From: a virus
Direction: 5' to 3' (one strand)
Virus record (IMG/VR): IMGVR_UViG_3300002307_000034
Span: 32,001 to 96,000 of that record
DNA: 64,000 nt
Shown here: positions 1-64,000 of the stretch, one piece after another
Position numbering within the stretch: the stretch's first letter is position 1
How the letters are laid out: each line of letters begins with the position of its first letter
The notes under the pieces: generated by a model
Database searches by the model: none
Told to the model about the DNA's origin: nothing
What the model saw: only the letters and a program-made list of their open reading frames with translations
Program-made: the position numbers and the translations under genes

Positions 1-2951
1 TTGTCGCCTACTAAAAAGAAATACATATTTCCCGTCTCAATTTGTGTATTTTCATTATGGAAAATACCAATAGAACCTGTGTCGTCTACCAATTCTACAC
101 GAGACCAACCTTTACCTTTTTTAATTGATCTAACCATAGCCTGAAGAATAAATGTTCCTTCTTCAAGAAACTCTTCAAGTGGAGTAATTTGAGATCTAAT
201 ATAAGGAGTAAGACCTTTGACATCAAACTTTGGAATACCTAAATATTCATAATAATTTTTAGACTCTTCACCAGTTCTTGGATTGTCATCAAAAGCCAAT
301 GCTCCAATTTCATTTAAAGCAGATATTGCTCTTGAATTAATGCCAGAACCTTTTGTTCCAGCAATATCTAAAACATTTTTATACGAAGTAAACGGTCTTG
401 CATTTACAATCTTTTTTCCAATATTTTCAGATATATACTTAATATTAGCAAGCCCAAATCTAATGCTATTACCTTGAATGTTAAAATCAAGATCGGATTC
501 ATTAATATGTGGAAGAAGTACTTTTATTCCAAGTCTCTTTGCTTCCAATAAATATTCTGTTCTGGCATCTTTGTCTTTTTCGTTTTTAAGAAGAGCAAAA
601 ACAAACTCGAGCGGATAATAATGCTTAAGCCAAGCAGTCCAATAGCCAAGCATAGAGTAAGCAACAGCGTGAGAACGGTTAAAGGAATAGCCAGCGTGAG
701 CCTCAAAATCATGCCACAAATGCTCAGCATCTTCTTTAGAAATATAATTTCTTGCACCCTCAATAAATTTATCTTTGAATACATCAAATTCCTTTGCATC
801 TTTCTTCTTACCAATAATCTTTCTTACTTTATCAGCTTCAGACCATGACATCCCGCCCAAGTGTACGCAAGCTTGCATAACCTGTTCTTGATAAATAATA
901 ACCCCGTATGTTCTCTCCGTGAAAGGCTTCATGACTGGATGGACATACGTAACCATTTTATCGCCATTTTTTCTTCCAACATATTCGGCACCTACAGTAT
1001 TCATAGCTCCTGGGCGAACAAGTGCATTGGATGCAACTAAATCTTCAAAATTGCTAACACCCATTTTAATCAAAAGATTTGTATAAGGCGTTGCTTCTGC
1101 TTGAAAGACTCCTTTAGTAAATCCATTTGAAAGATCATAAAAAATTTCTTTATCATCTAGTGGTAATGAATTAAGATCAATATCTTTTCCGTGTCTATCT
1201 TTAATCATGTTAACAGTATCTTGAATAACAGATAAAGTTTTAAGTCCAAGTACGTCAAATTTAATCAAACCAATATCTGCTGCTTGATCCATATCATACG
1301 CAACAACTGGGACACGACCTGAGACTTCTTCATCTTTATCGCTTCGTGTTTCAATTGGTGCATATTTAGAAATTGGCTCCTTAGCAACAACTACTCCAGC
1401 TGCGTGAATTCCAACGGAACGAATTCGTCCACGAAGATCGGATGCAAATTGTAAAACCTCCGGATATTTTTGTTTAAACCAATCAACATTTTTATTTGAC
1501 TCAAATTCTTCAAATGTTTCAACACCTTTAAGGGCTTTATTAATTTCACCCAAAGGTACGTCAAATACTCTACCTGCATCACGCACAACACCTTTATCTT
1601 TAAAATATTGATATGTTGAAATTGATGCTACATTTTTAAACTTTTTACGAAGATAATCTTTAACTTCACCACGACGGCGGTCCATAAAGTCTGTATCAAT
1701 ATCTGGAAAGTCATTACGTTCAGGATTAATAAAACGGAAAAACAATAAGTCAAACTTAATTGGGTCTACTTCAGTAATACCCAATAGATAACATGTTAAA
1801 GATCCTGCTGCTGATCCACGTCCTGGGCCAACCATGATTTGGTTTTCTTTTGCCCAACGTACCATGTCGCCAACAACAAGAAAATAACTACTAAATTCTT
1901 TATCTTTAATAACTTGAAGTTCTTCTTCAAGTCTTTCTTTGTATTGATCATTTTCTAATCCTTTTTCTTTTAAAGATTCTTTGCACATCTCGATAAGTTG
2001 TTTATGTGCATCTTTTTTTGGCTTTGGCAAAAGCTGAAGGTTTTCATGAAATTCATACTCTTCAACCTTGTTTGCAATTTCTTGAGTATTTAAATAAATT
2101 TCATCTGACCAGTTACTTCCAAAATCAAATCTAATTTCATCTATATTTTGAATATAAACGTTGATGTTTTGAAATGAAATTGGACGGTCAGGATATAAAT
2201 GATTAAATCTTTCAAATATATCTTTAAACTTTTTACCTGATTCGTAATTTGCACCTTCTGCAATATCAGGCTTTGTTGAAAGAATTAATAAAGCTTCTTC
2301 TAAGGCTTTTTGTTCTTTTGTTGCATAATGGCAATCGCCAGTTGCAACTAACTTAATTCCTAACTTTCTGCCTATATCAACCAATCCATCATTAATTTCT
2401 TTATCGTTATGTGATTGAACTTCTAGGTAAAAATCATCTTTAAATCTTTTTTGAAACCAATTCGCATACTCAAAAGCTTTATCCATATCATTACGCTGAA
2501 TAGCTTTTGCAATAAGACCATTCATGCATCCAGATAAAACTATTAGCCCGTCTCCGTATTCTTCAAGAACCTCCAGGTCAATGCGTGGCTTGCGATAATA
2601 TCCTTCTGTCCATGCAATTTCAGAAAGCTTTTGCAAATTTTTTAATCCATCATTATTTTTTGCAAGCAAGATAATATGATTGAATACCTGAGTATTGTCA
2701 TCACGCTTTTTAATGTCACGCTTATCAAAACGATCTGTAGCAGATATATATGCTTCTATACCGAGTATTGGTTTCATTCCCAGCTTTTTAGCTGCAACTT
2801 GCATTTCTCTATGTGATGCCAATGTTCCGTGATCTGTTATGGCCATTGCTGTTTGCCCTGCATTTTTTGCAGCAGTCAAAAGCTCTTCAGCAGAACACAA
2901 ACCATCCATTAAAGAATAGTGCGAGTGCACATGTAAATGTGTGAAATTCAC
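1..2951 (-). CDS. dnaE: DNA polymerase III alpha subunit (family C, PHP + polymerase), 3' end outside window
   Basis: Absent from the ORF track because there is no stop in the window. Hand translation from GTG at 2951 gives MNFTHLHVHSHYSLMDGL (PHP motif), GPGRGSAAGS at ~1830-1801 and FINPERNDFPDIDTDF at ~1740-1690. Frame still open at base 3. Confidence 0.95.
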   Translation of the reverse strand, partial: MNFTHLHVHSHYSLMDGLCSAEELLTAAKNAGQTAMAITDHGTLASHREMQVAAKKLGMKPILGIEAYISATDRFDKRDIKKRDDNTQVFNHIILLAKNNDGLKNLQKLSEIAWTEGYYRKPRIDLEVLEEYGDGLIVLSGCMNGLIAKAIQRNDMDKAFEYANWFQKRFKDDFYLEVQSHNDKEINDGLVDIGRKLGIKLVATGDCHYATKEQKALEEALLILSTKPDIAEGANYESGKKFKDIFERFNHLYPDRPISFQNINVYIQNIDEIRFDFGSNWSDEIYLNTQEIANKVEEYEFHENLQLLPKPKKDAHKQLIEMCKESLKEKGLENDQYKERLEEELQVIKDKEFSSYFLVVGDMVRWAKENQIMVGPGRGSAAGSLTCYLLGITEVDPIKFDLLFFRFINPERNDFPDIDTDFMDRRRGEVKDYLRKKFKNVASISTYQYFKDKGVVRDAGRVFDVPLGEINKALKGVETFEEFESNKNVDWFKQKYPEVLQFASDLRGRIRSVGIHAAGVVVAKEPISKYAPIETRSDKDEEVSGRVPVVAYDMDQAADIGLIKFDVLGLKTLSVIQDTVNMIKDRHGKDIDLNSLPLDDKEIFYDLSNGFTKGVFQAEATPYTNLLIKMGVSNFEDLVASNALVRPGAMNTVGAEYVGRKNGDKMVTYVHPVMKPFTERTYGVIIYQEQVMQACVHLGGMSWSEADKVRKIIGKKKDAKEFDVFKDKFIEGARNYISKEDAEHLWHDFEAHAGYSFNRSHAVAYSMLGYWTAWLKHYYPLEFVFALLKNEKDKDARTEYLLEAKRLGIKVLLPHINESDLDFNIQGNSIRFGLANIKYISENIGKKIVNARPFTSYKNVLDIAGTKGSGINSRAISALNEIGALAFDDNPRTGEESKNYYEYLGIPKFDVKGLTPYIRSQITPLEEFLEEGTFILQAMVRSIKKGKGWSRVELVDDTGSIGIFHNENTQIETGNMYFFLVGD

Positions 2952-2974
2952 CAATACTCCAGTTTTAGTTTAGA

Positions 2975-3646
2975 TTACCACTCAACAGATGCTGATGTGG
3001 ATGACTCTAAAGATGAGTCTGAGGTAACTCCCATATAGAAGTTTTCTTGTTCAACGTAAGGAACATTTCTAACTGCTGTCTTTTCAAGTTCAAAAAGCTC
3101 AAGCTTATCAAAATCAATTGGCTTTACTTCAGCTGTTGGAAGTGGAATGATGCTATAACTTGTATCAGTTTTTTCACCTGTTCTCTTTAGCTTCCATGTA
3201 AGATTTGTAATGCTATTAGTTTCTGTAGCATATTGACTAATTTCTGGTGTTGCTGACTTTGGCCCAGTTCCCTGAGAAAAGATTGCAACATATGGATCTT
3301 CTGTTCCATCATCAACTAAAACATTGATATAGAAACGTGGACGACCCTTCCAGCCATCTTTTGGATTGCGACGGTGTTGTTCACAACCAAAACATTGACC
3401 TAAATCATCAATTGTGCAAAGTGCCTTTCGACGATAATCTTTTGGATTTGTATGTTCAATTGCAATAAAGCCTAAGCCAGCTTTATTATTGTAATGTTCT
3501 GAATCTGGATCAATTTCCTGTAAAAATCTAATCTTTACTGATTGTCCATCTTTAACTTGAAGCCATCTGCCTTTTACGCCAGACTCGCTTGATGTTGGCT
3601 TGTCCATGGCCTTGTTGATTGCTGCTAGACCTGTTATTACTCCCAT
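2975..3646 (-). CDS. ssDNA-binding protein, T4 gp32-like
   Basis: WLQVKDGQSVKIRFL start, Cys/His cluster (ALC..CFGCE), KRTGEKTDTSY, acidic/Ser tail ending in W; lies between primase and polymerase. Confidence 0.7.
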   Translation of the reverse strand: MGVITGLAAINKAMDKPTSSESGVKGRWLQVKDGQSVKIRFLQEIDPDSEHYNNKAGLGFIAIEHTNPKDYRRKALCTIDDLGQCFGCEQHRRNPKDGWKGRPRFYINVLVDDGTEDPYVAIFSQGTGPKSATPEISQYATETNSITNLTWKLKRTGEKTDTSYSIIPLPTAEVKPIDFDKLELFELEKTAVRNVPYVEQENFYMGVTSDSSLESSTSASVEW

Positions 3647-3699
3647 GTATATCTCCTTGTGTATGGGGCTGTATTATGCCCTGTGAACCTATTATATCA

Positions 3700-4662
3700 C
3701 TAATTTAAATACTCAAAATTGCTTACTGCATTTTTGATACATTGTTTTATTTCTTCATCTGTGAGATCGCCCACATCTTTTGCATTATGTGGGTATACGA
3801 TATCCATGTCATATGAAGCCCAAGATACTGATTTGTTCTTAAGCCTAAATGCTATTTCTTTTCCTAGTTTTCTTCCTGCCTCATCTGCATCTGTAGCAAT
3901 AATAATAGATGAGGAATATTTATTTAGATTTGCTAAATTTTCTTTTGACAAACTTCCGCCTAAAGTTGCAACAACATTTGGATAACCTGCTTGATGAATT
4001 CTAATTGCATCAAATGATGATTCACAAACTATAATAGTATCGCTTAGCTTTCTTGCTCTGTGTAAATTAAACATAGTAAGGCTGCGTGGAAGATTTGTAC
4101 TATTTTTAAAATACTTTCCTTCAATTGATCTACCTACTAGCCCTACTGGTATCCCAGTAGGGCTATGTACTGGAACAATAACCATATCTTGATTTTCAGA
4201 ATAACCTAATTTAAAATAATTAATAGACTCATGGTTTATACCCCTAGATAAAAAATATTGCTTAGCTCTTTCTGAGCTATTTAAATCTTTAAATAACTTG
4301 TCAAGTGTATCTTGAGAAAACTCTTCAAACTCTGGCTTATCTTCCATCAATGCTTCTAGGTCATCATCAAATGTTTCATATTGTTCTTTTTTAAGATTTG
4401 ACATTAAACGCATAGCTTGAAAATCATTTAAGTGCCCTATTTTTTTTACAAGATCTACAAGTTTGCCTTTTGCTCCACATGAGGGATTGTAACAAACATA
4501 TAAACCTTTTTCATAGCTTACGGCAAATGAAGGTGTTTTTTTATTATCATGAAATGGGCATAAACATAAAAAATCTGTAGATGTTTCAGATGCAATATGC
4601 ACCCCTACAGTTTTTAATACTTCTTTTATTTGTTTTTGATTATATCTTTCAGCAAGCAACAT
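3700..4662 (-). CDS. dnaG: DNA primase (CHC2 zinc finger + TOPRIM)
   Basis: CPFHDNKKTPSF..CYNPSC zinc finger; ESSFD and ATDADEAG TOPRIM motifs. Confidence 0.92.
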   Translation of the reverse strand: MLLAERYNQKQIKEVLKTVGVHIASETSTDFLCLCPFHDNKKTPSFAVSYEKGLYVCYNPSCGAKGKLVDLVKKIGHLNDFQAMRLMSNLKKEQYETFDDDLEALMEDKPEFEEFSQDTLDKLFKDLNSSERAKQYFLSRGINHESINYFKLGYSENQDMVIVPVHSPTGIPVGLVGRSIEGKYFKNSTNLPRSLTMFNLHRARKLSDTIIVCESSFDAIRIHQAGYPNVVATLGGSLSKENLANLNKYSSSIIIATDADEAGRKLGKEIAFRLKNKSVSWASYDMDIVYPHNAKDVGDLTDEEIKQCIKNAVSNFEYLN

Positions 4663-4694
4663 AACTCCATAATATCAAATTTGATATTTCTTGT

Positions 4695-4973
4695 CTATCT
4701 CTTATAGAATTGTTGTCCTGAAAAACCTTCAAGTTGATATGCTTTTTTCTTTCCAACATATACACCATATATTTCTAGGTTGAACCCGTAATTATCTTTT
4801 TTTACATTATATTCAATTGAAAATTGTGGTTCAAGATCAAGTACTGGTACATAGCCTTTAGAACGCATATCTTGTATAAGAAGACGTTCATGCATTTCCC
4901 TTATTCTTTTAATTGAAGCATCATCTTTAATGACCCCACCAATTAAAAAGCTATGTATTTGTTTCTTTAGCAT
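4695..4973 (-). CDS. hypothetical phage protein
   Basis: 92-aa ORF inside the replication operon, TATAAT just upstream. Confidence 0.7.
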   Translation of the reverse strand: MLKKQIHSFLIGGVIKDDASIKRIREMHERLLIQDMRSKGYVPVLDLEPQFSIEYNVKKDNYGFNLEIYGVYVGKKKAYQLEGFSGQQFYKR

Positions 4974-5011
4974 AATAAACTAATTATACTAAAAGAGTGC
5001 CAGACCTCAAA

Positions 5012-6241
5012 TTATTGTTGAATGTCCATTTCATAGACTTCTTTAACCACACCACGATTTAAGTCCCAATCCAAATAGAAATCAAAATTAGTTCCATGAC
5101 GATTTTTTCTACTTACAATTTCCATTATATTGGTATCTGGTTGTTTATGAACTGCAATTGCCATATCAGCATCATATTCAATTGCTTTTGACCATGCCAC
5201 TTGTGAAAGCATTGGTGGAGAATCTTGATCTGATACATCATCCATTGTTGCAGCAGTAATATCAATTACCGGAATAGCATTTCTTACAGCAAGCAATTTA
5301 AAATCACGAGAAATATTTCTATTTCTTTCTACTTCTGATTTAGCTCCAGATGAATCATTAAATAATTGATGATAATCAAGGATAACAAGATCTGGTTTGT
5401 ATTGGTCAATCTTTGCTTGAACTGTATTTGGAGTTACTTGTCCTTGACCTTCATTTGATATAAGTATGAAACTATTCTTATCCATAAACTTATCTGTTGC
5501 CCATGAATGGAAATCATCCGTATTTACCATTCCTTTAGAAAAATCTGAAGCTCTAAAAAGTCCTGATCCCATCATCGTGTAAATACGATCACGCATATTT
5601 TCTGGAGACATTTCAAGAGATATAATCATAGGTCTAAAACCCTGCTCCCAAGCTTTACAAGCTAGGTAGGAAGAAAACCAAGTCTTACCCCTACCTGGCC
5701 AACCAATCATCACGATAAGGTGTCCTGGAGCCATTCCTGTAGGGTATGCTAGGTCAATGGCATTGAATCCAGTTTTAATTCCTGGACTTCCTCCCATAGC
5801 TAACGAACGCTCACGAATTGATTCAAAATGTTTTTCAGCAAGTTCAAAGTCTGTAAGATCAACATCTCTTACTGCACCTGTAAGTCTAGATAATGCATTT
5901 AATTCCGTTTGCATTTCAAGTATAACTCTTGTAGCAGAATTATTTTTTAAACTTGCTCCATTACGCAAAAGAACATCTTTAACTCTTGTGGTTAAAAATT
6001 CATTCTTTAAATTATCTAAATAATATCCAGTTTCACCTTTTACAGATTCTGGTTCAAAGTCTTTAAACTTTTCTTGAATTACAGATACATCAGGAACAGC
6101 ACGAAACTTTAAATAATAAGATTTAAGGCCTTCCCAGACATCTCTATGTGATGTAAAAATATCATCAACATTATCAGATAGAACCGTTGCAATATCTTTA
6201 TTCTTGCAGATTGCAGATAGTAATGCAGCCTCAGTGTTCAT
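5012..6241 (-). CDS. dnaB: replicative DNA helicase, DnaB-like
   Basis: Walker A GWPGRGKT, SLEMS, LVILDY Walker B, IEYDAD, KNRHG. Confidence 0.93.
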   Translation of the reverse strand: MNTEAALLSAICKNKDIATVLSDNVDDIFTSHRDVWEGLKSYYLKFRAVPDVSVIQEKFKDFEPESVKGETGYYLDNLKNEFLTTRVKDVLLRNGASLKNNSATRVILEMQTELNALSRLTGAVRDVDLTDFELAEKHFESIRERSLAMGGSPGIKTGFNAIDLAYPTGMAPGHLIVMIGWPGRGKTWFSSYLACKAWEQGFRPMIISLEMSPENMRDRIYTMMGSGLFRASDFSKGMVNTDDFHSWATDKFMDKNSFILISNEGQGQVTPNTVQAKIDQYKPDLVILDYHQLFNDSSGAKSEVERNRNISRDFKLLAVRNAIPVIDITAATMDDVSDQDSPPMLSQVAWSKAIEYDADMAIAVHKQPDTNIMEIVSRKNRHGTNFDFYLDWDLNRGVVKEVYEMDIQQ

Positions 6242-6563
6242 TTAATTCCTGTTCCACTAATAATCTTGTTTTTTTTCTTAATTCTTTTCTATATTCAATA
6301 TCTTCTTCAGATTTTATCATTATGTCATTAAGCTTGTCAAAGTTATATAAAAACCAATTTAATGGATGCCCTGGCTTTTTGCAATGAAAATAATATTCAA
6401 GAAGTTCTTTGGATCTTTCAAATCCTACTGTGTCAATAACATCTTGCATTGCCCATTTTTCACGATATCTATTTACAACAGGTTGCTTATTATATTTTGT
6501 TTTATATAATGCCAGATAAAGAGACACAAGCGAATATGCCTGCTTTGCATCATCCTTTGCCAT
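6231..6563 (-). CDS. hypothetical protein coupled to helicase
   Basis: 110 aa, overlaps the helicase start. Confidence 0.7.
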   Translation of the reverse strand: MAKDDAKQAYSLVSLYLALYKTKYNKQPVVNRYREKWAMQDVIDTVGFERSKELLEYYFHCKKPGHPLNWFLYNFDKLNDIMIKSEEDIEYRKELRKKTRLLVEQELNEH

Positions 6564-6787
6564 TATTTATTTCCTTTAAGCTCTTTTTCGATTTCTTGTA
6601 CTTTTTCAACTAACTTATCTTCAACAAATTTATATACACGATCAGTTGCGGTGGTAGTGTTTTCACCATCTCTTACCCAATCTTCAATACCTATACCAAT
6701 TTTAACACTTTCATAATTACCTAAATTTCTGGTAAAGTGCAATTCAACTTTAACGCTAGTCTGATTCTGCGTCGTCATTAACTTCAT
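6563..6787 (-). CDS. hypothetical protein
   Basis: TRNLGNYESVKI motif; overlapping operon; start may be ATG at 6778. Confidence 0.7.
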   Translation of the reverse strand: MKLMTTQNQTSVKVELHFTRNLGNYESVKIGIGIEDWVRDGENTTTATDRVYKFVEDKLVEKVQEIEKELKGNK

Positions 6788-6998
6788 CCTTTTTATTTAT
6801 AGGTAGGCCAAATCCTGGTTTAAATTTTTTAACACTCTTATCAGCTAAATGTTGATATAGCATCATCATTCTATCTGAGATAGCAATTATAGCATCCAAA
6901 TCTTCCTTTTGTAAAGCTAATTCCATTGCATGTTCAAGAATAACTAAAGATAAATCTAGTGCATGCTTTGCATCTTTATTTAATTTATTATCTACCAT
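6756..6998 (-). CDS. hypothetical protein
   Basis: 80 aa, overlaps both neighbours. Confidence 0.65.
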   Translation of the reverse strand: MVDNKLNKDAKHALDLSLVILEHAMELALQKEDLDAIIAISDRMMMLYQHLADKSVKKFKPGFGLPINKKDEVNDDAESD

Positions 6999-7507
6999 TC
7001 AGGTTGTTTCCAAACTGGAACAAATGTTCCATCGTTGTTTTTTGCATATAATATTGTCTCATTTCTAAGCATAGCATCTAACTCTATTCTACTAGGAATA
7101 TTACTTGCTGTCACATTCCCGTCTTTTCTTGGTCTTCCAATATGTACTGTTTTAAAAAATTCTCTAAGTTTTCTGATATCATTTTCAGAAAATAAATATT
7201 TACCAGGGCGATTAGACCCGTCTAGGGAAAAAGCCCTTTGTGGTTTTTCTATATCACCTGATCTAAGGTGTCTTTTGATTGTATCAACATGTCTATTTAT
7301 TAGCTTGCCAACTTCAGAGATGGAGTAAGCGTGTTGTTTATTTTTCTGAACATCAGAATAGTTATAAGCAACACGCTTTCCCTCTAAGAAATTCCACGCT
7401 ATTATAGTATCATCTGGTCTATTTACTTGTAAAGTTCTATGAAGAACATTATTTAAATAGAAATACAGAACTCTTTGTTGAGATCCTTTTCGATTTTTTC
7501 TAGCCAT
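6992..7507 (-). CDS. helix-turn-helix DNA-binding protein (MerR/excisionase-like)
   Basis: YSISEVGKLINRHVDTIKRHLRSG HTH-like segment, GRPRK basic motif. Confidence 0.65.
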   Translation of the reverse strand: MARKNRKGSQQRVLYFYLNNVLHRTLQVNRPDDTIIAWNFLEGKRVAYNYSDVQKNKQHAYSISEVGKLINRHVDTIKRHLRSGDIEKPQRAFSLDGSNRPGKYLFSENDIRKLREFFKTVHIGRPRKDGNVTASNIPSRIELDAMLRNETILYAKNNDGTFVPVWKQPEW

Positions 7508-7638
7508 TGTCCTAATGCGTTTCCATCTTTTTTTACTATCCAGCGTTTACCGCAGGAAATGCAGTAGAGCTCCACTCGTGTTTTCTGAGAAAAGACACGA
7601 TCTATAAAAACTCTTCCATTGCATTTTTTACACCACAT
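7453..7638 (-). CDS. small zinc-ribbon protein
   Basis: CKKC...CISCG pairs. Confidence 0.65.
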   Translation of the reverse strand: MWCKKCNGRVFIDRVFSQKTRVELYCISCGKRWIVKKDGNALGQWLEKIEKDLNKEFCISI

Positions 7639-7663
7639 ATTAAGTTTTGTCTTCTAAGTAATA

Positions 7664-7969
7664 TTACTTAGTTGCCTTTAACTTTTTTGTGACTGCATCT
7701 GTTGCTTGTTCAGCAACAATACCGAATGCTGGATCATTCTTGTTAACATAACGCAAGATTACTGGAACTAATGAACCCCAGAGTGCGTTTGCTACAAGTG
7801 CGATCTGTGCACCCTTAAAATCAACAATCGAAATATGGCTTGTTTGCGAAACGATTGTTGCAGCTGCAATAACTTGACCTAACAAGTTACGAACATATGA
7901 TTGAATTAACGCTTGGTTAATTTTCATTATTTTATTGTCTCCTTTAGACGCTAAATAATTTCCCATCAA
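7664..7969 (-). CDS. small membrane protein, possible holin
   Basis: two hydrophobic segments and a basic C-terminus; real start probably MKINQ (~7927) after GGAG. Confidence 0.5.
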   Translation of the reverse strand: MMGNYLASKGDNKIMKINQALIQSYVRNLLGQVIAAATIVSQTSHISIVDFKGAQIALVANALWGSLVPVILRYVNKNDPAFGIVAEQATDAVTKKLKATK

Positions 7970-8747
7970 CTACACAAGTGTAGTTGGGAGAAATTTCCAC
8001 AATCTGTACATGAGGATGTTCACCATTCTCAATGTGTGCGATTGCGAAACCTTTTTGCCAATTATGATTTTGTGTATATTTCATACCATCACTTTTTTCA
8101 TCACACATGTGTCCAATTTCATATCCACGAATTGTTCTACCGTTTGTTGCAAGTGGAAGTTCGTATGTTTGAAAATGTGAGGCAATTCTGTGTGAGTGTC
8201 CTCTAATTAAAGAAATTTGTAAATCATCAATGTCTTTTCTTACTGCACCTGTATCTGCAATTGAAAGCCCATGATGAACATGTATATCTCCAAAACGTTG
8301 CTTTGGCAATTCATTATAATAAATATATTCATATCCTAATGAATCTAAAGACCAAAGTGATTCTGGTGTGATGTCTGCCAAATATTCTGGCATTTTTTTA
8401 TCAAGATAATCAAACACCCTAATATCATGATTTCCTAGTGCTGAAAACAATTGTGCATTTGGAAGCATATCTCTTGTCTTAGCATAAAAATCTCTTGCAC
8501 CTTTTGCTTCATGTCTCATCATAGGAACAATAAGGTCTTTACTATCATTTTTGTGAAGCTGAAGAAATTCTGCTGATCTTCCCTCTGTATACTTGCTATA
8601 GCAAGCTTGATCATCTGTATCTCCAAGATAATCAACAACTTCTGGCTTAAACCATTTCATGACTTTAAACCATAATTCTATAGCTTTGTCATCTTGATAT
8701 GGAAATTGCTGATCAGACGATAACATCCATTTAAGATCGTTTGTCAT
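7944..8747 (-). CDS. calcineurin-like metallophosphoesterase
   Basis: SDQQFP, LGD, GNHD, HHG, GHSH motifs. Confidence 0.85.
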   Translation of the reverse strand: MTNDLKWMLSSDQQFPYQDDKAIELWFKVMKWFKPEVVDYLGDTDDQACYSKYTEGRSAEFLQLHKNDSKDLIVPMMRHEAKGARDFYAKTRDMLPNAQLFSALGNHDIRVFDYLDKKMPEYLADITPESLWSLDSLGYEYIYYNELPKQRFGDIHVHHGLSIADTGAVRKDIDDLQISLIRGHSHRIASHFQTYELPLATNGRTIRGYEIGHMCDEKSDGMKYTQNHNWQKGFAIAHIENGEHPHVQIVEISPNYTCVVDGKLFSV

Positions 8748-8799
8748 TAAAACCTTTCATTTGGGTTTATTATTGTATATTATATTTTATAAGTCAATA

Positions 8800-9234
8800 T
8801 TACTCGTATGAAATTGCAGTAATATGTACAAAAGCTGGGATACCACCAGCAGGAAATGTGCTTGAAGTAATTGTATGCACATCAAAGCTCATTGCATATG
8901 AACTAGTATCAATATTAGTTAAAACTGGAATCATAGGACCTGGTGCAGCTGAGCATTCTACAACAGCACTTACCACTGGTTTATTTTTAAAAGCATTTGG
9001 TGGAACAACAAGATCTAGGGTTTCTTTTGCCCCATTAATTGTAATAGCCACTGTAGTCTGAAAAACAGACATTGCTTGTATTGTACCTGATTGTAAGTAT
9101 GGAAAAACTGAGGCTGAAGCATAATCTCTGCCTTTATAATAATATTGCCCTTTAGACAAAAATTGTTGAACTGATGCCACTTGTGAGCTTAAAGAGCTTA
9201 TTACTGTTGCATCTATAACTACATTACTTGCCAT
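8800..9234 (-). CDS. putative minor virion/tail protein
   Basis: beta-rich, at the end of the tail operon. Confidence 0.5.
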   Translation of the reverse strand: MASNVVIDATVISSLSSQVASVQQFLSKGQYYYKGRDYASASVFPYLQSGTIQAMSVFQTTVAITINGAKETLDLVVPPNAFKNKPVVSAVVECSAAPGPMIPVLTNIDTSSYAMSFDVHTITSSTFPAGGIPAFVHITAISYE

Positions 9235-9259
9235 ATTTTTCTCCTTGTACTATTATACC

Positions 9260-9454
9260 TTATGTTAAATTTGGAACTACAAATACATATCCTACAGACC
9301 AATCAGAAACAGCATTATTGTCTCCGCCAACTGCTTGTACTTGAACAACATATGATGTTCCAGCTTTTAATCCTGTAAGTGTTACAGATGATACTGGTAA
9401 AGGATTTCCTGCTGCATCATATATTATTTGCCCTGGAGTTGCTAATACCATCAT
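9260..9454 (-). CDS. small fibronectin type III-like tail protein
   Basis: VTLTGLKAGTSYVVQVQAV...SDWS Fn3 signature. Confidence 0.65.
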   Translation of the reverse strand: MMVLATPGQIIYDAAGNPLPVSSVTLTGLKAGTSYVVQVQAVGGDNNAVSDWSVGYVFVVPNLT

Positions 9455-11421
9455 GTCACCTGCAAATGATATTCAATATCCATTTGCTGTCCTGAATTTT
9501 TAATAATTGGTGTGGTAAATAAAGATCTACTTGTAAGCTGATATTCTGGTGGAAGAATAACAACTGTAGCTGAAACAGCTTTGGCTGGTGATCCTATTGT
9601 TGCTGTCCCCGTTGTGGCATTTGCAACCACAAATGTATTCTGTGTTGGAACAGAATAAATTGTAAATGTTCCACTATAGCCGGAAGGAGTTATACCAGAT
9701 ATAACCACCTGATTACCGATTGCAAAATTATGAGAACCAGAAGTTGTATATTTTACGTATCCAGAACTTGGTGATGATGGGGTGACTGTTGATATAGCCA
9801 ATGTTCCAGCATACGGATGTCCTGTCCAATAATCATTTGTTACAATCTTTAAAGAATCAAGATATATAACAGATGGTCCTGCTGACATAGTTATGCTTAT
9901 AGAATTTGTAGTTATTCCTGCTGATGGAAAATTTGATGGTAATGGAATTCTTGCTACATTTAATCCTACATTTGTAACAATTCCTGTTGCTGCACATACA
10001 AATGGAGATGAAGAGTTTGTATTGTCTGTAAGATTAACTGTTATTGCAGTATTATTTGCTGCTGATCCAGAATAATATAATAGTAATAAACTATCAGATG
10101 ATGAATGTCCTGTTGTATCCAAAGATATATTATTAATTGATAATGTATCATTAGAATTTAATGCAATATTAAATTGACCATATGTGCTTGGTTGTTGTAA
10201 AGTTGTAGAGTTTAATGACAATGTTCCACCGTATCCATATTGTGTTGATCCAGTTGAATTAGAAGATCCCATGGTTACTACTACTTGATAGTTACCATTA
10301 ATTTGATAAACTGTTCCTGCTCCAGATGGTGTCAATGTTGATCCAGATGCTGCAGTTGCTCCTGTTATATAAACGGAACTTCCTACATTAAGTCCCGATG
10401 CATCTCCAATATTTAAAGTTACATTTGAAGTTCCTGTTAACCATGTATACCCGGATTGTTGTGATAATGCTGAACCATTTATTGTTGTTTGTCCTAATAC
10501 TGATACTTGCGATCCGGTTGATGAACTTGACCATTTACTTAAAGAAGAATCTGTATTTGATTTTTCAGAAAAGCCCGTAAGGTTTCTTGTACTTGCATTA
10601 TTACTTTGTTTTAAATTAATTGGAATAATGCCAACTTCAGATATTCTTGCTGATAAAGCTGGATCTAGAGTAGCTTTTACAATTATTTCATTATTAAAAA
10701 TTGAATTTCCTAAATTATTAGTTAGCACTGTTAATAATGCTGTATTACTTGAAACTACAGTAGAAGATACATCTGTATTAGTTTTTAAATATTGAACTTG
10801 GTATCCATATGATTGTACTGCAGTTCCTCCGGAAACATACGATCCTGTAGCTGCATTTGTTATTGTAAATTGTGATGTAGAAGCGGAAGCAATAACTCCA
10901 GTTATATTATATGTTGCTGGATTTACTCCAGTAATGACTACTGTTTCTCCGACTGTAAATGAATTTGTTGCTGTATAGGTAATTGTTCCACCTGTTGCAG
11001 AAACATTTGTTATTGTAGCCTGCAATGGCTGAATTGATGTTATGTTATATGTTCCATTAAATACTGAATCTATACCAGTCACTTGTATTTTATATCCTGA
11101 TGTTAGCAAAGGTGATGATATTGATTTAAAGTTTAAATATGCAACATTGCTTGTTAATTGTTTATTAAGAATAGCAAATTTAGGACTCATTTTTGCATAT
11201 GACTTTAAAGTAATTGGCATTCTATCTATTTCATAATATAAAACTTTATCTGTTAATGCAGGTGATACTGGAACAGCACCTATGGTTAATCCACCCGCCC
11301 AGTCAATGCTTGACTTAGCCAGGTGTCTATTAATCATATAGAAACCATTTGTAGTAATTAAATTTTCTTGCTCGGCAATAATTTTACCGTTTGATTTTAT
11401 TATATATTTACCTTTTATCAT
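9451..11421 (-). CDS. minor tail protein with repeated small beta-barrel modules
   Basis: EQENLITTNG N-terminus; repeated V.I.G..P..YNG.F.I modules; Ser/Thr-rich. Confidence 0.7.
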   Translation of the reverse strand: MIKGKYIIKSNGKIIAEQENLITTNGFYMINRHLAKSSIDWAGGLTIGAVPVSPALTDKVLYYEIDRMPITLKSYAKMSPKFAILNKQLTSNVAYLNFKSISSPLLTSGYKIQVTGIDSVFNGTYNITSIQPLQATITNVSATGGTITYTATNSFTVGETVVITGVNPATYNITGVIASASTSQFTITNAATGSYVSGGTAVQSYGYQVQYLKTNTDVSSTVVSSNTALLTVLTNNLGNSIFNNEIIVKATLDPALSARISEVGIIPINLKQSNNASTRNLTGFSEKSNTDSSLSKWSSSSTGSQVSVLGQTTINGSALSQQSGYTWLTGTSNVTLNIGDASGLNVGSSVYITGATAASGSTLTPSGAGTVYQINGNYQVVVTMGSSNSTGSTQYGYGGTLSLNSTTLQQPSTYGQFNIALNSNDTLSINNISLDTTGHSSSDSLLLLYYSGSAANNTAITVNLTDNTNSSSPFVCAATGIVTNVGLNVARIPLPSNFPSAGITTNSISITMSAGPSVIYLDSLKIVTNDYWTGHPYAGTLAISTVTPSSPSSGYVKYTTSGSHNFAIGNQVVISGITPSGYSGTFTIYSVPTQNTFVVANATTGTATIGSPAKAVSATVVILPPEYQLTSRSLFTTPIIKNSGQQMDIEYHLQVT

Positions 11422-12302
11422 ACTGTTGCACTTATCCTAAAATTATAACTTACAGCTCCACCCACTGAATCAAACTTTACGCTTGTTGTATATACAGTAG
11501 ATGAAATTATTGTTGCAGATCCATTAATTATAACAGTTTCTGTTATAGGGACTGCAATAAAAGATGATGGATCTATATAAATATTTTCTGGAGTATCCAA
11601 AGCATAGGTTGGAGCAGGAATTGCTGAAGTAGGTTGTGGAACAGATTGCACATCAGTAGATATTGATGGAGCACTTTCTACAGATCCCGATCCGCCATTT
11701 GCTGGAGGTATAGTTATATCAAGTGTGGGGGCATCAATAATTGGAGAAGAGTTAACTGAGCTATAATCTATTACAGATCCCAAAGAGCTGGAAGAATATG
11801 TAGATGTTGAAACACTTGTATCAGTTCCAAGTGTTTGTAAAGAGCTTCCCCAGGCTCCAGGTCCGTAACCAACGTCCCAATATAATTTCCACCCAGTTTG
11901 AGGATAATATTGATAGTGTTGATTTGCACCAGCATCTGTTGGCATTGGTGGGATTAAAGATGTTCTCCATGCTGAAAAATCTGAAGCAGTTGGAACATAG
12001 CCATTTATTGCTCTAAAAGCAATTGCAAAAGCTTCTGTATTCCTAGGGTCTGTTGGATACAATGGTTGAATTGTTGTATTTGTAGGATTTGAAATTGGTT
12101 GAGTATAGCTTGATACATTTGAACTTGACGAAGTTGTTGAAGTTGTTGATGGTCCCGAAGCAGCTATGATCCCAGCAAGTGTTGTTGTATCAACTGTTGG
12201 TCCTGGATTAGTTGGTACATTTGCAGCAGGATCAATGTAAGTCCAAGTTGTTGCACTTGGACTAGGTTCATTACCTCCATCAATTAGCATTCTATCGTAC
12301 AT
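11418..12302 (-). CDS. putative minor tail protein (Ser/Thr/Pro-rich)
   Basis: position in tail operon, composition. Confidence 0.55.
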   Translation of the reverse strand: MYDRMLIDGGNEPSPSATTWTYIDPAANVPTNPGPTVDTTTLAGIIAASGPSTTSTTSSSSNVSSYTQPISNPTNTTIQPLYPTDPRNTEAFAIAFRAINGYVPTASDFSAWRTSLIPPMPTDAGANQHYQYYPQTGWKLYWDVGYGPGAWGSSLQTLGTDTSVSTSTYSSSSLGSVIDYSSVNSSPIIDAPTLDITIPPANGGSGSVESAPSISTDVQSVPQPTSAIPAPTYALDTPENIYIDPSSFIAVPITETVIINGSATIISSTVYTTSVKFDSVGGAVSYNFRISATV

Positions 12303-12330
12303 TAAATCACCACCTTCTATATTATATCAT

Positions 12331-15300
12331 TTATGCAAAAATCATTGGTTTTAATATCAATTGTGTTGTAAGACCATTGTTATATGATTGTGTAACTGAT
12401 TTTACAAAATAATATGTTGGACTTTGAGTTCCTATTCTTTTTAATGAATAAGTAAACTTACAAAAATCTCCGACTTGAATTAAAGGATTTCCAAATACTT
12501 GAATTGATATTTCTTTATGAAATCCAGTAAGCAAGCTTGCAGAATCAAGTAATATTCGATATGCATCATTTTCTCCTTGAACCCAGTCTGTTGTTAATTG
12601 AACAGATGTATTTGAATATTTTCTGTCAATTACTTTTTCGAGCACTATTTGATTAGTTAAAAATTGATAATTTGCTTGAATTTGCAAAGGAAATATTGTT
12701 AAGTTTCCTATGTTATCGCCTGGTGCCTTTAACCATAATATTTGATTATGATTATTTACAACAGCAAATCTTGATCTAAACGGGGTCATGGCAACTTTTG
12801 AATATGACCCATCCCATGAATCAACTCTACCCATAATAATGTTAGTTAAGTTATTATTAGCAGTTGCAGTGCCATAAAATACTTTTTGTAAAACTGCTGT
12901 ATTTGGCAAAACAGGAGATAATGAATGTTTAACATCATAAAATTTAAAACCACGAACTTGTGGTTTAGCTTGCCATAAATAATGATCAACTGAATTTTGT
13001 ATACCGTGAACAATATTATCCAAAAACTTTTCTGTATTAAAATGATATCTTGGAAGATATTTAAAATCAGCTTGATTATTTAATTCATCAACTACTGGAA
13101 ACTTAGATGCATATATTTCTGTTAATTTTGCAGAAGCAATTCCATTTTTAATACATGAAACAAATGCTCCAAAATTTGATGTGCCATTGGGGACTATGCT
13201 AGTTATAAAGCTATCTAATTGTATTTTAGATATTTCTCTGCCATCAACATATATATATAAATATGGACTTGACATATATACAGAAATTCTATGATTTACA
13301 CCATCAAATAAATCTAAAGACAGCACTTGGCTATATACTGCAGAATTTATTTTATTGTTAATTGCTTTTGAATATGTTGTTGCATTTCCATTTGGACTTC
13401 CGGTAAATAATTCTATTTTGGTATTAGCCTGTCCATATCTTGATACGGTAAGAAATTGTGCATTTGAAGTATCTCCAGCAACAACATTAAAAAATAATCC
13501 AAACTGAGTTTGATCAGCATGTCTATAACTTGAATTAAATGTTGCTGCAAAATAATTATAATTTTTTGAAAGTTCATTTGGAGATAATAATGTAGATTGT
13601 CCAACTATTGAATTTGACATTCTTGCAGTTCCATAAGTAAATGCTGTACCATCTCCAAGAGATCCAAATCCAACTGTAGTCGTTCCAGTCATTAATTTTG
13701 CTGAATTAAAATATGATGATGGATCAACTGTTCCTGATATGGCATTTGCTGTGTCCGCAGCACTATCATAAATATTATGATCTTTAATTGGAGTATTATA
13801 TTTTCCACGCATTACACCTACAGCTTTTCCTGTAGGGTAATATCTAATTTCTTCAAAAGTTTGACCTAAAGAATTTACATAATCTTTTATTTCTCTTATT
13901 GCATTATCTATATCTGATGGACCCGTAATTATTTTATTTATACTTAAATTAAAATTATTACTTGGAAAGAATCTATATTCCAAACCTTCATAAGATAATA
14001 TTTCAGATCCTATAAAAACATCACCCTTATTGTTTGCAATTGTTCTAGGTAAACTTAATATTATAGAAGGATCAAAATTAAAATAATTTTGATATGTAGT
14101 CATTGATTTTGAAATTTCTGTACAAGGAAGTGCATTTTCTACATCTTCTTGCCAAACAGTTTTAACAGTATCTCTTTTTTTGGATATTAATCCAATTTGA
14201 GAATTTAAATCTGAAACATAATCGCTATAATTTGTGTTGGGAATTCTATAATTTATTATTACTTTTCCAACTTTTGGTCCTATTGATTCTTGAAATGTAG
14301 AAGGAATTATATTAGCAGTATAAGAAATTCCATCTACTGTTTCTGCTTTATCTGTAACCGAAAAGTCTGCTGCAAAAGTGTTTGCATTAAATTTATTTAA
14401 AATTGATTTTAAACTTATAAATTTCATCATTCCATATTCATCAAAAAATGCAGAAATTTGATGTGCTACAAATAAACTTTGCAAAGCATCAAATAAAGTT
14501 ATTTGCTCATCAGTCCAAAAATAATGAATTTTTGCTTTTTGATCTAATGCGTTGACTAGGCTATCGTAATCGTAATCACTAAAACCAGATATGTTAAATA
14601 AATCAGTTATAATTTCTAAAAGCCCAGCATTTGTAGCAGAGTATTGTGGTGCTGCCATTGCCATCATTAAATATTTTGATTGATCAAAAGCACTTACAGT
14701 TACATTATCAATATCATTAATTTGCCAAACATCTGAATAAAATATTCCAGATGGTATGGAGCCAGCAAATGTACTCATGGGGGAAGTATAAAAACAGGAA
14801 AACTTTACGCCTTGTCTCATTAAATTATAAAATGTAGCTTCTTTAGCATCATTTTCAAATATAGTAAAAGGTTGATTATTATATGTAATTGGAATATTAC
14901 TTATGCTTAAATTTAAACTATTTGAACTGATATAACCTATTGGAAAAGATTGATCTCCTGTAGAAGATGATTCTTTTGTAATTGATTTAGACATTATTAG
15001 CGGAGATATATCTATTTCAAGTCTTGGAGAAACTTCAATAATACTAAATGATGTAGCAGAGGTGCTGCTTTGAGCATCAATATTTATATTATTAGAATTT
15101 GGTTCAATTGTATTAACTTGTATATGTAAACCTTTTATTGAAACAAATAAATCATTTCCCGCAAATGTTTGTATTTGTCCATTTTGATTTAATTGAGGTG
15201 GGACAGCCCATTTATTTTGAGACCATCCAGCACCATTATAATAAAGAACTGCAGTATCATCATTATTAAATTTAATATCAGAAGCAATAATTACATCTCC

Positions 15301-16725
15301 TGCATTTGTATTTAAAACAATATTAATTGTTTGTGCTGTAGAAAAAAAAGTATTTGCTTTAATTACAATTTTGTTTACTTTCATATAATTTTCATATTGT
15401 GCTTGAATACCAGTGTAGTTTATGCCCGGTTCAGAGACATAGAATTTAAATCTATCATATATAGAAGGTACATATTGTTTATACGGATATGTATTTTGTA
15501 TAATTATTTCTGGATTTTGTGTATAAAAAGAACAAGGTTTAGTAGCTTGATTCCATGAACCATAATTAATAAATCTGGATGGATCAGTAGAAGGCAATAA
15601 TGTATTTAATAATGTTTCTCCAGGTCTCCCCGCTTGAAATACAGATTCAGTTGGATAATAATTATTAAATAAGAAATCATATTCAGTAATTTCATATATC
15701 TCAAACTTGTCAGAATAAAAAGTATATCCTTGATAATCTGCATAAACATTTAAAGTTAACTTAATTTTATCAAAAGCTTGACTTGTAGAAGTTGGCCTTG
15801 TTCCAAACCATACCTCTACTTTCTGCCAAGAGGAAGGATCTACCATTGCAGTACCGGACGGAACATAATTTTCAGAATTATTATCATTATAAATTTTTAC
15901 AAAATAGGATCCATTTATTAATGTTGTATTGTTATAACAATCAATTTTTGGACTTACATATACTTTATTTGTAAAATTACTTGCTGGTGCATTATTATTA
16001 TTTGACCCAGCAATTATATTATCAGTAAATGTTATTATGCTTCCAGTACTTGATAAAGTTGTTATGTAAGTTGGATTATTATCATTTTCAATTTCTGAAC
16101 GATATATTTCATACCCGGAAGCATTTTTGCTTGTTGCAATATCTAAAATAACTTGGGAGCTTGATAAATTAGAAAATCCAATTTGATCTGTAAATGAAAT
16201 ATAATCTAAACCATAGGACTCTCCATCTGAGCCGATTGGTACAATTCTATAATACCAATTTGTAGTCCCGCCTGGTGAGCCTGGATGTAAACTTACTGGA
16301 GTACCAGAGTAATCTCCTATAGAAATAGGGGTCCCAAAAGTTTGTATGGTTTTAGATCTTAAATAAAAAACCATTTTGTAATATTTGCTTTGAGCTGAAG
16401 ATGAAACTGTTATGGGTACAGTTGTTATTTGATCTCCATTGCCAGATATATAAAATTGAGGACAGGAAGGATTTTGATCAACTTCTGTTATTTTTCCTAC
16501 TGTTGTGCTTATTGTTGCACCATTTAAAGAAGACCATTTTGTTGGATCTGATAAATCTAATGACGGATTATATTGATTTATTCTGTCATTTGTCCATGAT
16601 GATGCGGTAACGTAAGGCTGATAAAATGCATTATAATTCCATTCGGCATAAACATTAGGAATTAAGTTTATAGCTGATGAAGATGCAAAAGTTTGTTTAG
16701 CATTTGTATCGCTTACATTTAGCAT
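12331..16725 (-). CDS. large minor tail protein (hub/central tail tip)
   Basis: 1464 aa, two genes after tape measure; C-terminal GNPLIQVGD hub-like motif. Confidence 0.75.
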   Translation of the reverse strand: MLNVSDTNAKQTFASSSAINLIPNVYAEWNYNAFYQPYVTASSWTNDRINQYNPSLDLSDPTKWSSLNGATISTTVGKITEVDQNPSCPQFYISGNGDQITTVPITVSSSAQSKYYKMVFYLRSKTIQTFGTPISIGDYSGTPVSLHPGSPGGTTNWYYRIVPIGSDGESYGLDYISFTDQIGFSNLSSSQVILDIATSKNASGYEIYRSEIENDNNPTYITTLSSTGSIITFTDNIIAGSNNNNAPASNFTNKVYVSPKIDCYNNTTLINGSYFVKIYNDNNSENYVPSGTAMVDPSSWQKVEVWFGTRPTSTSQAFDKIKLTLNVYADYQGYTFYSDKFEIYEITEYDFLFNNYYPTESVFQAGRPGETLLNTLLPSTDPSRFINYGSWNQATKPCSFYTQNPEIIIQNTYPYKQYVPSIYDRFKFYVSEPGINYTGIQAQYENYMKVNKIVIKANTFFSTAQTINIVLNTNAGDVIIASDIKFNNDDTAVLYYNGAGWSQNKWAVPPQLNQNGQIQTFAGNDLFVSIKGLHIQVNTIEPNSNNINIDAQSSTSATSFSIIEVSPRLEIDISPLIMSKSITKESSSTGDQSFPIGYISSNSLNLSISNIPITYNNQPFTIFENDAKEATFYNLMRQGVKFSCFYTSPMSTFAGSIPSGIFYSDVWQINDIDNVTVSAFDQSKYLMMAMAAPQYSATNAGLLEIITDLFNISGFSDYDYDSLVNALDQKAKIHYFWTDEQITLFDALQSLFVAHQISAFFDEYGMMKFISLKSILNKFNANTFAADFSVTDKAETVDGISYTANIIPSTFQESIGPKVGKVIINYRIPNTNYSDYVSDLNSQIGLISKKRDTVKTVWQEDVENALPCTEISKSMTTYQNYFNFDPSIILSLPRTIANNKGDVFIGSEILSYEGLEYRFFPSNNFNLSINKIITGPSDIDNAIREIKDYVNSLGQTFEEIRYYPTGKAVGVMRGKYNTPIKDHNIYDSAADTANAISGTVDPSSYFNSAKLMTGTTTVGFGSLGDGTAFTYGTARMSNSIVGQSTLLSPNELSKNYNYFAATFNSSYRHADQTQFGLFFNVVAGDTSNAQFLTVSRYGQANTKIELFTGSPNGNATTYSKAINNKINSAVYSQVLSLDLFDGVNHRISVYMSSPYLYIYVDGREISKIQLDSFITSIVPNGTSNFGAFVSCIKNGIASAKLTEIYASKFPVVDELNNQADFKYLPRYHFNTEKFLDNIVHGIQNSVDHYLWQAKPQVRGFKFYDVKHSLSPVLPNTAVLQKVFYGTATANNNLTNIIMGRVDSWDGSYSKVAMTPFRSRFAVVNNHNQILWLKAPGDNIGNLTIFPLQIQANYQFLTNQIVLEKVIDRKYSNTSVQLTTDWVQGENDAYRILLDSASLLTGFHKEISIQVFGNPLIQVGDFCKFTYSLKRIGTQSPTYYFVKSVTQSYNNGLTTQLILKPMIFA

Positions 16726-17477
16726 TATATCTCCGTAAATTGCAAAGTTACATCAACATAATCTGTTAATGTAAATCTTTTTGTTATAGTATATTTAAAG
16801 TCTGTCATAAATGCTTGATATAATTCAGTTCCGCTTCTTGGGGTTACAGTTTTATATGTTCCCGATGCTGATGCTGATGATATATTAGAAACTACAAATC
16901 TTGTTGAATCAACGGCATTTACTATATAGCTGCCATTATACTCTGTTGGAAAAATACCTGCAATGTCTACAATTTGTCCAACAGATAATCCGTGTGAAGT
17001 TGTTGTAGTAAATGTAACAGATCCAGTTGAAGGTGAATTTAAAGATTGATTTGGCGTAACAGTAACAATTTGTATTGGATTTGTCAAAGTTCCTTTTTGA
17101 GAAGAATTAAAAGCTGTTCCTGATGCATTATCAGTTGAATTAATTAATCTTACATATATTGGTTGGAATACATATTTATCATAAAATGCTTTCATGAAAG
17201 CTGCTCCTTGACCGCCATCTGTTGTTGCTTTAAATCCACCTAGACTTACGCCATTTGTATATAAAGTATTACTTGCAGCTGGAATATATGACCATGAACA
17301 ATCAATAACATTTTTATTAGCAATGACAAATTTACGCATAGTTCCATTTGCCATTCTTTGTACCTGTTCAATACGAACGGGAGCAGATTGGATAGGACCT
17401 CTATTATCGTCTGTAAGTTTATACCAGGTATTATTATCTGCTGATACCCAAATTCCTGATGCTATTGACCAAGCCAT
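16725..17477 (-). CDS. minor tail protein (distal-tail position)
   Basis: immediately after tape measure; RMANGTMRKF motif. Confidence 0.7.
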   Translation of the reverse strand: MAWSIASGIWVSADNNTWYKLTDDNRGPIQSAPVRIEQVQRMANGTMRKFVIANKNVIDCSWSYIPAASNTLYTNGVSLGGFKATTDGGQGAAFMKAFYDKYVFQPIYVRLINSTDNASGTAFNSSQKGTLTNPIQIVTVTPNQSLNSPSTGSVTFTTTTSHGLSVGQIVDIAGIFPTEYNGSYIVNAVDSTRFVVSNISSASASGTYKTVTPRSGTELYQAFMTDFKYTITKRFTLTDYVDVTLQFTEI

Positions 17478-20400
17478 TATACATTTCTCCTTGTCATCTG
17501 CTTTTGAACAGATTGATTAATTTTAGTTATAACAAGATTTGCTACTTGATTAGCATCCGCCCCTTGTGGAGGATATACATTAATTGTGTTATCTCCAAAC
17601 CTTACATTGTTTGATGATACTGCATCTGATATTGCAGATGATCTTGCAGCAGATAATGCAGATTGTGGAACGGTAAATGATTTATTGTTTACAGCGTCTA
17701 AGAAAGATTTTCCATATTTACTTACAGAATCTGCTTGAATTACATATTCTCCATTTGAAAGATTTGCAGGGATAGAATCAGACTTTGAAGTTCCTGGACC
17801 CATTACATACCCACCGCTTGCTAATCCTAACTTCTTTACCAAATTTGAAATAAGTCCTCCAAAAAGACTATTTAATAACCCTAAAGGACCACTTGCAATT
17901 GACTTTATTATTCCTGCAACTGATGTTACTGAATTTGCTATATCTTTAATAACTTGACTTATTTTATCCCAAATTCCAGTAAACCAACCTGAAACTGGTT
18001 TAGATATTGCATTAAATATATTTGAAACAAATCCCCAAGTTTCGCTTGCCCATGTTTTTATATCTTTCCACATTTGAGAAAACCATGATGCTACGGGCTT
18101 TTCAATTTTATTCCAAATTTTATCAATGAATCCCCAGATATCGGATGCAAGCTGTTTTGTGTCTTTCCACATTGTAGAAAACCATTGTCCTACAGGTTTA
18201 GTAAGTTTATCCCAAATTTTTTGAATCCATCCCCAGGCGTCGCTTACATATTGTGCAATTTGTTGCCATAAACTCTTATGTTTTTCAAGCCAATCATTAT
18301 ATTCTTTTTCAAGTTGAATATTAATATCTGATTGTACTTTTGAAGCTCCCGCACCTTTACCGCTTTGTGCTGCAGATAATGCAGCTTGTGCTGCAGCAAG
18401 TGCAGCATCTTGTGTAGCTGTGCTAATCGTCTTGCCTGGTCCTGAAGTTTTTGCTTGAAGTTCATCAATTTTTGCCTGAAGTGCATCAATTTTATTTTGT
18501 GAAGATAAATCTGCTGCAACCTTTGCAGCTGCCATAGCATCTTTGGTTTTTTGAATTTGTTGATTTTGTTGCTGAACGGCAAGAGCTATAAGATCTCCGG
18601 ATCCTCTTGCTTTTACAGCTTCTGCTTCAAGATTCATTTGTGCTTGCTGAGCATCAATATTTCTTAATTGTGAATTGTATAAGTTATCACGAGCTGTTTT
18701 TTCTTTTTCTATTAATTTAATCTTGTCTTGATAATCTTTAATTGCTGTTTTATCTCCTGCTGTAGAAGTATCTCCCGCTGCTGCTTTTGCAGCATTTGCA
18801 TGTGCAGCATCTGCTGCTGCTTGTGCTGCATCTACCGCAGCTTGTGCTGATGCAGTATCAGATTTTATAGCATTTTGATATTGTGCAAATCCTGATGTTG
18901 CAGTTTTTACTCCCGCTGCTGTTCCAGCGCCAAGTATTGCGTTTTGAGACAAGAAAAACCCTGCAGAAGCCATCTGATTAATTGCAATAATATCTTGCAT
19001 TGCAACCTTATGAGCTTTTAATGTATTATTTAAACTTTGAAGTACTGGATCAGATTTGCCCACAGTATCATTCCATGATTTAAAAGCTCCATCTGAAGAC
19101 AGTGTTGCTTTTTGAACATTTGTTAATGCTGCAAATGCAGATTGAAAACCAGTAATATATTTTGGGTTAACAAGCTCTTCATATGTTGTGGGAGCTTTAG
19201 TTAATTGTGTTAATAATTGTCCTTGAGCTTGTGCTTGATAATTTTGTTGTCCTTTTCCTGCGAGGCCTGGGAATACTTTTCCAAGTCCAGCGGTGCCTAA
19301 TAAGAACGGATCTAACATTCTCAATACTCTACCCGCACCATTATTTGAATTTAAATTTTTACCAAATATATTTGCTTCACCGCCAAACAAAACGGACTTC
19401 ATTACATTTCCCCAAGAACCGCCTGCTTTTGCGCCTTCAGCTGTACCCAAAACTTGACCAGCATTTATTTGTCCGCCCAAAGAATTTCCAGCTTTAGATA
19501 TTACACCTGAATAAGTATCAGTTAATGCTTTTGTAGATGCAATTACTTTATGTTGAGATGCAGCAAGTTTATCATTTAATAATGATTCTGTTAATTTTGC
19601 TTGAGTAATTGTAATTGCATGTGTTGCAACTCCATCTGCTGCCATTTTATATGCATTAATATTATTTGATGCATTTGCATAACTTGTTGCTATTTCGCCG
19701 TTAGCTTGTTTTGCAGCGTTTGCAGCATTTGTCATTCCATTACTAAATATTTTAAGTCCAATTACTGCAGCTGCTGCAGGTGCAGCAAATGCAGCTGTTG
19801 CTGAAGTCATAGCTAGCATGCCGTATGTCATTGCTGCTGAAGTTGCAGTTCCTTTTGCTCCAGATAGATCTGCTCCCCCAACTGAATTTGGTATAGTTTG
19901 CATTGCAAGTGGAACACCCATCATCAATCCCATATTTAATGCCATAGGGTTTGCAGCAAATCCTTTAATTCTACCCATTAGTCCAGACATTTTGTTTGCT
20001 GAAGTTGTAACTGATCCTATACCTTTATCTGGAGACCACTGACTTCCTGGAGTACCCATATTTGGCATCCCAAGGAACGTTGAGCCCCCACCCATACCAG
20101 GAAGAGACATCTGTTGAAAACCAAGCATTGTTGATGCTGCAAGCTGTTGCCCAACTAGTTCTGCTTCTGGGAGCATTGAAGCAACACCAAGGACTTCTCC
20201 TTCAACTAATTGCTCTCCTTGTGCAAAAGCTCTTTTTGAAGGAGATCTCATCTGAGCAGCAGTTGCTATTCCTTCTTCCCAACCAGCTAATGTTGCATTT
20301 GTAATATTTAAACCTAATAGTTTAGATTGCTGTATGACTGCTGCCATTAATTGTGGAGTATTTGCTCCTTGAGATATAGCACTTTCATACATTTGTTGTA

Positions 20401-23400
20401 TTCCAAGTGTTAGCTCTTCTACATTTCTTGTTGCAATTGCTGCAATTTCTTTTTCAGTTACGCCTTGTTGTCTTAATTCTTCATAATAATTTGCTCTTGC
20501 CTGTACACCAATTTTTGTGTATTCTGCATATTGCAAGAAGTTTTTTGTAATTCCTTGAAGTTTATCTTTATCTTCTAATGACCAAGTTAAAATTTCAGTA
20601 AGAACTTTGTTTTGAGTAATTAATTCTTTGCCTGTTGCTGCTAAGTCTTTTGTTACTTTTCCTTCAAGGGCTGCATATTCGGCTTGTATTTTAGCAATTT
20701 GTTGCTCTTCATTAGCCATTCCTTTTGTTGCAGCAAGTTCTTTTTCTTTTGCTGATTGTAATGCTTTTAAGTATACATCTTTATTTCCCGCACCAGTTTG
20801 TCCAACCATCATGTTTGCAAGCTGATTTGGAACTTGTGCCATACCAGCCCACAGCATTGGATTAAATGAACCTGATGGTCCACGAACAACTTTTGGAAGA
20901 TTTACAAGGTGTGCTCTTGAAGCGTTATAAAAATCTGGATTTGTTATTCCTGCATCACGAGCAGCTTCGGCAATTGCATTTTGTTCTCTACGCATAGATT
21001 CAAGCTCATATGGTCTATTTCCTAATGATCTATCAAATGGAACTCTTGCACCAAGAGAGGATGCACCTCCGCCACGACTTGAAAGACCTACTGTATAAAG
21101 TTGAGTTTTTTCAAATCCTGGTAAACCAAGTGCTGCTACCTGATCTCTTACTGATTGAAGAGATGTTTTTAATACTTTTCCTTCTTTTACAAAAGACTCA
21201 AGATATGATACAACTGCTGTTTTAATATCATCAGTCATTGCTGTATCTTCTGCAAACATTTGTTGCAATCTAGATACTTCTGTAGATCTTCTAAAACTAA
21301 ATTCTGTTAATCCAACTACTCCACCAGCGTATCCGCCTAGTGTTCCGTTATTCATTGCATTTAATACTGATCCATATTTTTTAGTTGCATTTGCAGTTAT
21401 TACAGATTCTCCTGGAGCAAGCATTGCGGGAATAGAATCTTTTGTTCCGGAGCCTGGTAATCCAACTACTCCAGATGCAAATCCTGGAAGTCTTACTTGT
21501 ACTCCTTTTCCTCCGCCAATTCCCATAGCTTCTCTTTGTGCTACGGCCAATGCTTCAAATTGCGTGGTTAATTCTGTAATTGATTTACTTAAAATATCAA
21601 ATGCTTTTGCATTACTTGTAATGGATTCTGGCATAAGATCCATTTGATTTCTTGCAGCAATAATTCCAGTATCAAGATTTTCATAGAAATTACGCATATT
21701 ATGAATGCCAGCCATAAACTTATTTTGAGTAGGAAGAGATTCATCCATCCCTTGCCTAAACATTCTAATATAATTAGCACCCTTTAATAAGTTACCTGTT
21801 AAGTTTGCAAATAAACCAATTAACATTAATATTGGTCCAATTACAATCATTCCAACTAATCCGCCACCAAATACTTTTCCTAATATACCAGCTATAGGCC
21901 CAAGCATGTGACCAATTTTTTCAAATGATTTAATTATTTTATCTAATGCTCCAGCTAATCCGCTGAATGAATTTAAAAATGTTTGTCCTATAGGAATTAA
22001 ATCTGCTTTTATTGTTTCTGTCATTCTCTTAAATCTACCACTTGCAGATTCAGTTTGAGTTTTTAATTCTTGTGCTGCTAACTTTGCAAGATCTTGTGAA
22101 GAAGCTCCCATTAATTGAAACACTGTTTGGGTTTGGCTTCCAGCTTTTCCTAAATTATCAATAAGTGCTTGAATTCTTGCTTGTTGGAACTTTCCAAATA
22201 ATTTTTCAATCAGTTGAGCTTTTACAAGTGGATCTAATTTTTGCATAGATACTTGTAATGCTTCAATCATTTTTACTGGATTTCCTCCAGTTGTTGATGC
22301 TATATTTTTTACACTAATTCCATATTGTTTAAAAGCATCTTGTGCTGCTTTAGTTGGATTGATTAATGAAGCAATAGCAGATTTAATTGCGTTTGCAGCT
22401 TGAGCTGCTGGCACACCTGCTTCTTTCATTGCAACCATCATTGCTGCTGTATCTTTAAACGATCCACCTAATTGTGCAACAATTGGTCCTACTCTTGGAA
22501 TTGCATCTACTAAATCTTGTAAGCTTGTTGATGTTTGGTTTTCAACTGCGTTTAAGAAATCAACTGCTTGAGTCAATCCTTGTGTATTTAATTTATAAAC
22601 ATTTTGCAATGAAACGGTAGCTTTCATTGCTTGTGCATGGTCTAATTCTCCGAGTGTTGCAAGCCTTAAAGCTTCTCTTGTTGCATTTATTAAACCTGTT
22701 CCTGTTTGTCCTGTTGCAGCTAAATCTGCTGCCATTGCAGCTGTTTCTTGTACAGAAATGCCAAAACTTCTTGCAAGTTCTGTTCCAAGTGCTGTTACAT
22801 CTTTTCTTACTCCAGCTAAAACTTCTTTTGTTGGTTGCTGTAAACCAGTTCCATAAACTTTAGCTAATCTTGTTAATTCTTGGTCAACTTGTAAAAATGT
22901 TTTAGAGGCTGTTATTCCAAACATAGCCATTGGCATAGTCAAACCAACAGTTAATTGGCGTCCCATCCATTGTGTATTTTTACCAAAATTGATCATCTTC
23001 ATAGCACCATCATTAAGTGCTGTGTTTAATGCTTTTTGATAAAATATAGCTTTTTCTTCAGCAGTAACTACACCATTGATATCTGTTACTAATTTTGCAT
23101 ATCCTGGTCGAAGTGGATCTGCTACTGCAATTGATCTATTTAATCTAGCTTGTGATGTAGCTAGTGCGTCTAATTCTTTAGAAGTACCTTTTGCACTATC
23201 CCGCCAAATTTTATAATAATTATTTAAACTTAATTGTCCTGACGCAAGTTGTTTTCCAAACTTAGTCACACTGTCTGTCATAGCTACATGCTGAATTGTA
23301 AATGCACGAGTAGACAAAACCGCACTATCAAAAGCAGATTGTGCTTGCTTGATAGATGCGGTTGCTTGAGGAGTAAAGGGTCCGCCAACTGACATCTTTT

Positions 23401-23494
23401 GCATAGATGCCATTGCTTCTTTTAATTTTGCAACTTCTGCATAAACTTGTTGGAACTGAGCGTTAGCAACAATGTTTAAAGAAATATTATTCAA
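17477..23494 (-). CDS. tape measure protein
   Basis: 2005 aa, Ala/Gln-rich helical; TP901-like core (LTVGLTMP..ENQTSTSLQDL), Trp-periodic repeats, two GPGT.KSDSIPA.L..GE.V motifs. Confidence 0.95.
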   Translation of the reverse strand: MNNISLNIVANAQFQQVYAEVAKLKEAMASMQKMSVGGPFTPQATASIKQAQSAFDSAVLSTRAFTIQHVAMTDSVTKFGKQLASGQLSLNNYYKIWRDSAKGTSKELDALATSQARLNRSIAVADPLRPGYAKLVTDINGVVTAEEKAIFYQKALNTALNDGAMKMINFGKNTQWMGRQLTVGLTMPMAMFGITASKTFLQVDQELTRLAKVYGTGLQQPTKEVLAGVRKDVTALGTELARSFGISVQETAAMAADLAATGQTGTGLINATREALRLATLGELDHAQAMKATVSLQNVYKLNTQGLTQAVDFLNAVENQTSTSLQDLVDAIPRVGPIVAQLGGSFKDTAAMMVAMKEAGVPAAQAANAIKSAIASLINPTKAAQDAFKQYGISVKNIASTTGGNPVKMIEALQVSMQKLDPLVKAQLIEKLFGKFQQARIQALIDNLGKAGSQTQTVFQLMGASSQDLAKLAAQELKTQTESASGRFKRMTETIKADLIPIGQTFLNSFSGLAGALDKIIKSFEKIGHMLGPIAGILGKVFGGGLVGMIVIGPILMLIGLFANLTGNLLKGANYIRMFRQGMDESLPTQNKFMAGIHNMRNFYENLDTGIIAARNQMDLMPESITSNAKAFDILSKSITELTTQFEALAVAQREAMGIGGGKGVQVRLPGFASGVVGLPGSGTKDSIPAMLAPGESVITANATKKYGSVLNAMNNGTLGGYAGGVVGLTEFSFRRSTEVSRLQQMFAEDTAMTDDIKTAVVSYLESFVKEGKVLKTSLQSVRDQVAALGLPGFEKTQLYTVGLSSRGGGASSLGARVPFDRSLGNRPYELESMRREQNAIAEAARDAGITNPDFYNASRAHLVNLPKVVRGPSGSFNPMLWAGMAQVPNQLANMMVGQTGAGNKDVYLKALQSAKEKELAATKGMANEEQQIAKIQAEYAALEGKVTKDLAATGKELITQNKVLTEILTWSLEDKDKLQGITKNFLQYAEYTKIGVQARANYYEELRQQGVTEKEIAAIATRNVEELTLGIQQMYESAISQGANTPQLMAAVIQQSKLLGLNITNATLAGWEEGIATAAQMRSPSKRAFAQGEQLVEGEVLGVASMLPEAELVGQQLAASTMLGFQQMSLPGMGGGSTFLGMPNMGTPGSQWSPDKGIGSVTTSANKMSGLMGRIKGFAANPMALNMGLMMGVPLAMQTIPNSVGGADLSGAKGTATSAAMTYGMLAMTSATAAFAAPAAAAVIGLKIFSNGMTNAANAAKQANGEIATSYANASNNINAYKMAADGVATHAITITQAKLTESLLNDKLAASQHKVIASTKALTDTYSGVISKAGNSLGGQINAGQVLGTAEGAKAGGSWGNVMKSVLFGGEANIFGKNLNSNNGAGRVLRMLDPFLLGTAGLGKVFPGLAGKGQQNYQAQAQGQLLTQLTKAPTTYEELVNPKYITGFQSAFAALTNVQKATLSSDGAFKSWNDTVGKSDPVLQSLNNTLKAHKVAMQDIIAINQMASAGFFLSQNAILGAGTAAGVKTATSGFAQYQNAIKSDTASAQAAVDAAQAAADAAHANAAKAAAGDTSTAGDKTAIKDYQDKIKLIEKEKTARDNLYNSQLRNIDAQQAQMNLEAEAVKARGSGDLIALAVQQQNQQIQKTKDAMAAAKVAADLSSQNKIDALQAKIDELQAKTSGPGKTISTATQDAALAAAQAALSAAQSGKGAGASKVQSDINIQLEKEYNDWLEKHKSLWQQIAQYVSDAWGWIQKIWDKLTKPVGQWFSTMWKDTKQLASDIWGFIDKIWNKIEKPVASWFSQMWKDIKTWASETWGFVSNIFNAISKPVSGWFTGIWDKISQVIKDIANSVTSVAGIIKSIASGPLGLLNSLFGGLISNLVKKLGLASGGYVMGPGTSKSDSIPANLSNGEYVIQADSVSKYGKSFLDAVNNKSFTVPQSALSAARSSAISDAVSSNNVRFGDNTINVYPPQGADANQVANLVITKINQSVQKQMTRRNV

Positions 23495-23497
23495 TCA

Positions 23498-23809
23498 CTA
23501 GCCCTCCACAACGTGTCCAAGTCCTAAACCAATTCCAAAGCCGTCTTGCTTTGCTCGGAAACCAGTTACCTTGGCTATATCATCATCCTCAGACGATGAA
23601 TTTTCATCTAGGTCCACGCCTTGTAAGGCTGCGAAAAATCTTTTATCTCTTGTGTCTTTTTCACTTATTGCTTTTAATGTAAGCATAAGTTCTTCAACAG
23701 ACATCGAAGATTCAAGTTCTTCGTAATTCTTCCAGTGACCTAGAAGAAAAGCTTCAGATTCTAAAGTGGCGAGATCTAGAGATTCCCAGTTAGATTCGCC
23801 CCTGGGAAG
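23498..23809 (-). CDS. tail assembly chaperone, frameshifted C-terminal part (gpT-like)
   Basis: the -1 frame is open from the slippery site through NWESLDLATLESEAFLLGHWKNYEELESS into ORF 23498..23704. Confidence 0.75.
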   Translation of the reverse strand, partial: LPRGESNWESLDLATLESEAFLLGHWKNYEELESSMSVEELMLTLKAISEKDTRDKRFFAALQGVDLDENSSSEDDDIAKVTGFRAKQDGFGIGLGLGHVVEG

Positions 23810-24117
23810 TTTGGGTCTGTGTCATTTAACTTTAACCCGCCTGCTATTTCAAGAATCTTCATTAGCGTTGGAATTTCGATAGTTGATTCAAATAAATCTC
23901 TATCTAAAGCCAGGTCTGGGGAAAATTGTTCCATGCAGATCATTCCAGCTTCTACAAAAATTTCCATAGCATCTTCTTCAGTTTTAACTGAATCATCTTG
24001 TAACTTTTTTACTACTGCTAGGAATTTCTTTAAATGTTTAATTGTTAATGGTTTAATTGATATTGTTTTATCATTGGACAACTTAATTTCAAGTGTGTCA
24101 TATACTGTTGTTGGCAT
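23776..24117 (-). CDS. tail assembly chaperone (gpG-like)
   Basis: between major tail and tape measure genes. Confidence 0.85.
   Translation of the reverse strand: MPTTVYDTLEIKLSNDKTISIKPLTIKHLKKFLAVVKKLQDDSVKTEEDAMEIFVEAGMICMEQFSPDLALDRDLFESTIEIPTLMKILEIAGGLKLNDTDPNFPGANLTGNL
23809..23815 (-). other. -1 programmed ribosomal frameshift slippery heptamer C CCA AAC
   Basis: X XXY YYZ in the gpG frame; the -1 frame joins the downstream ORF in register. Confidence 0.75.
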
Positions 24118-24174
24118 TTTGCTCCTTTAGGTCTAATCAAAATTATATCAAAATTTATAATAAAAACATAAACA

Positions 24175-24193
24175 CCCCCCATAAAATGGGGGG
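24175..24193 (-). terminator. intrinsic terminator after major tail gene
   Basis: CCCCCCAT-aaa-ATGGGGGG stem, U-rich tail on the minus strand. Confidence 0.75.
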
Positions 24194-24216
24194 CATTTAT
24201 TCACTATATTAAATTA

Positions 24217-24945
24217 TTAGTATGTTGAGTAAACTCTATCAACGATAACGCCATATTCTGCACCGTCGTAATCATCCTTATCGTCTGGAAGACAACGGAA
24301 CTGAACTGGGAATACAGTTGCAGAGTCACGCTTCAAAGCATGTGATGTTACTTCAACTTGAACGATTCTACGTGCTACGTAAATACGTTCTTTCTTTGTT
24401 GTTGTAGATACATCTATTGGAGCTGCTTCTGAACCGATATTGCCTGGGGCATTACCGATTGCAACTAGTGAACGCTCTACTGGAGCATCTCCTAGAGCAC
24501 CTGCTGCTAAATTCAACTTTGCATTTGCTGCGTTTGCAGAAGCAGATGTTCCAACAGTAAGTGTTGAATTTGCTGTTCCAACAGAACCGCTGTATGTAAC
24601 ATACTGGTCTTGCTGGCCAAATACTATGTGAAGGTTTTCAAGAGTAGCTTCATTGAGTTCTGTCTTAAGAAGAACTTTAACTGTTTGCTTGAAAAGACGA
24701 GCTGCATCAAGAAGTTGATCAACCATAACTTCACCATATCCTGGTTCGTATGATACTTCAAGTCCTTGACTTGTGTAACCTAAATCTCTCCATGCATCCT
24801 TACCATTAAGGTAACCTGCTGCCTTTTGAGTTCCCCATGCTAAGTCTCCAGAACCTGGAACTGTTGATGGACGATCTGCACCGTCAGCTGTACTGATAAA
24901 AAGTTGTGCTGCACCTACGATTATATTTTTTACATTTGCTGCCAT
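24217..24945 (-). CDS. major tail protein
   Basis: NIIVGAA start, LGYTSQGLEVSYEP, position before chaperones. Confidence 0.85.
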   Translation of the reverse strand: MAANVKNIIVGAAQLFISTADGADRPSTVPGSGDLAWGTQKAAGYLNGKDAWRDLGYTSQGLEVSYEPGYGEVMVDQLLDAARLFKQTVKVLLKTELNEATLENLHIVFGQQDQYVTYSGSVGTANSTLTVGTSASANAANAKLNLAAGALGDAPVERSLVAIGNAPGNIGSEAAPIDVSTTTKKERIYVARRIVQVEVTSHALKRDSATVFPVQFRCLPDDKDDYDGAEYGVIVDRVYSTY

Positions 24946-25034
24946 TTATTTATTTCACCGCCTTATTTTTTATAAAATTGGGCTAAAATCTTTCCTCGTA
25001 TGTAAATAGTATCATAGGGAAAGAATAATGCCAA

Positions 25035-25541
25035 TTAAAATCTTCCGTTTCCGTCAGTTTTTCTGGAATAGGAATAAGAAAGGGCAATTTGCCCAGTTTG
25101 AAAATCACCTTCAGAACTATAAGGTTCTGGAGAGAAAATATTATCTATAAGTATATGATGAAATTGAAATTCTGTATCTCCTGCAAGATATGTATTAACA
25201 TCTTTTGCACTTTCATCATATCGTCTAAATAGGTCTTGAACTAAATTTGTTATTTTGTTTATTAGCTCATAATTTTGTGAAAATACTGCCAAGGTCATCA
25301 TCTCGTCTGACATCCACCATTGGACTGGAATAGTCTTTACTTCAAAATCATAAATTATATAGCTTTTACCTGGAAGCAAATTGTTAAATTCTGGTACTTG
25401 TTGAACAGGAATTATTGGCACAAGTGCTTCATCAAAACCATCTGCATAATAATCATTTATATCTAGCAAGCCTGAATCTTGAATTTTTTGCCACAAATAT
25501 GATCTAATATTTGCCGAAGCTAATTTATTATAATCTGTCAT
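25035..25541 (-). CDS. tail terminator/neck protein
   Basis: synteny, directly upstream of major tail gene. Confidence 0.6.
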   Translation of the reverse strand: MTDYNKLASANIRSYLWQKIQDSGLLDINDYYADGFDEALVPIIPVQQVPEFNNLLPGKSYIIYDFEVKTIPVQWWMSDEMMTLAVFSQNYELINKITNLVQDLFRRYDESAKDVNTYLAGDTEFQFHHILIDNIFSPEPYSSEGDFQTGQIALSYSYSRKTDGNGRF

Positions 25542-26314
25542 AATACGTATTCATCCTTTGAGTATTGTTTTAATAGATTGGTAACTGCACTTCTAATTTG
25601 TGCTGCTCCCGCACCTTTATTATTTAAAATTTTTGCAGTCTCTGAATCAATTGCTTGAAGTATTCCAGAAGAATTAATTATAGATTCAACTTTTGTTTGA
25701 AACCATGTATTAAAAAATTTTTCAAAAGATCCTTTAACTTGAATGCCACCTGGGTGTTGTATATTTATTAAGGTTCCAGCTGCTACAAAATTAACTTTTG
25801 ATCCATCTGGTATAGGAGTATTTTTAGAAGTTCTATAAATTATAGGGTTGCCTTTTTCCATAACAGAAGCTTTATCTTTAAAGATATTTTTTGAAGAAAC
25901 TATTTTACCATTTCTACCTGGCGTTAATAGTTGTGGAGCAATAGGAACATTTTTCTTTGATTGCATAAAACCTGGTTTTATAATTAATTTTCCATTTGAA
26001 GCTGATTCTTTGTATAAAAAGAATAATCTTTGTGAATTATTACCTGTAGCTCCCCATTCATAAATATGATGATATGCTTTAGGTTTTGCTTTTGCCTCAG
26101 TATTAATTGCTTTAATGAAAGCTTTACCACTTAATGTAAATATAGCATTTGCTAATTCCGTCAATACAGCTTTAGATTGAAGTTCTTTAATTCCGTTTAA
26201 TTTTAAATCAAGTTCTGATTCTATTTTTAAAATATCAAATTTATTTGCCGAGAGTGTTATCATTTTGTATATGTACCCTTTGCAACGTGATTTCATAATA
26301 TGAAACTTTACCAA
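25538..26314 (-). CDS. neck/tail-completion protein
   Basis: synteny; HHIYEWG motif; start likely MITLS (~26263). Confidence 0.55.
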   Translation of the reverse strand: MVKFHIMKSRCKGYIYKMITLSANKFDILKIESELDLKLNGIKELQSKAVLTELANAIFTLSGKAFIKAINTEAKAKPKAYHHIYEWGATGNNSQRLFFLYKESASNGKLIIKPGFMQSKKNVPIAPQLLTPGRNGKIVSSKNIFKDKASVMEKGNPIIYRTSKNTPIPDGSKVNFVAAGTLINIQHPGGIQVKGSFEKFFNTWFQTKVESIINSSGILQAIDSETAKILNNKGAGAAQIRSAVTNLLKQYSKDEYVL

Positions 26315-26690
26315 ATGGATCTAGCACAGCATGAGATGACATTACGTCAAATATAGTATCTGGCATATCAAATTTATCAATTTCAAAATAAACTTGTTTT
26401 CCATCATTTGATTTTATACCTGAGACTCTCCATCTTTTTGAAAATGGGGTTAGGCATTTCATTTTTAACTGAAGCTTTTCATCATATTCATTATGTTTGC
26501 CAATATCAAATCTTTTATTATCTGCTCTATTTGAAGCACCACTAGATTTGATTGGTTCTATCTTACAAGGAATAGTTCTATCATAAACCCATTCTCTTAC
26601 AATAGTCCCGCTTTCAGATGATTGTTTATTTTGCTGAACTAAGACATCAGCAGACATGTTCATGATACTACCAATGAATGAGTTAGGCAT
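26241..26690 (-). CDS. head-to-tail stopper-like protein
   Basis: synteny, size, beta-rich. Confidence 0.55.
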   Translation of the reverse strand: MPNSFIGSIMNMSADVLVQQNKQSSESGTIVREWVYDRTIPCKIEPIKSSGASNRADNKRFDIGKHNEYDEKLQLKMKCLTPFSKRWRVSGIKSNDGKQVYFEIDKFDMPDTIFDVMSSHAVLDPFGKVSYYEITLQRVHIQNDNTLGK

Positions 26691-27631
26691 TAAATAATCA
26701 CAATCCCAACTGTGCGGTAATTATCAAGAATATTATCAACAATCAAATCACCAGTTCCGCTAAATGCTCCACCATCAAGTTCAAATGAAATTTCAGAAAG
26801 ATTAACTTTTTTAAGATATCTTTCTCTCCACTCAGCGTCTCTTGACAATAAGTTCCCAACTAGTCTTATTGCACAAAATTTAACATCGTTTGGAACATAT
26901 GTCCAACCAATTTCTCCATAAACTTTATACCTTGAATGCTCTCTAAATCTTCCACCGTAAAGTGTTGTTACATCCATTTGTCCATCATATTCAGGATTAT
27001 ATGAATCTCTTACAATTCTTAAAGCTTTATTGGTTGTAGAAAGTTCAATATCTGAACCAAATGTGTTATATACTGGATCTTGAGTATAATCAATAATTAA
27101 AACGCCATCTTCATATAATTTTTCAACGCTTATCATTCTTTGCAAAAGCTCCATTTGATTAGAACCATATCCAAATTGTTCTTGATCTCCCCAGGCTCTT
27201 CCAAATGTTTGACTTGTGTAACTTTCAATTTGATAACGTGCAAGACGTTCTGCATAAACTATTTCATCATGGCTTTTGTAATTTAAATCTTGTGGACGTG
27301 TTCCAAAGTTATAATAATCTATTATATCGCTTGCATAAGCGTATGGAGTAAATACTTCATAAAAATCTTCAGAAGATATGGCTTTACCATTTACTGTGTA
27401 ATCCCATTGAAGTCTTAATACACGGTTTAAGTTAGTATATTCTGGATCTAAATCAAATGTATATTTGCCAATAGCGGGGTCATTAAAAGCAACCCCGCCA
27501 GTGCCAACTGGGGTACCATAATTTGCATCAGTAACAGAAACTAAAACGTCTCCATCTGCGTTAGCAAGTTCTCCTCTAACGTAGATTTCAAATTCTGCAT
27601 TTTCAGTTGTTCCTCTAACTATTTGATGCAT
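26690..27631 (-). CDS. head-to-tail adaptor
   Basis: ARYQIESYTSQTF and GWTYVPNDVKFCA gp6/gp15-like motifs. Confidence 0.7.
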   Translation of the reverse strand: MHQIVRGTTENAEFEIYVRGELANADGDVLVSVTDANYGTPVGTGGVAFNDPAIGKYTFDLDPEYTNLNRVLRLQWDYTVNGKAISSEDFYEVFTPYAYASDIIDYYNFGTRPQDLNYKSHDEIVYAERLARYQIESYTSQTFGRAWGDQEQFGYGSNQMELLQRMISVEKLYEDGVLIIDYTQDPVYNTFGSDIELSTTNKALRIVRDSYNPEYDGQMDVTTLYGGRFREHSRYKVYGEIGWTYVPNDVKFCAIRLVGNLLSRDAEWRERYLKKVNLSEISFELDGGAFSGTGDLIVDNILDNYRTVGIVII

Positions 27632-27645
27632 TTATTACCCCCTAT

Positions 27646-28032
27646 TTAATTATAAAACTCTTGTGCCTCTCTTGGGGTTGCTGGGCGAAAGCCTGGCTCT
27701 GTATCAAAGATACGCTGTGCGTCATCTTCAGACATAGCCACAAATGGATGCTGTTGTGTAAACGTATATCCATAAACAGTATATGATGGATTAGCTTTAT
27801 CCATTCTTACCAAGATAGTATTTGCCTTATTAAGATTAATTTTCTTTTCAGGCTTTGGTTCATCTAGCTCAACCTTATCTGCACCGCTAAATTGTGCATA
27901 AGCATCAAATGTGATGCCTTCTTCTGCTAGGGCTGAAATTATAGCTTGCTTTGAAGGTTTTTCTGGAACATCTACTCCAAAACCTTCTGCAATTTTTTTA
28001 AGTTCTGAGATCTTCAATGTGTTAAATGACAT
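27646..28032 (-). CDS. hypothetical head-associated protein
   Basis: LKISELKKIAEGFGV HeH-like N-terminus; follows the capsid gene. Confidence 0.6.
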   Translation of the reverse strand: MSFNTLKISELKKIAEGFGVDVPEKPSKQAIISALAEEGITFDAYAQFSGADKVELDEPKPEKKINLNKANTILVRMDKANPSYTVYGYTFTQQHPFVAMSEDDAQRIFDTEPGFRPATPREAQEFYN

Positions 28033-28086
28033 AGTAATCCTTTCATCTCAAGTAAATTATACCATTTGTATTAATAAAAGTATAAG

Positions 28087-28110
28087 GGGGAAGATAATTA
28101 AATCTTCCCC
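28087..28110 (-). terminator. intrinsic terminator after capsid gene
   Basis: GGGGAAGAT/ATCTTCCCC inverted repeat. Confidence 0.65.
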
Positions 28111-28135
28111 GCTTATTTGCACCTTAAAGGTTATA

Positions 28136-29299
28136 TTAGAATGTGCCTCTTGCGTGTGTCACTGGGTTTGATACCAATGAACCGTGAGTTACAGATCCGA
28201 GTGTACCGAGATCAGTACCTCCAACCTTAACATTCTTTACGATAACGTGTGCGTCATAGTTCTCGAATGCACAGCCGACACGGATGAATAGTGTATATTC
28301 AATTGTGTCTTTCTTTGGCTGGAAGAGACGATAGACAACTACGTCACGCTTAATACCAACTATGAAGTTCTGTGGGAATGTCAAGTGGACATCTCCAAAG
28401 AGACCTGAAGAGTTGTTATAACCGCTTTCTCCATATGCCTTACCCGCTGAATCACGAGTTTCGTCCATAAGAGGAACGTTGATGACTGGAATGCCGAATG
28501 CAAATGGAGTTGTAGATCCTGGTCCGCCGTCGTTTGCGACAACATCACCACGAATAACGCCAGAAGCGATATCCCATGGATTTACTGATCCTGCATTAGC
28601 TGTCAAGTTGTATAGGTAATCTTGTACGAGGTTTGATCCTACGAAGAAGCGAAGCTGATTGCGACGCTGCTTGTACTTACGTGGCAAGGTTTTAATTGCT
28701 GTATTGAATACAGCCTTGTCCAACCCTTGTGCATTACCATCAACAACGTGTGCGTTGGCAATAGCTTGTGCACGGAATCCAGGGAATGCTGACATAAGTC
28801 CGCTTCCTGTACTTCCAACACCGTTGATAAGAGTATCTTCGATATCGTTACCAGCTTGAGTTGCCATCAAACGTGCAATATGATCTTCTAGGTCTGGACC
28901 CTCAAGGTTGTCTTCTAGTGCCTCAGCTGAGAGTTCCCAGTCGAGACGAAGCTTGCGAGTTGTCAAAGAGATCTTTGAGAATGTAGCTGCTGCAGTTGGA
29001 TAACCGCCGTCTTGTGGTCCGAAATTTGTAAAATCACGAGGATTCTCTTCGGATGCTACTGTCATTAATCTTTGTCCTACAGACACACGATCAATTTCTG
29101 TGGTGTTACTACGCATACGGATTGTACGTGCAGCTTTAGCGAGGATAGTCGCATCCCACATGTAGTCAAGGAAACGGTTGGCTTGATCTGGATAGAGAAG
29201 ACCTGTACCTGAAAGGGTACGACCATCGCCTGATAGATCAGAACCTGCTGTTCCGAGATTTGTTGTATCAATTACTTTTTGTAATAGTTCGTTGCTCAT
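28136..29299 (-). CDS. major capsid protein (HK97 fold)
   Basis: 387 aa, strongly biased codons, KLRLDWELSAEALEDN, follows protease. Confidence 0.9.
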   Translation of the reverse strand: MSNELLQKVIDTTNLGTAGSDLSGDGRTLSGTGLLYPDQANRFLDYMWDATILAKAARTIRMRSNTTEIDRVSVGQRLMTVASEENPRDFTNFGPQDGGYPTAAATFSKISLTTRKLRLDWELSAEALEDNLEGPDLEDHIARLMATQAGNDIEDTLINGVGSTGSGLMSAFPGFRAQAIANAHVVDGNAQGLDKAVFNTAIKTLPRKYKQRRNQLRFFVGSNLVQDYLYNLTANAGSVNPWDIASGVIRGDVVANDGGPGSTTPFAFGIPVINVPLMDETRDSAGKAYGESGYNNSSGLFGDVHLTFPQNFIVGIKRDVVVYRLFQPKKDTIEYTLFIRVGCAFENYDAHVIVKNVKVGGTDLGTLGSVTHGSLVSNPVTHARGTF

Positions 29300-29334
29300 T
29301 TATTTATTTCACCGCCTTTGTTTTTGTTGATTTT

Positions 29335-30783
29335 TTATAGGTCTTTGGTTCCGAGGAAGGATCCTTGCCAATCAAACTCCATATTTTTACGAAGTTTATT
29401 TTCCCTTGAGCTTTCTACTGCATCAAAGGACTTTTGTACCGCAGTATCACTTTCATAAGCTCCGAGTCTCTTTTCTAGGGACTCAAAACGCTTAAAGAAA
29501 TCAGCAATGTTATTTGTGATGTCTGTGAGTTCTTTCTTCATGCCTTCTACGGCACTCATGTATTCGGCTTTTGCTGCCTCTACTGACTCTACTGACTTTT
29601 TAATTGCTTCTGATGATTCTGCAGAATTCTTATTTAGTGCTTCACTAAAGAGGTCACGCATATCAGTCAACATCTTTGCAAAAGGTTCTGTTGCCCCTGC
29701 GTTGGTGACGGACTTCTCTACGCTTTCTTCTGCTGGAGCATCTGCTGCTGGAGCATCTGCTGGAGTTGCATCTGTTGGTGCGTCTTCTGCTGAAGTATCT
29801 GTTGAAACTGCTTCTGCTGCTTCTACAACCTCTTCGGCTGTTTCTGTTACCGCATCATTATTTGTTTCGTCTGCCATTTTATTACCTCCTTTACTGAGTG
29901 AAGCATCTGCATCACTCTTATTTATTTTTGTTCCATCATTGAACAAAACTTTTTTAGGATTTTGATCAGGGTATAAATTAATTGTAGAATTAGAATTTAC
30001 AACTCCTGCATCTCCATCTTGTGTTGTTGCTGCATGATCTGGACCTGGAGCATCATCTTTTTTAAAATAATTGTCTACAATTTTTTGTATTGCAACACCT
30101 TTTTCAATAGATGAACTTTCAATCCAACCTATGTTTTCCATAGTTGCATTGCATATAACACAATCTTTATTTTCTGATTTTGTAGTTGATGCAATTTGAT
30201 CATGCTTGCACCAAAATACATTTTCTATTTTTGTATCTGCAGCTAGACCTTTTACTATTGTACTTCCATCAATATTCTTTTGAATAGAGAAAATACTTGC
30301 TAGAGGGTTTGCTGGTGAGTCAACTAGTGACAATTCTTGTAAATCATATTCTTTAATTACTCTGCGATCTTCTTTGTCATCGCCAGGTTCCATAGATGCA
30401 TGAACAATATTTCCACCAATTGAAAATCCAGTCATTGTTCCATCTAAAACTTTTTCCCATGTATCTTGTGCACCTTTTGAAACATATGCTTGTACATAAA
30501 TTCCTTTATAGGTTTTACCTGATTCTTTATCAAAATAATCTTCTGGGTGAAATGAAAGAACTTTGCCAACAGCAATTGGAGCATGCATTTCACGGAGGTT
30601 ACCTCTAAAACGTGCAAATGCTCTTTCGCTTGCATCTGATGTTACAATGTCGCCATGACGATCAATGTTGTCTAATGTAGCGAATCCAGAAACAGTTCTT
30701 TTTTCCTTATCAACTTTTGAGATTGGAAAGGACATATTTAGATGCGAACTGCTATTGTTCCAGTGTACTTTTTGAATGTTCAT
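29335..30783 (-). CDS. prohead serine protease fused to scaffold
   Basis: VSGFAT..DRHGD, REMH, GFSIGG, ELSLVDSPAN; acidic coiled-coil C-half. Confidence 0.88.
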   Translation of the reverse strand: MNIQKVHWNNSSSHLNMSFPISKVDKEKRTVSGFATLDNIDRHGDIVTSDASERAFARFRGNLREMHAPIAVGKVLSFHPEDYFDKESGKTYKGIYVQAYVSKGAQDTWEKVLDGTMTGFSIGGNIVHASMEPGDDKEDRRVIKEYDLQELSLVDSPANPLASIFSIQKNIDGSTIVKGLAADTKIENVFWCKHDQIASTTKSENKDCVICNATMENIGWIESSSIEKGVAIQKIVDNYFKKDDAPGPDHAATTQDGDAGVVNSNSTINLYPDQNPKKVLFNDGTKINKSDADASLSKGGNKMADETNNDAVTETAEEVVEAAEAVSTDTSAEDAPTDATPADAPAADAPAEESVEKSVTNAGATEPFAKMLTDMRDLFSEALNKNSAESSEAIKKSVESVEAAKAEYMSAVEGMKKELTDITNNIADFFKRFESLEKRLGAYESDTAVQKSFDAVESSRENKLRKNMEFDWQGSFLGTKDL

Positions 30784-30835
30784 TCTATGTTAAATAATAT
30801 CAACGTTTGCTATAAAGGCAAAATATTATGATATA

Positions 30836-32416
30836 CTATTTTACTTTTCTACCTTCCCCTTTTCGGGCTCTGCCACTAACTGCTTCTTCTGGGGCAGCAT
30901 TTCTTGTTTTATCTCTACTTCTAGATTGCATAGTTTGAGCTTTTATTTCTGCTGCGTCCCCTGCTGGATCAAAAACTTCATCTCCAGAATCTATAGGGTT
31001 AAGGCCCATTCTCATTCTTATTTCATTAGGTTTTACGACCTGAGTGGTTAGATAAATTTGATCAATTTGTGCTTGTGACAATTCATCAGTAAGAGTAAGT
31101 TCTTCAAATTTGAATGAAAACATGTCTGTAAATTCTTTGATAATTTTATTAATTTGAATTTCAAGAGAATCTTGAGCTGGACGAGTAACCTGCTCTTTAA
31201 AGATTTTATCATCTAATGGGCTAGGTGTTCCATGGCCTATTTTAGATAATGGAGTTCTATGTGCAATTAAAATACGATCTCTATTTTCTATTGCATAATT
31301 TTGGAAAGAAGATTCTTGTTGTCCCGCCTCAACTGGCTTCATATCAAATTCTACACGAGAATTTTCTCCATCTGCTGGAAGTGGAATATAAAGAGTTCTG
31401 TGATTCTTGCCTTTTAAGCCGATCTGGAAAAATTCAAGAAGTTTACGTTCTGCATCAGCATTTAAACGAGCACCTTTAACTGTAATAATATATCTAGGCA
31501 CTGCTTTATTCTCAAAATAATCCAAGTTATATCGTGAAGCAAATTCATCACCAGCAACTGCATTCTTTGCGGATAAAATATCTGGAACTCCATAATATGT
31601 ATTTGTTGGAGTATATTTTTTAAAATGAATAACTTCATTTGGACGAGGATCTGTGCCTATTTGGTCCTGTGTGGTCTTATCGCCAAAGTTTCTAAAATAT
31701 GTATATCGGTTGTATACAACCTGTACAAAACCGTCTCTATGGCGTCTTATACGCATTGTAATGGCAGGTATATGACCTATGTATCCAATTTCGCCAGAAG
31801 ATGTTCTTCCAATTTCAAGATATCCATTTCCAGTTACCTCTAAATCTTTATAAATTTTTTTTATAATTTCTTCAAAAGAATCATCTGAATTAAGACTTTC
31901 TATCTTATCAGTCATTAATACTTTTGCACGTGAAATCTTTCTACGTAATCTTTCTAATGATACGTTATCTTCAGATGCATCTTCTAATTTATCTAAAACT
32001 TTTTGTGTTTCTTGAAATTTATACCCCAGCCCGACGGTATTTGAAACTTTTGCATCAACTGCTGCGTGATGATATGGAGATACATCATAAAGTTGTGCTA
32101 AATATAAAACATTGTATGGTGGTTGAACAATTTGAAATAATGAATATCCAGTAAGATCAAGTGGATCAAGTTTTTTAGATTTTGCATCATCTAAACCTGT
32201 ATATGCTTTTTGCAATTTTCTAGTTGCATTACGTTTAAAATTAGAATTTAAATTTTCAATTTTTAATAGATCTTCTGCTTTACCAAGAAATGGGTCATCA
32301 AAATCTGTTTCTTGTAATTCTCTTGGAACTGTGCCTAGAGAAGCACCACTAATCATAACTTCTTCAGAAGAAAAATCATCATTATCATCAGCTATGCCTG
32401 CACTATGCTTTATCAT
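30836..32416 (-). CDS. portal protein
   Basis: TGNGYLE, EVIHFK..YYGVP, YFENKAVP, NEIRMRMGL. Confidence 0.9.
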   Translation of the reverse strand: MIKHSAGIADDNDDFSSEEVMISGASLGTVPRELQETDFDDPFLGKAEDLLKIENLNSNFKRNATRKLQKAYTGLDDAKSKKLDPLDLTGYSLFQIVQPPYNVLYLAQLYDVSPYHHAAVDAKVSNTVGLGYKFQETQKVLDKLEDASEDNVSLERLRRKISRAKVLMTDKIESLNSDDSFEEIIKKIYKDLEVTGNGYLEIGRTSSGEIGYIGHIPAITMRIRRHRDGFVQVVYNRYTYFRNFGDKTTQDQIGTDPRPNEVIHFKKYTPTNTYYGVPDILSAKNAVAGDEFASRYNLDYFENKAVPRYIITVKGARLNADAERKLLEFFQIGLKGKNHRTLYIPLPADGENSRVEFDMKPVEAGQQESSFQNYAIENRDRILIAHRTPLSKIGHGTPSPLDDKIFKEQVTRPAQDSLEIQINKIIKEFTDMFSFKFEELTLTDELSQAQIDQIYLTTQVVKPNEIRMRMGLNPIDSGDEVFDPAGDAAEIKAQTMQSRSRDKTRNAAPEEAVSGRARKGEGRKVK

Positions 32417-32748
32417 ATAATACCCATTTTCTTTTGCTGCTCTAATTCTTCTTTAAGAGCTGGCAAATCTTTTTCATCTGGGACTAGGCCCCACTCAAGT
32501 CTTTGTTTTTGACTTTCATATTCTTCATCACTTACCGGACGTGAACCAGAAAACCATGCGGGCTGACCTTCTTCAATACCATAATCTTTTGCAAATTTTC
32601 TAAGATTAGCAATTTTTTTAACATCGCCTTTGATTGCAAATATACACATATAGTTACCATCCTCATCAGTCACTAAACTGCCATCGGGCATCTGCCAGAT
32701 ATATGTGCCGTAAGGAACCTCTTCTACTTGCGTACTCTTCATTTTCAT
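32413..32748 (-). CDS. hypothetical protein upstream of portal
   Basis: 111 aa; TGGTAAAAT 6 nt before ATG. Confidence 0.7.
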   Translation of the reverse strand: MKMKSTQVEEVPYGTYIWQMPDGSLVTDEDGNYMCIFAIKGDVKKIANLRKFAKDYGIEEGQPAWFSGSRPVSDEEYESQKQRLEWGLVPDEKDLPALKEELEQQKKMGII

Positions 32749-32795
32749 ACTAGTATTTTACCATTCTTGATTATTTGAACATAACTTTTGTGCAA

Positions 32796-35633
32796 TTATG
32801 AACCAATTTTATGAACAATTGGCATTGTATTGCGATAATCTAATAAAAGCGGGTTAAGCAAAGAATTCATAGAATTATCATTAGCTGCTACGGCTAAGGA
32901 GTTCTGAGTGAATAAATTGTATCTATTAATTGCATCTTGTTGAGATACCGCATTTTCCCAAATATTAATAAATCCATATGAGCTTTCTGAGCCTATGTGC
33001 GTTTCGTCCCCGTTTACATCAATACCACCTGTAAATACACCATTTAAAATTACAAATATATGAACTGGCGTATTTGCTGTAAAACTAAATCTAGCTACCT
33101 GATCAGCTACAGTTGAAGCCGTCAAAGAATTAGAAACATATAAACCATTTATATATACTGATGATATTCCTTCATTATATTGAAGAGATCCATCAGAACC
33201 TATTTCTAAATCTGGATATCCTGGTATTGATGAATCTGCTGTAATAATTTTTGTTCCGACAAAATTTGTATCTGGTCTATACCAAAAATCTATAGCAGCT
33301 ATATTTTTAGAATATAAATTAGTTATTTCAGCGTATCCCGGAACACCCATATCTTGCATACTATAACTAAAAAGAAGACCTAAGTTTTGAGATCTTGATT
33401 GTATTGGCTTACTATATCCTTTAATCGTACCGGATGTGTTATAAATACTTCTAGAATCTGGAACAAGAAGAAATGATTCTCCTTCTGAATAAAAATTCAT
33501 ATTTTTATATAAACCAACCTCTAAATTATTAAATGATTGATTTAAATCTTGTACATCATACTTAGTAATAATAGTTGTTCTAATTAACATAGTGCTTAAT
33601 TTTTTAGAAAAATCGTAACCACATATAACTCCGCCTTTTCTAGAAAATGACATCCAATTATCTTCTTGGTGAGCAGAAGTTTGATCTGGAAAAGAATATT
33701 CAACTAAACAGTTATTTGTTGAATTCCATTTAATTTTTGAACCAACAATTGAATCCATAGCAGATAAAGGTATTGATGTGGTCCAATGGCCCATTTGATA
33801 AACTGGAAACGATTTAACTACATCTACTGGGTTATAAGGATCTGAGTAATATTGCAAAGGAACGCTATACTTAATAATACCAACCCAAGGATAGCCTTCG
33901 GGATAATGGTATCCATTTATATATTGATTTGTAAAATCTGTAATATACAAATCAGATATATTTAAATAAGAAAATATTGTTTTATTAACAGTCATAGAAT
34001 TTAAATTATTGTCGTTATGATAACTTTGTCCCATAGTCAATATGCTATTATTAGAAAAAGTAAAAGTCTTTTGATAAGGTAAACTTTGAGATGTAACATC
34101 AGAAATAGAATTTTGTTTTTCTAAAGCAGCGTCTATTACAGTTAAAACTACTGAATTATTTGCAAAAGATAAAGCTAATTTTTGATATATTGTTTTGTAT
34201 GTTGGAGTAACAGAACATAATGTTGTTATGGTTCCCCCATTACTTACATCGTAAAACTTTAAATTATAACTTTTATTTGTACGATCAACAAATAAAGTTG
34301 AAGAACCATTAACATTGTTTATGGAAAGAATATATTCATCTCCATATCCCGTCATCGGTTCAAGTAGTAAACTTATTGTGCATGGCATTGAAGATATTTT
34401 ACCAAAATCTGAAAAATCTAATGCTGCCTTTCCATTGCTCCAATATATTCCAGACCTATCGTCTGGGGATTGCAATATACTTGTTTTATCAATATTATTA
34501 AATGTAACACGATTTATTTTTTGTGGTTCCAGGCCTTTAGATGTTATATTTAAATTATATATATTAGTATAATCTTTAAATCCTTCTCCTCTAAAAACTT
34601 TTCCATATTGAAAATTTTGTGGAGATTCTTCAAGTGGGAATAAATGCGTTCCATATTGAACTGAAGATTTAACTGGTTTATTGTCATATACTCCCCATTT
34701 AATATGGTTAGTTAACTGTTGACTGGTAAGCAAATAATCATAAAAAGCAAGATTTGATAATAAGAAGTATTGTCCATCTTGTAAAGAATATTTAGTTGGA
34801 GGAGTTGTTGAAAAATCATTATACGATCCAGCTACTCTAAATATAAGATTTTGATAGTTATTTGAAATGTTTGTATCTTGAAATAAACCATTTCCAACAT
34901 ATGCAGAAATTCCAGACTGTCCATTTACAGAAACGTTAATTGTTTTATTTGAATATGTTGCATAAATATGTAATGGAGAATCTAAATCTGTAACGACACA
35001 ATATGATTTTGCATATCCTCCAGATGCTTGTGGAACATAAAATTCAATACAGTTAGTTTGTTGATTATAAAGAATAGATGCATAATTATAAAAATACTGA
35101 CTTCCGCTTACTGTTGTATAATATCCAATTGATAATAGGTATATTTTTGGATATGTTGCAATACTTGTTCTAAATCCTATATCATTTCTAAAATCATTTG
35201 TAGAAAAGCTATCATAAGTAGTAAGATCTAATGCTTGTCCATCCATCCAATCAAATGAAGTCCAAAATTCTGTGGACCATGTATGCGGGTTTGATGAAGG
35301 TACAAATACGTCATAAATGTTTTTAATTTCTATAAATGAATCTTTAGTTATTTTTGCAGAAGTTTTGTTACCCATAACTATTGGACTTGAATAACTTAAT
35401 CCTACAAGTGAAGGGTTATTGTTATAAGATGTAGCATCAACTACTTTTAGCGTATTAAGATATGAATATGTAAATCCAGCATATGTGTCATAAAGATTAC
35501 CATTGGTATGATCATTACCTTTAGTTCCGCCATATGTGGTAAAACCATTTTTTAAATTATAATATGTATAATCAGAGTCAATTGAAAAATAACCTAATGG
35601 GTTATCCCTGTTTACAGCATAAAGATAGGACAT
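32796..35633 (-). CDS. virion protein with LamG/concanavalin-A-like domain(s)
   Basis: MSY..AV..DNPLGY start, WSTEFW, LAFYDYLLTSQQL..H. Confidence 0.7.
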   Translation of the reverse strand: MSYLYAVNRDNPLGYFSIDSDYTYYNLKNGFTTYGGTKGNDHTNGNLYDTYAGFTYSYLNTLKVVDATSYNNNPSLVGLSYSSPIVMGNKTSAKITKDSFIEIKNIYDVFVPSSNPHTWSTEFWTSFDWMDGQALDLTTYDSFSTNDFRNDIGFRTSIATYPKIYLLSIGYYTTVSGSQYFYNYASILYNQQTNCIEFYVPQASGGYAKSYCVVTDLDSPLHIYATYSNKTINVSVNGQSGISAYVGNGLFQDTNISNNYQNLIFRVAGSYNDFSTTPPTKYSLQDGQYFLLSNLAFYDYLLTSQQLTNHIKWGVYDNKPVKSSVQYGTHLFPLEESPQNFQYGKVFRGEGFKDYTNIYNLNITSKGLEPQKINRVTFNNIDKTSILQSPDDRSGIYWSNGKAALDFSDFGKISSMPCTISLLLEPMTGYGDEYILSINNVNGSSTLFVDRTNKSYNLKFYDVSNGGTITTLCSVTPTYKTIYQKLALSFANNSVVLTVIDAALEKQNSISDVTSQSLPYQKTFTFSNNSILTMGQSYHNDNNLNSMTVNKTIFSYLNISDLYITDFTNQYINGYHYPEGYPWVGIIKYSVPLQYYSDPYNPVDVVKSFPVYQMGHWTTSIPLSAMDSIVGSKIKWNSTNNCLVEYSFPDQTSAHQEDNWMSFSRKGGVICGYDFSKKLSTMLIRTTIITKYDVQDLNQSFNNLEVGLYKNMNFYSEGESFLLVPDSRSIYNTSGTIKGYSKPIQSRSQNLGLLFSYSMQDMGVPGYAEITNLYSKNIAAIDFWYRPDTNFVGTKIITADSSIPGYPDLEIGSDGSLQYNEGISSVYINGLYVSNSLTASTVADQVARFSFTANTPVHIFVILNGVFTGGIDVNGDETHIGSESSYGFINIWENAVSQQDAINRYNLFTQNSLAVAANDNSMNSLLNPLLLDYRNTMPIVHKIGS

Positions 35634-35647
35634 TAGTTAGCCTCCAA

Positions 35648-36364
35648 TTATTGTGCAAGTCTTGAAAGTCTCCATGTCACTGCATTTGTTTCTGCATCTG
35701 AAACAGTAACTTGTAGTAAACAGTTAGATCCTGAAGATACTGCTGAAACATAAACATCAGCCATAGCATTTCCTAATTCTGTAACACCATATTCTTCAGA
35801 AACAACATTTGTTCCATCTGTTGCAACTCTAATTGTTGAAACACGAATATTTGAACCTTGTTTCATATTTAATAAATATTCAATTCCTATAAAAGTACTT
35901 GTAGCAATTGTATCAATTGATGTAGCTGATCCTGATCCTATTGTTCCAGATGTTTGAGTATATCCAGTTCCTGTTCCGTTACCAGCACCAGTCGTTGGAC
36001 TTTGCCATACAGGAACTCCTCCAGAAACTGCAAGAACATAACCATTTGATCCAATACCCAATCTAGTTGCAGTTGCAACGGCTGAACCATTTGCACTAGA
36101 ATAAATTATGTCGCCTTTATTTGTCATTGGCACAGCTAAAGCTGTCTGTGCATCAGTATAATTTTTAGTTGCAGCATGTGAAGATGCTGTAGGTTCGCCA
36201 ATTGTAATCTTACCGTTAGTTTCTCTATACACAAGAGTATTTGCTGTAGCTGTAGATGTTGACTTAGTGTCAATTGTATTAGCTAAGTTATATATGTCGG
36301 ACGGTACGTCAACTGGATCAGTTGACAATGGATATGGAAACCCTTTACTGGTTGATGAGCTCAT
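35648..36364 (-). CDS. fibre-like virion structural protein
   Basis: GFPYPLSTDPVDVPSDI, KGDI..RLGIGSNGYVL fibre motif. Confidence 0.7.
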   Translation of the reverse strand: MSSSTSKGFPYPLSTDPVDVPSDIYNLANTIDTKSTSTATANTLVYRETNGKITIGEPTASSHAATKNYTDAQTALAVPMTNKGDIIYSSANGSAVATATRLGIGSNGYVLAVSGGVPVWQSPTTGAGNGTGTGYTQTSGTIGSGSATSIDTIATSTFIGIEYLLNMKQGSNIRVSTIRVATDGTNVVSEEYGVTELGNAMADVYVSAVSSGSNCLLQVTVSDAETNAVTWRLSRLAQ

Positions 36365-36404
36365 AGTTTATATTATAGCAAATAATACGCTTTTTGCGTA
36401 TATG

Positions 36405-36734
36405 CTACTCTCTACCCCATTTAATCTTGTTCCAAGCACGTTCGTGTGCGTAATAAAGAACGATCTTAATTACAAGTTCAATACCAGAAGCAACAAACGC
36501 TAACTTACCATTATGGGTTAACTCATAAATAATAATAAAAGAGATTAAGTTACCAAAGAATCTCCAACTAATGGCTTTTAATAAAGAACGACCATGTGAT
36601 ACCCACATAATTGGTTTACGAGGGGTTTGATCAGAATAAAGTCTATCTTCTGCATCAGCAATTCCTTGTCCAAGATTTGCCAATATATTAAATACCCATT
36701 TGCTTGCGTTTTTCAGTTGCTGAAATAGCTTCAA
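36405..36734 (-). CDS. DUF2061-like membrane protein
   Basis: RSLLKAISWR...YYAHERAWNKIKWG. Confidence 0.8.
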   Translation of the reverse strand: MKLFQQLKNASKWVFNILANLGQGIADAEDRLYSDQTPRKPIMWVSHGRSLLKAISWRFFGNLISFIIIYELTHNGKLAFVASGIELVIKIVLYYAHERAWNKIKWGRE

Positions 36735-37446
36735 TGTCTGCTCCTAACGATACTTGTTCAATTTTATATCCTACATCCCGCCCATATACAATATTTGTAA
36801 TATTTGGCATTTTAACTATCATTGCATTTTTCATAAATTCATCTTGAGCAATATAACCTTTAACTTGATCAAATGTTAGTGGATCTTTAGGACTTGTATT
36901 GTATGTATTTCTAACACCAAGCATTACTTGACTTGTTCGCTTACCTGCTTCTTCATATAAGGCATGATGACCTTCATGCCAAGGTTGGTAACGTCCAAGC
37001 ATTAAAGTTGTTGGTTCTGACCAATCGTGTAAATTAAATTTTTGAATAATATATGTTGCCTTTTGATATTCATCCATCTCATGTGAATTAAACATGACAT
37101 CAAAAAATTCTGGTTTTTCAAATATTCTATTTGTATTTTCAAAACGCCCTTCAGATATAGTGTTCATCCAAATAATTATATCTGCTTTACCAAAAGCTTT
37201 TCTAGTCTCTTCGGTTGGGCATACAAAATCAGCAATAACAATTTGATTTTGATTATGAAGCAATCTTGATAAAGCACCCATTCTGCGACCTTGCTCTATT
37301 CTATCTTCTACAGTAAAACCCAAATCTTTATTTAAATCAGATCTAACTTCGTCTGCATTTAAAAGTGTTCCGTTTACTCTGTCTGCAAGGACGGTAGCAA
37401 TAGTTGTCTTTCCACTACCTGGCAAACCTATAATTTGTATAATCAT
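36688..37446 (-). CDS. cysC: adenylyl-sulfate kinase fused to HxGH nucleotidyltransferase domain
   Basis: GLPGSGKTT, NADEVR..L.KDLGFT.EDR.EQ, ADFVCP; C-terminal LGRYQPWHEGH. Confidence 0.85.
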   Translation of the reverse strand: MIIQIIGLPGSGKTTIATVLADRVNGTLLNADEVRSDLNKDLGFTVEDRIEQGRRMGALSRLLHNQNQIVIADFVCPTEETRKAFGKADIIIWMNTISEGRFENTNRIFEKPEFFDVMFNSHEMDEYQKATYIIQKFNLHDWSEPTTLMLGRYQPWHEGHHALYEEAGKRTSQVMLGVRNTYNTSPKDPLTFDQVKGYIAQDEFMKNAMIVKMPNITNIVYGRDVGYKIEQVSLGADIEAISATEKRKQMGI

Positions 37447-37449
37447 TTA

Positions 37450-38127
37450 TTATCCATTCCAAAACAACTCTTTATTATTATATATTTCTAAATCTTTTTG
37501 ATTTAAACTTTCAATAAATTTTATTTCTTTTTTACTTAACATTTTATACAATATTTTAGATGAATCATTTATGTTATGATCATTTAATATGTATTGACTT
37601 TTATTATACACCTTTTTTAATGATAAGTCTTTGTGTATTTTATATTTAAGTTTTTCACATTTAACATTTGTTAAACTATCATTTCTTATTAAAATATTTA
37701 TTCTTTTTAACCTATCAATAAGTAATTTATCATTGATTTTTATTGTATTAAATTCTGGAGTATCTTTTATATCTAAAGTTGGGCCGAGTGGGGCGGAGTC
37801 GTATAAAAAACTTTTTGATTGAAAATTAGATATATATGTATTATTTTTTTCTAACCATTTCATCATGTTTAAAACATTAATTTCTAAATTATTATTAAAA
37901 TGTTTATGATTCCAAGCATAGTGACTTACAGTTCTTTCAATTGGATTTCTGATACTGGATATTACATATGTTTTATCATCAACCTTTGACCAATAAGCGT
38001 GTTGATCTTGTTTTATTTTTATTTTAGCATCTTTTAATCCAGGTGTTAAATAATCTATAATTTCAGATCTAATGAAATGACCAGCTGTTTTAGGTATATG
38101 TAAAAAATAAAAACTTTCATAAATCAT
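37450..38127 (-). CDS. sulfotransferase family protein
   Basis: FLHIPKTAG 5'-PSB loop, RNPIERTVS 3'-PB. Confidence 0.8.
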   Translation of the reverse strand: MIYESFYFLHIPKTAGHFIRSEIIDYLTPGLKDAKIKIKQDQHAYWSKVDDKTYVISSIRNPIERTVSHYAWNHKHFNNNLEINVLNMMKWLEKNNTYISNFQSKSFLYDSAPLGPTLDIKDTPEFNTIKINDKLLIDRLKRINILIRNDSLTNVKCEKLKYKIHKDLSLKKVYNKSQYILNDHNINDSSKILYKMLSKKEIKFIESLNQKDLEIYNNKELFWNG

Positions 38128-38812
38128 TTAAATCAATTACCATTTTTTCTTGTTCCTGCCATCCTATGTAATCTTTATTCCAATTTAAACTTGCAGTTAA
38201 ATGAATAAATGCATCATTATAATATGATGCTTTATTATTTCCTAAATATTTTATACTATCTACTGAATATATTTTTATATCATTTTTTTTATTATTATCT
38301 AAATAATTATTAATTCCTTTAGTCCAGGCCATCACTCCAGTAATTCTATCAACAAATCTTATATCTTTATAATTTGGTTCTTTAAAATTATCTTCTACGC
38401 AATCAATAACACTTTTAAGAAGTTTATGTTTTGGCTTTGATGCAAATGATATTTGATTATAAAAATAATCGTCATCGTCTTTCGAAATAATTAAATTATA
38501 GCCAGGTACGACCCACTCTTCAATTTTTTTATTACAAATTGTATCTATATCTACATAAACACCTCCATACGTATAAACAATTAAATACCTCCAAATATCA
38601 CTTTTCATAACTCCAACTGGACAACTATCAAATATGTTTAACCATTTTTTACCAAATTCACGAAAAATAAAAAATCTTATTTGTTCATCATCCATATAAA
38701 TATAATTATATTCTGGATTTAAATATTGCCAAGTTTGAGTTTTTTCTTTAATATACGTTGGCAATTTTTCAAAAGGATCTTTATAAGTTTGCCATATTAT
38801 TTTAGGAATCAT
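38117..38812 (-). CDS. glycosyltransferase, GT32/OCH1-like (DxD)
   Basis: IPKIIWQT, KSDIWRY..YGGVYVDID. Confidence 0.88.
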   Translation of the reverse strand: MIPKIIWQTYKDPFEKLPTYIKEKTQTWQYLNPEYNYIYMDDEQIRFFIFREFGKKWLNIFDSCPVGVMKSDIWRYLIVYTYGGVYVDIDTICNKKIEEWVVPGYNLIISKDDDDYFYNQISFASKPKHKLLKSVIDCVEDNFKEPNYKDIRFVDRITGVMAWTKGINNYLDNNKKNDIKIYSVDSIKYLGNNKASYYNDAFIHLTASLNWNKDYIGWQEQEKMVIDLNDL

Positions 38813-39462
38813 ATAGATTTTTCTAAAATTTCATAATCGTCTTTAAAATGATTTTCTATTAAAGATTGCGTGTATTTGCTTAAAATAATGCCTTCGTCTT
38901 TAAAAGTTTTCATTGTTATAGGAAGTTTTATATTTTTATCAAAACCAATTTTTTCTAAAATTATAGGCCATGTTTTTTGAATATTTTTAATATTATACAA
39001 ATCTATTGTTTTATCATAATTAAGTCTTTTTATTTGTGGATTTACTGGTTCTATATTCATAAATAAAATATCTTGTATAAAACCGTCTAGCCCTTTATTT
39101 ATTAGATGAGAATATGATTCTTTTTCTATATCATTTGCTGATTTTTTTGTATAATAATAAAAAGAAATCATTAATTCTTTTGGATCACGAATTGTAGAAA
39201 ATTTATAAAAGTTATTCCACTTTTCATTACCAATTAATTTTTTTATTTTTTCTGCTGATGAATGTTTAGATAATCCTTTTTCTTGAATATTTTTCCAACC
39301 AAAATATTTAGCGTATAAATTTTCTAATTCCATGCCGAAAGACAAGCCTCCAAAAATATAATCATCCCATTCTAAATATGGAGTTAAGGCTTCTTCTATA
39401 GAAGTTCCTCCAGTTTTATGTAAATGTATATATATAAATTTTTTAGAATTACTAATTATCAT
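38809..39462 (-). CDS. sulfotransferase family 2 protein
   Basis: FIYIHLHKTGGTS, RDPKELMISFY, FKDDYE. Confidence 0.85.
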   Translation of the reverse strand: MIISNSKKFIYIHLHKTGGTSIEEALTPYLEWDDYIFGGLSFGMELENLYAKYFGWKNIQEKGLSKHSSAEKIKKLIGNEKWNNFYKFSTIRDPKELMISFYYYTKKSANDIEKESYSHLINKGLDGFIQDILFMNIEPVNPQIKRLNYDKTIDLYNIKNIQKTWPIILEKIGFDKNIKLPITMKTFKDEGIILSKYTQSLIENHFKDDYEILEKSI

Positions 39463-39961
39463 TTTTTTCCTTAATTTTTAAAAGCAAATAATCTGCATTT
39501 GCTTTTATATGTTTAAATTTACCCTGTTCAAATTCAAAATCTTTTCTTTTTTTCATAAATGGACAAAATATTCTTGCTTGTTTCATACATTCAATATGAA
39601 AAGGCATTATATCTGAAAACACTCTGGGACCTTTTTCATCATTTATTAATCCATCTTTATAACATCTTCCGTCTTCTGTTTTTTCTGAATTCCAACTTAT
39701 GCAAATTTCTTCTGGTAAAAAAGATAAACCACAATAACCGCAAATATTATCTGGTTTTACCTTTTTTTCATTTTTTGTTATAACATTAAACATAGCATTA
39801 TTTTTTAATATAGGTTTTGATTGCCATGGAATTGGAATATTTTTATTTATAAAATAATCTGCTTCTTTTCTAAATTTTTCTGGAACATGAACCATAGGTC
39901 TTGGTAAACCTAAAATTTCATCTTGTTCATCCCAATTTGAAAAATCTTTAATTATTTTCAT
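39452..39961 (-). CDS. hypothetical Cys/His-containing protein
   Basis: CGYCG and FHIEC..A..FCPF motifs. Confidence 0.6.
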   Translation of the reverse strand: MKIIKDFSNWDEQDEILGLPRPMVHVPEKFRKEADYFINKNIPIPWQSKPILKNNAMFNVITKNEKKVKPDNICGYCGLSFLPEEICISWNSEKTEDGRCYKDGLINDEKGPRVFSDIMPFHIECMKQARIFCPFMKKRKDFEFEQGKFKHIKANADYLLLKIKEKNDN

Positions 39962-40659
39962 TAGTCAAATTTAGGTTTTTTCCAAATATTATCACGATAC
40001 CATCCCCAAGATGAAAATCCACTTTTTTTATGATTTAAAAATGCTTCTTCTAAAACATTTTTATCGTAAACAGATTCCCAATTTTCTGTTTTAAATGGAA
40101 TAATTTGAGCAATTGGAGTGCCTGCAGGAATTAATCCTTCAAAAGTTTTACTAAAAAATACTGGAACATTTCCACTTGGAACGGAAAAATTACCATCAAT
40201 AAAACCACTTAGTGTAATAAAAGGTAGATCAAATCTATTTAACGGATGTGTTACAAGTGCAGAATATCCTTTTGGAATATTAAAACAATGTTTTGTGTTC
40301 CATGCAAAATGAAGTTTTGAAAATCCTTCTGGCACTGGAAGTAAAATATTATGGTTATCATCTCTTAATGCAAGAAAATTTACATCCGGATCTCTCCATG
40401 TAATTACAGGACCACCTTCGGTTTGCTCAACCATAATATCAACTGGAAGTGGCAACATGTATCCACTAGTTAGTGAACTTAAAAATGGAGCACAAGCTTT
40501 AAATGTAACTTCCGCTGGAAGCCTTTTAGGAAATTCCCCATTTTTAAATTTTGGCGTGTCCATATACCACCTTGGAATATTATTTTTTGCTGGAGATATG
40601 TTTGGAAAAACATTGTCCTCAGCTGCATGCCTAAAAATATTTTTTTTATTTTTTATCAT
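39961..40659 (-). CDS. conserved phage protein (DUF6065-like), paralogue 1
   Basis: PA...IP.WY, K.C.PF...LT.GY, P.GYS.L..HP.N, IPAGTP.AQ.IP.K.E.W. Confidence 0.65.
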   Translation of the reverse strand: MIKNKKNIFRHAAEDNVFPNISPAKNNIPRWYMDTPKFKNGEFPKRLPAEVTFKACAPFLSSLTSGYMLPLPVDIMVEQTEGGPVITWRDPDVNFLALRDDNHNILLPVPEGFSKLHFAWNTKHCFNIPKGYSALVTHPLNRFDLPFITLSGFIDGNFSVPSGNVPVFFSKTFEGLIPAGTPIAQIIPFKTENWESVYDKNVLEEAFLNHKKSGFSSWGWYRDNIWKKPKFD

Positions 40660-41342
40660 TTATACTCTTTTCTATGCCAAAACAATTGTTTATATCTGTT
40701 ATAAAATTTACTTGTTAATAATCTTTCTGTCTTTTCATAATCATATTTATCATTAATAATTTGATGAGACCAAGATTCTCTTTTAATTGGAATTACTTGA
40801 GCCATTGGTGTACCTGCTGGGATAATCCCCTCAAAGTTTACATCATTTAAAACAAATGGAAAATTAACTGGAGAGTTATAAGTATCTGTGTCAACAATTG
40901 CTTCTAAAATAGTAAAATATTTATTATTACCATGTACTGGTGGAATTATTAATACAGAATATCCTGGAGGAGTTTTAATTCCCCATGGATTTATCCATTT
41001 AGGATATGGATGCTGATTCATATTTGGGTGATAGGGAGCTTGCTCTATACCATGATGTTGAATATTTTCTATTTGACTAGTTAAATATAAAATTTCACCA
41101 TTATCATTTTTTTTGATATATAAATCACAATATGTTGAAATTATATATCCTGCTGTTAAAACATCAAATACTGGTTGACATTTTTTTATAGTACTATTTA
41201 CTGTACCTTGATATCCTATATCCCTTTTTCCACCCACATAAGATTGAGTTTTTTTATACCATTCTGGAATATTTTCTGAAGCTGGAATAGGGCGATAAAT
41301 ACCATCAACACTATTTGTGTTGATAAATTTTATATTATTCAT
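40656..41342 (-). CDS. conserved phage protein (DUF6065-like), paralogue 2
   Basis: same motif series as 39961..40659. Confidence 0.65.
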   Translation of the reverse strand: MNNIKFINTNSVDGIYRPIPASENIPEWYKKTQSYVGGKRDIGYQGTVNSTIKKCQPVFDVLTAGYIISTYCDLYIKKNDNGEILYLTSQIENIQHHGIEQAPYHPNMNQHPYPKWINPWGIKTPPGYSVLIIPPVHGNNKYFTILEAIVDTDTYNSPVNFPFVLNDVNFEGIIPAGTPMAQVIPIKRESWSHQIINDKYDYEKTERLLTSKFYNRYKQLFWHRKEYK

Positions 41343-41349
41343 TTTTACC

Positions 41350-41874
41350 TTAGTCTATTGGTGGGGGTGCAGAAATTATTTGAGATTGCTGTGCTTGTTT
41401 TTCTGCTTCAGCATCTGCTTCTTTTTGTTTTGCTATAATTTCATCTATATTAACTTTATCTTCTTCAAGTTGTTTTAAAGATGTTTCTGATACAGCTGGC
41501 ATAGAATTACTTGTAGTTACAGGAACTGAATCTACGTAAACTATTGGATGTGAATTATCTTGAGGTGCGATAAAATTATTTCCATCCCAACGCCATAAAA
41601 TTTTTACATTATTGTCATTTATAACTGGGCCTTTAACTTCTGAAGAAAATATTGTACTTTTTATTGCAATAACAGTATTATTATTATCTTCATCTAAAAC
41701 AGCCCATTTAATTTCTGGAGCTTCAATAAAAGAACCATTTTCATATTTTTTATTTAAATAAGAATCAAGGTCTCCAGTAACTTCTATTACAGTATCAGAT
41801 GAATCGTCAACATCTCCTTCTGTTTTATGATGAGCAAATACAATTCCGTCTTTTAAATGTACATATTCTTTCAT
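41350..41874 (-). CDS. putative fibre-assembly/accessory protein
   Basis: two WRWDG/KYENG.F..P repeats; follows fibre genes. Confidence 0.5.
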   Translation of the reverse strand: MKEYVHLKDGIVFAHHKTEGDVDDSSDTVIEVTGDLDSYLNKKYENGSFIEAPEIKWAVLDEDNNNTVIAIKSTIFSSEVKGPVINDNNVKILWRWDGNNFIAPQDNSHPIVYVDSVPVTTSNSMPAVSETSLKQLEEDKVNIDEIIAKQKEADAEAEKQAQQSQIISAPPPID

Positions 41875-41886
41875 ATTTATCTCCTA

Positions 41887-42429
41887 TTAATAATATTCTA
41901 TAACCTGATAGGTGCAAGGACCTGTTACTGTTAGTGTTGTTGAATTTGTTAATACTGCACCATATGCTGCAGCAGTTAAAGCAGTTGTTCCTCCAGTTAA
42001 ACTTGTTGCATTTAATCCTACGTTTGCACCATTTGTATTCATAGCATTCATATAAATATTAGAGCTAACATTTGCCTGAATATATCCTGAACTTGTTTGA
42101 TAATAAATTTGATATCTTGCATTATAGTTACCAGTTGTGTAATAATATCCATATCCTTGGTTCGCTAAAAGTTGTCCAGCAACAAGTGGGTTATTTGATA
42201 TAACGTTTGTTCCTGAAGAAGCTGAAAAAGAAATTCCTGAAGTAGATCCATTTGCAGCATTCATAGTTCCTGTTGCTGCTACTGTTCCCGCCGAACCTGT
42301 TGAAACTGAGTGAACAACAGTTTTTGCAGTATTAACTGCTGAAATTGTAATTGTACCTGCTCCAGATGCTGATCCTGTTTGCAAAGATTTAATTACTGAT
42401 GCTGTATTTGGATATATTGCGACGCCCAT
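41887..42429 (-). CDS. small fibre-like virion protein
   Basis: IKSLQTG..TITISAVNTAK, ends YQVIEYY. Confidence 0.6.
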   Translation of the reverse strand: MGVAIYPNTASVIKSLQTGSASGAGTITISAVNTAKTVVHSVSTGSAGTVAATGTMNAANGSTSGISFSASSGTNVISNNPLVAGQLLANQGYGYYYTTGNYNARYQIYYQTSSGYIQANVSSNIYMNAMNTNGANVGLNATSLTGGTTALTAAAYGAVLTNSTTLTVTGPCTYQVIEYY

Positions 42430-42430
42430 A

Positions 42431-42748
42431 TTATACTATTTCAACCCCCGAAATGTGAAAGTTTACAGATGTTGCAGATGCTCCACCTGTAATGGTTTTA
42501 GGTGTTGCATTTGCTGGAAGTACTTGCTTTAAATCAAATAAAGCTTGTCCATTAGCAGCAATTGTTGCTGTAGTAGCAAAAGCTACACCATCAAAAGCTA
42601 GAGTGAACGTCTGTGCTGAACCTGAAGTATTTGTCACAACAATATTTGTTATAATTGATTGAGTTCCTGTTGTTGGAACGGTGTAAAGTGTTGTAGTAGT
42701 AGTTGTAGAAGCTGCACCTCTATACATTTGTACTGCTGTTGTTGCCAT
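42431..42748 (-). CDS. small virion structural protein
   Basis: TLYTVP...IVVTN...VNFHISGVEI. Confidence 0.65.
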   Translation of the reverse strand: MATTAVQMYRGAASTTTTTTLYTVPTTGTQSIITNIVVTNTSGSAQTFTLAFDGVAFATTATIAANGQALFDLKQVLPANATPKTITGGASATSVNFHISGVEIV

Positions 42749-42776
42749 TATTTATTTCCCCCAAATTTATTTAACA

Positions 42777-42884
42777 TTATAAGTAGGCTCCCATAATAAC
42801 CAGTAGTTCTACATCTTTACCTTGAATAAGTATTTGACCATTAGTCTGAATACCGTTCTTAACTTTAAAATCTAGATCTGCCAT
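42777..42884 (-). CDS. 35-aa fibre-adaptor-like micro-protein (not in ORF track)
   Basis: hand translation MADLDFKVKNGIQTNGQILIQGKDVELLVIMGAYL, preceded by a GGGAAAGGGA RBS. Confidence 0.7.
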   Translation of the reverse strand: MADLDFKVKNGIQTNGQILIQGKDVELLVIMGAYL

Positions 42885-42950
42885 TTAGGTTCCCTTTCCC
42901 CCTTATGTGATATAGGTTTATTGTATCATAAACCCATTACTACGCAAATA

Positions 42951-45900
42951 TTAATATGCCTGCATAATATGCATAATTTTTGTTTCATTTGCAAGCTTTG
43001 CAAATGTTATTGAACCATCTGCTACTGAAGATGAAGGGGTTGCCCATTGAACTCCCGTCCCAGTTGATTGCAAGAATTGACCTGAAGTTCCTGCAGAACC
43101 ACCTGCAGTTACAGTTCCTGTCATTGTTTGGTTATTTAATGTTAGTCCCGCAATTGTAGTTACAGTTGCACCTGATGAAATTGAAGTTGATCCAAGTGTT
43201 GGTGCTGTGTATCCTGAAGGAGGATTTACCCATTGAACACCTGTTCCAGTTGATGAAAGTAGTTGTCCTGAAGTTCCTGCAGAGCTATTTGCAGTTAATG
43301 TACCACTTAATGTTGCTCCAGATAATGTGAGTCCTGCAATTGTAGTTACAGTTGCTCCAGATGCAATTGATGTTGAACCAATAGTTGGAGCAGAATATCC
43401 TGATACTGAAGCCCATGAAAGGGTTCCCGCTCCATCAGTTGTAAGGTATTTACCAGAATTAGATGTTTGAGATGGAAGTAAGTTAGCAGCAGCTGTTGAA
43501 GCTGTTGTAGCACCTGTACCACCATTTGCAATTGCAATTGCTGTACCATTCCAAACACCTGTTGCAATTGTTCCAACTGATGTAAGTGATGAACCTACTA
43601 CTGAAGAGTTAAGTGTTGTACCTGTTAATGTTTCCGCTGCTGCGGTAATAGTTTTTGTATCTCCAAGTGATATTGAAGTTCCATTAATTGTAATACTTGA
43701 ATTTGCAAGGCTTGTATTACCAATATTAGATAAAGTATTTGTAGAACCTGAAATTGATTTATTTGTCAATGTATCTGTAGTTGCTCTGCCTACTAATGTA
43801 TCTGTAGATGTAGGAAGTGTTAATGTTCCTGTATTAGTAATTTGAGCAATTACTGGTGTTGTTAATGTCAATCCCGCCAAAGTTGAGGCAGTCCCTCCAA
43901 GTGATACAGAAGTTGAGCCAATTGTTACTGAGTTGTTTGCTAGCTGAGAATTTGAAACTCCAGCAGATTTAATTGCTACGTTGCCAGATGTTACTGTAAA
44001 TGATGCTGAGTCAAAAGATGCAATACCTTTATTAGAAGTACTTGCAACATTTTGAGCACCTGTCTGATAACCAGTAACACGACCATATGAATCTACAGTA
44101 ATTCCAGATACGATGCCGTTTGCAAGATTCCCGCCCGTTGTATTTGACTGAGAAACTGTAGCAAGATCAACGCTATCTGCAGTAACATTAAGTGTTGATG
44201 AAACAACATCTACTGTGTTGCCGGTTCTAAGAAGACCGTTACCTGCTACGAATGATGAAGCACCTGAGAACTGAGTCCATGTAATATTATCTGTGCCAAT
44301 AAGTACTAGGCCATCTGTTCCTGAACCTGTCATTGTAGCAACAAATGATTGATTTAAATTATTTGGACCATAAAGTACATATACTGCATCTCCTGCAGAA
44401 ACTTCATCAATTGTGTGGTTGTCTGAATCTGTTGCACGAGTAAGAACCCATTTTGTTGAAGAAGACCCCTTGTCTGTTACAACATAAATACCATTTTGCT
44501 TTGCATCTGCTTGATTTTTAATAAGTACACGGTTGCCATTATTTACATTTATAGTATCAATTGCAAGTGCTGCATTTGCTGTAGCAGTTAATGTTGCTCC
44601 AATTCCTAAACCGCCATTAGCATCAGTTGTTCCGTCTGCATATGTAGATGAAGGTAAAACTCCAGATGTTGCAGCCACGACTGCTGCATGCCAGTTCATT
44701 CCTGCAGAAATATTATCTACATAAGCTTTTGAAGCGGCATGCCCTGCAGATGTAGGAGTTGTATTTACTGTAATTAAATTAGCTGTAAAATTACCTGATG
44801 CATCACGAGCAACAATTGTTGAAGCTGTATTTGCATCTGTAGCGGTGGTTGCAGAATTTGCAACTTTGCCACTAGTTGTAATAGTTGCAAGTTTTGTATC
44901 TGCTATTCCAGCTGAAGGTGATATATCTGCATTTACAATTGTTCCGTCTACTATGTCTGCGGAAGTAATAGAAGAAGAAAGATTTAATTTGCTATATGCT
45001 ATTTCTGCTGAATCATTAATATCAGCATTTACAATTGTGTTATCTAGAATCATAGTAGAAGTAACAGAACCTGTATCTGTTGTTTTTACTACATTAGCGG
45101 TTGCATTAGATATTGCAGTGTTTCTGTTAGAAACTTCTGTTGCTATAACTGAATCAGCATATCCTTCAGATGTTGATATTGCTTGAGACTTAGCGGTTGC
45201 TATTGCAGAATTACGGTTAGTAACTTCTGTGCTAATTGCTGAATCTGTGTAAGATTCTGAAGCGGTAATTGCTTCTGATTTTTTAGTATCAGCATATGAT
45301 TTTGTAGCAAGTGCTGCGGTATCTGAAATACCATGAACATTTGTTGTTGCTGATGTATGTGATGATAGAGTAGAGCTTGATGCTTTTGCATCTAATTGTG
45401 TTTGAATAGAAGATGTTACTCCATCAAGATATCCAATTTCTGTATTAGATACATTTGTAACTCTTGTTTGAACAACATCTGTATTTATAGAAAAAGATGA
45501 GCCAGATAGGTTTAAACCATTTCCAGCAATATATGTACCGCTACCCGCTGATTGTTGAAAATTAATATTATCTGTACCAATTACAATTCCATATGCAGGA
45601 AATTCTGATGATCCCAAAGAATCCATAAACCAAGTTGTTTTTGAAAGAGTATTTCCTTCTCCAACATAAATTGTGCGACCACCGATTAATTGTCCTTGAA
45701 AAGAATTATCATAATCTGAAGTGCGTGTTGCAACCCATGGGTTATTTAAATCTCCAGATGTTGTAATGTAATATATGCCATTTTGCTTTGCATCTGCTTG
45801 ATCTTTGATTAAAATTCTATCTAATAAATCAACTTCTACGCCATCAACAGTTAACGTACCATTTGAACTGCCTGTTAAAGTTCCGCCAATACCTTTGCCA

Positions 45901-46547
45901 TATTCGCCTGAATCACCATCATTATTTATTGCATCAATTGGTTCTGTAGTAGCAAAATTAACAAATACTGAATGATAAACATTTTCAATAATTTGATCTA
46001 CATAGCCTTTATTTGTTGCATCTGTATCTATATCTGGATCAGATAAATTTAATATTTTTTTGCTATTTGCATCTAAATTTTCGCTTAAGCTTGTTGATGA
46101 TCCTAGTGTTTTATTAGTTAGTGTCTGAGTTCCATTTGTAGAAACAACATTACCAGCACCATTTGTGCCAATATTAAGATTTTCTATTGATGTGTCTGTG
46201 TAACCTTCTGCAGTTGTAATTGCATTGCTAATATCTGTATTAGTAGAAGATTGAAATCCTGAAAGATCTGCAGCATCTGCTGCTGTATAGCCAAGTGCTG
46301 TATTTACATCTGTATCCGTAAGGGTAACTTCACCTTGACGGGAATTAAAAGATGTAACAGCTACGGAAGATATCCCTGAAGGAAGTACTGAAGCATAATC
46401 TAATGTACGCCAAATATTAGTACCATTACCAATTTTAAATTTGCCTGTATCGGTTTCAAATCCTATTTCGCCAGAAGATAGCTGGGGGTTTACATCGTAC
46501 CAATTACTGGCTGTGTCTCTTCTTATTTGAATTCTTGTACTTGACAT
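42951..46547 (-). CDS. long tail fibre with major-tropism-determinant-like N-terminal domain
   Basis: RIQIRRDTASNW..NPQLSSGEIGFETDTGKFKIGNG; duplicated QADAKQNGIY domain; C-terminal ~62-aa repeats. Confidence 0.85.
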   Translation of the reverse strand: MSSTRIQIRRDTASNWYDVNPQLSSGEIGFETDTGKFKIGNGTNIWRTLDYASVLPSGISSVAVTSFNSRQGEVTLTDTDVNTALGYTAADAADLSGFQSSTNTDISNAITTAEGYTDTSIENLNIGTNGAGNVVSTNGTQTLTNKTLGSSTSLSENLDANSKKILNLSDPDIDTDATNKGYVDQIIENVYHSVFVNFATTEPIDAINNDGDSGEYGKGIGGTLTGSSNGTLTVDGVEVDLLDRILIKDQADAKQNGIYYITTSGDLNNPWVATRTSDYDNSFQGQLIGGRTIYVGEGNTLSKTTWFMDSLGSSEFPAYGIVIGTDNINFQQSAGSGTYIAGNGLNLSGSSFSINTDVVQTRVTNVSNTEIGYLDGVTSSIQTQLDAKASSSTLSSHTSATTNVHGISDTAALATKSYADTKKSEAITASESYTDSAISTEVTNRNSAIATAKSQAISTSEGYADSVIATEVSNRNTAISNATANVVKTTDTGSVTSTMILDNTIVNADINDSAEIAYSKLNLSSSITSADIVDGTIVNADISPSAGIADTKLATITTSGKVANSATTATDANTASTIVARDASGNFTANLITVNTTPTSAGHAASKAYVDNISAGMNWHAAVVAATSGVLPSSTYADGTTDANGGLGIGATLTATANAALAIDTINVNNGNRVLIKNQADAKQNGIYVVTDKGSSSTKWVLTRATDSDNHTIDEVSAGDAVYVLYGPNNLNQSFVATMTGSGTDGLVLIGTDNITWTQFSGASSFVAGNGLLRTGNTVDVVSSTLNVTADSVDLATVSQSNTTGGNLANGIVSGITVDSYGRVTGYQTGAQNVASTSNKGIASFDSASFTVTSGNVAIKSAGVSNSQLANNSVTIGSTSVSLGGTASTLAGLTLTTPVIAQITNTGTLTLPTSTDTLVGRATTDTLTNKSISGSTNTLSNIGNTSLANSSITINGTSISLGDTKTITAAAETLTGTTLNSSVVGSSLTSVGTIATGVWNGTAIAIANGGTGATTASTAAANLLPSQTSNSGKYLTTDGAGTLSWASVSGYSAPTIGSTSIASGATVTTIAGLTLSGATLSGTLTANSSAGTSGQLLSSTGTGVQWVNPPSGYTAPTLGSTSISSGATVTTIAGLTLNNQTMTGTVTAGGSAGTSGQFLQSTGTGVQWATPSSSVADGSITFAKLANETKIMHIMQAY

Positions 46548-46591
46548 TAATCCTCCGTTAAAATTATATCATTTTTATAAATAAAAAACTA

Positions 46592-46810
46592 TTATGCTGC
46601 GCCACCATCAAGTCCAAAAAGATAAGAATCGCTTGCTTTTCCGCCATCAATATTTATAACATTATTATTAGTTCCCCATTTTTGCCAACCAGTACCGTCA
46701 TGATATCTATAAGCTTTATCATTATCATTGTAATAAAAATCACCTTTTGTGCCAGATGGGTCCGATGCTAGTACTGGTGGTTTTAATGGGACTTTAAATA
46801 CTTTTGACAT
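46592..46810 (-). CDS. small fibre-associated protein
   Basis: GDFYYN..YHDGTGW; ends IDGG..LDGG. Confidence 0.6.
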   Translation of the reverse strand: MSKVFKVPLKPPVLASDPSGTKGDFYYNDNDKAYRYHDGTGWQKWGTNNNVINIDGGKASDSYLFGLDGGAA

Positions 46811-46829
46811 TTTACTCCATTTATTTAGT

Positions 46830-46858
46830 TAAGGAAGGACGTTTAACGTCCTTCCTTA
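46830..46858. terminator. 14-bp inverted repeat, probable terminator
   Basis: TAAGGAAGGACGTT-t-AACGTCCTTCCTTA. Confidence 0.65.
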
Positions 46859-46876
46859 GACAATTTTTATTTTTAT

Positions 46877-48802
46877 TTAGCCTATTACAACTACGTTGTA
46901 AGTTTCTCCAGTTACTGGAGCGGATGCAAATGATACTGTAATTATGTTTGTTGATGTACGCTTTACATCAATTTCAATATCATTGTATTGATCTACTCCT
47001 GCAGATGTTTGATATACACGAACCATTACATCTCTTGATCCAAGAGCATGTGTGAATGAAAATGTATCATCTACGCTGTTTCCAGTAATGGAACTTGAAT
47101 ATTTGCGAGTAACTGTTGTGTAATCTGCATTTTTTGCAAAATCATCAGATACAAGTTGAGATTCAAGTGTTGATAAACTAAGGTCAAGCGTTGCGCCTGA
47201 AGGATTTGTAATATATGTTGATCCTGATACTACATCAGAAGCTTTAAAACTAATTGAAGCATTTGAAATAGTAATTCCAGTTCCCGCTGTATATTCGCCA
47301 GCAGCTGAGAATTGTGTCCAAGTGTAACCTGTACCTGTAGCAATATATCCAGTCTTGCCTTGAGTTCCATATTCAATAAATACAAAGTCACCAACTGCTG
47401 GAGTTGTATGATCTGTTGCACGAGAAAGTGAACCGTCGTTTGCGGTTACATAAATGCCATTTTCAGATGAGGTAGTTTGATTCTTAACAAGAATACGATC
47501 CCCAGAATTCCAAGCATTGAACCCATCAAGACTGTCAGTGTCAGCATTCCATGTTCCAAGGTTAATATTTATGGTTGAAGCAGCAGTTACTGACTCTTTA
47601 ACATTAAGACCTTGTGCAATACTATGAATATCAGAAATTGTTGCAATTTCATTGCCTGTTGCTGCAGAGCCAAGATATGCTGTACCATCTGCATTAAGAA
47701 CAATGTCTCCACCATTTTGTGATGTAATTGTTACATCATCATGTGCCAAAATGCGAAGGCTAGCAGTATGTGCAGTAATTTCAAAATCATTATTTGTAGG
47801 ATTGATAACAATTTCGCCTTCATTTGCAACAGTTATTTCATCTGTAAAGTATAATGGACCTTGAATTGTTTTGTTTGAAAGTGTTTGTATATCTGAAGTT
47901 CCTACTACATAACCAGTTACACCATGTACACCAGATGATAATCCTGCGTGTGTTGAAAGATCTGTAGCAACATAGCCCGCTTCTGTTGCTGCTGTGCCAG
48001 CTGCGTCATACCAAGTGTCTACTGTAGTTCTATCTACAGTTATTGCACCAGTAGACGAATCATAAGAAATTCCTGAAGAACCACTTATTGCATTACGTGC
48101 ACGAGAATCTGTAAAATAAACATTAACTGGTGATACACCTTCTGAAATATCATCAGTATAAAGTGTTAAACTTGACCCTAGGCTTACATCACTACCATTA
48201 ATAGTTACTTTTGAATTTGTAAGTGAAGTATTATCAATATTTGAAATAGTATTATCTGATCCAGATATTGTTTTATTAGTAAGAGTTTGTGTTCCAGTTT
48301 CTGTAACATAACCTGTAAGATCACCTGTTATATCACCAAATGTTGCAAGTCTATTGTCTGAAGTTACTGAACCCTTATAAACATCTCCATCTGCTGAAAG
48401 AATAATATCTCCGCTGGATGTTGTAAGAGTTATATTATTGTTAGCACTTAATGCTATTCCAGTAGTGGAACCAAGTTCTGTATTACCGTTACCATCAACA
48501 TCAAGTCCATGATCTGTTGACCCGCCAACATACAATGCACCACCTAGTGTTACATTTTCTGCGAGTGTTAATTGTTGATCTGTTACTACAAAATTACCAT
48601 CAACTGATCCAATATATTGAACACCTACTGGAGACCAGTGCGTTGTTCCTGTTCCTGTTGAATAGTAGAATGTACTATCTCCTGTGTTAAAGTATAGTTG
48701 TCCTGCTGCAAGGGCTGATGGGGCCGAGGGAGCAGAATGGATAACTGCATTAAGTAGCTGATTACCCTTTAAATTAATATTTGTTAAAAATGTTTTTGCC
48801 AT
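46877..48802 (-). CDS. tail fibre protein
   Basis: FLTNINLKGNQL start, TQTLTNKT repeats, DRILVKNQT..ENGIY, THALGSRDVMV. Confidence 0.8.
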   Translation of the reverse strand: MAKTFLTNINLKGNQLLNAVIHSAPSAPSALAAGQLYFNTGDSTFYYSTGTGTTHWSPVGVQYIGSVDGNFVVTDQQLTLAENVTLGGALYVGGSTDHGLDVDGNGNTELGSTTGIALSANNNITLTTSSGDIILSADGDVYKGSVTSDNRLATFGDITGDLTGYVTETGTQTLTNKTISGSDNTISNIDNTSLTNSKVTINGSDVSLGSSLTLYTDDISEGVSPVNVYFTDSRARNAISGSSGISYDSSTGAITVDRTTVDTWYDAAGTAATEAGYVATDLSTHAGLSSGVHGVTGYVVGTSDIQTLSNKTIQGPLYFTDEITVANEGEIVINPTNNDFEITAHTASLRILAHDDVTITSQNGGDIVLNADGTAYLGSAATGNEIATISDIHSIAQGLNVKESVTAASTININLGTWNADTDSLDGFNAWNSGDRILVKNQTTSSENGIYVTANDGSLSRATDHTTPAVGDFVFIEYGTQGKTGYIATGTGYTWTQFSAAGEYTAGTGITISNASISFKASDVVSGSTYITNPSGATLDLSLSTLESQLVSDDFAKNADYTTVTRKYSSSITGNSVDDTFSFTHALGSRDVMVRVYQTSAGVDQYNDIEIDVKRTSTNIITVSFASAPVTGETYNVVVIG

Positions 48803-48832
48803 TTTTTATTCCCCTTATTTTTTTTATTTATC

Positions 48833-49465
48833 TTACGACAGATAAGCATATCCTGAAACATTTGTTGATACTCCCGCTTGAATAAAGCGTAATGTCAACT
48901 GATTTTCATTAACATACTCTATATCACATTCTATATTATTATCGCTATAATCCATAACCGAAACGGCGGGATTAAAGCCTAGATTGTGTATAATACTCCA
49001 TGAAGAAGCTGCTGTTTGTTTTTCATACGTAAAAGAAAAAACAGATACTGGAACAAGTTCCACTGCTGATCCCCATACATTATTTTGCTTTGCATATAAT
49101 ATTCTATGAGATGTATCTAAGTAAGAATCTCCATTGTTACCTAAACTTTGAGTAGGAACTCCTGCTCCAGCGTAAAATGAACTTCCTGCAAATACAGAAT
49201 ATAAATTTGGATCCCATCCTGCTGGATCTTTTGGACCATAAAGTCTTTTATTTTCTGTATCTATATAAAGATCGCCAGCTTTTCCAATATTATTAGATGG
49301 TGCACCAATTCCAGTTAAGACTGATGTTCCAGGATCACCTTTAGGACCTGCTATTCCAGGTGCTCTAACGACAACCTTATCTTTAGAAATTATTTGAACT
49401 ACTTTGTCTAATCTTGGAGATATTGTTGTCATGCGTCTATAACACCTGCTCCAACTATAAACCAA
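48833..49465 (-). CDS. collagen-like fibre/adaptor protein
   Basis: GIAGPKGDPG, two G.G.P...G..GD.Y.D repeats, HNLG..P.V; start likely MTTIS (49432). Confidence 0.7.
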   Translation of the reverse strand: MVYSWSRCYRRMTTISPRLDKVVQIISKDKVVVRAPGIAGPKGDPGTSVLTGIGAPSNNIGKAGDLYIDTENKRLYGPKDPAGWDPNLYSVFAGSSFYAGAGVPTQSLGNNGDSYLDTSHRILYAKQNNVWGSAVELVPVSVFSFTYEKQTAASSWSIIHNLGFNPAVSVMDYSDNNIECDIEYVNENQLTLRFIQAGVSTNVSGYAYLS

Positions 49466-49776
49466 CCTTCAAGTATAGTATCATCTGTATCAACAACTTT
49501 AACTTGAAAAGCAGCTTTTGGATAATTAAACTTTGCTGTTTTTGCACTGTTAAATGTTAATATAAATCTATTGTAATTTCCATCATTAATCATCTCAACA
49601 CCATCACCATTTGTAGATGTTGCACATAAAAGTCTACCGCCTGGAGTATCTTTAACTTCAGCTAGGATTGTATAGTTTGATATATTTATTGGATTGTTAT
49701 CTGCATCTGTATAAGCAATATCAAGTGACCATGTATCACCTTGAATAACTTTAAAGTTGTTTGCCACAAATATCAC
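49429..49776 (-). CDS. baseplate/fibre attachment (BppU-like) protein
   Basis: IQGDTW...PINISNYT..AEVK. Confidence 0.55.
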   Translation of the reverse strand: MIFVANNFKVIQGDTWSLDIAYTDADNNPINISNYTILAEVKDTPGGRLLCATSTNGDGVEMINDGNYNRFILTFNSAKTAKFNYPKAAFQVKVVDTDDTILEGWFIVGAGVIDA

Positions 49777-49817
49777 CTCAGATTTATGTTTAAATTATAA
49801 CATCTAATTGTGTCAAA

Positions 49818-49870
49818 ACATAAGAAACCCCCTGCAACGTATTCGCCGTATAAACAGGGGGTACTTATGT
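49818..49870 (-). terminator. stem-loop after nrdJ
   Basis: ACATAAG..ACCCCCTG / CAGGGGGT.CTTATGT. Confidence 0.55.
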
Positions 49871-49882
49871 ATATTATATCAC

Positions 49883-51829
49883 TTAAGCGTTTATATCTAC
49901 AATTTCACATTCTCCAGAAACACATGCTAAAGCTTGAGTTCCAGTTGTAGTGTCTTCCAGCTCATATAGAGATAAAGCTTGCCAATTAATTGACTTTGGC
50001 ATCTTTGATAAAAGCTCTAAGTAAGCTGATTCATCAATTTCTTGATAAGGGGCTTGCACATATGTATGATCAGAGTATGGTAAGAATGAAATTCCAGAGC
50101 ACTCATCAAAATGCTTATAAACCCATGCTCCAACTTCCATCCACTCTTCTTCTTTAACAGAAATAGTTACAGAAGGTTTATGCTCACACCAATGACGTTG
50201 ATATGTTAACCAAATTTCAAGCTGCTGAATTGCATTTAACTTATCACGAGTAATTGCATTCTTTGGTGCTTTTACTGGAAATGAAAATACGTAAGTATCA
50301 TTTGGTTTCATTACATCATCTTCTGCAGGAATGCCTGAATCTTTTAGGAACTGAGTAATTGGATCTTTCTTATCCCCACGAACTGTGCGAATATAATAAT
50401 CTGAATGCCATGCATGCATTCCTGAACTCACCCCGACCAATTGAGATACTGTACCCGATGGCTTTACGCAAGTCACCGCAGCGGATGCGGGAATCCCAAT
50501 TTTCCCTGCTTCTTCAATATTAATTTCTACAGCATACTCACGAAGTTTATCTAGAGTATCTGCAAGCTTATCCATTCCATCTTGTCCAGAAAAGAATTTA
50601 TTTCCAAATTGACCAGTTAAAGAAACTCCAAGTAATCTTTCTTCTTCTGTATTGTCTTTCCAAATTTTACGAATATATTTAAAATCTGTAAGTGTTGATT
50701 GCCATGTTCCAAGTATAGAAGCAAGTCTTACCTTTTTAGCAACTGATTCTGGAGTATCATCTTCACGAAGAACAACTTCTGAAAGATTACAAAATTGATA
50801 TGGGCGGAGAATAATTTCAGAACATGGATTTGTTCCATAATGAATGTCTGGGCTTCTTCTACCATATTTTGCTGCTTGTGCTTGTGCTGCTGCAACATTG
50901 TAAATACCACGTTCTCCTGATTTGGAATCATAAAGAGATTTCCATTCAGCAATAAACTGTTGCATTTCTGGTTTACGAGAATATGCCACTGAATTATTTG
51001 ACAATGCACGTTGAGAATTTTTTTCCCACCAATTACCGGATTTAGCTTGCGCCATTTCAATATCATTTATGTTTGAAAGCGAAATCATTGCAGAACGACG
51101 AACACCACCGACTACAACTACCTCACCAATCTTACACATTATGTCATGACATTCAATTGGTTTTAATTGACGACCAAGTGCACCTTTAAAAATTTGAATT
51201 GTAAAATCAAAAAGATTTACTAACGGCTGAGGACCTGATGAACGCCCACCCATTGTCTTAAGTCTTGCACCTGATGGTCTTACCTTACTAATGTCAATCT
51301 GTGGAATCTGTCCTGCCCATAATAATCCAAGAAGTTCACGATAAGCCTTTGCCCAACCTTCTTTTGAATCTCCAACAATAACTGTTGTAGAAGATTTCTC
51401 TAAAGTTTCAGGAAGGGATGGGAGTTTATTAATATACTTATATTCAACAGAGAATCCAACGCCTGTTCCACACATAAGAATATACATAGCTTCATCAAAT
51501 GATCTAGCATTATCTACTGGAAGAAATGCACAGTTGTATCCAGAAACATTTTCTCTTTCTAATGCAGGTCCTGCAGTCATAACAGAACGCATTGATGGCA
51601 TAACGTTACGATTAAATACTGCATCACGCAAATCTTCTAAATCTTTATCATTTGGTACATATCCGTGTTTTTCACGAAGTTGTATTGACATAAAGTTAAA
51701 GTAACGGTCTACAGTTTCCTTCCAAGTTTCTCTTCTGTTTTCAGATTCAATCCATCTTGCATATCTACTGAGAGCAATAAAGTTCTCGTAGGGATTTTCA
51801 ATAGTCCCGTTCATTTTAACCTCTTTCAA
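49883..51829 (-). CDS. nrdJ: ribonucleotide reductase class II (adenosylcobalamin-dependent)
   Basis: YNC, GTGVGF, TNPCSEI, VKPSGTVSQL, C-terminal ACVSGEC; no beta subunit nearby. Confidence 0.9.
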   Translation of the reverse strand: MKEVKMNGTIENPYENFIALSRYARWIESENRRETWKETVDRYFNFMSIQLREKHGYVPNDKDLEDLRDAVFNRNVMPSMRSVMTAGPALERENVSGYNCAFLPVDNARSFDEAMYILMCGTGVGFSVEYKYINKLPSLPETLEKSSTTVIVGDSKEGWAKAYRELLGLLWAGQIPQIDISKVRPSGARLKTMGGRSSGPQPLVNLFDFTIQIFKGALGRQLKPIECHDIMCKIGEVVVVGGVRRSAMISLSNINDIEMAQAKSGNWWEKNSQRALSNNSVAYSRKPEMQQFIAEWKSLYDSKSGERGIYNVAAAQAQAAKYGRRSPDIHYGTNPCSEIILRPYQFCNLSEVVLREDDTPESVAKKVRLASILGTWQSTLTDFKYIRKIWKDNTEEERLLGVSLTGQFGNKFFSGQDGMDKLADTLDKLREYAVEINIEEAGKIGIPASAAVTCVKPSGTVSQLVGVSSGMHAWHSDYYIRTVRGDKKDPITQFLKDSGIPAEDDVMKPNDTYVFSFPVKAPKNAITRDKLNAIQQLEIWLTYQRHWCEHKPSVTISVKEEEWMEVGAWVYKHFDECSGISFLPYSDHTYVQAPYQEIDESAYLELLSKMPKSINWQALSLYELEDTTTGTQALACVSGECEIVDINA

Positions 51830-51866
51830 AAATTATTTAGAGTTACAGTTTACCACATCTAAATTC

Positions 51867-52868
51867 TTAAACTAAAGAGTTGTAAATTTTTTGTAATCTT
51901 GCTACTGCAGGTTTTGTAACTGTTAACCAATCATATTCATTATGTAAATCAAAAGCTTTTTTAAATGTATCTTTTAATATATTATCATAAGTTTCTACTG
52001 CATTTAACATTTGTTTCTTTAAACTTTTTTTATCTGGCTTCATCATCATGCCTGGATGTGTTTGCTGCCATGGACTGAATTGATAAACACTATCTACTGG
52101 AAAATTAATATATTCTGCATAATCAGCCCATCCTGCTGTTGAAATTGTTGGCATTCCAGTTGCTGCAGCTTGCATTGGTTGTAATCCCCAACCTTCACCC
52201 CAACTTGGATAAATAAAAACATCACATAATTCATAAAGGCCAACCATCTGCTCTTCACTTAATAAAGCATCAATAGAAATTATATTGTCATATGAAGCTG
52301 CGGGAGATGTTAAATATCCATATTGAGGATCTGGAACTTTAACAGTATTCATGCCATTAGATTTTAATACAAGTCTATATTTTGGATCATTTCCAAATAA
52401 TTCTATAAAACAATCAGTTGTAAGTTGTCCTTCTTTTCTTGAAAAAGGTTCACCCATATGTAAAAATGTAAATTGATCATGTGCAGTTTTTCTTAACTTA
52501 GGTTTCCAAATTTTATTAATTCCATGTTTATAAGTAAATATTGGTTTACCTGGAAATATTTTTCTATAAACTTCTTCCACCCAAGGAGAAGTTGCCCAAA
52601 GTTCATCTGCAACAGAAATTTTCTTTTTCATTTCAGGAAGCATGTCAGTTGATTCCCAAGCTATATAAGCAATTTTATAAGCATTTTTATTTGTGAATTG
52701 GATGTTTCTAGGATCTGCAAAACATATTTCAATATCAGAATCTAATGCGTCTATTTCAACATCTATACCTAATTCTTCAAATGATTTATATATATTATAA
52801 GATGCTTGCCCATATCCCACAGATAAGTCCATATGACGCATAGCTAAGCCTGAAAATCCTATTTTCAC
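51867..52868 (-). CDS. glycosyltransferase family 4
   Basis: RKEG, FIYPSWGEGWGLQPMQAAATG.P. Confidence 0.88.
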   Translation of the reverse strand: MKIGFSGLAMRHMDLSVGYGQASYNIYKSFEELGIDVEIDALDSDIEICFADPRNIQFTNKNAYKIAYIAWESTDMLPEMKKKISVADELWATSPWVEEVYRKIFPGKPIFTYKHGINKIWKPKLRKTAHDQFTFLHMGEPFSRKEGQLTTDCFIELFGNDPKYRLVLKSNGMNTVKVPDPQYGYLTSPAASYDNIISIDALLSEEQMVGLYELCDVFIYPSWGEGWGLQPMQAAATGMPTISTAGWADYAEYINFPVDSVYQFSPWQQTHPGMMMKPDKKSLKKQMLNAVETYDNILKDTFKKAFDLHNEYDWLTVTKPAVARLQKIYNSLV

Positions 52869-52944
52869 TTTTGCTCCTGTTGTTTTTCTTATTATAGCAT
52901 GCTAGAATTATACATACCTGTCAGTAAAACGAGGAGGTAAGGGA

Positions 52945-53589
52945 ATGAATCTAAAAAATAAATTCCATCTAACACTGGTTGTATTGATAACACTGGTTAA
53001 TTCTATTATAGGAATTAGCCCAGCAGATACAGCAGAGGCACTTGACATTAAAAAACTTAGTGCCTATAATCTAACTAGTGCTGCGGGGGGTAATATACTT
53101 AATATAAATAATATATATATTAAATATATAAGTATTAAGCTCTACTCAGTAAATGTTTACAACAGTACACATTCTAGAAAGATTAACGTCAAATCTATTT
53201 TAAGTTTTAAGGACAAAGTAGAGATTTTAATGTATTCTATTAAACAGGTAGAATCACATGGCAGGTACAAAGCTAAATCTCATTGGTCCGACGCATGTGG
53301 TGCATACCAATACATGCCATTAACTTGGGATAACTATGACGGTTTCAAAACTGCTTGCCTTGCACCTGAATGGGTACAAGACAGGAGAATGAGACATGAA
53401 ATAATCGTTCGTTGGAATAAGTATCATGATTGGCAAAAAGTAATTGCAAGTCATTTTCTTCCAGCGTATTCGGGAAATAAAGCTCTTTGGAATAAACATT
53501 ATTACTCTGGGCAACCTACGATTAGACAGTACGTTCAAAATGTTGAAAGTACTATGAATTCAGTAGTAGCAGGGCTAGCAACTAGCTGA
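52945..53589 (+). CDS. secreted lytic transglycosylase/lysozyme-like protein
   Basis: N-terminal hydrophobic signal; ESHGRY..ACGAYQYMPLTW catalytic-like motif. Confidence 0.75.
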   Translation: MNLKNKFHLTLVVLITLVNSIIGISPADTAEALDIKKLSAYNLTSAAGGNILNINNIYIKYISIKLYSVNVYNSTHSRKINVKSILSFKDKVEILMYSIKQVESHGRYKAKSHWSDACGAYQYMPLTWDNYDGFKTACLAPEWVQDRRMRHEIIVRWNKYHDWQKVIASHFLPAYSGNKALWNKHYYSGQPTIRQYVQNVESTMNSVVAGLATS

Positions 53590-53597
53590 TAATTGTT

Positions 53598-53623
53598 GGG
53601 GTGGGATGTAAAAGTCCCACCCC
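53598..53623 (+). terminator. intrinsic terminator
   Basis: GGGGTGGGAT-gtaaaa-GTCCCACCCC followed by TTCTT. Confidence 0.7.
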
Positions 53624-53643
53624 TTCTTAAAAGAAAGTATAAA

Positions 53644-53847
53644 ATGAGATTATCAATATTTACAGAATACCAAAATACATCAGACAAACCTTTCATGTGC
53701 ATAAATGCAGAACATGATATGACTCTTGTTCCTTTTATGACTGATGATTTAATTATAGAATTAAAATGTTTTTTCCCAGACTGTGATTATAAAATGATTC
53801 CTGGCCTAATTACATATAAGGAAATTATAGATGCAAAAATCAAATAG
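53644..53847 (+). CDS. hypothetical small Cys protein
   Basis: MRLSIF start inside ORF 53593..53847; C..H and C...C. Confidence 0.6.
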   Translation: MRLSIFTEYQNTSDKPFMCINAEHDMTLVPFMTDDLIIELKCFFPDCDYKMIPGLITYKEIIDAKIK

Positions 53848-54334
53848 AACTTGTGGTGAATGCACAAAATGTTGTGAAGGATATTTACATAGTGAATCAG
53901 ATCTTACTATGCTGGATGGAAAGACATTTAAACTTGGAGGTGCTCCCTGCCCAATTCTTCAAATAGGCAAAGGTTGTGGTGAATATGAGAATCGCCCACA
54001 GAATCCTTGTAGAGGCTTTCAATGTGAGTGGTTGAGACAACCTGACGTATACCCCGAAGAAATGCGTCCAGATAAAATCCTCACGATTTTTTCACTGCAG
54101 GAAGTAGAGGGCGTACAGTACCTTAGATTGACAGAAGCGGGTGGGACGCTTGATGCAGAAACATTATCGTTTGCAGTTAAATTAACTTTGCTCAACAGAT
54201 ATAATATTTATTGGGAAGTAAACGGTAAAATACACTGGTTTGGTAATAAAGATTTTGTTACAATTATGAATAAACACAAACAAGAGAATTTATTGAGTGA
54301 GCCCGAAAAAGTGAAAGGTCAAATAAATGAATGA
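53831..54334 (+). CDS. YkgJ-like cysteine-cluster (Zn/Fe-chelating) protein
   Basis: CGECTKCC, CP.L...C..YENRP..CRGFQC.W. Confidence 0.75.
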   Translation: MQKSNRTCGECTKCCEGYLHSESDLTMLDGKTFKLGGAPCPILQIGKGCGEYENRPQNPCRGFQCEWLRQPDVYPEEMRPDKILTIFSLQEVEGVQYLRLTEAGGTLDAETLSFAVKLTLLNRYNIYWEVNGKIHWFGNKDFVTIMNKHKQENLLSEPEKVKGQINE

Positions 54335-54515
54335 TGAACAATTACAAGCATTTCAAGAATTGCTTGCTGGAATATATATTCAACAATTAAGAATATATGA
54401 TTTATTGGCCGTGCAAATTAGTGAGCGGAATCCTGATAAGATAGCTGAACTTGAGGCATTACATGCCTCTGGAAAAGTTTTATGTCCTGATCCTGCATTA
54501 AAACTTGAAGATTGA
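54327..54515 (+). CDS. hypothetical protein
   Basis: overlapping operon. Confidence 0.6.
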   Translation: MNDEQLQAFQELLAGIYIQQLRIYDLLAVQISERNPDKIAELEALHASGKVLCPDPALKLED

Positions 54516-54831
54516 TATAATAGCGTTATATGGAATACTTCCTATGACGCCTCAAGAAATACGTAACCGTATTAATAAGATTAAATTAACCGCTGGATGC
54601 GAGATATGCGGATATAATAAACATCCTGCTGCACTTTCATTTGACCACTTTAATCCCGAAAATAAGTATAAGACCAAATCTGGTAAGAAGGTTCATGTTG
54701 CTGATATGGTCAAGGGCGGGAGATATGCGTGGAAAACAATAGCGGAGGAAATACAGAAGTGTCGTGTATTATGTATGAATTGTCATATGGAAGTAACACA
54801 TACGAAAGTAGTCAAAAATGAAGATATTTAG
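54505..54831 (+). CDS. HNH endonuclease-like protein
   Basis: CEICGY..AALSFDH...EEIQKCRVLCMNCH. Confidence 0.8.
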   Translation: MKIDIIALYGILPMTPQEIRNRINKIKLTAGCEICGYNKHPAALSFDHFNPENKYKTKSGKKVHVADMVKGGRYAWKTIAEEIQKCRVLCMNCHMEVTHTKVVKNEDI

Positions 54832-55018
54832 TTATTTGTCCTGGATATGGTTCTTATTTACTGTATATGCTGTTATATCGGAGAAACTCACTAAGAAGAA
54901 AAATAGTAGAGCATTTTTTTCTAATCAGCCATATATAAGCTCAAATGATCCAAAAAGTCAATACCGACCATGGTTTACTAGGAATGATATTCTATGGAGA
55001 TCTAAGAGTAAGCTTTAA
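54818..55018 (+). CDS. small membrane-anchored protein
   Basis: N-terminal hydrophobic helix. Confidence 0.5.
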   Translation: MKIFSYLSWIWFLFTVYAVISEKLTKKKNSRAFFSNQPYISSNDPKSQYRPWFTRNDILWRSKSKL

Positions 55019-55167
55019 TTGGCTGAAGAGCTTTCAGCTCTTACTCCCGCTTTTTCTAAAGTTAATCCACATCTTGTACATGCTTCATATGATTTACCTG
55101 TAAAAGGACATCCACCTATATCTACTAGTGTATGTTTTTTAAATAAACAAATTAAAAATCTAAACAT
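55015..55167 (-). CDS. 50-aa zinc-finger-like protein (not in ORF track)
   Basis: MFRFLICLFKKHTLVDIGGCPFTGKSYEACTRCG...; overlaps the oxygenase stop. Confidence 0.65.
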   Translation of the reverse strand: MFRFLICLFKKHTLVDIGGCPFTGKSYEACTRCGLTLEKAGVRAESSSAN

Positions 55168-55645
55168 TTTCTTCCTTTACTAAACTAATTGTAAAAAAGT
55201 ATCTTGTACCTTTTATAACTTTATTTACTCCATGTGGATGATATGACATAAAATATACTAGATCACCTTTTTTAGGTTTATGAGTAAAATATTCTTCATG
55301 GATATCAGCAAATATCTCCCCACCTTCATAATTATCATTTAAATATAATAAAGCTCCATATTCATTTTGAGGATCTACATGTTTATACATACCAATTCCT
55401 TTGTCATATATAGTAGCTATATATCCAGATAATTTTGAATATCCGTTATCAAAGTAATTTGCAACTTTATACCTATACTTTTCTACGATTTCTAGCATTT
55501 CTGGATCTTTACTATTTATAAGACCAATTCTTCCATCATCTCTTTTTATTAAAGATCCTTCTTCTCTCATTGTATTTAATTTTACAATGATTTTATTGCA
55601 ATCTTCTTCTGATATAAAATTCTCTACAATTGTTACTTTATCCAT
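55160..55645 (-). CDS. 2OG-Fe(II) oxygenase (prolyl-4-hydroxylase-like)
   Basis: HVD, LYLNDNYEGGE, HGV..V..GTRY. Confidence 0.88.
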   Translation of the reverse strand: MDKVTIVENFISEEDCNKIIVKLNTMREEGSLIKRDDGRIGLINSKDPEMLEIVEKYRYKVANYFDNGYSKLSGYIATIYDKGIGMYKHVDPQNEYGALLYLNDNYEGGEIFADIHEEYFTHKPKKGDLVYFMSYHPHGVNKVIKGTRYFFTISLVKEENV

Positions 55646-55647
55646 AA

Positions 55648-56256
55648 TTACCTTTTTACATAAATGATATTTACTTGATGTCCATATATATCTACATTAG
55701 ATCTAGCAAATTCTTTAAATCCATATCCCGCCAAATAATTTTCTACATCAGTTGCTAACCATTGATTCTTCCAAAATTCTTTTGTTTCAACTTCAATATG
55801 TATACTAGACACCTCGTCTAATAATTTACTAGCACCTTGTAGAACTTCTCTATTTGCTCCTTCACAATCAATCCATAAAGCAATATTTGAGTTCATCCCT
55901 GCAAAATCATCTAACGCTACAGCTTCTACTTTTACATATTTGTAATCAATATCTTCTGCACGTTTCATAATTGTATTATGCCCAGTGTTTTCTGGATCAA
56001 ATCTTGTATCTATTTGAAACATAACTATATCATCTTGATAAGATACAGCTTTGTTTATATATTTTACTCCAGGATGCATGCTATCTTTAAACTTCTCATA
56101 TACATATGGACTTGCTTCAAAAGCATATGCTCTAATTCCCGCCATTGCCATTGTATTAGAAAATTCTCCTGCATGTGCTCCAACTTCAATAGAAACATTT
56201 GGAACAAGATCTTTTTGCATACGGATAAAAGTTGATGCTAATTCTTCTTGAGTCAT
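55648..56256 (-). CDS. FkbM-family methyltransferase
   Basis: EVGAHAG, AFEA, LWIDCEGA..EVLQGA, IEV. Confidence 0.88.
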   Translation of the reverse strand: MTQEELASTFIRMQKDLVPNVSIEVGAHAGEFSNTMAMAGIRAYAFEASPYVYEKFKDSMHPGVKYINKAVSYQDDIVMFQIDTRFDPENTGHNTIMKRAEDIDYKYVKVEAVALDDFAGMNSNIALWIDCEGANREVLQGASKLLDEVSSIHIEVETKEFWKNQWLATDVENYLAGYGFKEFARSNVDIYGHQVNIIYVKR

Positions 56257-56408
56257 ATAACAATTATACTACATCGTTTTTAATGTCACCTATACGTCGG
56301 ATTTCAATTTGACAAAATGTTAATATTTTTTTTATTTGTATGATCCGCTTTTTCGAGTAACTTAAAATTAGACATAGTGTGCCCATTTGTCTAAATATTC
56401 AGCCATTT

Positions 56409-56493
56409 TGTGACCCAAATCACAAAGATTTTTTGCAAATTGTCTCAAATGTCCGTTTTGCGACTTGATTTTGTCAGTGTACTAGTGTAGTAT
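56409..56493 (+). promoter_or_regulatory. early promoter module 1: CRP box, -35 TTGATT, TGTCAG element, -10 TAGTAT
   Basis: TGTGAcccaaaTCACA 56409-24; TTGATT 56465-70; TGTCAG 56472-77; TAGTAT 56488-93. Confidence 0.8.
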
Positions 56494-56549
56494 TTATACT
56501 ATAAGAGTTAATAAAGGTTATTAGCACTTCTTAAAGAAAGGTTATCCAA

Positions 56550-56693
56550 ATGATAACACTAAACTATACTTCTCTAGATTCTGACAATTCCGCCCGTTCT
56601 TTTGTGGGGTACTTCCATACAGAGAAAGCGGTCAATGACTACCTTGACCTAGTCTCAATAGATGAGACAATCCTCACAGTCAGCGTGATATAA
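56550..56693 (+). CDS. 47-aa hypothetical early protein
   Basis: GAAAGG RBS, MITLNYTSLDSDNSARSF... Confidence 0.65.
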   Translation: MITLNYTSLDSDNSARSFVGYFHTEKAVNDYLDLVSIDETILTVSVI

Positions 56694-56759
56694 ATCACAA
56701 AACCTGACTGGTCAGATACGGCGTGTCGCATTGACTTTCGCCAAATAGTGTGATAGTAT
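56684..56759 (+). promoter_or_regulatory. early promoter module 2: CRP box, GGCGTGTC box, TTGACT-N17-TAGTAT
   Basis: CGTGAtataaaTCACA 56684-99; GGCGTGTC 56720-27; -35 56731-36; TGn -10 56754-59. Confidence 0.8.
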
Positions 56760-56815
56760 TCCACTATAAAATTAAATAAGAATAAATAAGAAAGAGTCTA
56801 GAAAGGACTACTATA

Positions 56816-57034
56816 ATGAATAACTACTATAATGAAATCCGCAAGGACATCGCTAAAGACTTTGGTCTAGAGGCTGGTGGCTATGCTCCACTTCCTGCCC
56901 CTGCCTTGTCTATCGTTCAGGCTATGCGCCTTAATGCTAAGTACCCTAGCGAGGCGTTATCTACACGCCCTAGCGATAAGGCTATACTAATCGCTAAGCG
57001 ATACGCTAGCCTAAAGAAAGTCTGGTCTAACTAA
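56816..57034 (+). CDS. hypothetical early protein
   Basis: GAAAGGA RBS. Confidence 0.7.
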   Translation: MNNYYNEIRKDIAKDFGLEAGGYAPLPAPALSIVQAMRLNAKYPSEALSTRPSDKAILIAKRYASLKKVWSN

Positions 57035-57120
57035 TGACTATAAATAGCCTAACACTAATACAACTAGGTCTAATGTCGTACCTAGTTGCTAAACTAATAA
57101 CAACTAAGAAAGAGGACTAA
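57034..57120 (+). CDS. 28-aa hydrophobic peptide
   Basis: TAATG overlaps at both ends; MTINSLTLIQLGLMSYLVAKLITTKKED. Confidence 0.5.
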   Translation: MTINSLTLIQLGLMSYLVAKLITTKKED

Positions 57121-57320
57121 TGAAAACTAAGGTTATCACTACCGCCCTACTAATAACGCTAGTACCTGCCACCGCACAGGCTAGCACTCACCACCACCGC
57201 ACACCTAGAACTTATTCGGTGTATAATACAAATGTGTATAGAGGACAGATGACTAAGATGAAATCTGCTCTCGGTATCCACTACCATACATACACACCTA
57301 AGCACCACAAGAAATACTAA
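57120..57320 (+). CDS. small secreted-like basic His-rich protein
   Basis: signal-peptide-like MKTKVITTALLITLVPATAQA. Confidence 0.6.
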   Translation: MKTKVITTALLITLVPATAQASTHHHRTPRTYSVYNTNVYRGQMTKMKSALGIHYHTYTPKHHKKY

Positions 57321-57333
57321 GAAAGGAAAACTG

Positions 57334-57510
57334 ATGACTATGACTTATGTACCTACTTGGGAGCGTGTCTATAATCCTTGGGACACAGAACCCGATTTCT
57401 ATGATTTATCACAAATTGAAGAAGAAGAAAACGAAAAACAAAAAGATGAAATGTCTATCGAAGAAATTGCCGAAGAAGAACTAGAATTAGAAGAGGATTT
57501 TGACCTATGA
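57334..57510 (+). CDS. 58-aa highly acidic protein
   Basis: GAAAGGA RBS; 22 D/E versus 3 K/R. Confidence 0.7.
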   Translation: MTMTYVPTWERVYNPWDTEPDFYDLSQIEEEENEKQKDEMSIEEIAEEELELEEDFDL

Positions 57511-57674
57511 TGAGCCGTAAAGACTATGTAGAAACTGCACGAATTCTAAATAAATATAAATCAGTAATAGATGAAAAAGATTTTTTAGATTTAGCAGATG
57601 ATTTTTCTTTTATGTTTGAAAAAGACAATCCTAATTTTATTGCAGATAAATTTTTAGAGGCTTGCAATAAATAA
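57507..57674 (+). CDS. 55-aa protein, paralogue of 58327..58521
   Basis: MMSRKDYV...F..MFEKDNPNF..DKFLEAC. Confidence 0.75.
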   Translation: MMSRKDYVETARILNKYKSVIDEKDFLDLADDFSFMFEKDNPNFIADKFLEACNK

Positions 57675-57686
57675 AAAAATCGAAGA

Positions 57687-57858
57687 TCGTTGAAGCTTTG
57701 ACTATAATGGTTGAAGCTTCAACTATTTTTTTGGGCGGGGTTTCAATCCCCGCCCGCACTCGGGCGTGTCGCATGTGGTATAAGTCACAAAGTACACGCT
57801 CCATATATTGAGACTACTTGCAAGTATACTAGACAGTAGCGATTTTATGTGTTATACT
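57687..57858 (+). promoter_or_regulatory. early promoter module 3: MarR-like pair, GC hairpin/26-bp repeat, CRP box, IclR-like box, TACT-N4-AGTA, TAGACA-N17-TATACT
   Basis: motifs at 57687-704 and 57708-25, 57748-73, 57774-89, 57798-814, 57815-26, 57830-35, 57853-58. Confidence 0.75.
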
Positions 57859-57902
57859 TCCAGTATTGAAAAATTAAATAAGAAAAAAGTTAGTTAATCA
57901 AC

Positions 57903-57942
57903 GGCGTGTCGCCTTGATTTTCCGCAGAAAGTCTGCTAAACT
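57903..57942 (+). promoter_or_regulatory. promoter GGCGTGTC-N3-TTGATT-N17-TAAACT
   Basis: same geometry as the 56720-56759 promoter. Confidence 0.75.
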
Positions 57943-57966
57943 AACGATAGTTAAAAATAAAGAAAG

Positions 57967-58170
57967 GTGGTCAAAATGACTACACTAACAATAAACGAAG
58001 TATGCGTTAAGCATACACCTCATAAAGAATCTATTTCCGTGATTGCTCACGATTTCGATTCTGCCGATTATTTCACTTTTTGTGAAAATTGTGAACAAAA
58101 CATAGAAAGTTTTTCTTTCTATGATGATGACAGAGGTACTGTCTATACTAAGTGGACACTTAGTAAGTAA
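57967..58170 (+). CDS. hypothetical early protein (CxxC)
   Basis: GAAAGG RBS; likely ATG at 57976; TFCENCEQNI. Confidence 0.7.
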   Translation: MVKMTTLTINEVCVKHTPHKESISVIAHDFDSADYFTFCENCEQNIESFSFYDDDRGTVYTKWTLSK

Positions 58171-58187
58171 AGAAAGGATAAACTTAA

Positions 58188-58322
58188 ATGATAGCAATTA
58201 AATGTGATGAATGCGGTGGTGCAGGATTTATTTTTTTTGGTAATGAAAATGATTTTGATGTAATGAAATGCGATTGCATTTCTGATGATGTTGATTTTAC
58301 TGATGGAATTATGGGGGCTTAA
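58188..58322 (+). CDS. 44-aa zinc-finger-like protein
   Basis: GAAAGGA RBS; CDECGGAG...CDC. Confidence 0.7.
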   Translation: MIAIKCDECGGAGFIFFGNENDFDVMKCDCISDDVDFTDGIMGA

Positions 58323-58326
58323 ATAA

Positions 58327-58521
58327 ATGATGACTAGAAAAGACTATGTGAGTGTAGCCAATATTCTAAATGATATTGCTAAGCCTAATATGGATATGGT
58401 TCCTTTTGAGGATTTAGTAGCAGAGTTTGCAGATATGTTTTTTGCAGATAATCCTAATTTCTCTCCCACCCGTTTTGAAATGGCTTGCTATGGAAATGAT
58501 GAGGGTGGTGATGTTAAATGA
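58327..58521 (+). CDS. hypothetical protein, paralogue of 57507..57674
   Basis: MMTRKDYV...FADMFFADNPNF..TRFEMAC. Confidence 0.75.
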   Translation: MMTRKDYVSVANILNDIAKPNMDMVPFEDLVAEFADMFFADNPNFSPTRFEMACYGNDEGGDVK

Positions 58522-58622
58522 AAAACGAAGATCCATTTGGATTTGCAAATGCAATTCAGCTTGATCATCTTAATTTTGAACAATTAAAAGAATTAGAAAA
58601 GATTTTAGATAAAATTAAATAG
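58518..58622 (+). CDS. 34-aa hypothetical protein
   Basis: ATGA overlap; MKNEDPFGFANAIQLDHL... Confidence 0.6.
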   Translation: MKNEDPFGFANAIQLDHLNFEQLKELEKILDKIK

Positions 58623-58628
58623 CTGATA

Positions 58629-58783
58629 AGTATAATTATGCAAATCACTGCATAATTATGCAAGCCCCGCCCGCACTCGGGCGTGTCGCATTACGGTGTG
58701 AGATTTGTCACACAGGTTGAGCGTCTCAAAATGTGGAATTACTTACGAGTAGGTAGAATAATGTCAGTGGTATCGTGTATAAT
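58629..58783 (+). promoter_or_regulatory. early promoter module 4: tandem ARG-like boxes, 26-bp repeat, CRP box, IclR-like box, TACT-N4-AGTA, TGTCAG-N10-TATAAT
   Basis: 58629-42 and 58649-62; 58665-90; 58697-712; 58723-39; 58740-51; 58762-83. Confidence 0.8.
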
Positions 58784-58819
58784 TCCTACTATTAACAAGA
58801 AAGAAAGAAGGTAGCAAAT

Positions 58820-59041
58820 ATGCTAATCTCAACAGCCCTAGAAGGCAAATATGTAAAGTCCTCAAAAGGACAAGGAATAATCCAGTACGCAGATTTCCGC
58901 AAGGATATGCGACACTCTACGCCCGAAGGCTATCTTGCTTATGCTTGCAAAGTACGCCCACACTGGAACGGCGAAGGATTTCCTAAGCCTGATTTCTGGA
59001 CAACAATTTATGTCGGACTTGATTCAGAATTGGTGGACTAA
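58820..59041 (+). CDS. hypothetical early protein
   Basis: GAAGG RBS downstream of module 4. Confidence 0.7.
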   Translation: MLISTALEGKYVKSSKGQGIIQYADFRKDMRHSTPEGYLAYACKVRPHWNGEGFPKPDFWTTIYVGLDSELVD

Positions 59042-59146
59042 ATGGGTAATATCGCAGATGAATTATGGAATAATTATAAAGAGGCTACTTGGAACACAAT
59101 GTCAGTGCCACCTGCTACAATATGGGAAACAAAGGAGAACGACTAA
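59042..59146 (+). CDS. 34-aa peptide containing an internal promoter
   Basis: MGNIADELWNNYKEATWNTMSVPPATIWETKEND; stop overlaps the next ATG. Confidence 0.5.
   Translation: MGNIADELWNNYKEATWNTMSVPPATIWETKEND
59100..59121 (+). promoter_or_regulatory. TGTCAG-N10-TACAAT promoter
   Basis: exact spacing; AAGGAG RBS and ATG at 59146 downstream. Confidence 0.75.
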
Positions 59147-59355
59147 TGGAATATAGTTATGTAATTACTACACACTATGACGGCGATTATTTTTCGTCGC
59201 ATAGATTTTCAGATGCACTAACTGCTGTAAATGCGTTTAATAAATGCGTAGATGTAGGAGATGCAAAAGAATATGCAACTTATAATCTATTAGAGCCAAA
59301 TGGCAAAATGCATACACTTAATTTTTATAGAAATGGGGCAGTAAATGGGAAGTAA
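59146..59355 (+). CDS. hypothetical early protein
   Basis: ATG at 59146 with AAGGAG; part of ORF 59089..59355. Confidence 0.7.
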   Translation: MEYSYVITTHYDGDYFSSHRFSDALTAVNAFNKCVDVGDAKEYATYNLLEPNGKMHTLNFYRNGAVNGK

Positions 59356-59644
59356 TCTAGCAACAGAATTAGCTGGAAGTGAATTAGGTTTATCTATGGA
59401 AGATAGTATTGGTATGCACTTGCGTGTTAATCACTACCCTCCCGTCCCAATTTCTATGGTACAGCCTTGCATAGATGCTATTGACGCATATTGGGAAGAA
59501 GACTTAAATCGTGAGATCGAATTACCTGAAGGCGTATCTTGGCGTGGCAATACCTATGCACCCGCATATGCTATTATTGAGAATCATCACTTGGAAGCCT
59601 GGTGCCAGGAAGATGAATACTTAGATGAAGAAGAATTGGTGTGA
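59345..59644 (+). CDS. hypothetical early protein (acidic)
   Basis: HL..NHYPPVP...C..AI, HHLEAW. Confidence 0.75.
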   Translation: MGSNLATELAGSELGLSMEDSIGMHLRVNHYPPVPISMVQPCIDAIDAYWEEDLNREIELPEGVSWRGNTYAPAYAIIENHHLEAWCQEDEYLDEEELV

Positions 59645-59706
59645 TGTAACTCACACCAGACACGCCCATAGTGGATTGGACAAAGGTTGTTCCGCTATGG
59701 TAAAAT
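59640..59706 (+). promoter_or_regulatory. early promoter module 5: CRP box, inverted GACACGCC, TGGACA-N18-TAAAAT
   Basis: TGTGAtgtaacTCACA 59640-55; GACACGCC 59659-66; -10 59701-06. Confidence 0.75.
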
Positions 59707-59744
59707 ACCACCTATAAACAACAACAAAAGAAAAGAGAAATAAA

Positions 59745-59909
59745 ATGACAGTATCAAACAAGACATACGCAGTAGGCGACCTATTCACCACACAGAAGTC
59801 AAAGGTGACAGGCACTATCAAGGAAATCAACCCTATCAACGCAAGCACGACCCGTGTGCTGCTTGATGTCGAAGGCAAAGACCGCTGGACAACAGTATCG
59901 TTTGCGTAA
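59745..59909 (+). CDS. 54-aa small beta-barrel-like protein, paralogue of 60479..60649
   Basis: TYAVGDLFTTQKSKVTGTI..I.P....TRV.L. Confidence 0.75.
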   Translation: MTVSNKTYAVGDLFTTQKSKVTGTIKEINPINASTTRVLLDVEGKDRWTTVSFA

Positions 59910-59921
59910 TTAAATAATAAT

Positions 59922-59954
59922 TGGCAGGAGGGTGTCAGACCCTCCTGCTATACT
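59922..59954 (+). promoter_or_regulatory. TGTCAG-N10-TATACT promoter embedded in a hairpin
   Basis: GCAGGAGGGT-gtcag-ACCCTCCTGC; TGTCAG 59933-38, TATACT 59949-54. Confidence 0.7.
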
Positions 59955-59991
59955 ATCTCTCATAACAAACCCGAATAGAAAGTAGAAATAA

Positions 59992-60408
59992 ATGTCAAGA
60001 GCAATCACAGTAAAGGTGGCAACACCAAAGGTAATCAAGGCTTTGGAAACAAAGTTGGCAACAATTAAAACTGATTATGCTAATCAGGAAAAGAACGAAG
60101 CAAAGTATCAGAAGGACTTTGAGAAGTATCGCAAGGCTCTTGCTGATTATGCTATTGCTAACATCAAGAAAGCAACTAACATCAGAACTAATCATCGCTC
60201 TTGGAATAATAGCCTTAACATTGACTTTGATGTTGATACACAAGGTGCTAATTTTCCTGCTGAGCCACAGCGTGAGTTTGAGCAACTACACGCACACACA
60301 TACAAGGAAATTGTAGAGGACATCTCAAATGCTCTCACAATTCTAAAAATGACAGACGAGGAAACAGTAAATGCTTCTACTATGAAGCAAATCGCTAAGT
60401 ATCTCTAA
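59992..60408 (+). CDS. hypothetical early protein (coiled coil)
   Basis: 138 aa, biased codons. Confidence 0.8.
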   Translation: MSRAITVKVATPKVIKALETKLATIKTDYANQEKNEAKYQKDFEKYRKALADYAIANIKKATNIRTNHRSWNNSLNIDFDVDTQGANFPAEPQREFEQLHAHTYKEIVEDISNALTILKMTDEETVNASTMKQIAKYL

Positions 60409-60415
60409 ATAATAC

Positions 60416-60445
60416 AAGACCTGAGCATAGTCTTAAAACTGCTCA
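60416..60445 (+). ncRNA. candidate H-type RNA pseudoknot in an intergenic leader
   Basis: S1 AAGAC/GTCTT, S2 TGAGCA/TGCTCA, loops of 1, 2 and 5 nt. Confidence 0.55.
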
Positions 60446-60478
60446 CACTATAACCCGAAATAGAAAAGGAAAAAAATA

Positions 60479-60649
60479 ATGACTTTGCAAGGATACACAT
60501 ATCAAATTGGTGATTTATTCACAACATCTAAAACTGGAGTAACTGGTCGCATCATTAAGTTTGCACCAATCTCAAATAAAGTAACTCGTGTTCAATTGCA
60601 ATTAGCAAATGGCTCAAAGCGATTTGCTATGGTTAAAACTTCTATCTAA
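60479..60649 (+). CDS. 56-aa protein, paralogue of 59745..59909
   Basis: AAAGGA RBS; TYQIGDLFTTSKTGVTGRI. Confidence 0.75.
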   Translation: MTLQGYTYQIGDLFTTSKTGVTGRIIKFAPISNKVTRVQLQLANGSKRFAMVKTSI

Positions 60650-60742
60650 TAAAATAATTAAAGTGGTCGTGAGTGATAACAGGTAAGTGTTATAGTAGCC
60701 TATAACCACCACTTTATTTTTTGGATCTGCAGCTGCTAATAA

Positions 60743-60881
60743 TAGTTGAACATTCAACCAAAACCCCGCCCCGCACTCGGGCGTGTCGTTACGAATGTGA
60801 TTTTAATCACTTGAATTTTGTCTCAAATAATAAGATTAAGGGCGTGTCGAGTGGACAAATGTCAGTGCGTTTTGGTATACT
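60743..60881 (+). promoter_or_regulatory. early promoter module 6: MarR-like box, repeat, CRP box, IclR-like box, GGCGTGTC, TGGACA, TGTCAG-N10-TATACT
   Basis: 60743-60; 60764-88; 60796-811; 60820-36; 60841-48; 60852-57; 60860-81. Confidence 0.8.
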
Positions 60882-60912
60882 AGCGACAGTTAAACAGAAA
60901 GAAGGTCTATTC

Positions 60913-61029
60913 ATGAACCTAGATGAATTTAAGACACATGTCCTTGCAACACGCAAGGCTTCACAGGCAGAAGCGATGTCAGTCCTATCTGCTACAATAC
61001 AACCTCAACCCGAAAAGAAAGAAGAATAA
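60913..61029 (+). CDS. 38-aa peptide containing an internal promoter
   Basis: GAAGG RBS; MNLDEFKTHVLATRKASQAEAMSVLSATIQ... Confidence 0.65.
   Translation: MNLDEFKTHVLATRKASQAEAMSVLSATIQPQPEKKEE
60977..60998 (+). promoter_or_regulatory. TGTCAG-N10-TACAAT promoter
   Basis: exact spacing, upstream of the gene at 61035. Confidence 0.7.
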
Positions 61030-61034
61030 ATAAA

Positions 61035-61514
61035 ATGGAAAATCTAACAATGTCTCAGGCTCGTGTAATTATTGACGAAGCCGTTGCAAATTTTGATGGA
61101 AACCTATCAGATGAAACAATTTCTCAAATTGTTTTTGCTATGAATGAAAATTTACAGATTCGTGATTACACCCTAGGCTTACCTATTAACTATGGAGTCG
61201 AGCATATGGTACAATTCTTTACTTATATCTCAGACCGAATTCCATCGGATGAGGCATATGCGGTTAATACCGTATTAGCAATGTTTGAGTATGAATTAGG
61301 CGAAACAGATATTGCTTCCCACCTCATTCAATCTGTAAATGGGACTAGAGTCTACTCTCTTGCCCTTCTTGCGACTCGTGTTATAAATGCAGGATGGCCA
61401 TCAGATTCTTTCGTTGCAATGCGTAACGAATTGGCACCCAAAGTTATTGCAAATATCGAAGAATTAGGAGATGAGGTAATTGGTCAAAAATTGGATGAAA
61501 ATGAACTTGTCTAA
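61035..61514 (+). CDS. DUF4192-like protein
   Basis: QIRD..LG, YSLALL..RV..AGWP pattern recalled from this actinobacterial family. Confidence 0.6.
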   Translation: MENLTMSQARVIIDEAVANFDGNLSDETISQIVFAMNENLQIRDYTLGLPINYGVEHMVQFFTYISDRIPSDEAYAVNTVLAMFEYELGETDIASHLIQSVNGTRVYSLALLATRVINAGWPSDSFVAMRNELAPKVIANIEELGDEVIGQKLDENELV

Positions 61515-61617
61515 AGTTCAACGCATACAAGAATTGCGACGCAGTAATGCGTCGCAACCTCTACGCAATAAAAAGAAATACACCCGAAAAAACAAATATA
61601 AGAAAGTAGAAGAATAA
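61501..61617 (+). CDS. 38-aa basic peptide
   Basis: MNLSKVQRIQELRRSNASQPLRNKKKYTRKNKYKKVEE. Confidence 0.65.
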   Translation: MNLSKVQRIQELRRSNASQPLRNKKKYTRKNKYKKVEE

Positions 61618-61881
61618 ATGTCAAATCTCTCAACCGCCCTTGCACTACAAGAAGGAATTTCTGAAATTGTCTTCTCTGATGAAGTAATGATTTATGCAGC
61701 TGAAATTGCAAAAAATGCAGATTTTAATCCTGAAGTTTTAGAATTAATAATGAAATACGCTTCTACACTATCCGCAGGCGTTGCAACAAAAGTTGTAGAA
61801 ATTGTAATGCCTAAATCTGAATTTAGTTCTATGATGAAAGAACTTAAAGAAATGCAAGAGATTGGAGATTCAATTGAATAA
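61618..61881 (+). CDS. hypothetical early protein
   Basis: abuts the previous stop. Confidence 0.7.
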   Translation: MSNLSTALALQEGISEIVFSDEVMIYAAEIAKNADFNPEVLELIMKYASTLSAGVATKVVEIVMPKSEFSSMMKELKEMQEIGDSIE

Positions 61882-62071
61882 GTCAACTGGACAAAACATT
61901 CACACAAAATGGATCCAAGATGCATTGGGTGTGAGCACTGCAGTAGCACTACGTGTGCAAAAAGAAATTAATCAAAACTATGATTTAGATTGGTCTGAAG
62001 CAGATATGGACGAAATCGAATTTACTGCAATGTTGGCGTTTGAAAATATGAATGTAACACATAGCTTTTAG
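61874..62071 (+). CDS. hypothetical early protein
   Basis: GGAG then TTG at 61874, in frame with ORF 61862..62071; LDWSEA motif. Confidence 0.6.
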   Translation: MNKSTGQNIHTKWIQDALGVSTAVALRVQKEINQNYDLDWSEADMDEIEFTAMLAFENMNVTHSF

Positions 62072-62155
62072 TTGCGACGGGTGAGAGAGACGGTGGGTCC
62101 AAGGGTTGGGCCCACTGTTACCACTTGACAAATGCAAATTTTTGGGGCGGGGCTT

Positions 62156-62187
62156 TGTGATGCAAATCACATGTGATTAAGATCACA
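62156..62187. promoter_or_regulatory. two abutting perfect CRP/GlxR-type boxes
   Basis: TGTGAtgcaaaTCACA-TGTGAttaagaTCACA. Confidence 0.75.
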
Positions 62188-62301
62188 TGCATAAGGTTTG
62201 ACCAATCACCCTTACGAATGATAGAATCATCCAATGGAATCAATAATGCTCGTGCCCGTTTTGTTCTTTTTGTCACCATTTATGATGGCTTTTCTAGCGT
62301 A

Positions 62302-62367
62302 TGTGTTTTATGTCACAATTAAAATACGTTGATAGGCTTGACGAATGTCAGTCCAGTCTGATATACT
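62302..62367 (+). promoter_or_regulatory. early promoter module 7: CRP-like box, TTGACG, TGTCAG-N10-TATACT
   Basis: TGTGTtttatgTCACA 62302-17; TGTCAG 62346-51; TATACT 62362-67. Confidence 0.8.
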
Positions 62368-62398
62368 TACGGCTTAACCAAAATGAAAGAAGGTCAAA

Positions 62399-63433
62399 AT
62401 GAACCAAAATACAGTCCATCAATCTGAAATCGAATCCGGCGAAGCGTCTTTTGCTATTGTCGAATCTCGTTCCAATCCTGCTTGGCATAGTTTTGCTAAC
62501 AAGGTTTTCGATAAGGATATCGAAACTCCTACAGTTACAGAAATTATGGATGCTGCTAAATTATCTAATTGGAATGTTCGACTTGAGCCTATTGCCGAAT
62601 TAGTTCCTGACTACAATATGATTAGCGATTCTTATCTTGTTGTCCGTGATAATCCATATGGTAAAGGTAAGGATGTTCTTGCAACAGTAGGCTCACGCTA
62701 TAAAGAAGTGCAGAATGAAGATTTATTTGCATTTGCAGAAAATCTACACGACTCCAATCCTGACGTTAAAATTGATTCAGCAGGTTCATTTAAGAGTGGA
62801 CGTGTTGTTTATGGTTCTTGGTCTGTACCTAACCAATTAGTTCTTGACCCAAAGGGTGCTAACGATGTAACGAATCTATATTTGATTTGCTACACCTCAC
62901 ACGATGGGTCTGTGTCTGTGCAGGTTGCTTTAACGCCTGTCCGTGTTAAATGTCAAAATACACTTAATTTTGCTATGAAACGTGCTAAGCAATCTTTCAA
63001 GTTGCGTCATACTCAAACAGTAGACGGAAAAATTGCACAGGCTCGTGAGGCTTTAGGTTTATCTATTGCATATATGGATGAATTCTCTAAGCAAGCGAAT
63101 GAATTATTTACTCGTGAGGTAACAGCGTTAGATTTTAGCAAAATCATCACAACACTTTATCCTAAGCCTGAATCAGATAAAAAAGGTTCGCTTAAAAAGT
63201 GGGAATCAAAAGTTGTTTTGCTTGACGAGTTGTATCACAATTCACCTACCAATGAAAATATCAAAGGTACTGCTTGGGGCGTAGTTAATGCATTAACCGA
63301 ACGCCTTGATTATTATCGCACAGCCCGCAAGGGTAATGGTGAATCGCTTGTTTATTCTGCAAGTGGTTTTGACCCTGTAATAAATGCAGAAAAAAATAAA
63401 ATTGTTAAAGCGGTTTTGCAACTAACTGCTTAA
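62399..63433 (+). CDS. DUF932/DUF945-family phage/plasmid-like protein
   Basis: PAWH, V..RY..VQN...F, SHDGS, TPVRV.CQNTL, RHT, GTAWG..NA.TE..D. Confidence 0.85.
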   Translation: MNQNTVHQSEIESGEASFAIVESRSNPAWHSFANKVFDKDIETPTVTEIMDAAKLSNWNVRLEPIAELVPDYNMISDSYLVVRDNPYGKGKDVLATVGSRYKEVQNEDLFAFAENLHDSNPDVKIDSAGSFKSGRVVYGSWSVPNQLVLDPKGANDVTNLYLICYTSHDGSVSVQVALTPVRVKCQNTLNFAMKRAKQSFKLRHTQTVDGKIAQAREALGLSIAYMDEFSKQANELFTREVTALDFSKIITTLYPKPESDKKGSLKKWESKVVLLDELYHNSPTNENIKGTAWGVVNALTERLDYYRTARKGNGESLVYSASGFDPVINAEKNKIVKAVLQLTA

Positions 63434-63439
63434 TAAATC

Positions 63440-63471
63440 GGGGGCGAGAAATCGCCCCCACATTTTTTTTT
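63440..63471 (+). terminator. intrinsic terminator
   Basis: GGGGGCGA-GAAA-TCGCCCCC followed by a T9 run. Confidence 0.9.
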
Positions 63472-63487
63472 AGATCAAGAGCTGCAA

Positions 63488-63641
63488 TTTATAAATATGC
63501 AAAGCGTTGCATAATTATGCATCCTCGGGGTATGTGATGTAAAACACAATTACGATATGTCCGAATTATCACTTGAATACCAATTACGAAGATCAAATTA
63601 CGAATTACGATTGGACATATGTCAGTGGTATATGTTAGAAT
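63488..63641 (+). promoter_or_regulatory. early promoter module 8: tandem ARG-like boxes, CRP-like box, AATTACGA x4, TGGACA, TGTCAG-N10-TAGAAT
   Basis: 63488-501 and 63508-21; 63533-48; 63548-610; 63620-41. Confidence 0.8.
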
Positions 63642-63667
63642 ACCCTATATTCAACGAAAGGAAATAT

Positions 63668-64000
63668 ATGCCAAATTGGGTCTATAATGGTTTAACAATT
63701 GAAGGTAAGCCAGAATCTATAACTAAATTAAAAGAACAAATGAATACTCCCTTTGTGGATTATATTGAAGCCAATGGTGATTTAGCCTTTGGTGTTAAAG
63801 AGACTAAGTATTCTAATCCTGTATTTTCATTCCGTAATATCATTGCTCCCACCGACCTTGAAGCATACAAGGCACAGCCTGTTCGTTCTGAACTTGATTG
63901 GAATGACCCTAATTGGTGGGCTGATATTCAACGTCTATCTGAAACAGATAATTCTTGGTATAACTGGAACATGCGTAATTGGGGAACAAAATGGGATGTG
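63668..64000 (+). CDS. DUF1281/YubB ferredoxin-like family protein, truncated by window end
   Basis: MPNWVYNGLTIEG...FSF.NII.P...WYNWN..NWGTKWDV. Confidence 0.8.
   Translation, partial: MPNWVYNGLTIEGKPESITKLKEQMNTPFVDYIEANGDLAFGVKETKYSNPVFSFRNIIAPTDLEAYKAQPVRSELDWNDPNWWADIQRLSETDNSWYNWNMRNWGTKWDV

Follow-up and report, generated by a model that had tools for sequence, protein, structure and literature searches.

Organization of the gene island

Analysis of a 64,000-nt stretch of DNA from a lake-type phage (hereafter the window), in which the ORF positions were checked, reveals five minus-strand genes packed tightly at positions 36405–39462 (Table 1). These encode, in order, a sulfotransferase (A), a GT32-type glycosyltransferase, a second sulfotransferase (B), a 252-aa fusion of a kinase with a nucleotidyltransferase, and a DUF2061 membrane protein. 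Counted from the DUF2061 gene towards sulfotransferase A, the genes overlap by 47 nt at the first junction, are 3 nt apart at the second, and overlap by 11 and 4 nt at the third and fourth; sulfotransferase A in turn overlaps the next gene upstream, orf169, by 11 nt. An earlier sequence-only reading of this DNA had described a five-gene overlapping operon, and our analysis agrees with it: all five ORFs are found on the minus strand where that reading had put them, and their families match. The GC content at positions 38001–40000 is 23.8% compared with 33.6% genome-wide, which fits an acquired cassette. The Cys-rich orf169 and two DUF6065-like paralogues form a probable extension of this cassette. 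Such genes accompany GT32 in the related loci L007–L010, and DUF6065 is present in 12–21% of members among the atlas neighbours.

The island had also been described as inserted between Ser/Thr-rich fibre genes, and this holds only in part. A 238-aa ORF with 27% Ser+Thr and one of 945 aa lie downstream. Upstream, four genes (orf169, the two DUF6065-like paralogues and orf174) stand between the island and Ser/Thr-rich ORFs of 180 and 105 aa and a 1198-aa protein, the latter being the only flanking gene product that matches a tail-fibre family. A 15-kb portion of the window, compared with cultured phages by megablast, gave no match.

Table 1. Features of the island and its probable extension, with positions in the window
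Feature	Position	Strand	Supporting match or motif
Sulfotransferase A, 217 aa, Sulfotransfer_2 / Gal-3-O-sulfotransferase-like	38809..39462	-	PF03567, 26.2 bits (cut-off 22)
GT32-type glycosyltransferase, 231 aa	38117..38812	-	PF04488 Gly_transf_sug, 62.7 bits (cut-off 23); PF05704, 24.8 bits
Sulfotransferase B, 225 aa, divergent	37450..38127	-	phrog_3347 only, E 3.5e-4 (3.7e-6 in genome search)
Fusion protein, whole, 252 aa	36688..37446	-	PHROG 10255 ('kinase'), 232 bits over full length
N-domain of fusion, ~residues 1–140, shortened APS-kinase-like P-loop kinase	37027..37446	-	PF01583, 65.9 bits (cut-off 21.1), residues 2–84
C-domain of fusion, ~residues 141–252, minimal HxGH nucleotidyltransferase, candidate sulfate adenylyltransferase	36688..37026	-	GRYQPWHEGH, residues 151–160
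DUF2061 small membrane protein, 109 aa	36405..36734	-	PF09834, 57.1 bits, E 2.5e-15 (cut-off 23.1), full profile 1–52
orf169 (Cys-rich) and two DUF6065-like/phrog_7084 paralogues	39452..41342	-	phrog_7084, E 1.1e-27 and 1.7e-56

Sulfotransferases, glycosyltransferase and membrane protein

Sulfotransferase A matches phrog_3347 over its full length (E 1.8e-9). Its sequence contains a 5'-PSB-like motif, HLHKTGGTS, at residues 13–21 and a 3'-PB-like motif, IRDPKELMISFYYY, at residues 91–104. For sulfotransferase B there is no Pfam match, and its membership of the family is less firm than that of sulfotransferase A. PAPS-binding motifs in the sequence of this protein are HIPKTAGHF (residues 10–18) and IRNPIERTVSHYAW (residues 59–72). 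BLAST and iterated HMM searches started from the island's own sulfotransferases, which are too divergent for this approach, recovered few neighbours; sulfotransferases in other genomes were counted through genome searches with Pfam and PHROG. The DxD motif of the GT32 enzyme lies in YVDID at residues 86–90 (DID, 88–90).

Of 80 related viral loci, 76 have a DUF2061 gene immediately downstream of the fusion and in the same orientation, and the long N-terminal form of the protein is kept in the closest relatives. In phages, the fusion has a conserved membrane partner in DUF2061. A link between DUF2061 and the kinase/nucleotidyltransferase pair in cells could be ruled out, as the only contigs in which DUF2061 comes after the pair are five phage-like MAG contigs.

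The kinase half of the fusion protein

Alignment of PF01583 to the fusion spans profile positions 4–91 of 152, the TIGR00455 score of 62.8 falls short of its cut-off (138.7), and the lid region of the kinase is shortened. The P-loop is GLPGSGKTT (residues 7–15), in which G7, G12 and K13 are at least 90% conserved in the family. In LNADEVR (residues 29–35), the counterpart of LDGDxxR, the first Asp is replaced by Asn while the second Asp and the Arg are retained. The APS-binding LNKxLGFSxxDR block is represented by LNKDLGFTVEDR at residues 38–49, and a further kinase segment, RFENTNRIFEKPE, lies at residues 101–113. Conservation of at least 90% in the family is also seen for D32, R35, F44 and R49, which correspond to catalytic or APS-contacting positions of APS kinases. 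Top PDB sequence matches of this half are all APS kinases. The same is true of the top Foldseek PDB matches (E 3.5e-9 to 3e-7, TM score by target 0.6–0.75) of its predicted model, which has a pLDDT of 95.9. The retained kinase and APS-binding residues strongly suggest that the kinase half phosphorylates APS to PAPS.

The nucleotidyltransferase half of the fusion protein

Besides GRYQPWHEGH, the C-domain carries R179, P189, PNI (residues 214–216), YGRDVGY (221–227) and ISATEKR (241–247). Over 133 representatives at the 50%-identity level, HxGH, R152, Q154, R179, G222-R223, G226, S242 and R247 are invariant or nearly so, which argues for a catalytic domain. CTP_transf_like aligns to fusion residues 149–187 with 20 bits, slightly below its cut-off of 21.

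The proposal that this domain is a stripped-down ATP sulfurylase (Sat) does not agree with our profile searches. The family profile matches the archaeal NadM-type NMNAT 1f9a with an E-value of 3.5e-14 and retrieves no ATP sulfurylase chain at E <= 10. PF01747 (Sat) does not match the fusion at E <= 0.1, and hhalign of the family against real Sat gives a probability of 5% over 19 columns, comprising the ISxTxxR motif only. One distant relative, P0125, reaches 18.8 bits on PF01747, under the cut-off of 24.3. The curated NMNAT models of NCBIfam are also far below their cut-offs on the fusion (NF002243, 24.4 versus 127; TIGR01527, 17.7 versus 181).

Folded alone, the C-domain yields a model with a pLDDT of 95.4. 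Comparison of this model with the Sat and NadM folds, which had been suggested as a check on the sulfurylase assignment, gave a divided answer. The core of Thermus Sat (1v47) does superpose, with a Z-score of 8.1 over 109 of 113 residues at 2.9 Å, but NMNAT and PPAT both score 9.2, and PPAT is Foldseek rank 1. In the NadM superposition, 104 residues align at 3.0 Å, the model covering chain residues 1–135 of 164. The predicted fold thus does not discriminate between Sat, NMNAT and PPAT, and a shared core does not by itself reveal function. Taken together, sequence profile and fold indicate that the C-domain is a trimmed NadM-type NMN adenylyltransferase and not a trimmed Sat.

With NadM enzymes (MJ0541, 1f9a; Francisella NadM, 2qjt), the C-domain shares GR[FYW]QP[FW]HxGH and the C-terminal SxTxxR motif. 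However, NadM has ~25 internal residues and a last stretch of ~30 residues that are absent from the C-domain. MJ0541 residues 76–109 are replaced by nine residues, and this replacement holds the invariant YGRDVG. The conserved R179 and GRD positions are not found in NadM, and the C-domain, unlike NadM, is always paired with an APS-kinase-like protein. Sat (PF01747; Thermus 1v47, yeast 1j70) belongs to the same HxxH nucleotidyltransferase superfamily, and the order of its motifs in Pelagibacteraceae (HRAH, VGRDHAG, ISGTKIR) matches that in the C-domain (HEGH, YGRDVGY, ISATEKR). Of GRDHAG, however, only GRD is shared, HxxH and SxTxxR being superfamily-wide, and the motifs are spaced by 65 and 19 residues in the C-domain compared with 88 and 61 in Pelagibacteraceae Sat. 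The C-domain is also without the N-terminal PUA-like domain of Sat and is about one third of its size.

Coupling to APS kinases and occurrence in phages

Genomic context drawn from IMG/VR and GTDB loci reveals three independent ways in which the minimal nucleotidyltransferase (mini-NT) is linked with APS kinases. Kinase–NT fusions of ~250–290 aa are present in phages and soil Alphaproteobacteria. Split genes, adjacent or overlapping and encoding ~135 aa each, are present in complete Pelagibacter and SAR86 genomes. In the reverse order, the NT is combined with a full-length canonical APS kinase, as in P0126 and P0259 (212 and 202 bits on PF01583) and in OCS116 loci. The mini-NT also occurs as a stand-alone protein of ~110–125 aa.

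The phage genome described here, which is 97% complete, carries two sulfotransferases, and neither Sat nor a PAPS_reduct-family gene (CysD/CysH) was found in it. Co-occurrence of the fusion with sulfotransferases across phages, a further check named in the sequence-only reading, is indeed seen: a sulfotransferase is recognisable in seven of the eight fusion-bearing phage genomes that are at least 90% complete, and none of the eight carries Sat, CysD or CysH. In the complete phage G061, the fusion is present and Pfam and PHROG genome searches detected no sulfotransferase. Among the 80 related loci, at least 24 have a sulfotransferase within 6 kb, along with several glycosyltransferase families. 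The fusions of Xylella phage Sano and of Stenotrophomonas phage DLP_6 are located amid early and nucleotide-metabolism genes, and any sulfotransferase-like neighbour is weak at most; a NADAR-domain gene lies directly upstream of the fusion in Sano.

Close homologues of the fusion are labelled 'adenylylsulfate kinase' in their source annotation. Viral CysC has been listed as an AMG and assigned, without validation, to assimilatory sulfate reduction (10.1101/655167; PMC12713726). The viral 'cysC' AMGs of lake and marine viromes are probably the same genes as the fusion. In contrast to the published role in assimilation, the eight near-complete fusion-bearing phage genomes have no CysH, CysD or Sat and mostly carry sulfotransferases, which points to sulfation. 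Our search of the literature on viral cysC, on phage APS kinase with sulfotransferase and on DUF2061 found no description of the fusion.

Occurrence in cellular genomes

The pair is present together with strong sulfotransferase matches in complete Pelagibacter genomes (G001, G004), OCS116 (G006, G009) and SAR86 (G028, G046), and none of these six genomes has Sat, CysD or CysH. It is found in about two thirds of the sampled SAR11 genomes. Over 201 SAR11 genomes, the mini-NT is present in 90 of 105 with a sulfotransferase and in 45 of 96 without one; the odds ratio of 6.8 (Fisher p 5e-9) takes no account of phylogeny, genome size or completeness. The mini-NT therefore occurs in 45 SAR11 genomes in which no sulfotransferase was detected, and 15 sulfotransferase-bearing genomes are without it. 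Sat does not stand in for the mini-NT in the latter, as none of the 15 carries it.

CysD is also present in about 20 of 50 cellular carriers of the pair, so that the pair is not simply a replacement. A role of the pair in filling a gap in assimilatory sulfate reduction could be ruled out, because carriers without Sat or CysD are also without CysH-type reductases. Neighbours of the pair in Pelagibacter are genes for a Rieske oxygenase, a methyltransferase, an enoyl-CoA hydratase and a CoA-binding protein, with no adjacent sulfotransferase, and soil loci with the pair have heterogeneous neighbourhoods. The cellular neighbourhoods are thus mixed and not sulfation-specific.

Proposed function of the fusion and alternative explanations

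We propose, with a probability of roughly 0.55, that the 252-aa protein catalyses both steps of PAPS synthesis as a minimal bifunctional enzyme and feeds the adjacent sulfotransferases. The C-domain would be an HxGH nucleotidyltransferase reduced to its catalytic core, with NadM-like NMNATs as ancestors, and would transfer the AMP moiety of ATP to sulfate, yielding APS; the shortened APS-kinase domain would phosphorylate the 3'-OH of APS to give PAPS. This PAPS would supply the two neighbouring sulfotransferases, and these may act with the GT32 enzyme to produce a sulfated glycan. Coupling that pulls the unfavourable sulfurylase equilibrium forward is established for PAPS synthases generally, and fusion of the two domains could help in the same way here. 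The coupling of the mini-NT to APS kinases in three ways, and its tracking of sulfotransferases in genomes without Sat or CysD, favour the PAPS-synthase reading. It is weakened by a C-domain nearest to NMNAT and PPAT in sequence and fold, by the mixed cellular context and by the 15 SAR11 genomes without the domain. Of the self-contained PAPS route put forward in the sequence-only reading, the route itself is the best-supported explanation on the strength of comparative genomics, whereas the Sat ancestry of the C-domain is not supported.

In known bifunctional PAPS synthases (animal PAPSS1/2, PDB 1x6v, ~620 aa; bacterial fusions of Sat with CysC, for instance the Aquifex enzyme 2gks; CysNC), an APS kinase is joined covalently to a domain of the adenylyltransferase superfamily, as in the fusion. 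Animal PAPSS shares with it the kinase-then-transferase order, although the reverse order also exists in the family of the fusion. The product and the two-step coupling logic would be common to both. However, the known enzymes are ~550–630 aa long compared with 252 aa, and the transferase half of the fusion has only ~110 aa and no PUA-like domain.

The same architecture could serve a different acceptor. The NT would then adenylylate another small anion or metabolite, and the kinase would 3'-phosphorylate the adenylate to a 3'-phospho-adenylyl compound other than PAPS; PPAT and dephospho-CoA kinase provide a precedent for such a two-step scheme in CoA synthesis. The position of PPAT as equal-best structural neighbour with NMNAT is consistent with this, as are the CoA-related and demethylation genes around the Pelagibacter pair, the heterogeneous Sano, DLP_6 and soil loci, and the SAR11 genomes with the domain and no detected sulfotransferase. 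We nevertheless consider another acceptor unlikely, since the kinase half retains the APS-kinase-specific LNKDLGFxxEDR block and has only APS kinases as top matches, reverse-order fusions carry fully canonical APS kinases, and the domain co-occurs with sulfotransferases in both phages and SAR11. Loss of ~25 internal residues and of the C-terminal helices, presumably the acceptor-related parts of the larger relatives, would also leave little space for a bulky acceptor. NMN itself would be the acceptor in a NadR-like NAD salvage enzyme combining an NMN adenylyltransferase with a nucleoside or nucleotide kinase, for example for restoration of NAD+ in infection. This is suggested by the similarity to the NadM profile, the weak NCBIfam NMNAT matches and the NADAR-domain gene in Sano, but is very improbable: the NMNAT models stay well under their cut-offs, the C-terminal ~30 residues are missing, only nine residues stand in place of MJ0541 segment 76–109, which carries the residues for nicotinamide binding, the kinase partner resembles APS kinases rather than a ribosylnicotinamide kinase, and the context here is one of sulfotransferases and a glycosyltransferase.

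It is also conceivable, but quite improbable, that the protein is an APS kinase only, its NT-like domain serving in nucleotide binding, regulation or oligomerisation, with host Sat or CysDN as the source of APS. Fungal ATP sulfurylase, which carries a non-catalytic APS-kinase-like regulatory domain, is a precedent in reverse (1i2d and 1m8p are among the PDB matches), and a WhiB gene in the phage points to an actinobacterial host, CysDN being common in actinobacteria. However, the catalytic signature motifs of the NT are invariant in the family, unlike those of degenerate regulatory domains, the domain exists also on its own, and complete Pelagibacter genomes with the pair encode neither Sat nor CysD from which APS could come.

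If the C-domain does adenylylate sulfate, the fusion would provide PAPS by a new and highly compact pathway, and the widespread viral 'cysC' would have to be reread as a gene for the sulfation of glycans or of other acceptors instead of one for sulfur assimilation. Streamlined bacteria such as SAR11 and SAR86, in which Sat and CysDN are absent, could supply their many sulfotransferases in this way. We give about even odds to a broader proposal, in which the ~110-aa domain represents a class of ATP sulfurylase, the third, that has so far gone unrecognised, arose from a NadM-like NMNAT by loss of acceptor-binding parts, and forms with the trimmed kinase the smallest known PAPS synthase. As the pair is present in about two thirds of the sampled SAR11 genomes and in very many aquatic phages, organisms considered incapable of sulfate activation would then produce PAPS and use it in sulfation, not in assimilation. 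A single-chain PAPS synthase of 252 aa would, in addition, be valuable as an enzymatic sulfation reagent. As for the DUF2061 protein, one may speculate that it serves in membrane anchoring or in anion supply.

Phage genome and organization of the island

The window covers bases 32001-96000 of a single viral contig of 104,950 bp with 33.6% GC and a CheckV completeness of 97%. Its portal protein is ~51% identical to those of large Streptomyces siphoviruses, and a WhiB-family gene is present outside the window. Because of these two features an actinobacterial host is likely, despite the low GC.

A five-gene sulfation island at 36405-39462 had been proposed from the sequence alone, and our analysis bears out the observed gene set: five minus-strand ORFs are tightly packed there, neighbours overlapping by 4-47 nt or lying 3 nt apart. 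GC content falls to 23.8% at window positions 38001-40000, compared with ~33.6% genome-wide, which suggests that the cassette gained its sulfotransferase/glycosyltransferase part in a separate event. The 5' end of the island is overlapped by the orf169/phrog_7084 genes, which accompany the GT32 gene in relatives (loci L007-L010) and whose Atlas neighbours are viral clusters with DUF6065 in 12-21% of members; the unit probably extends upstream through them. The ORFs flanking the island contain 27-30% Ser+Thr, and the 1198-aa ORF has tail-fibre family matches. The 641-aa and 1198-aa proteins match the same 'head decoration'/fibre PHROGs and are therefore related repeat-rich surface proteins. Another glycosyltransferase gene adjoins ribonucleotide reductase.

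Table. Features of the phage and of homologous loci (window coordinates unless a genome or locus is named)
Feature	Coordinates	Order in transcription	Strand	Evidence
Sulfotransferase A		first	-	PF03567 26.2 bits; phrog_3347 E 1.8e-9
GT32 glycosyltransferase		second	-	PF04488 62.7 bits
Sulfotransferase B		third	-	phrog_3347 E 3.5e-4 (sole family match); clear 5'-PSB and 3'-PB motifs
Fusion protein, 252 aa	36688-37446	fourth	-	APS-kinase-like and HxGH nucleotidyltransferase domains
DUF2061 membrane protein		fifth	-	57.1 bits
Cys-rich 169-aa ORF (orf169) and two DUF6065-like paralogues, 228-232 aa	39452-41342		-	phrog_7084 (paralogues)
1198-aa protein	42951-46547		-	phrog_2647, 30390, 27782
641-aa protein	46877-48802		-	phrog_2647, 30390, 27782
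Glycosyltransferase	51867-52868			phrog_2170
WhiB-family gene	G000:C1:5664-5837 (this phage)			PF02467, E 8.3e-12
Fusion homologue region, Xylella phage Sano	L001:5957-7726
Split pair, complete Pelagibacter genomes	~7579-8360 in each of L143-L145, L150, L151
ASST-type arylsulfotransferase, Inquilinus limosus	L112:8418-9833			PF14269, E 8e-27

Domain structure of the fusion protein

Residues 1 to ~140 are APS-kinase-like (PF01583, 65.9 bits, the alignment stopping after the first 60% of the profile). In a high-confidence model (pLDDT 95.9) every top Foldseek match is an APS kinase, and sequence matches in the PDB are to APS kinases only. This domain retains the P-loop, D32 and R35 of the DGDN loop and the LNKDLGFxxEDR block, all conserved across the family; its lid is shortened.

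The C-terminal domain (~141-252; pLDDT 95.4 as a separate chain), here called mini-NT, carries signature motifs that vary little or not at all among 133 representatives: GR[YFW]QP[FW]HxGH, R179, [ND]P189, PNI, YGRDVGY and IS[AG]TxxR. The sequence-only reading had suggested that it may be a stripped-down ATP sulfurylase (Sat). As a statement of descent this is wrong: a profile of stand-alone members matches the archaeal NMNAT NadM (MJ0541, PDB 1f9a; E 3.5e-14) and no ATP sulfurylase even at E <= 10, and hhalign against Pelagibacteraceae Sat finds no significant similarity. Relative to MJ0541, residues 76-109, which we take to carry the nicotinamide-binding residues, are swapped for nine residues including the invariant YGRDVG, and the last ~30 residues are absent. 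For function, the label may yet hold. Pelagibacteraceae Sat has HRAH, VGRDHAG and ISGTKIR where the fusion has HEGH, YGRDVGY and ISATEKR, in identical order. In predicted structure the Sat core does superpose (Thermus enzyme, 109 of 113 residues at 2.9 A; VIA-align Z 8.1), but NMNAT (9.2), PPAT (9.2) and NadM (9.1) score higher, and PPAT and NMNAT top the Foldseek ranking. The domain thus amounts to no more than the core that HxGH folds share, and structure gives no pointer to its acceptor.

Family and domain arrangements

Searching with the whole protein gave 6,978 matches, and the C-domain alone 907 clusters (50% identity level, E <= 1e-3). The domain occurs alone (~110-125 aa), behind a short APS kinase (~250-290 aa), behind a DUF4118 membrane domain plus kinase (metagenomic P0139, 395 aa) and, in reverse order, ahead of full-length canonical APS kinases (P0126 and P0259; PF01583 212 and 202 bits). 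Among cellular genomes, soil Alphaproteobacteria have the pair fused, complete Pelagibacter chromosomes and SAR86 have it as two neighbouring genes that overlap, and OCS116 has it reversed. Its occurrence in three independent arrangements is a strong argument that the predicted kinase and mini-NT activities work jointly. The DUF4118 domain and the phage DUF2061 partner hint that membrane association matters. In two metagenomic proteins (P0195, P0212) mini-NT is joined to pieces of chorismate synthase and of the C-domain of 3-dehydroquinate synthase. Such fusions could stem from errors in gene calling or assembly, or could reflect genuine neighbours from the shikimate pathway.

Among 80 IMG/VR loci, DUF2061 directly follows the fusion in 76; variable neighbours include 2OG oxygenases and several glycosyltransferase families. 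Co-occurrence of fusion and sulfotransferase across phages, a check raised with the original proposal, is seen in 7 of the 8 fusion carriers with a completeness of 90% or more and, within 6 kb, in at least 24 of the 80 loci. Viral cysC has been read as an assimilatory-sulfate AMG (10.1101/655167; PMC12713726). This does not fit the eight genomes, because Sat and PAPS_reduct-family genes (CysD/CysH) are absent from all of them and seven have sulfotransferases; a role in sulfation fits them. Evidence against such a role is that the fusion is among early genes in the Xylella phage Sano and the Stenotrophomonas phage DLP_6. Upstream of the Sano homologue are genes for a NADAR-domain protein and for a protein of 195 aa that matches Sulfotransfer_4 weakly (E 4e-4), and the gene after the homologue has no DUF2061 match by Pfam.

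Cellular carriers and proposed function of the pair

Among 50 cellular carriers, Sat is present in one, CysD in ~20 and neither in ~29. Carriers without both also lack CysH-type reductases, which rules out the pair as the missing piece of sulfate assimilation. Sulfotransfer_1/_3 genes that match strongly (E as low as 1e-45) are found in complete Pelagibacter (G001, G004), OCS116 (G006, G009) and SAR86 (G028, G046) genomes, in OCS116 on the pair's contig, a few kb off. The split pair is near-core in SAR11: among 201 SAR11-family genomes at least 80% complete (including one unpublished, G223, positive for both), mini-NT is present in 135 and sulfotransferase in 105, with both in 90, mini-NT alone in 45, sulfotransferase alone in 15 and neither in 51 (odds ratio 6.8, Fisher p 5e-9, uncorrected for phylogeny, genome size or completeness). 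Mini-NT and Sat do not neatly complement each other, as none of the 15 sulfotransferase-bearing genomes without mini-NT has Sat; their number is about that expected from 80-100% completeness.

Comparative genomics favours the PAPS-synthase function proposed earlier, though not its Sat ancestry. The most likely mechanism, to which we give a probability of roughly 0.55, is that the fusion acts as a minimal PAPS synthase, with a NadM-derived mini-nucleotidyltransferase as its sulfurylase half. In this probable actinophage the enzyme would supply the two sulfotransferases of a cassette for decorating glycans. Our literature search found no published description of such an enzyme; its real interest is that the question comes down to a single small gene and can be tested directly.

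The main rival is an acceptor other than sulfate, as adenylylation followed by 3'-phosphorylation is also the logic of CoA synthesis. The cellular neighbourhoods speak for it. In Pelagibacter the pair is flanked on one side by Rieske oxygenase and SAM methyltransferase genes and on the other by enoyl-CoA hydratase, CoA-binding, flavodoxin-like and DMGDH-like genes, with GCV_T enzymes nearby, and has no obvious link to sulfation. Soil neighbourhoods, with an ASST-type arylsulfotransferase, an Xsc-like TPP enzyme and RTX/HlyD genes, are likewise not PAPS-sulfation signatures. ASST-type arylsulfotransferases are regarded as PAPS-independent; in Inquilinus limosus such a gene lies directly downstream of the fused kinase-nucleotidyltransferase gene.

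Follow-up and report, generated by a model that had tools for sequence, protein, structure and literature searches.

Genomic context of the promoter array

The virus record (105 kb, 34% GC) belongs to an uncultured phage. The window, the 64 000-nucleotide stretch of it that was analysed, carries an arm of small genes on the + strand (window 56.4–64 kb), in which we counted about 13 promoters (Table 1). The phage is best explained as a lytic-type actinophage and, from sequence comparison, as a distant relation of the Streptomyces phages of the Karimac group: its portal is 51–53% identical to Streptomyces phage portals and its DUF932 protein 47% identical to Karimac gp3. A phage-encoded WhiB points to a host among the Actinobacteria; with 34% GC, M. 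smegmatis and C. glutamicum are only stand-in hosts, and the host is not a high-GC model species. The arm genes are probably of an anti-defence type and early, the latter judged from gene content and synteny only. Most of the small proteins have no known fold or family, and any of unassigned fold could be an unrecognized DNA-binding protein. Promoters on the opposite strand are plain −35/−10 types lacking the arm's boxes.

The modular promoter array described in the initial annotation is real, all of its motifs lying where they had been placed. Alignment of the three full modules and the module at 56409 showed the parts in a conserved order, separated by sequence that has diverged. Motifs were also in excess over shuffled sequence (promoter cores, 9 versus 1.3; GGCGTGTCG with up to one mismatch, 9 versus 1.15; a 23-nt GC box, 3 versus 0) and concentrated in the arm, which holds 11 of 14 CRP-type sites, 9/9 cores (8 in the window) and 6/6 exact GGCGTGTCG copies.

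Table 1. Promoters, boxes and terminators of the arm in window coordinates; centres relative to P1–P13 assume a transcription start site.
Feature	Position	Strand	Remarks
Inverted repeat TTAGACA-N13-TGTCTAA, head of arm	56368..56394	.	Also before first promoter in relatives L005, L009
Perfect CRP/GlxR-type palindrome, centre −83.5 of P1	56409..56424	+	Motif scan
GTCTCA then ATGTCCG box, between CRP site and P1 core	56442..56455	+	ATGTCCG recurs near −58 in clade
P1 core: TGTCAG (−26 element), N10, TAGTAT	56472..56493	+	Core scan
CRP-type site, 1 mismatch, centre −76.5 of P2	56684..56699	+	Motif scan
GGCGTGTCG box adjoining P2 (TTGACT-17-TAGTAT)	56720..56759	+	P2 without −26 element
Intrinsic terminator: 16-pair hairpin and T-run	57689..57731	+	'Palindrome' of module 57687 in initial annotation
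GC box copy 1, 3′ end GGCGTGTCG	57749..57771	+	Possible 6-bp hairpin CGCCCG/CGGGCG; preceded by 8-bp GC hairpin (z −2.5 for whole stretch)
CRP-type site, 1 mismatch, centre −83.5 of P3	57774..57789	+	
P3: TAGACA-17-TATACT, TG before −10	57830..57858	+	Without −26 element
GGCGTGTCG box adjoining P4 (TTGATT-17-TAAACT)	57903..57941	+	
Tandem ARG-box-like operator: degenerate box and perfect TGCATAATTATGCA	58629..58662	.	Centres 20 nt apart, about −154 and −134 of P5
GC box copy 2, identical to copy 1	58666..58688	+	Hairpin z −1.0
Perfect CRP-type palindrome, centre −85.5 of P5	58697..58712	+	
GAGCGTCTCA box and imperfect TTACT-N4-AGTAG repeat, P5-specific	58719..58752	+	Kept in orthologues
P5 core: TGTCAG-N10-TATAAT	58762..58783	+	Core scan
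P6 core: TGTCAG-N10-TACAAT, within end of preceding ORF	59100..59121	+	Core scan
Perfect CRP-type palindrome (centre −66.5 of P7), then reversed 1-mismatch GGCGTGTC box	59640..59666	+	
P7: TGGACA-18-TAAAAT	59677..59706	+	Without −26 element
10-pair hairpin, loop containing TGTCAG of P8 (TGTCAG-N10-TATACT)	59924..59954	+	
Long hairpin, 9-bp closing stem and T-run	60660..60722	+	Likely terminator of preceding unit; z only −1.0
Palindrome GTTGAA-N2-TTCAAC, module head	60745..60758	.	Also in L005, L013, L014, L020
GC box copy 3, 2 mismatches	60766..60788	+	
CRP-type site, 1 mismatch, centre −84.5 of P9	60796..60811	+	
P9: GGCGTGTCG box (centre −43.5), then TGGACA, TGTCAG, TATACT	60841..60881	+	
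P10 core: TGTCAG-N10-TACAAT, within preceding ORF	60977..60998	+	Core scan
Two adjoining perfect CRP-type palindromes upstream of P11	62156..62187	+	
P11: TTGACC-18-TAGAAT	62198..62227	+	
CRP-type site, 1 mismatch, centre −64.5 of P12	62302..62317	+	Within peptide ORF
P12: TTGACG, TGTCAG, TATACT	62338..62367	+	Upstream of DUF932 gene (62399–63433)
Intrinsic terminator 3′ of DUF932 gene	63440..63467	+	
Second tandem ARG-box-like operator	63488..63521	.	Centres 20 nt apart, about −153 and −133 of P13
CRP-type site, 1 mismatch (centre −107.5 of P13), then ATGTCCG box	63533..63563	+	
P13: TGGACA, TGTCAG, TAGAAT	63612..63641	+	Upstream of Api92-like (DUF1281_C) gene (start 63668, continuing beyond window end)

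Promoter cores match the PafBC motif

Eight of the 13 arm promoters contain the core TGTCAG-N10-TAnnnT and a ninth core lies just beyond the window end. These nine (56472, 58762, 59100, 59933, 60860, 60977, 62346, 63620 and 64349) make up the genome's entire set of TGTCRG-N10-TAnnnT matches and share one strand (+) within 8 kb; the initial annotation had missed those at 59100, 59933, 60977 and 64349. Alternative spacings (N8, N9, N11, N12) gave only 0–4 matches. As had been proposed, the core equals the published PafBC (RecA-NDp) motif in letters and spacing: tTGTCRgtg-8nt-TAnnnT (PMC5656591), or tGTCgg(N10)tA(N3)T with a −26 element at −23 to −28 (PMC8635444). The consensus of 151 promoters of relatives, AATGTC(A/G)GTG(S)..T.TGnTAnAAT, matches letter for letter, which makes a PafBC reading of the cores well supported at the level of sequence.

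PafBC promoters (RecA-NDp, recA P1-type) of Mycobacterium and other Actinobacteria are read by 'sigma adaptation' (PMC8635444, PMC11804915, PMC5656591), and the phage shares with them TGTC(A/G)GTG at −28 to −21, the 8-nt gap to TAnnnT and a canonical −10. This −26 element, present in about two-thirds of promoters, stands where a −35 normally works; among 816 cores, 84% fall short of four matches to the six-letter −35 consensus, and PafBC promoters are likewise described as having no −35 (PMC8635444). The phage promoters differ in forming phage-borne arrays (9–16 per genome), in preferring A over G at the fifth letter (69%), in strongly keeping the extended −10 TG (67–89% of cores) and in having CRP-type sites upstream. 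Some copies also differ in carrying a −35-like hexamer: several TGTCAG promoters of this window have a good one with an 18-nt spacer, and the DUF932 promoter footprint conserved across 14 phages comprises the −35 GAC, ATGTCAG (the −26 element), TG-TA..A.T and the ribosome-binding site. Such promoters may therefore fire without PafBC.

CRP/GlxR-type palindromes are helically phased

TGTGA-N6-TCACA occurs, with up to one mismatch, at 14 sites in the 105-kb genome, and the 11 arm sites (56409–63548) include all six perfect copies. The phage consensus TGTGAt.TA.aTCACA is that of GlxR, TGTGANNTANNTCACA (PMC4254451). The palindrome sits upstream of most cores at whole helical turns (−64.5, −74.5, −84.5 and so on, positions that rest on an assumed transcription start site). 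Its centres form a ladder in helical phase with the −10 (Rayleigh R 0.69 at a 10.5-nt period over 54 sequence clusters; R 0.70, with a peak at 10.5 nt, for the 329 palindrome-bearing promoters among 746). Class I CRP promoters of the E. coli lac type have centres at −61.5, −71.5, −82.5 and −92.5. The phage sites share their position upstream of the core and steps of about 10.5 nt, although, given the assumed start site, they lie about 3 nt further upstream; with class I promoters and GlxR regulons (PMC4254451) they also share the 16-bp palindrome and its central TA preference. The proposed CRP-type reading is thus well supported by consensus and phasing. We found no description in the literature of a CRP site paired with a PafBC-type core in host promoters.

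GACAC boxes, GC boxes and promoter-specific operators

All six exact copies of GGCGTGTCG lie on the + strand within 56720–60849. The GGCGTGTC box, found in either orientation, contains the WhiA core GACAC and prefers −42, abutting the −35, or a position about 20 nt (two turns) upstream of the CRP centre. In WhiA/WhiB promoters such as sepX of S. venezuelae, an asymmetric GACAC upstream of, and often adjoining, the −35 likewise occurs on either strand at variable spacing (PMC10243135), and a WhiB partner is available from the phage itself. The phage box, (A/C)(C/G)GGCGTGTC(G), is longer and can also be found far upstream, where it is joined to GC-rich sequence; it is a candidate WhiA site, and the WhiA match claimed in the initial annotation is plausible. 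The GC box recurs at 57749, 58666 and 60766. A further recurrent box absent from that annotation, AAATGTCCG(A/T)TTT, is centred near −58. The boxes co-occur with odds ratios of 4–30.

A few further operators are confined to single promoters. Two identical TGCATAATTATGCA boxes each have a degenerate box exactly 20 nt upstream, the ARG-box geometry (PMC5839063) seen in Streptomyces ArgR operators with TGCAT-N4-ATGCA cores, as at argH and argG. Unlike those, the phage has only two such operators, at about −134/−154 and not over the promoter, and enrichment of TGCAT-N4-ATGCA at one mismatch was looked for and not found; these operators only weakly suggest ArgR. GTCTCA-N5-TGRRR and TACT-N4-AGTA, previously taken as general parts, belong mainly to the promoter at 58719–58752 and are kept in its orthologues. 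The supposed repressor palindrome at 57687 was rejected, 57689–57723 being a hairpin of 16 pairs with a T-run after it, an intrinsic terminator; the looser MarR(RosR)- and IclR-type matches found no support. At P8 the terminator overlaps the promoter, and its stems differ in relatives L004 and L006 yet still pair. A start at P11 would leave a 32-aa membrane-peptide ORF at 62234 leaderless.

The grammar recurs in related phages

The same promoter grammar was found in 18 relatives and in over 80 additional IMG/VR contigs. Scans of the whole of IMG/VR gave at least 120 stretches with the right core spacing versus 7 with one extra base; 80 loci drawn from these held 662 N10 cores versus 5 N9 and 4 N11 in strand-pure arrays, counts that are not independent events across relatives. 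Karimac (Stanwilliamsviridae), a cultured relative, has a homologous terminal small-gene arm, including a DUF932/DUF945 gene, whose gaps are likewise each occupied by a terminator hairpin, a GC-rich box and a promoter. It differs in having its own boxes (GCCGCCCCGG, AAAAGATCTTG) and a TAGACT −10; in its first 50 kb, which hold the equivalent arm, TGTCRG-N10 cores and CRP-type palindromes were looked for and none found, and GGCGTGTC occurs as a single stray copy at 14784. The literature yielded no paper describing phage promoters built from such host-regulator sites.

Which proteins read the arm promoters?

Six-frame searches of the genome recovered no WYL, Crp-HTH, HTH_3 (Xre) or sigma region 4 domain in the phage, which makes host factors the likeliest readers of the boxes. 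We consider it somewhat probable, from the motifs and their arrangement, that host SigA polymerase, adapted by host PafBC and modulated by a CRP-family dimer, uses these composite promoters. The core combines a −10 of housekeeping-sigma type, in most cases extended by TG, and the PafBC-type −26 element, through which host PafBC would adapt host RNA polymerase and SigA to the arm. PafBC becomes active on binding single-stranded DNA, such as infection or DNA damage would expose, a requirement that sits awkwardly with the very first round of transcription. From the same helix face, a CRP-family dimer of the host would modulate initiation in a class I manner; host WhiA may be drawn to the GGCGTGTC box along with a WhiB, for which the phage's own protein is a possible candidate. 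The motifs, with their spacing, phasing and conservation, and the missing phage regulators are observations, from which we infer who binds and when.

Bacteriophage T4 middle promoters work by 'sigma appropriation', in which the phage-encoded adaptor MotA/AsiA remodels sigma. They resemble the arm in being a phage gene block where an element replaces the −35 and is read by an adaptor between sigma region 4 and DNA; in the arm, by contrast, no adaptor of phage origin was seen, and the element belongs to a host adaptor. It is nonetheless conceivable, if rather unlikely, that phage proteins, arm-encoded or virion-delivered, read the boxes and redirect host polymerase in the T4 manner, the likeness to host PafBC and CRP sites being mimicry or coincidence. 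Nearly all arm proteins lack an assigned family, the phage's own WhiB is a sigma-region-4 binder (PMC10243135), and the different grammar of Karimac indicates that this lineage can invent its own signals. Besides the missing regulator domains, however, the arm's first promoter already has the full box set, and chance is very unlikely to produce nine letters of a host motif at its exact spacing.

An account in which the arm promoters are nothing more than strong constitutive SigA promoters, with an extended −10 plus a −35 in this window, is in our view unlikely. In it, the conserved spacer TGTCAGTG and the boxes upstream would adjust promoter strength or the shape of the DNA, or would serve as insulating terminator–promoter cassettes that also help genes to shuffle, in the way of the promoter-early stem-loops found in T4-type phages. 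The frequent extended TG and this window's −35-like hexamers agree with that account, as do GC boxes that lie at gene ends beside terminators, can form a short hairpin and, being identical over 23 nt in copies 1 and 2, could reflect recent copying; yet most clade members have no −35, the spacer motif persists between phages that share only 53% identity in DUF932, the CRP-type sites keep their helical phase and the GC box hairpin z-scores are unremarkable. The initial suggestion of decoys titrating PafBC, CRP, WhiA or ArgR off host genes after phage replication is highly improbable: each genome copy brings about 10 sites of CRP type and 9 of PafBC type, numbers that replication would multiply, but a decoy needs neither the fixed helical phase nor the −10 kept at exactly N10, the sites are restricted to promoter-upstream positions of one arm, and PafBC requires polymerase to bind promoter DNA (PMC11804915).

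If host PafBC and a CRP-family protein do act at these promoters, the arm would be coupled to the DNA-damage and energy state of the host; the promoter sequences suggest that the phage may read host state through them.

A conserved promoter grammar in the small-gene arm

The + strand small-gene block at window 56.4–64 kb (hereafter the arm), which is probably expressed early, contains 13 promoters (P1–P13), eight with a TGTCAG core and five of the plain -35/-10 type. Every motif listed for this block in the initial annotation was recovered in its place, and a module alignment displayed the conserved order of parts, separated by diverged sequence, that had been described there. The motifs were also concentrated in the arm: 11 of the genome's 14 CRP-type sites (TGTGA-N6-TCACA, at most one mismatch) lay within 7 kb, the other 98 kb holding three; TGTCRG-N10-TAnnnT cores numbered nine against 1.3 expected from shuffles; and the 23-nt GC box occurred three times where shuffles predict none. 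The opposite strand carries structural, replication and sugar-modification genes, and its promoters are ordinary TTGACA/TATAAT sequences without the arm boxes. The array is thus a real, conserved multi-part promoter grammar. Support for its PafBC-type core and phased CRP-type box is strong when they are judged as sequence features and moderate when they are judged as putative targets of host factors. The coordinates of the individual features are collected in the table.

Features of the arm and of related regions (window coordinates unless marked otherwise)
Feature	Location	Remarks
Sugar-modification genes	genome 760-27000 (L026, L027, parts of the studied phage genome); window 36400-39500	numerous; GDP-mannose dehydratase-type epimerases, glycosyltransferases, C-methyltransferase
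WhiB gene	genome 5402-5722	
RecA gene	genome 30423-31421 (L027 10423-11421, - strand)	bacterial-type, full (Pfam RecA + RecA_C)
FkbM methyltransferase and 2OG-Fe(II) oxygenase genes	55160-56256	
Inverted repeat TTAGACA-N13-TGTCTAA	56368-56394	point of divergence between leftward genes and arm; kept in related loci L005 and L009
ATGTCCG(A/T) box	56449-56455, 63557-63563; related loci L017 ~4110-4140, L009 ~7720-7745	
GGCGTGTCG	56720-60849	six copies, confined to this stretch, always + strand
Intrinsic terminator	57689-57723	
Tandem ARG-box-like operators	58629-58662 and 63488-63521	TGCAT-N4-ATGCA cores, centres 20 nt apart
TGCATAATTATGCA	58649, 63508	two copies, each preceded by a degenerate box at a distance of exactly 20 nt
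Terminator hairpin with -26 element	59924-59954; related loci L004 ~5060-5105, L006 ~8900-8950	
Adjoining CRP-type palindromes	62156-62187	two perfect palindromes in direct contact, just upstream of P11
P11 (TTGACC-18-TAGAAT) and its ORF	62198-62332	P11 ends 6 nt ahead of the ATG; ORF encodes a 32-aa hydrophobic peptide, without ribosome-binding site
Karimac arm cassettes	L024 1100-11600	homologous arm of the cultured relative

The PafBC-type core

All nine cores in the genome lie on the + strand, between window positions 56472 and 64349, and the same pattern with spacers of 8, 9, 11 or 12 nt instead of ten gave only zero to four matches. Using the DUF932 gene as query we retrieved 18 related IMG/VR loci (53–86% identity, GC 35–39%). 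These contain 161 more cores, all but two of them on the same strand as the small genes of the arm, with the consensus AATGTC(A/G)GTG(S)..T.TGnTAnAAT. This consensus is that of published PafBC/RecA-NDp promoters, with the same -26 element and the same spacing: the RecA-NDp motif reads tTGTCRgtg-8nt-TAnnnT (PMC5656591), the PafBC ChIP motif reads tGTCgg(N10)tA(N3)T, and the element covers -28 to -23, the position occupied by the PafB helix-turn-helix in the cryo-EM structure (PMC8635444). A scan of the whole of IMG/VR with the extended core consensus returned at least 120 stretches, against seven when the spacer was lengthened by one base, and in 80 of the IMG/VR loci matched there were 662 cores with N10 versus five with N9 and four with N11, and the arrays, of up to 16 cores, kept to one strand.

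Only 16% of 816 clade cores have a -35 consensus at four of six letters (absent in 84%), a scarcity in keeping with the account of PafBC promoters as hybrids that have no -35 element. Several cores in the window do carry a -35-like hexamer (TGGACA or TTGACG) at an 18-nt spacer, and in the DUF932 promoter footprint across 14 phages the GAC of the -35 element and ATGTCAG are both among the few conserved columns; from these two observations, a basal mode may additionally operate at some promoters. Where the terminator hairpin of one gene overlaps the promoter that follows, the -26 element lies in the loop or 3' arm of the hairpin; the stems of these hairpins diverge between phages yet still pair (GCAGGAGGG/CCCTCCTGC in the window, CCCCACC/GGTGGGG in L006).

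The CRP-type box and its helical phasing

The 11 clustered CRP-type sites comprise six perfect copies and five with one mismatch, and the consensus over 132 distinct sites, TGTGAt.TA.aTCACA, is the GlxR consensus as quoted in PMC4254451. Numbered from an assumed start site, with the -10 hexamer set at -12 to -7, the nearest CRP-type centres fall at -54.5, -64.5, -74.5, -84.5/-85.5, -94.5 and -103.5 to -107.5; those in the window are at -83.5, -76.5, -83.5, -85.5, -66.5, -84.5, -70.5/-54.5, -64.5 and -107.5. The Rayleigh peak is at a period of 10.5 nt, with R of 0.69 over 54 sequence clusters and 0.70 over the 329 of 746 non-identical promoters that have a site, the phages being related and the samples therefore not independent. 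Site centres whole helical turns upstream of the core recall class I CRP promoters, of which such phasing is the hallmark, and the phasing favours contact with the polymerase over a role as pure decoy.

The GACAC-containing box and the GC box

In an unbiased count over promoter-upstream regions the GGCGTGTC box was the top 8-mer, ranking above AAATGTCCGATTT, GTTACGAA, palindrome halves and GAGCGTCTCA. It has two habitats, one centred near -42 and adjoining the -35 position, mostly as ACGGCGTGTCGC, and the other about 20 nt upstream of the CRP centre, mostly as TCGGGCGTGTC joined to GC-rich sequence. Besides the centres at -42 (GGCGTGTC) and -49.5 (GACACGCC), further positions occur, as do both orientations; in the related locus L009 the entire 22-nt GC box is inverted. 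The various boxes co-occur at promoters, with odds ratios of 4–30. The WhiA motif GACAC is likewise described in either orientation and at variable spacing just upstream of -35, where WhiB links WhiA to sigma region 4 (PMC10243135). The phage box resembles WhiA/WhiB promoters in its freedom of orientation, variable spacing and position upstream of -35, and a candidate WhiB partner is encoded by the phage itself. The WhiA core supplies five letters of a box of eight to nine, which another protein could read. A reading of the GGCGTGTC box by WhiA, as proposed in the initial annotation, is plausible from these likenesses.

A short hairpin in the GC box is not statistically convincing, its mean z being -0.86 over 120 copies and -1.0 to -2.5 for the three local ones; in some relatives the stems differ and still pair. 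An Rfam search of 52–64 kb gave no match.

Other operators and promoter parts

The remaining operator assignments fared less well. The palindrome taken for a repressor operator at the head of one module proved to be the intrinsic terminator, and the MarR(RosR) and IclR labels are unsupported, including for the GTTGAA-N2-TTCAAC palindrome that recurs at module heads of four relatives. The proposed ArgR sites stood in part. Their tandem geometry and half-sites match those of the best Streptomyces ARG boxes (PMC5839063), and copies related to TGCATAATTATGCA occupy the same module heads in relatives. Against this, the ARG-type motif at one mismatch or fewer is not enriched (five copies versus 5.7 expected), and the boxes lie far upstream, at about -134 and -154, away from a placement that would repress the promoter. 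The ArgR reading is consequently a weak one.

Other parts are more local. The combination of GAGCGTCTCA with TTACT-N4-AGTAA marks a single promoter, that of the gene at 58820, and has been retained in its orthologues. The ATGTCCG(A/T) box forms direct repeats with a 9-nt period in some relatives (ATGTCCGAC ATGTCCGAA). We rejected ATGTCCG(A/T)TT as a DnaA box, as only five of nine letters agree with the actinobacterial DnaA box, which we take to be TTGTCCACA. The transcript from P11 is a candidate leaderless one, judging by the position of the ATG; leaderless transcripts are common in actinobacteria.

The phage, its relatives and its host

The IMG/VR virus record is 104,950 bp long (completeness rating 97%; the window is its bases 32001–96000) and has a GC content of about 34%. 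Its portal protein shares 51–53% identity with those of 120–133-kb Streptomyces phages such as Karimac, and the DUF932 protein of the arm shares 47% identity with gp3 of Karimac, a protein from the corresponding terminal small-gene arm of that phage. The phage also encodes a WhiB-like protein (42.7 bits in a profile search, over the cut-off), a family regarded as a marker of actinophages (PMC10202952). The likeness to Streptomyces phages in portal and DUF932 proteins, together with WhiB, points to an actinobacterial host, probably a low-GC freshwater actinobacterium. Contigs related to the phage turn up among lake metagenome-assembled genome (MAG) sets, including one Lake Mendota bin. A blastn search of the region against cultured phages gave no match.

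Queries of the genome collection with the phage WhiB found no match, and with the phage RecA only mis-binned phage contigs (L029–L036), whose MAGs are labelled Bacteroidia, cyanobacterium, Beijerinckiaceae, Methylococcus, Bifidobacterium and Lishizhenia; the WhiB clusters of the protein atlas were viral only. The 'Bifidobacterium' MAG was considered as an actinobacterium and rejected, because its sole WhiB lies on an 85-kb phage contig and WhiB was absent from the four small genomes sampled from its phylum. Contamination of bins by contigs of this phage group could mislead host prediction.

In the first 50 kb of the Karimac genome, where the homologous arm lies, the arm motifs of the studied phage are absent, and the intergenic regions follow a different grammar of their own: the arm repeats a cassette in which a GGCCCCTTCGGGGCC-type terminator, a GCCGCCCCGG box and AAAAGATCTTG are combined with a TAGACT -10 element. 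Modular cassettes seem characteristic of the lineage, though in different letters.

Candidate readers of the boxes

Searched with profiles in six frames, the phage genome showed no WYL, Crp-type HTH, HTH_3 or sigma region 4 domain, the only profile match being a sub-threshold HTH_17 in a protein encoded amid virion and packaging genes. Among the larger arm proteins, DUF932, an Api92-like protein and a methyltransferase are recognisable, the rest being unknowns. Since the phage lacks such domains, host factors would be the simplest readers of the boxes, above all at the arm's first promoter, which already has the full box set.

PafBC is switched on by single-stranded DNA down to 6 nt and binds only polymerase already on a matching promoter (PMC11804915). 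Activation by single-stranded DNA would suit a phage that makes DNA ends or degrades host DNA. The initial annotation had also offered the boxes as multicopy decoys for host regulators; this is unsupported, as the dependence of PafBC on promoter-bound polymerase makes a decoy role unlikely and the phasing of the CRP-type sites speaks against it as well. The single-stranded DNA to which PafBC responds would also be acted on by the phage RecA, and neither the RecA nor the WhiB gene of the phage has a PafBC-type promoter.

Implications for freshwater actinophages

On a far-reaching reading, a large and abundant group of freshwater actinophages would start or boost the whole arm with the host's sigma-adaptation activator PafBC, triggered by single-stranded DNA made during infection, while host CRP in class I fashion and WhiA with the phage WhiB would supply a second and a third input. 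We offer this full combination as a tentative reading that we consider unlikely to hold in all its parts. PafBC promoters, and sigma adaptation with them, are known so far only at host DNA-damage genes, and full-text searches on PafBC or RecA-NDp with phages yielded no paper describing phage promoters of this type. If the combined reading is true, sigma adaptation would here be used by a virus for the first time, and the promoters would form a natural code with several inputs, legible from sequence.

Were PafBC used in this way, the host's own single-stranded-DNA alarm would be the means by which infection is sensed and exploited, with expression strength gated by cAMP or the energy state, and one could predict by a testable rule when abundant lake actinophages turn on anti-defence-type genes. 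The several hundred natural promoter variants would then allow the geometry of PafBC, CRP and WhiA/WhiB to be studied on one polymerase.

Follow-up and report, generated by a model that had tools for sequence, protein, structure and literature searches.

PafBC-dependent promoters of Mycobacterium and other Actinobacteria are activated by a mode termed "sigma adaptation" (PMC8635444, PMC6789036, PMC11804915). Their motif, named RecA-NDp (PMC6789036), is the 22-nt tGTCgg(N10)tA(N3)T, in which a -26 element contacts PafB at -23 to -28 and the GTC triplet is read by PafB residues R46 and R50; PafBC promoters of the canonical type are said to have no -35 box, and a parallel has been drawn between PafBC and the "sigma appropriation" by AsiA and MotA of phage T4 (PMC8635444). 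WYL regulators of other phyla have been tied to phage defence, with none so described in Actinobacteria as of 2023 (PMC10693628). PafBC and sigma adaptation are known so far only as a cellular DNA-damage response, and a literature search (many subscription papers being beyond reach) found no paper linking PafBC/RecA-NDp promoters to phage genomes. A coupling of phage genes to the host SOS response, through LexA boxes, is familiar from coliphage 186 and CTXphi.

The sites described here were found in a window of 64,000 nucleotides (positions 32,001 to 96,000 of IMG/VR record IMGVR_UViG_3300002307_000034), taken from the 104,950-bp genome of an uncultured phage with 34% GC. The phage encodes a WhiB protein (42.7 bits) and a portal with 51% identity to the portals of Streptomyces BE/BK phages, and on these two likenesses we assign it to the actinophages and its host to the actinobacteria. 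The kinship with BE/BK-cluster phages is confined to structural genes, and the phage belongs to an uncultured low-GC group. The sole + strand block of the genome holds about 35 small genes, orphans for the most part, and is presumably expressed early. A near-identity search of this block against GenBank phages gave no match, and the only Pfam and PHROG matches among its proteins were DUF932, DUF1281_C and two PHROGs without known function; a literature search found no tie of DUF932 to the leading regions of plasmids.

An initial annotation of the window, made from its letters, had reported eight TGTCAG-N10-TAnnnT sites and likened them to RecA-NDp/PafBC promoters. An exact search returned the same eight, all on the + strand (Table 1), against a chance expectation of 0.78 and a maximum of 4 in 100 dinucleotide-preserving shuffles of the window. 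The whole genome has nine forward matches, with no reverse and no reversed-control matches; the ninth site lies 349 nt beyond the window end, and all nine fall within 8 kb of the 105-kb genome, inside the + strand block. TGTCAG hexamers number 29 genome-wide on both strands, and nine of them are followed by TAnnnT at exactly N10. In agreement with the annotation, TGTCAGTG is the sequence at five of the eight sites in the window, and every site lies upstream of a purine-rich RBS and then an ATG, 25-56 nt past the -10. The four annotated -35-like hexamers are also present, each ending 2 nt 5' of TGTCAG and thus placed at an 18-nt spacer to the -10, which divides the nine sites into 4/9 with a -35 at this spacer and 5/9 without one. 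TAnnnT is a canonical SigA -10 at 9/9 sites, and it is preceded by an extended -10 TGn, a feature absent from the annotation, at 6/9. We regard the nine sites as real promoters of the + strand block.

Table 1. Promoters of the + strand block and the genes downstream of them (window coordinates unless stated).
Feature	Position	Strand	Elements and remarks
Sole + strand block of the genome, window part	56257-64000	+	genome about 88.3-100.55 kb
P1	56472-56493	+	TGTCAG (-28 to -23), N10, TAGTAT; TTGATT at 56464-56469, 18-nt spacer; first promoter of the block
P1 target, 47-aa gene	56550-56693	+	
P2	58762-58783	+	TGTCAGTG-N8-TATAAT; no -35
P2 target, 73-aa gene	58820-59041	+	
P3	59100-59121	+	TGTCAGTG...cTGcTACAAT; extended -10, no -35; within 34-aa ORF 59042-59146
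P3 target, 69-aa gene	59146-59355	+	
P4	59933-59954	+	TGTCAGAC...cTGcTATACT
P4 target, 138-aa gene	59992-60408	+	
P5	60860-60881	+	TGGACA -35 (60852), TGTCAGTG, tTGgTATACT; GCGTGTCG box at 60842
P5 target, 38-aa gene	60913-61029	+	
P6	60977-60998	+	TGTCAGTC...cTGcTACAAT; no -35; within the 38-aa gene
P6 target, 159-aa gene	61035-61514	+	
P7	62346-62367	+	TTGACG -35 (62338), TGTCAGTC, cTGaTATACT
P7 target, DUF932 gene	62399-63433	+	ends at intrinsic terminator 63440-63470
P8	63620-63641	+	TGGACA -35 (63612), TGTCAGTG, aTGtTAGAAT
P8 target, 243-aa gene with DUF1281_C	start 63668	+	extends beyond the window end
Ninth promoter	genome 96349-96370	+	outside the window

The phage motif equals the RecA-NDp/PafBC consensus in its published geometry, including the -26 element at -23 to -28 (PMC8635444). 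Like PafBC/recA P1-type promoters, the phage promoters combine TGTC(A/G)G, with an invariant GTC, at -28 to -23 with TAnnnT exactly 10 nt later; the motif is non-palindromic and strand-specific, and GTG often comes next. Unlike PafBC promoters, they are clustered, 9-31 to an array, within a single block of genes, in an AT-rich context with a near-consensus TAtAAT, mostly with an extended -10 and in about half of the cases with a -35, and their predicted mRNAs have leaders with strong RBSs. A further parallel lies in the middle promoters of T4 (MotA box at -30 plus a sigma70 -10), in which an activator box likewise replaces or supplements the -35 at a fixed distance and the phage uses the arrangement to time a class of genes. 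The T4 proteins, however, are both phage-encoded and remodel sigma region 4, whereas no phage-encoded factor was found here and the box is that of the host. As in phages with LexA boxes, for example GIL01 (PMC6182141), phage expression would be coupled to the host DNA-damage sensor; LexA systems work by repression and mostly in the lysis-lysogeny switch of temperate phages, whereas activation of an array of small-gene promoters is proposed here. Unlike LexA/SOS phage promoters, the block has no actinobacterial SOS-box core (GAAC-N4-GTTC), which matches the window only twice, at 7018 and 43235.

We also examined related phages. The class recurs in related low-GC phages, with about 660 unique sites, nearly all on one strand, in about 100 IMG/VR loci, and it keeps the strict N10 spacing and the A or G at position 5 of the RecA-NDp/PafBC consensus. 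Eighteen relatives, found via the DUF932 protein, have 2-19 sites each; among these and the present genome, the N10 spacer accounts for 171 forward sites and every other spacer from 6 to 14 for at most 14. In a further 80 IMG/VR loci, the dominant strand had 541 sites, the opposite strand 7 and the control 4, and in the near-complete relatives (n = 4) the sites fill a single block of 6-13 kb. Among 151 unique sites, the base at position 5 is A (105) or G (46), and 91 continue with GTG, which gives TGTCRGTG-N8-TAnnnT; the -10 consensus of the same sites is TAtAAT. An extended -10 occurs in 125 of these 151 promoters of relatives; 70 have a -35-like hexamer (at least 4/6 positions matching TTGACA) with a spacer of 17-18 nt. 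At the orthologous promoter upstream of DUF932, 15 of 17 phages have retained both TGTCRG and the -10, in contrast to a drifting spacer. We rejected the idea that the motif extends to the wider family of phages, because two Streptomyces phages with related structural genes, Karimac and Muntaha, contain 0 and 1 sites, respectively. The annotation's claim about the motif thus stood, and more strongly than could have been known when it was made, but its mycobacterial framing did not: with 34% GC, the phage is not a mycobacteriophage.

As the annotation had suggested, pafBC was looked for in a possible host lineage; one candidate host order, Nanopelagicales, has it, together with the motif at recA. 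Tandem WYL genes occur in 5/5 Nanopelagicaceae genomes examined. In IMCC25003, the PafB-like protein has WYL and WCX domains (E 5e-40 to the M. smegmatis PafB of 7p5x) and a stretch RMFERDK in which R46 and R50 are identical, its partner matches HTH_PafC with 85 bits, and tatC and the gene of a Hel308-type helicase come next, an order shared with mycobacteria. The same bipartite motif lies upstream of recA in Nanopelagicaceae genomes; across 41 Nanopelagicales genomes, the strict motif occurs 249 times versus 61 for the reversed control (4.1-fold), with a single match in 467 kb around 16S genes. Of the Actinomycetota genomes sampled, 96 of the 144 published ones had an HTH_PafC match above the cut-off, and with seven unpublished genomes added the figure is 102 of 151, so PafBC is not universal in actinobacteria. 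The phage WhiB is about 33% identical to the WhiBs of 41 Nanopelagicales genomes, which is uninformative for the host. A look-up of WhiB in the Atlas returned viral clusters only, and 20 kb of phage DNA had no match in 101 Nanopelagicales genomes.

We favor, with moderate confidence, the host PafBC heterodimer as the candidate reader of the phage -26 element. Because its nine promoters are built exactly like host PafBC promoters, the phage probably plugs into the host DNA-damage switch. Each site combines a SigA-type -10, in most cases extended by TGn, and a TGTCRG placed at -28 to -23, the -26 element of actinobacteria. PafBC uses its WYL domains to bind ssDNA and then inserts itself between sigma region 4 and the DNA, allowing RNAP-SigA to start at promoters that have no -35; the phage entry genes would then be turned on or boosted by an alarm shared with host recA and other damage-response genes. 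The promoters may work in two modes: about half of them have a -35 box 1-2 nt 5' of TGTCRG, so firing with SigA alone is probably possible too, and considering the extended -10 in most, some basal firing is likely to occur without PafBC. Since many promoters have these elements, PafBC may boost transcription rather than be required for it. Both the ssDNA dependence and the early timing of the block are points that we infer. Several considerations count against the PafBC reading, among them that promoters with an extended -10 or a -35 may need no activator, and that PafBC action needs ssDNA, the presence of which at the very start of infection is uncertain; the poor match of the phage to Nanopelagicales, the patchy occurrence of HTH_PafC, the lack of a -35 in canonical PafBC promoters and the site counts of Karimac and Muntaha point the same way. 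For the broader proposal, that a widespread lineage of uncultured actinophages of about 100 kb has wired its entry-gene block to host PafBC ssDNA sensing, we see the case as evenly balanced. An alarm raised by incoming or damaged DNA, which in candidate hosts also stands before recA and leaderless island genes, would on this view serve the phage as its start or boost signal.

TGTCRG could instead be read by another protein: an unrecognised phage-encoded one, acting as a delayed-early activator or as a repressor by which the block is later turned off, or a host factor other than PafBC. The RecA-NDp likeness would then be due to convergence or partial mimicry. For nearly all block proteins, Pfam and PHROG gave no match; this set of orphans could therefore conceal a novel regulator, and it could be expressed first from canonical promoters without TGTCAG, such as the one at 56731; early promoters in many phages, moreover, have operators in common. 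We nevertheless consider such a reader unlikely, given that the sites agree with the host motif in the core, in the R degeneracy, in the TG/TC that comes next and in the exact N10, that the candidate host order has the identical arrangement at recA, and that P1 itself belongs to the TGTCAG class. The annotation's own alternative, a WYL activator encoded elsewhere in the phage, gained no support: the whole 105-kb genome has no WYL, HTH_PafC or Sigma70_r4 match, a phmmer search of host PafB and PafC against all six-frame ORFs gave no homologue (best E 0.63), and Pfam and PHROG gave no regulator match among the block proteins, the early proteins tested being orphans.

It is also conceivable that no activator is involved and that these are simply strong SigA promoters with an extended -10 and often a -35, TGTCRG being a spacer element touched by host RNA polymerase or by RbpA/CarD, or kept through promoter duplication. 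The frequency of both promoter elements among the 151 promoters of relatives fits this, as does the DUF932 promoter of one orthologue (L023), which has lost TGTCAG, retains its -35 and extended -10, and still looks working. What makes the idea quite improbable is that six invariant bases stand at a fixed distance in hundreds of sites of diverged phages, while the adjoining spacer bases drift; in Nanopelagicales, furthermore, the motif marks recA and other specific genes and is scarce near rRNA operons, which argues against a general polymerase-contact element. A decoy function, by which phage DNA, as it replicates, would titrate activated PafBC and so weaken the host damage or defence response, with small-gene transcription secondary, is compatible with promoters read by host PafBC rather than exclusive of it. 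With 9-21 sites per genome multiplied by phage copy number, and with motif-bearing leaderless genes of candidate hosts that include island genes (e.g., for a DNA methylase and a HATPase_c_3 protein), such an effect can be imagined. As the main role of the sites it is highly improbable, since every site has, on the coding strand, a productively spaced -10 and, downstream, an RBS and ATG, neither of which a pure decoy needs.

With arrays of PafBC-type promoters in phages, the ssDNA alarm would be a signal that host and phage contest and that both exploit. This would provide a simple, testable model for early-gene timing in abundant uncultured actinophages, and it would offer a natural collection of promoter variants for dissecting sigma adaptation, numbering in the hundreds and including some with a -35 and some lacking it. 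A lineage wired to host PafBC, if real, would be the first instance of a host WYL activator serving the promoters of phages.

Some minor observations concern individual sites. One-mismatch variants lie upstream of genes at 57074 (TGTCGT) and 58128 (TGACAG), and the block also contains canonical -35/-10 promoters without TGTCAG, e.g., TTGACT-17-TAGTAT at 56731. At P4, a 12-bp hairpin (59922-59950) has GTCAG as its loop; a hairpin at the -26 element was rejected as a mark of the TGTCAGAC subclass, with a stem of at least 6 bp in 2 of 118 such sites. The 159-aa protein downstream of P6 shows a likeness to DUF4192 clusters in the Atlas, which we note as a lead only.

All eight TGTCAG-N10-TAnnnT sites that the initial annotation had placed on the + strand of the window were recovered by exact search at the same coordinates, against 0.78 expected by chance and at most 4 in any of 100 shuffles. 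The whole virus record (104,950 bp, 97% complete, 33.6% GC), of which the window is bases 32001-96000, holds nine forward sites, no reverse sites and no matches to the reversed motif used as a control, the ninth site lying 349 nt past the window end. The proposed count in window 1-56 kb found none there, all nine being confined to 88.47-96.37 kb of the genome. The TGTCAG hexamer itself occurs only 29 times genome-wide on both strands, and in 9 of these 29 cases a -10 element follows at exactly N10. The finer details that had been claimed also hold: a purine-rich ribosome binding site and then an ATG follow each site 25-56 nt on, the sequence is TGTCAGTG at five of the eight in the window, and the four -35-like hexamers are present, ending 2 nt 5' of TGTCAG and thus leaving an 18-nt spacer. 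P5 (60860), P7 and P8 (63620) are among the sites with such a hexamer; P2 (58762), P3 (59100) and P6 have none. An extended -10 (TGn) is found at six of the nine sites, and the block contains two further members of the class with one mismatch each (Table). A hairpin of 12 bp (-23.4 kcal/mol, z -6.2) overlaps site P4: its 5-nt loop, GUCAG, is the core of the P4 -26 element (the TGTCRG hexamer), and its 3' arm extends into the -10. As a general feature of the class the hairpin was rejected, since only 2 of 118 TGTCAGAC-type sites have a stem of 6 bp or more.

Table. Positions of promoter sites and other features (window coordinates unless stated otherwise).
Feature	Position	Remarks
P4	59933	+ strand
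P6	60977	+ strand
P7	62346	+ strand
TGTCGT-N10-TAAACT	57074-57095	one mismatch; then RBS and ATG 57120
TGACAG-N10-TATACT	58128-58149	one mismatch; then RBS and ATG 58188; variant also at the DUF932 promoter of L028, a related phage
Hairpin at P4	59922-59950	
GCGTGTCG boxes	56721, 57764, 57904, 58681, 60781, 60842	+ strand
GC-rich hairpin	57733-57755	example of those 5' of a GCGTGTCG box
TGTGA-N6-TCACA	56409, 58697, 59640, 62156, 62172	perfect palindromes
58-aa acidic protein	57334-57510	
159-aa protein	61035-61514	driven by P6
Intrinsic terminator	63440-63470	follows DUF932 gene
Eight tRNA genes	genome 8927-11417 (locus L009), outside window	Arg-tct, Lys-ttt, Leu-taa, Gln-ttg, Asp-gtc, Met-cat, Ile-tat, Asn-gtt

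Conservation was analyzed in 19 IMG/VR phages found via their DUF932 protein, 18 of which have low GC. In these 18 relatives, TGTC[AG]G-N10-TAnnnT occurs 2-19 times per phage, totalling about 170 forward sites versus 4 reverse. When spacers of 6-14 were scanned in these relatives and the present genome together, N10 gave 171 forward sites and every other spacer 14 or fewer. The 151 unique sites yield aaTGTC(A 70%/G 30%)GT(G/C)(G/C)nnTmTGcTAtAAT, which is, at the level of sequence, the RecA-NDp consensus TGTCRGTG-N8-TAnnnT. In 125 of the 151 the -10 has TGn before it, and 70 carry a -35-like hexamer at a 17-18 nt spacer, compared with 0-12 when the hexamer is sought at other offsets 5' of TGTCRG. 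Scanning IMG/VR with the strict pattern gave at least 80 loci (738 kb), with 541 dominant-strand, 7 opposite-strand and 4 control sites among the matches listed; nearly all of the loci listed have 34-43% GC and have proteins in common with this phage. In four near-complete relatives the sites occupy a single block of 6-13 kb. At the orthologous DUF932 promoter, TGTCRG and the -10 are retained in 15 of 17 phages while the spacer drifts; of the other two, one has TGACAG and one lacks the box, retaining the -35 and extended -10. Among Streptomyces-phage relatives, Karimac has no site and Muntaha one. We consider it almost certain that the sites form a real, conserved promoter class.

PafBC is an actinobacterial WYL-domain heterodimer that is activated by ssDNA bound to its WYL domains (PMC11804915). 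Its in vivo motif is the 22-nt tGTCgg(N10)tA(N3)T, in which PafB touches -23 to -28 (the "-26 element") and R46 and R50 read the GTC triplet; through "sigma adaptation", PafBC slots between SigA region 4 and the DNA (PMC8635444). The same motif has been named RecA-NDp (PMC6789036). Taking the -10 as -12 to -7, the phage TGTCAG falls at exactly -28 to -23; at the level of sequence, the proposed likeness to these promoters holds. Published PafBC promoters, however, are described as lacking a -35 (PMC8635444), whereas in the phage class about half of the sites have a -35 and most an extended -10. With these elements, many of the phage promoters may fire without PafBC. Our literature search found no report of PafBC-type promoters in phages. 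The alternative that the phage encodes its own WYL activator is not supported: a whole-genome search for WYL, HTH_PafC and Sigma70_r4 gave no match, and host PafB and PafC have no homologue in the phage genome (best E-value 0.63). Reading of the -26 element by host PafBC is the best-supported mechanism, and we hold it to be somewhat probable. A dual mode is likely, in which promoters bearing a -35 would be initiated at a basal level by SigA, and PafBC would initiate or boost transcription when ssDNA is present.

The phage encodes WhiB (42.7 bits, above cut-off) and a portal that shares about 51% identity with its counterparts in Streptomyces BE/BK-cluster phages (Stanwilliamsviridae), which makes its host an actinobacterium. 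The mycobacterial framing of the initial annotation has to be dropped: with a GC content of 34% and eight tRNAs reading A/U-rich codons, the phage is no mycobacteriophage. The tRNA set mostly serves A/U-ending codons, which fits a phage GC below that of its host. HTH_PafC scored above cut-off in 96 of 144 sampled Actinomycetota genomes, or 102 of 151 with seven unpublished genomes (G161, G042, G129, G059, G089, G187, G109). The low-GC freshwater order Nanopelagicales, a candidate host only, was reached by scanning for the acI-852 16S probe sequence, which led to Nanopelagicaceae records. Here the suggested search for pafBC found a PafB/PafC-type pair: all five Nanopelagicaceae genomes tested carry two tandem WYL genes of ~310-340 aa. 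In one of the order's genomes, IMCC25003, the product of the first gene combines WYL with WCX and matches M. smegmatis PafB in the RNAP-PafBC structure 7p5x along its entire length (E 5e-40); the two proteins are identical in the heptapeptide RMFERDK, where R46 and R50 lie. The product of the second gene has HTH_PafC (85 bits) together with WYL. The pair is followed by tatC and a Hel308-type helicase gene, as in M. tuberculosis.

In Nanopelagicales the bipartite motif, as TGTCAGTGGCGCCTGCTACCTT, lies 187 nt 5' of recA-recX and recurs there across genomes. Other recurrent sites lie 5' of carD, of DUF6504, of a PD-(D/E)XK nuclease gene adjoining pafBC, and of a gene for a small LysM protein that recalls mycobacterial ChiZ. 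Across 41 Nanopelagicales genomes the strict motif occurs 249 times versus 61 for the reversed control. Only one loose match was found in 467 kb around 16S genes of the order, which argues against a general strong-promoter element there. In Nanopelagicaceae the strict motif often lies 6-8 nt 5' of an ATG (loci L136, G004:818000-830000; L137, G005:417000-435000; and L262-L271), implying leaderless mRNAs, and some sites form divergent, back-to-back pairs. The genes concerned are grouped in variable regions, and among their products are an N6/N4 DNA methylase, a HATPase_c_3 protein, CAAX proteases and a trypsin-like peptidase; the Nanopelagicaceae PafBC regulon may thus reach defence-island-like genes.

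In the phage, minus-strand genes run from the genome start through window position 56256 and include DnaE, class II RNR, portal, capsid, tail, and sugar and sulfate-modification genes. The sole + strand block spans window 56.3 to ~68.5 kb and holds ~35 small genes, which we infer to be early from their size, orientation and promoter density. A family search of the tested block proteins gave mostly no match, the exceptions being DUF932, DUF1281_C and a methyltransferase. With P7 in front and an intrinsic terminator behind, the DUF932 gene forms a neat unit. The 58-aa protein is very acidic, with an E/D-rich C-terminal half, and may be a DNA mimic or an anti-restriction protein. The 159-aa protein resembles DUF4192 clusters from Actinomycetota and their phages (ESM Atlas, feature score 0.95), a likeness that we treat as a lead only. 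All six GCGTGTCG boxes (0.44 expected) lie inside the block, directly 5' of -35 hexamers or 3' of GC-rich hairpins. Five TGTGA-N6-TCACA palindromes, matching the CRP/GlxR-type consensus, likewise occur in the block only (~0.1 expected).
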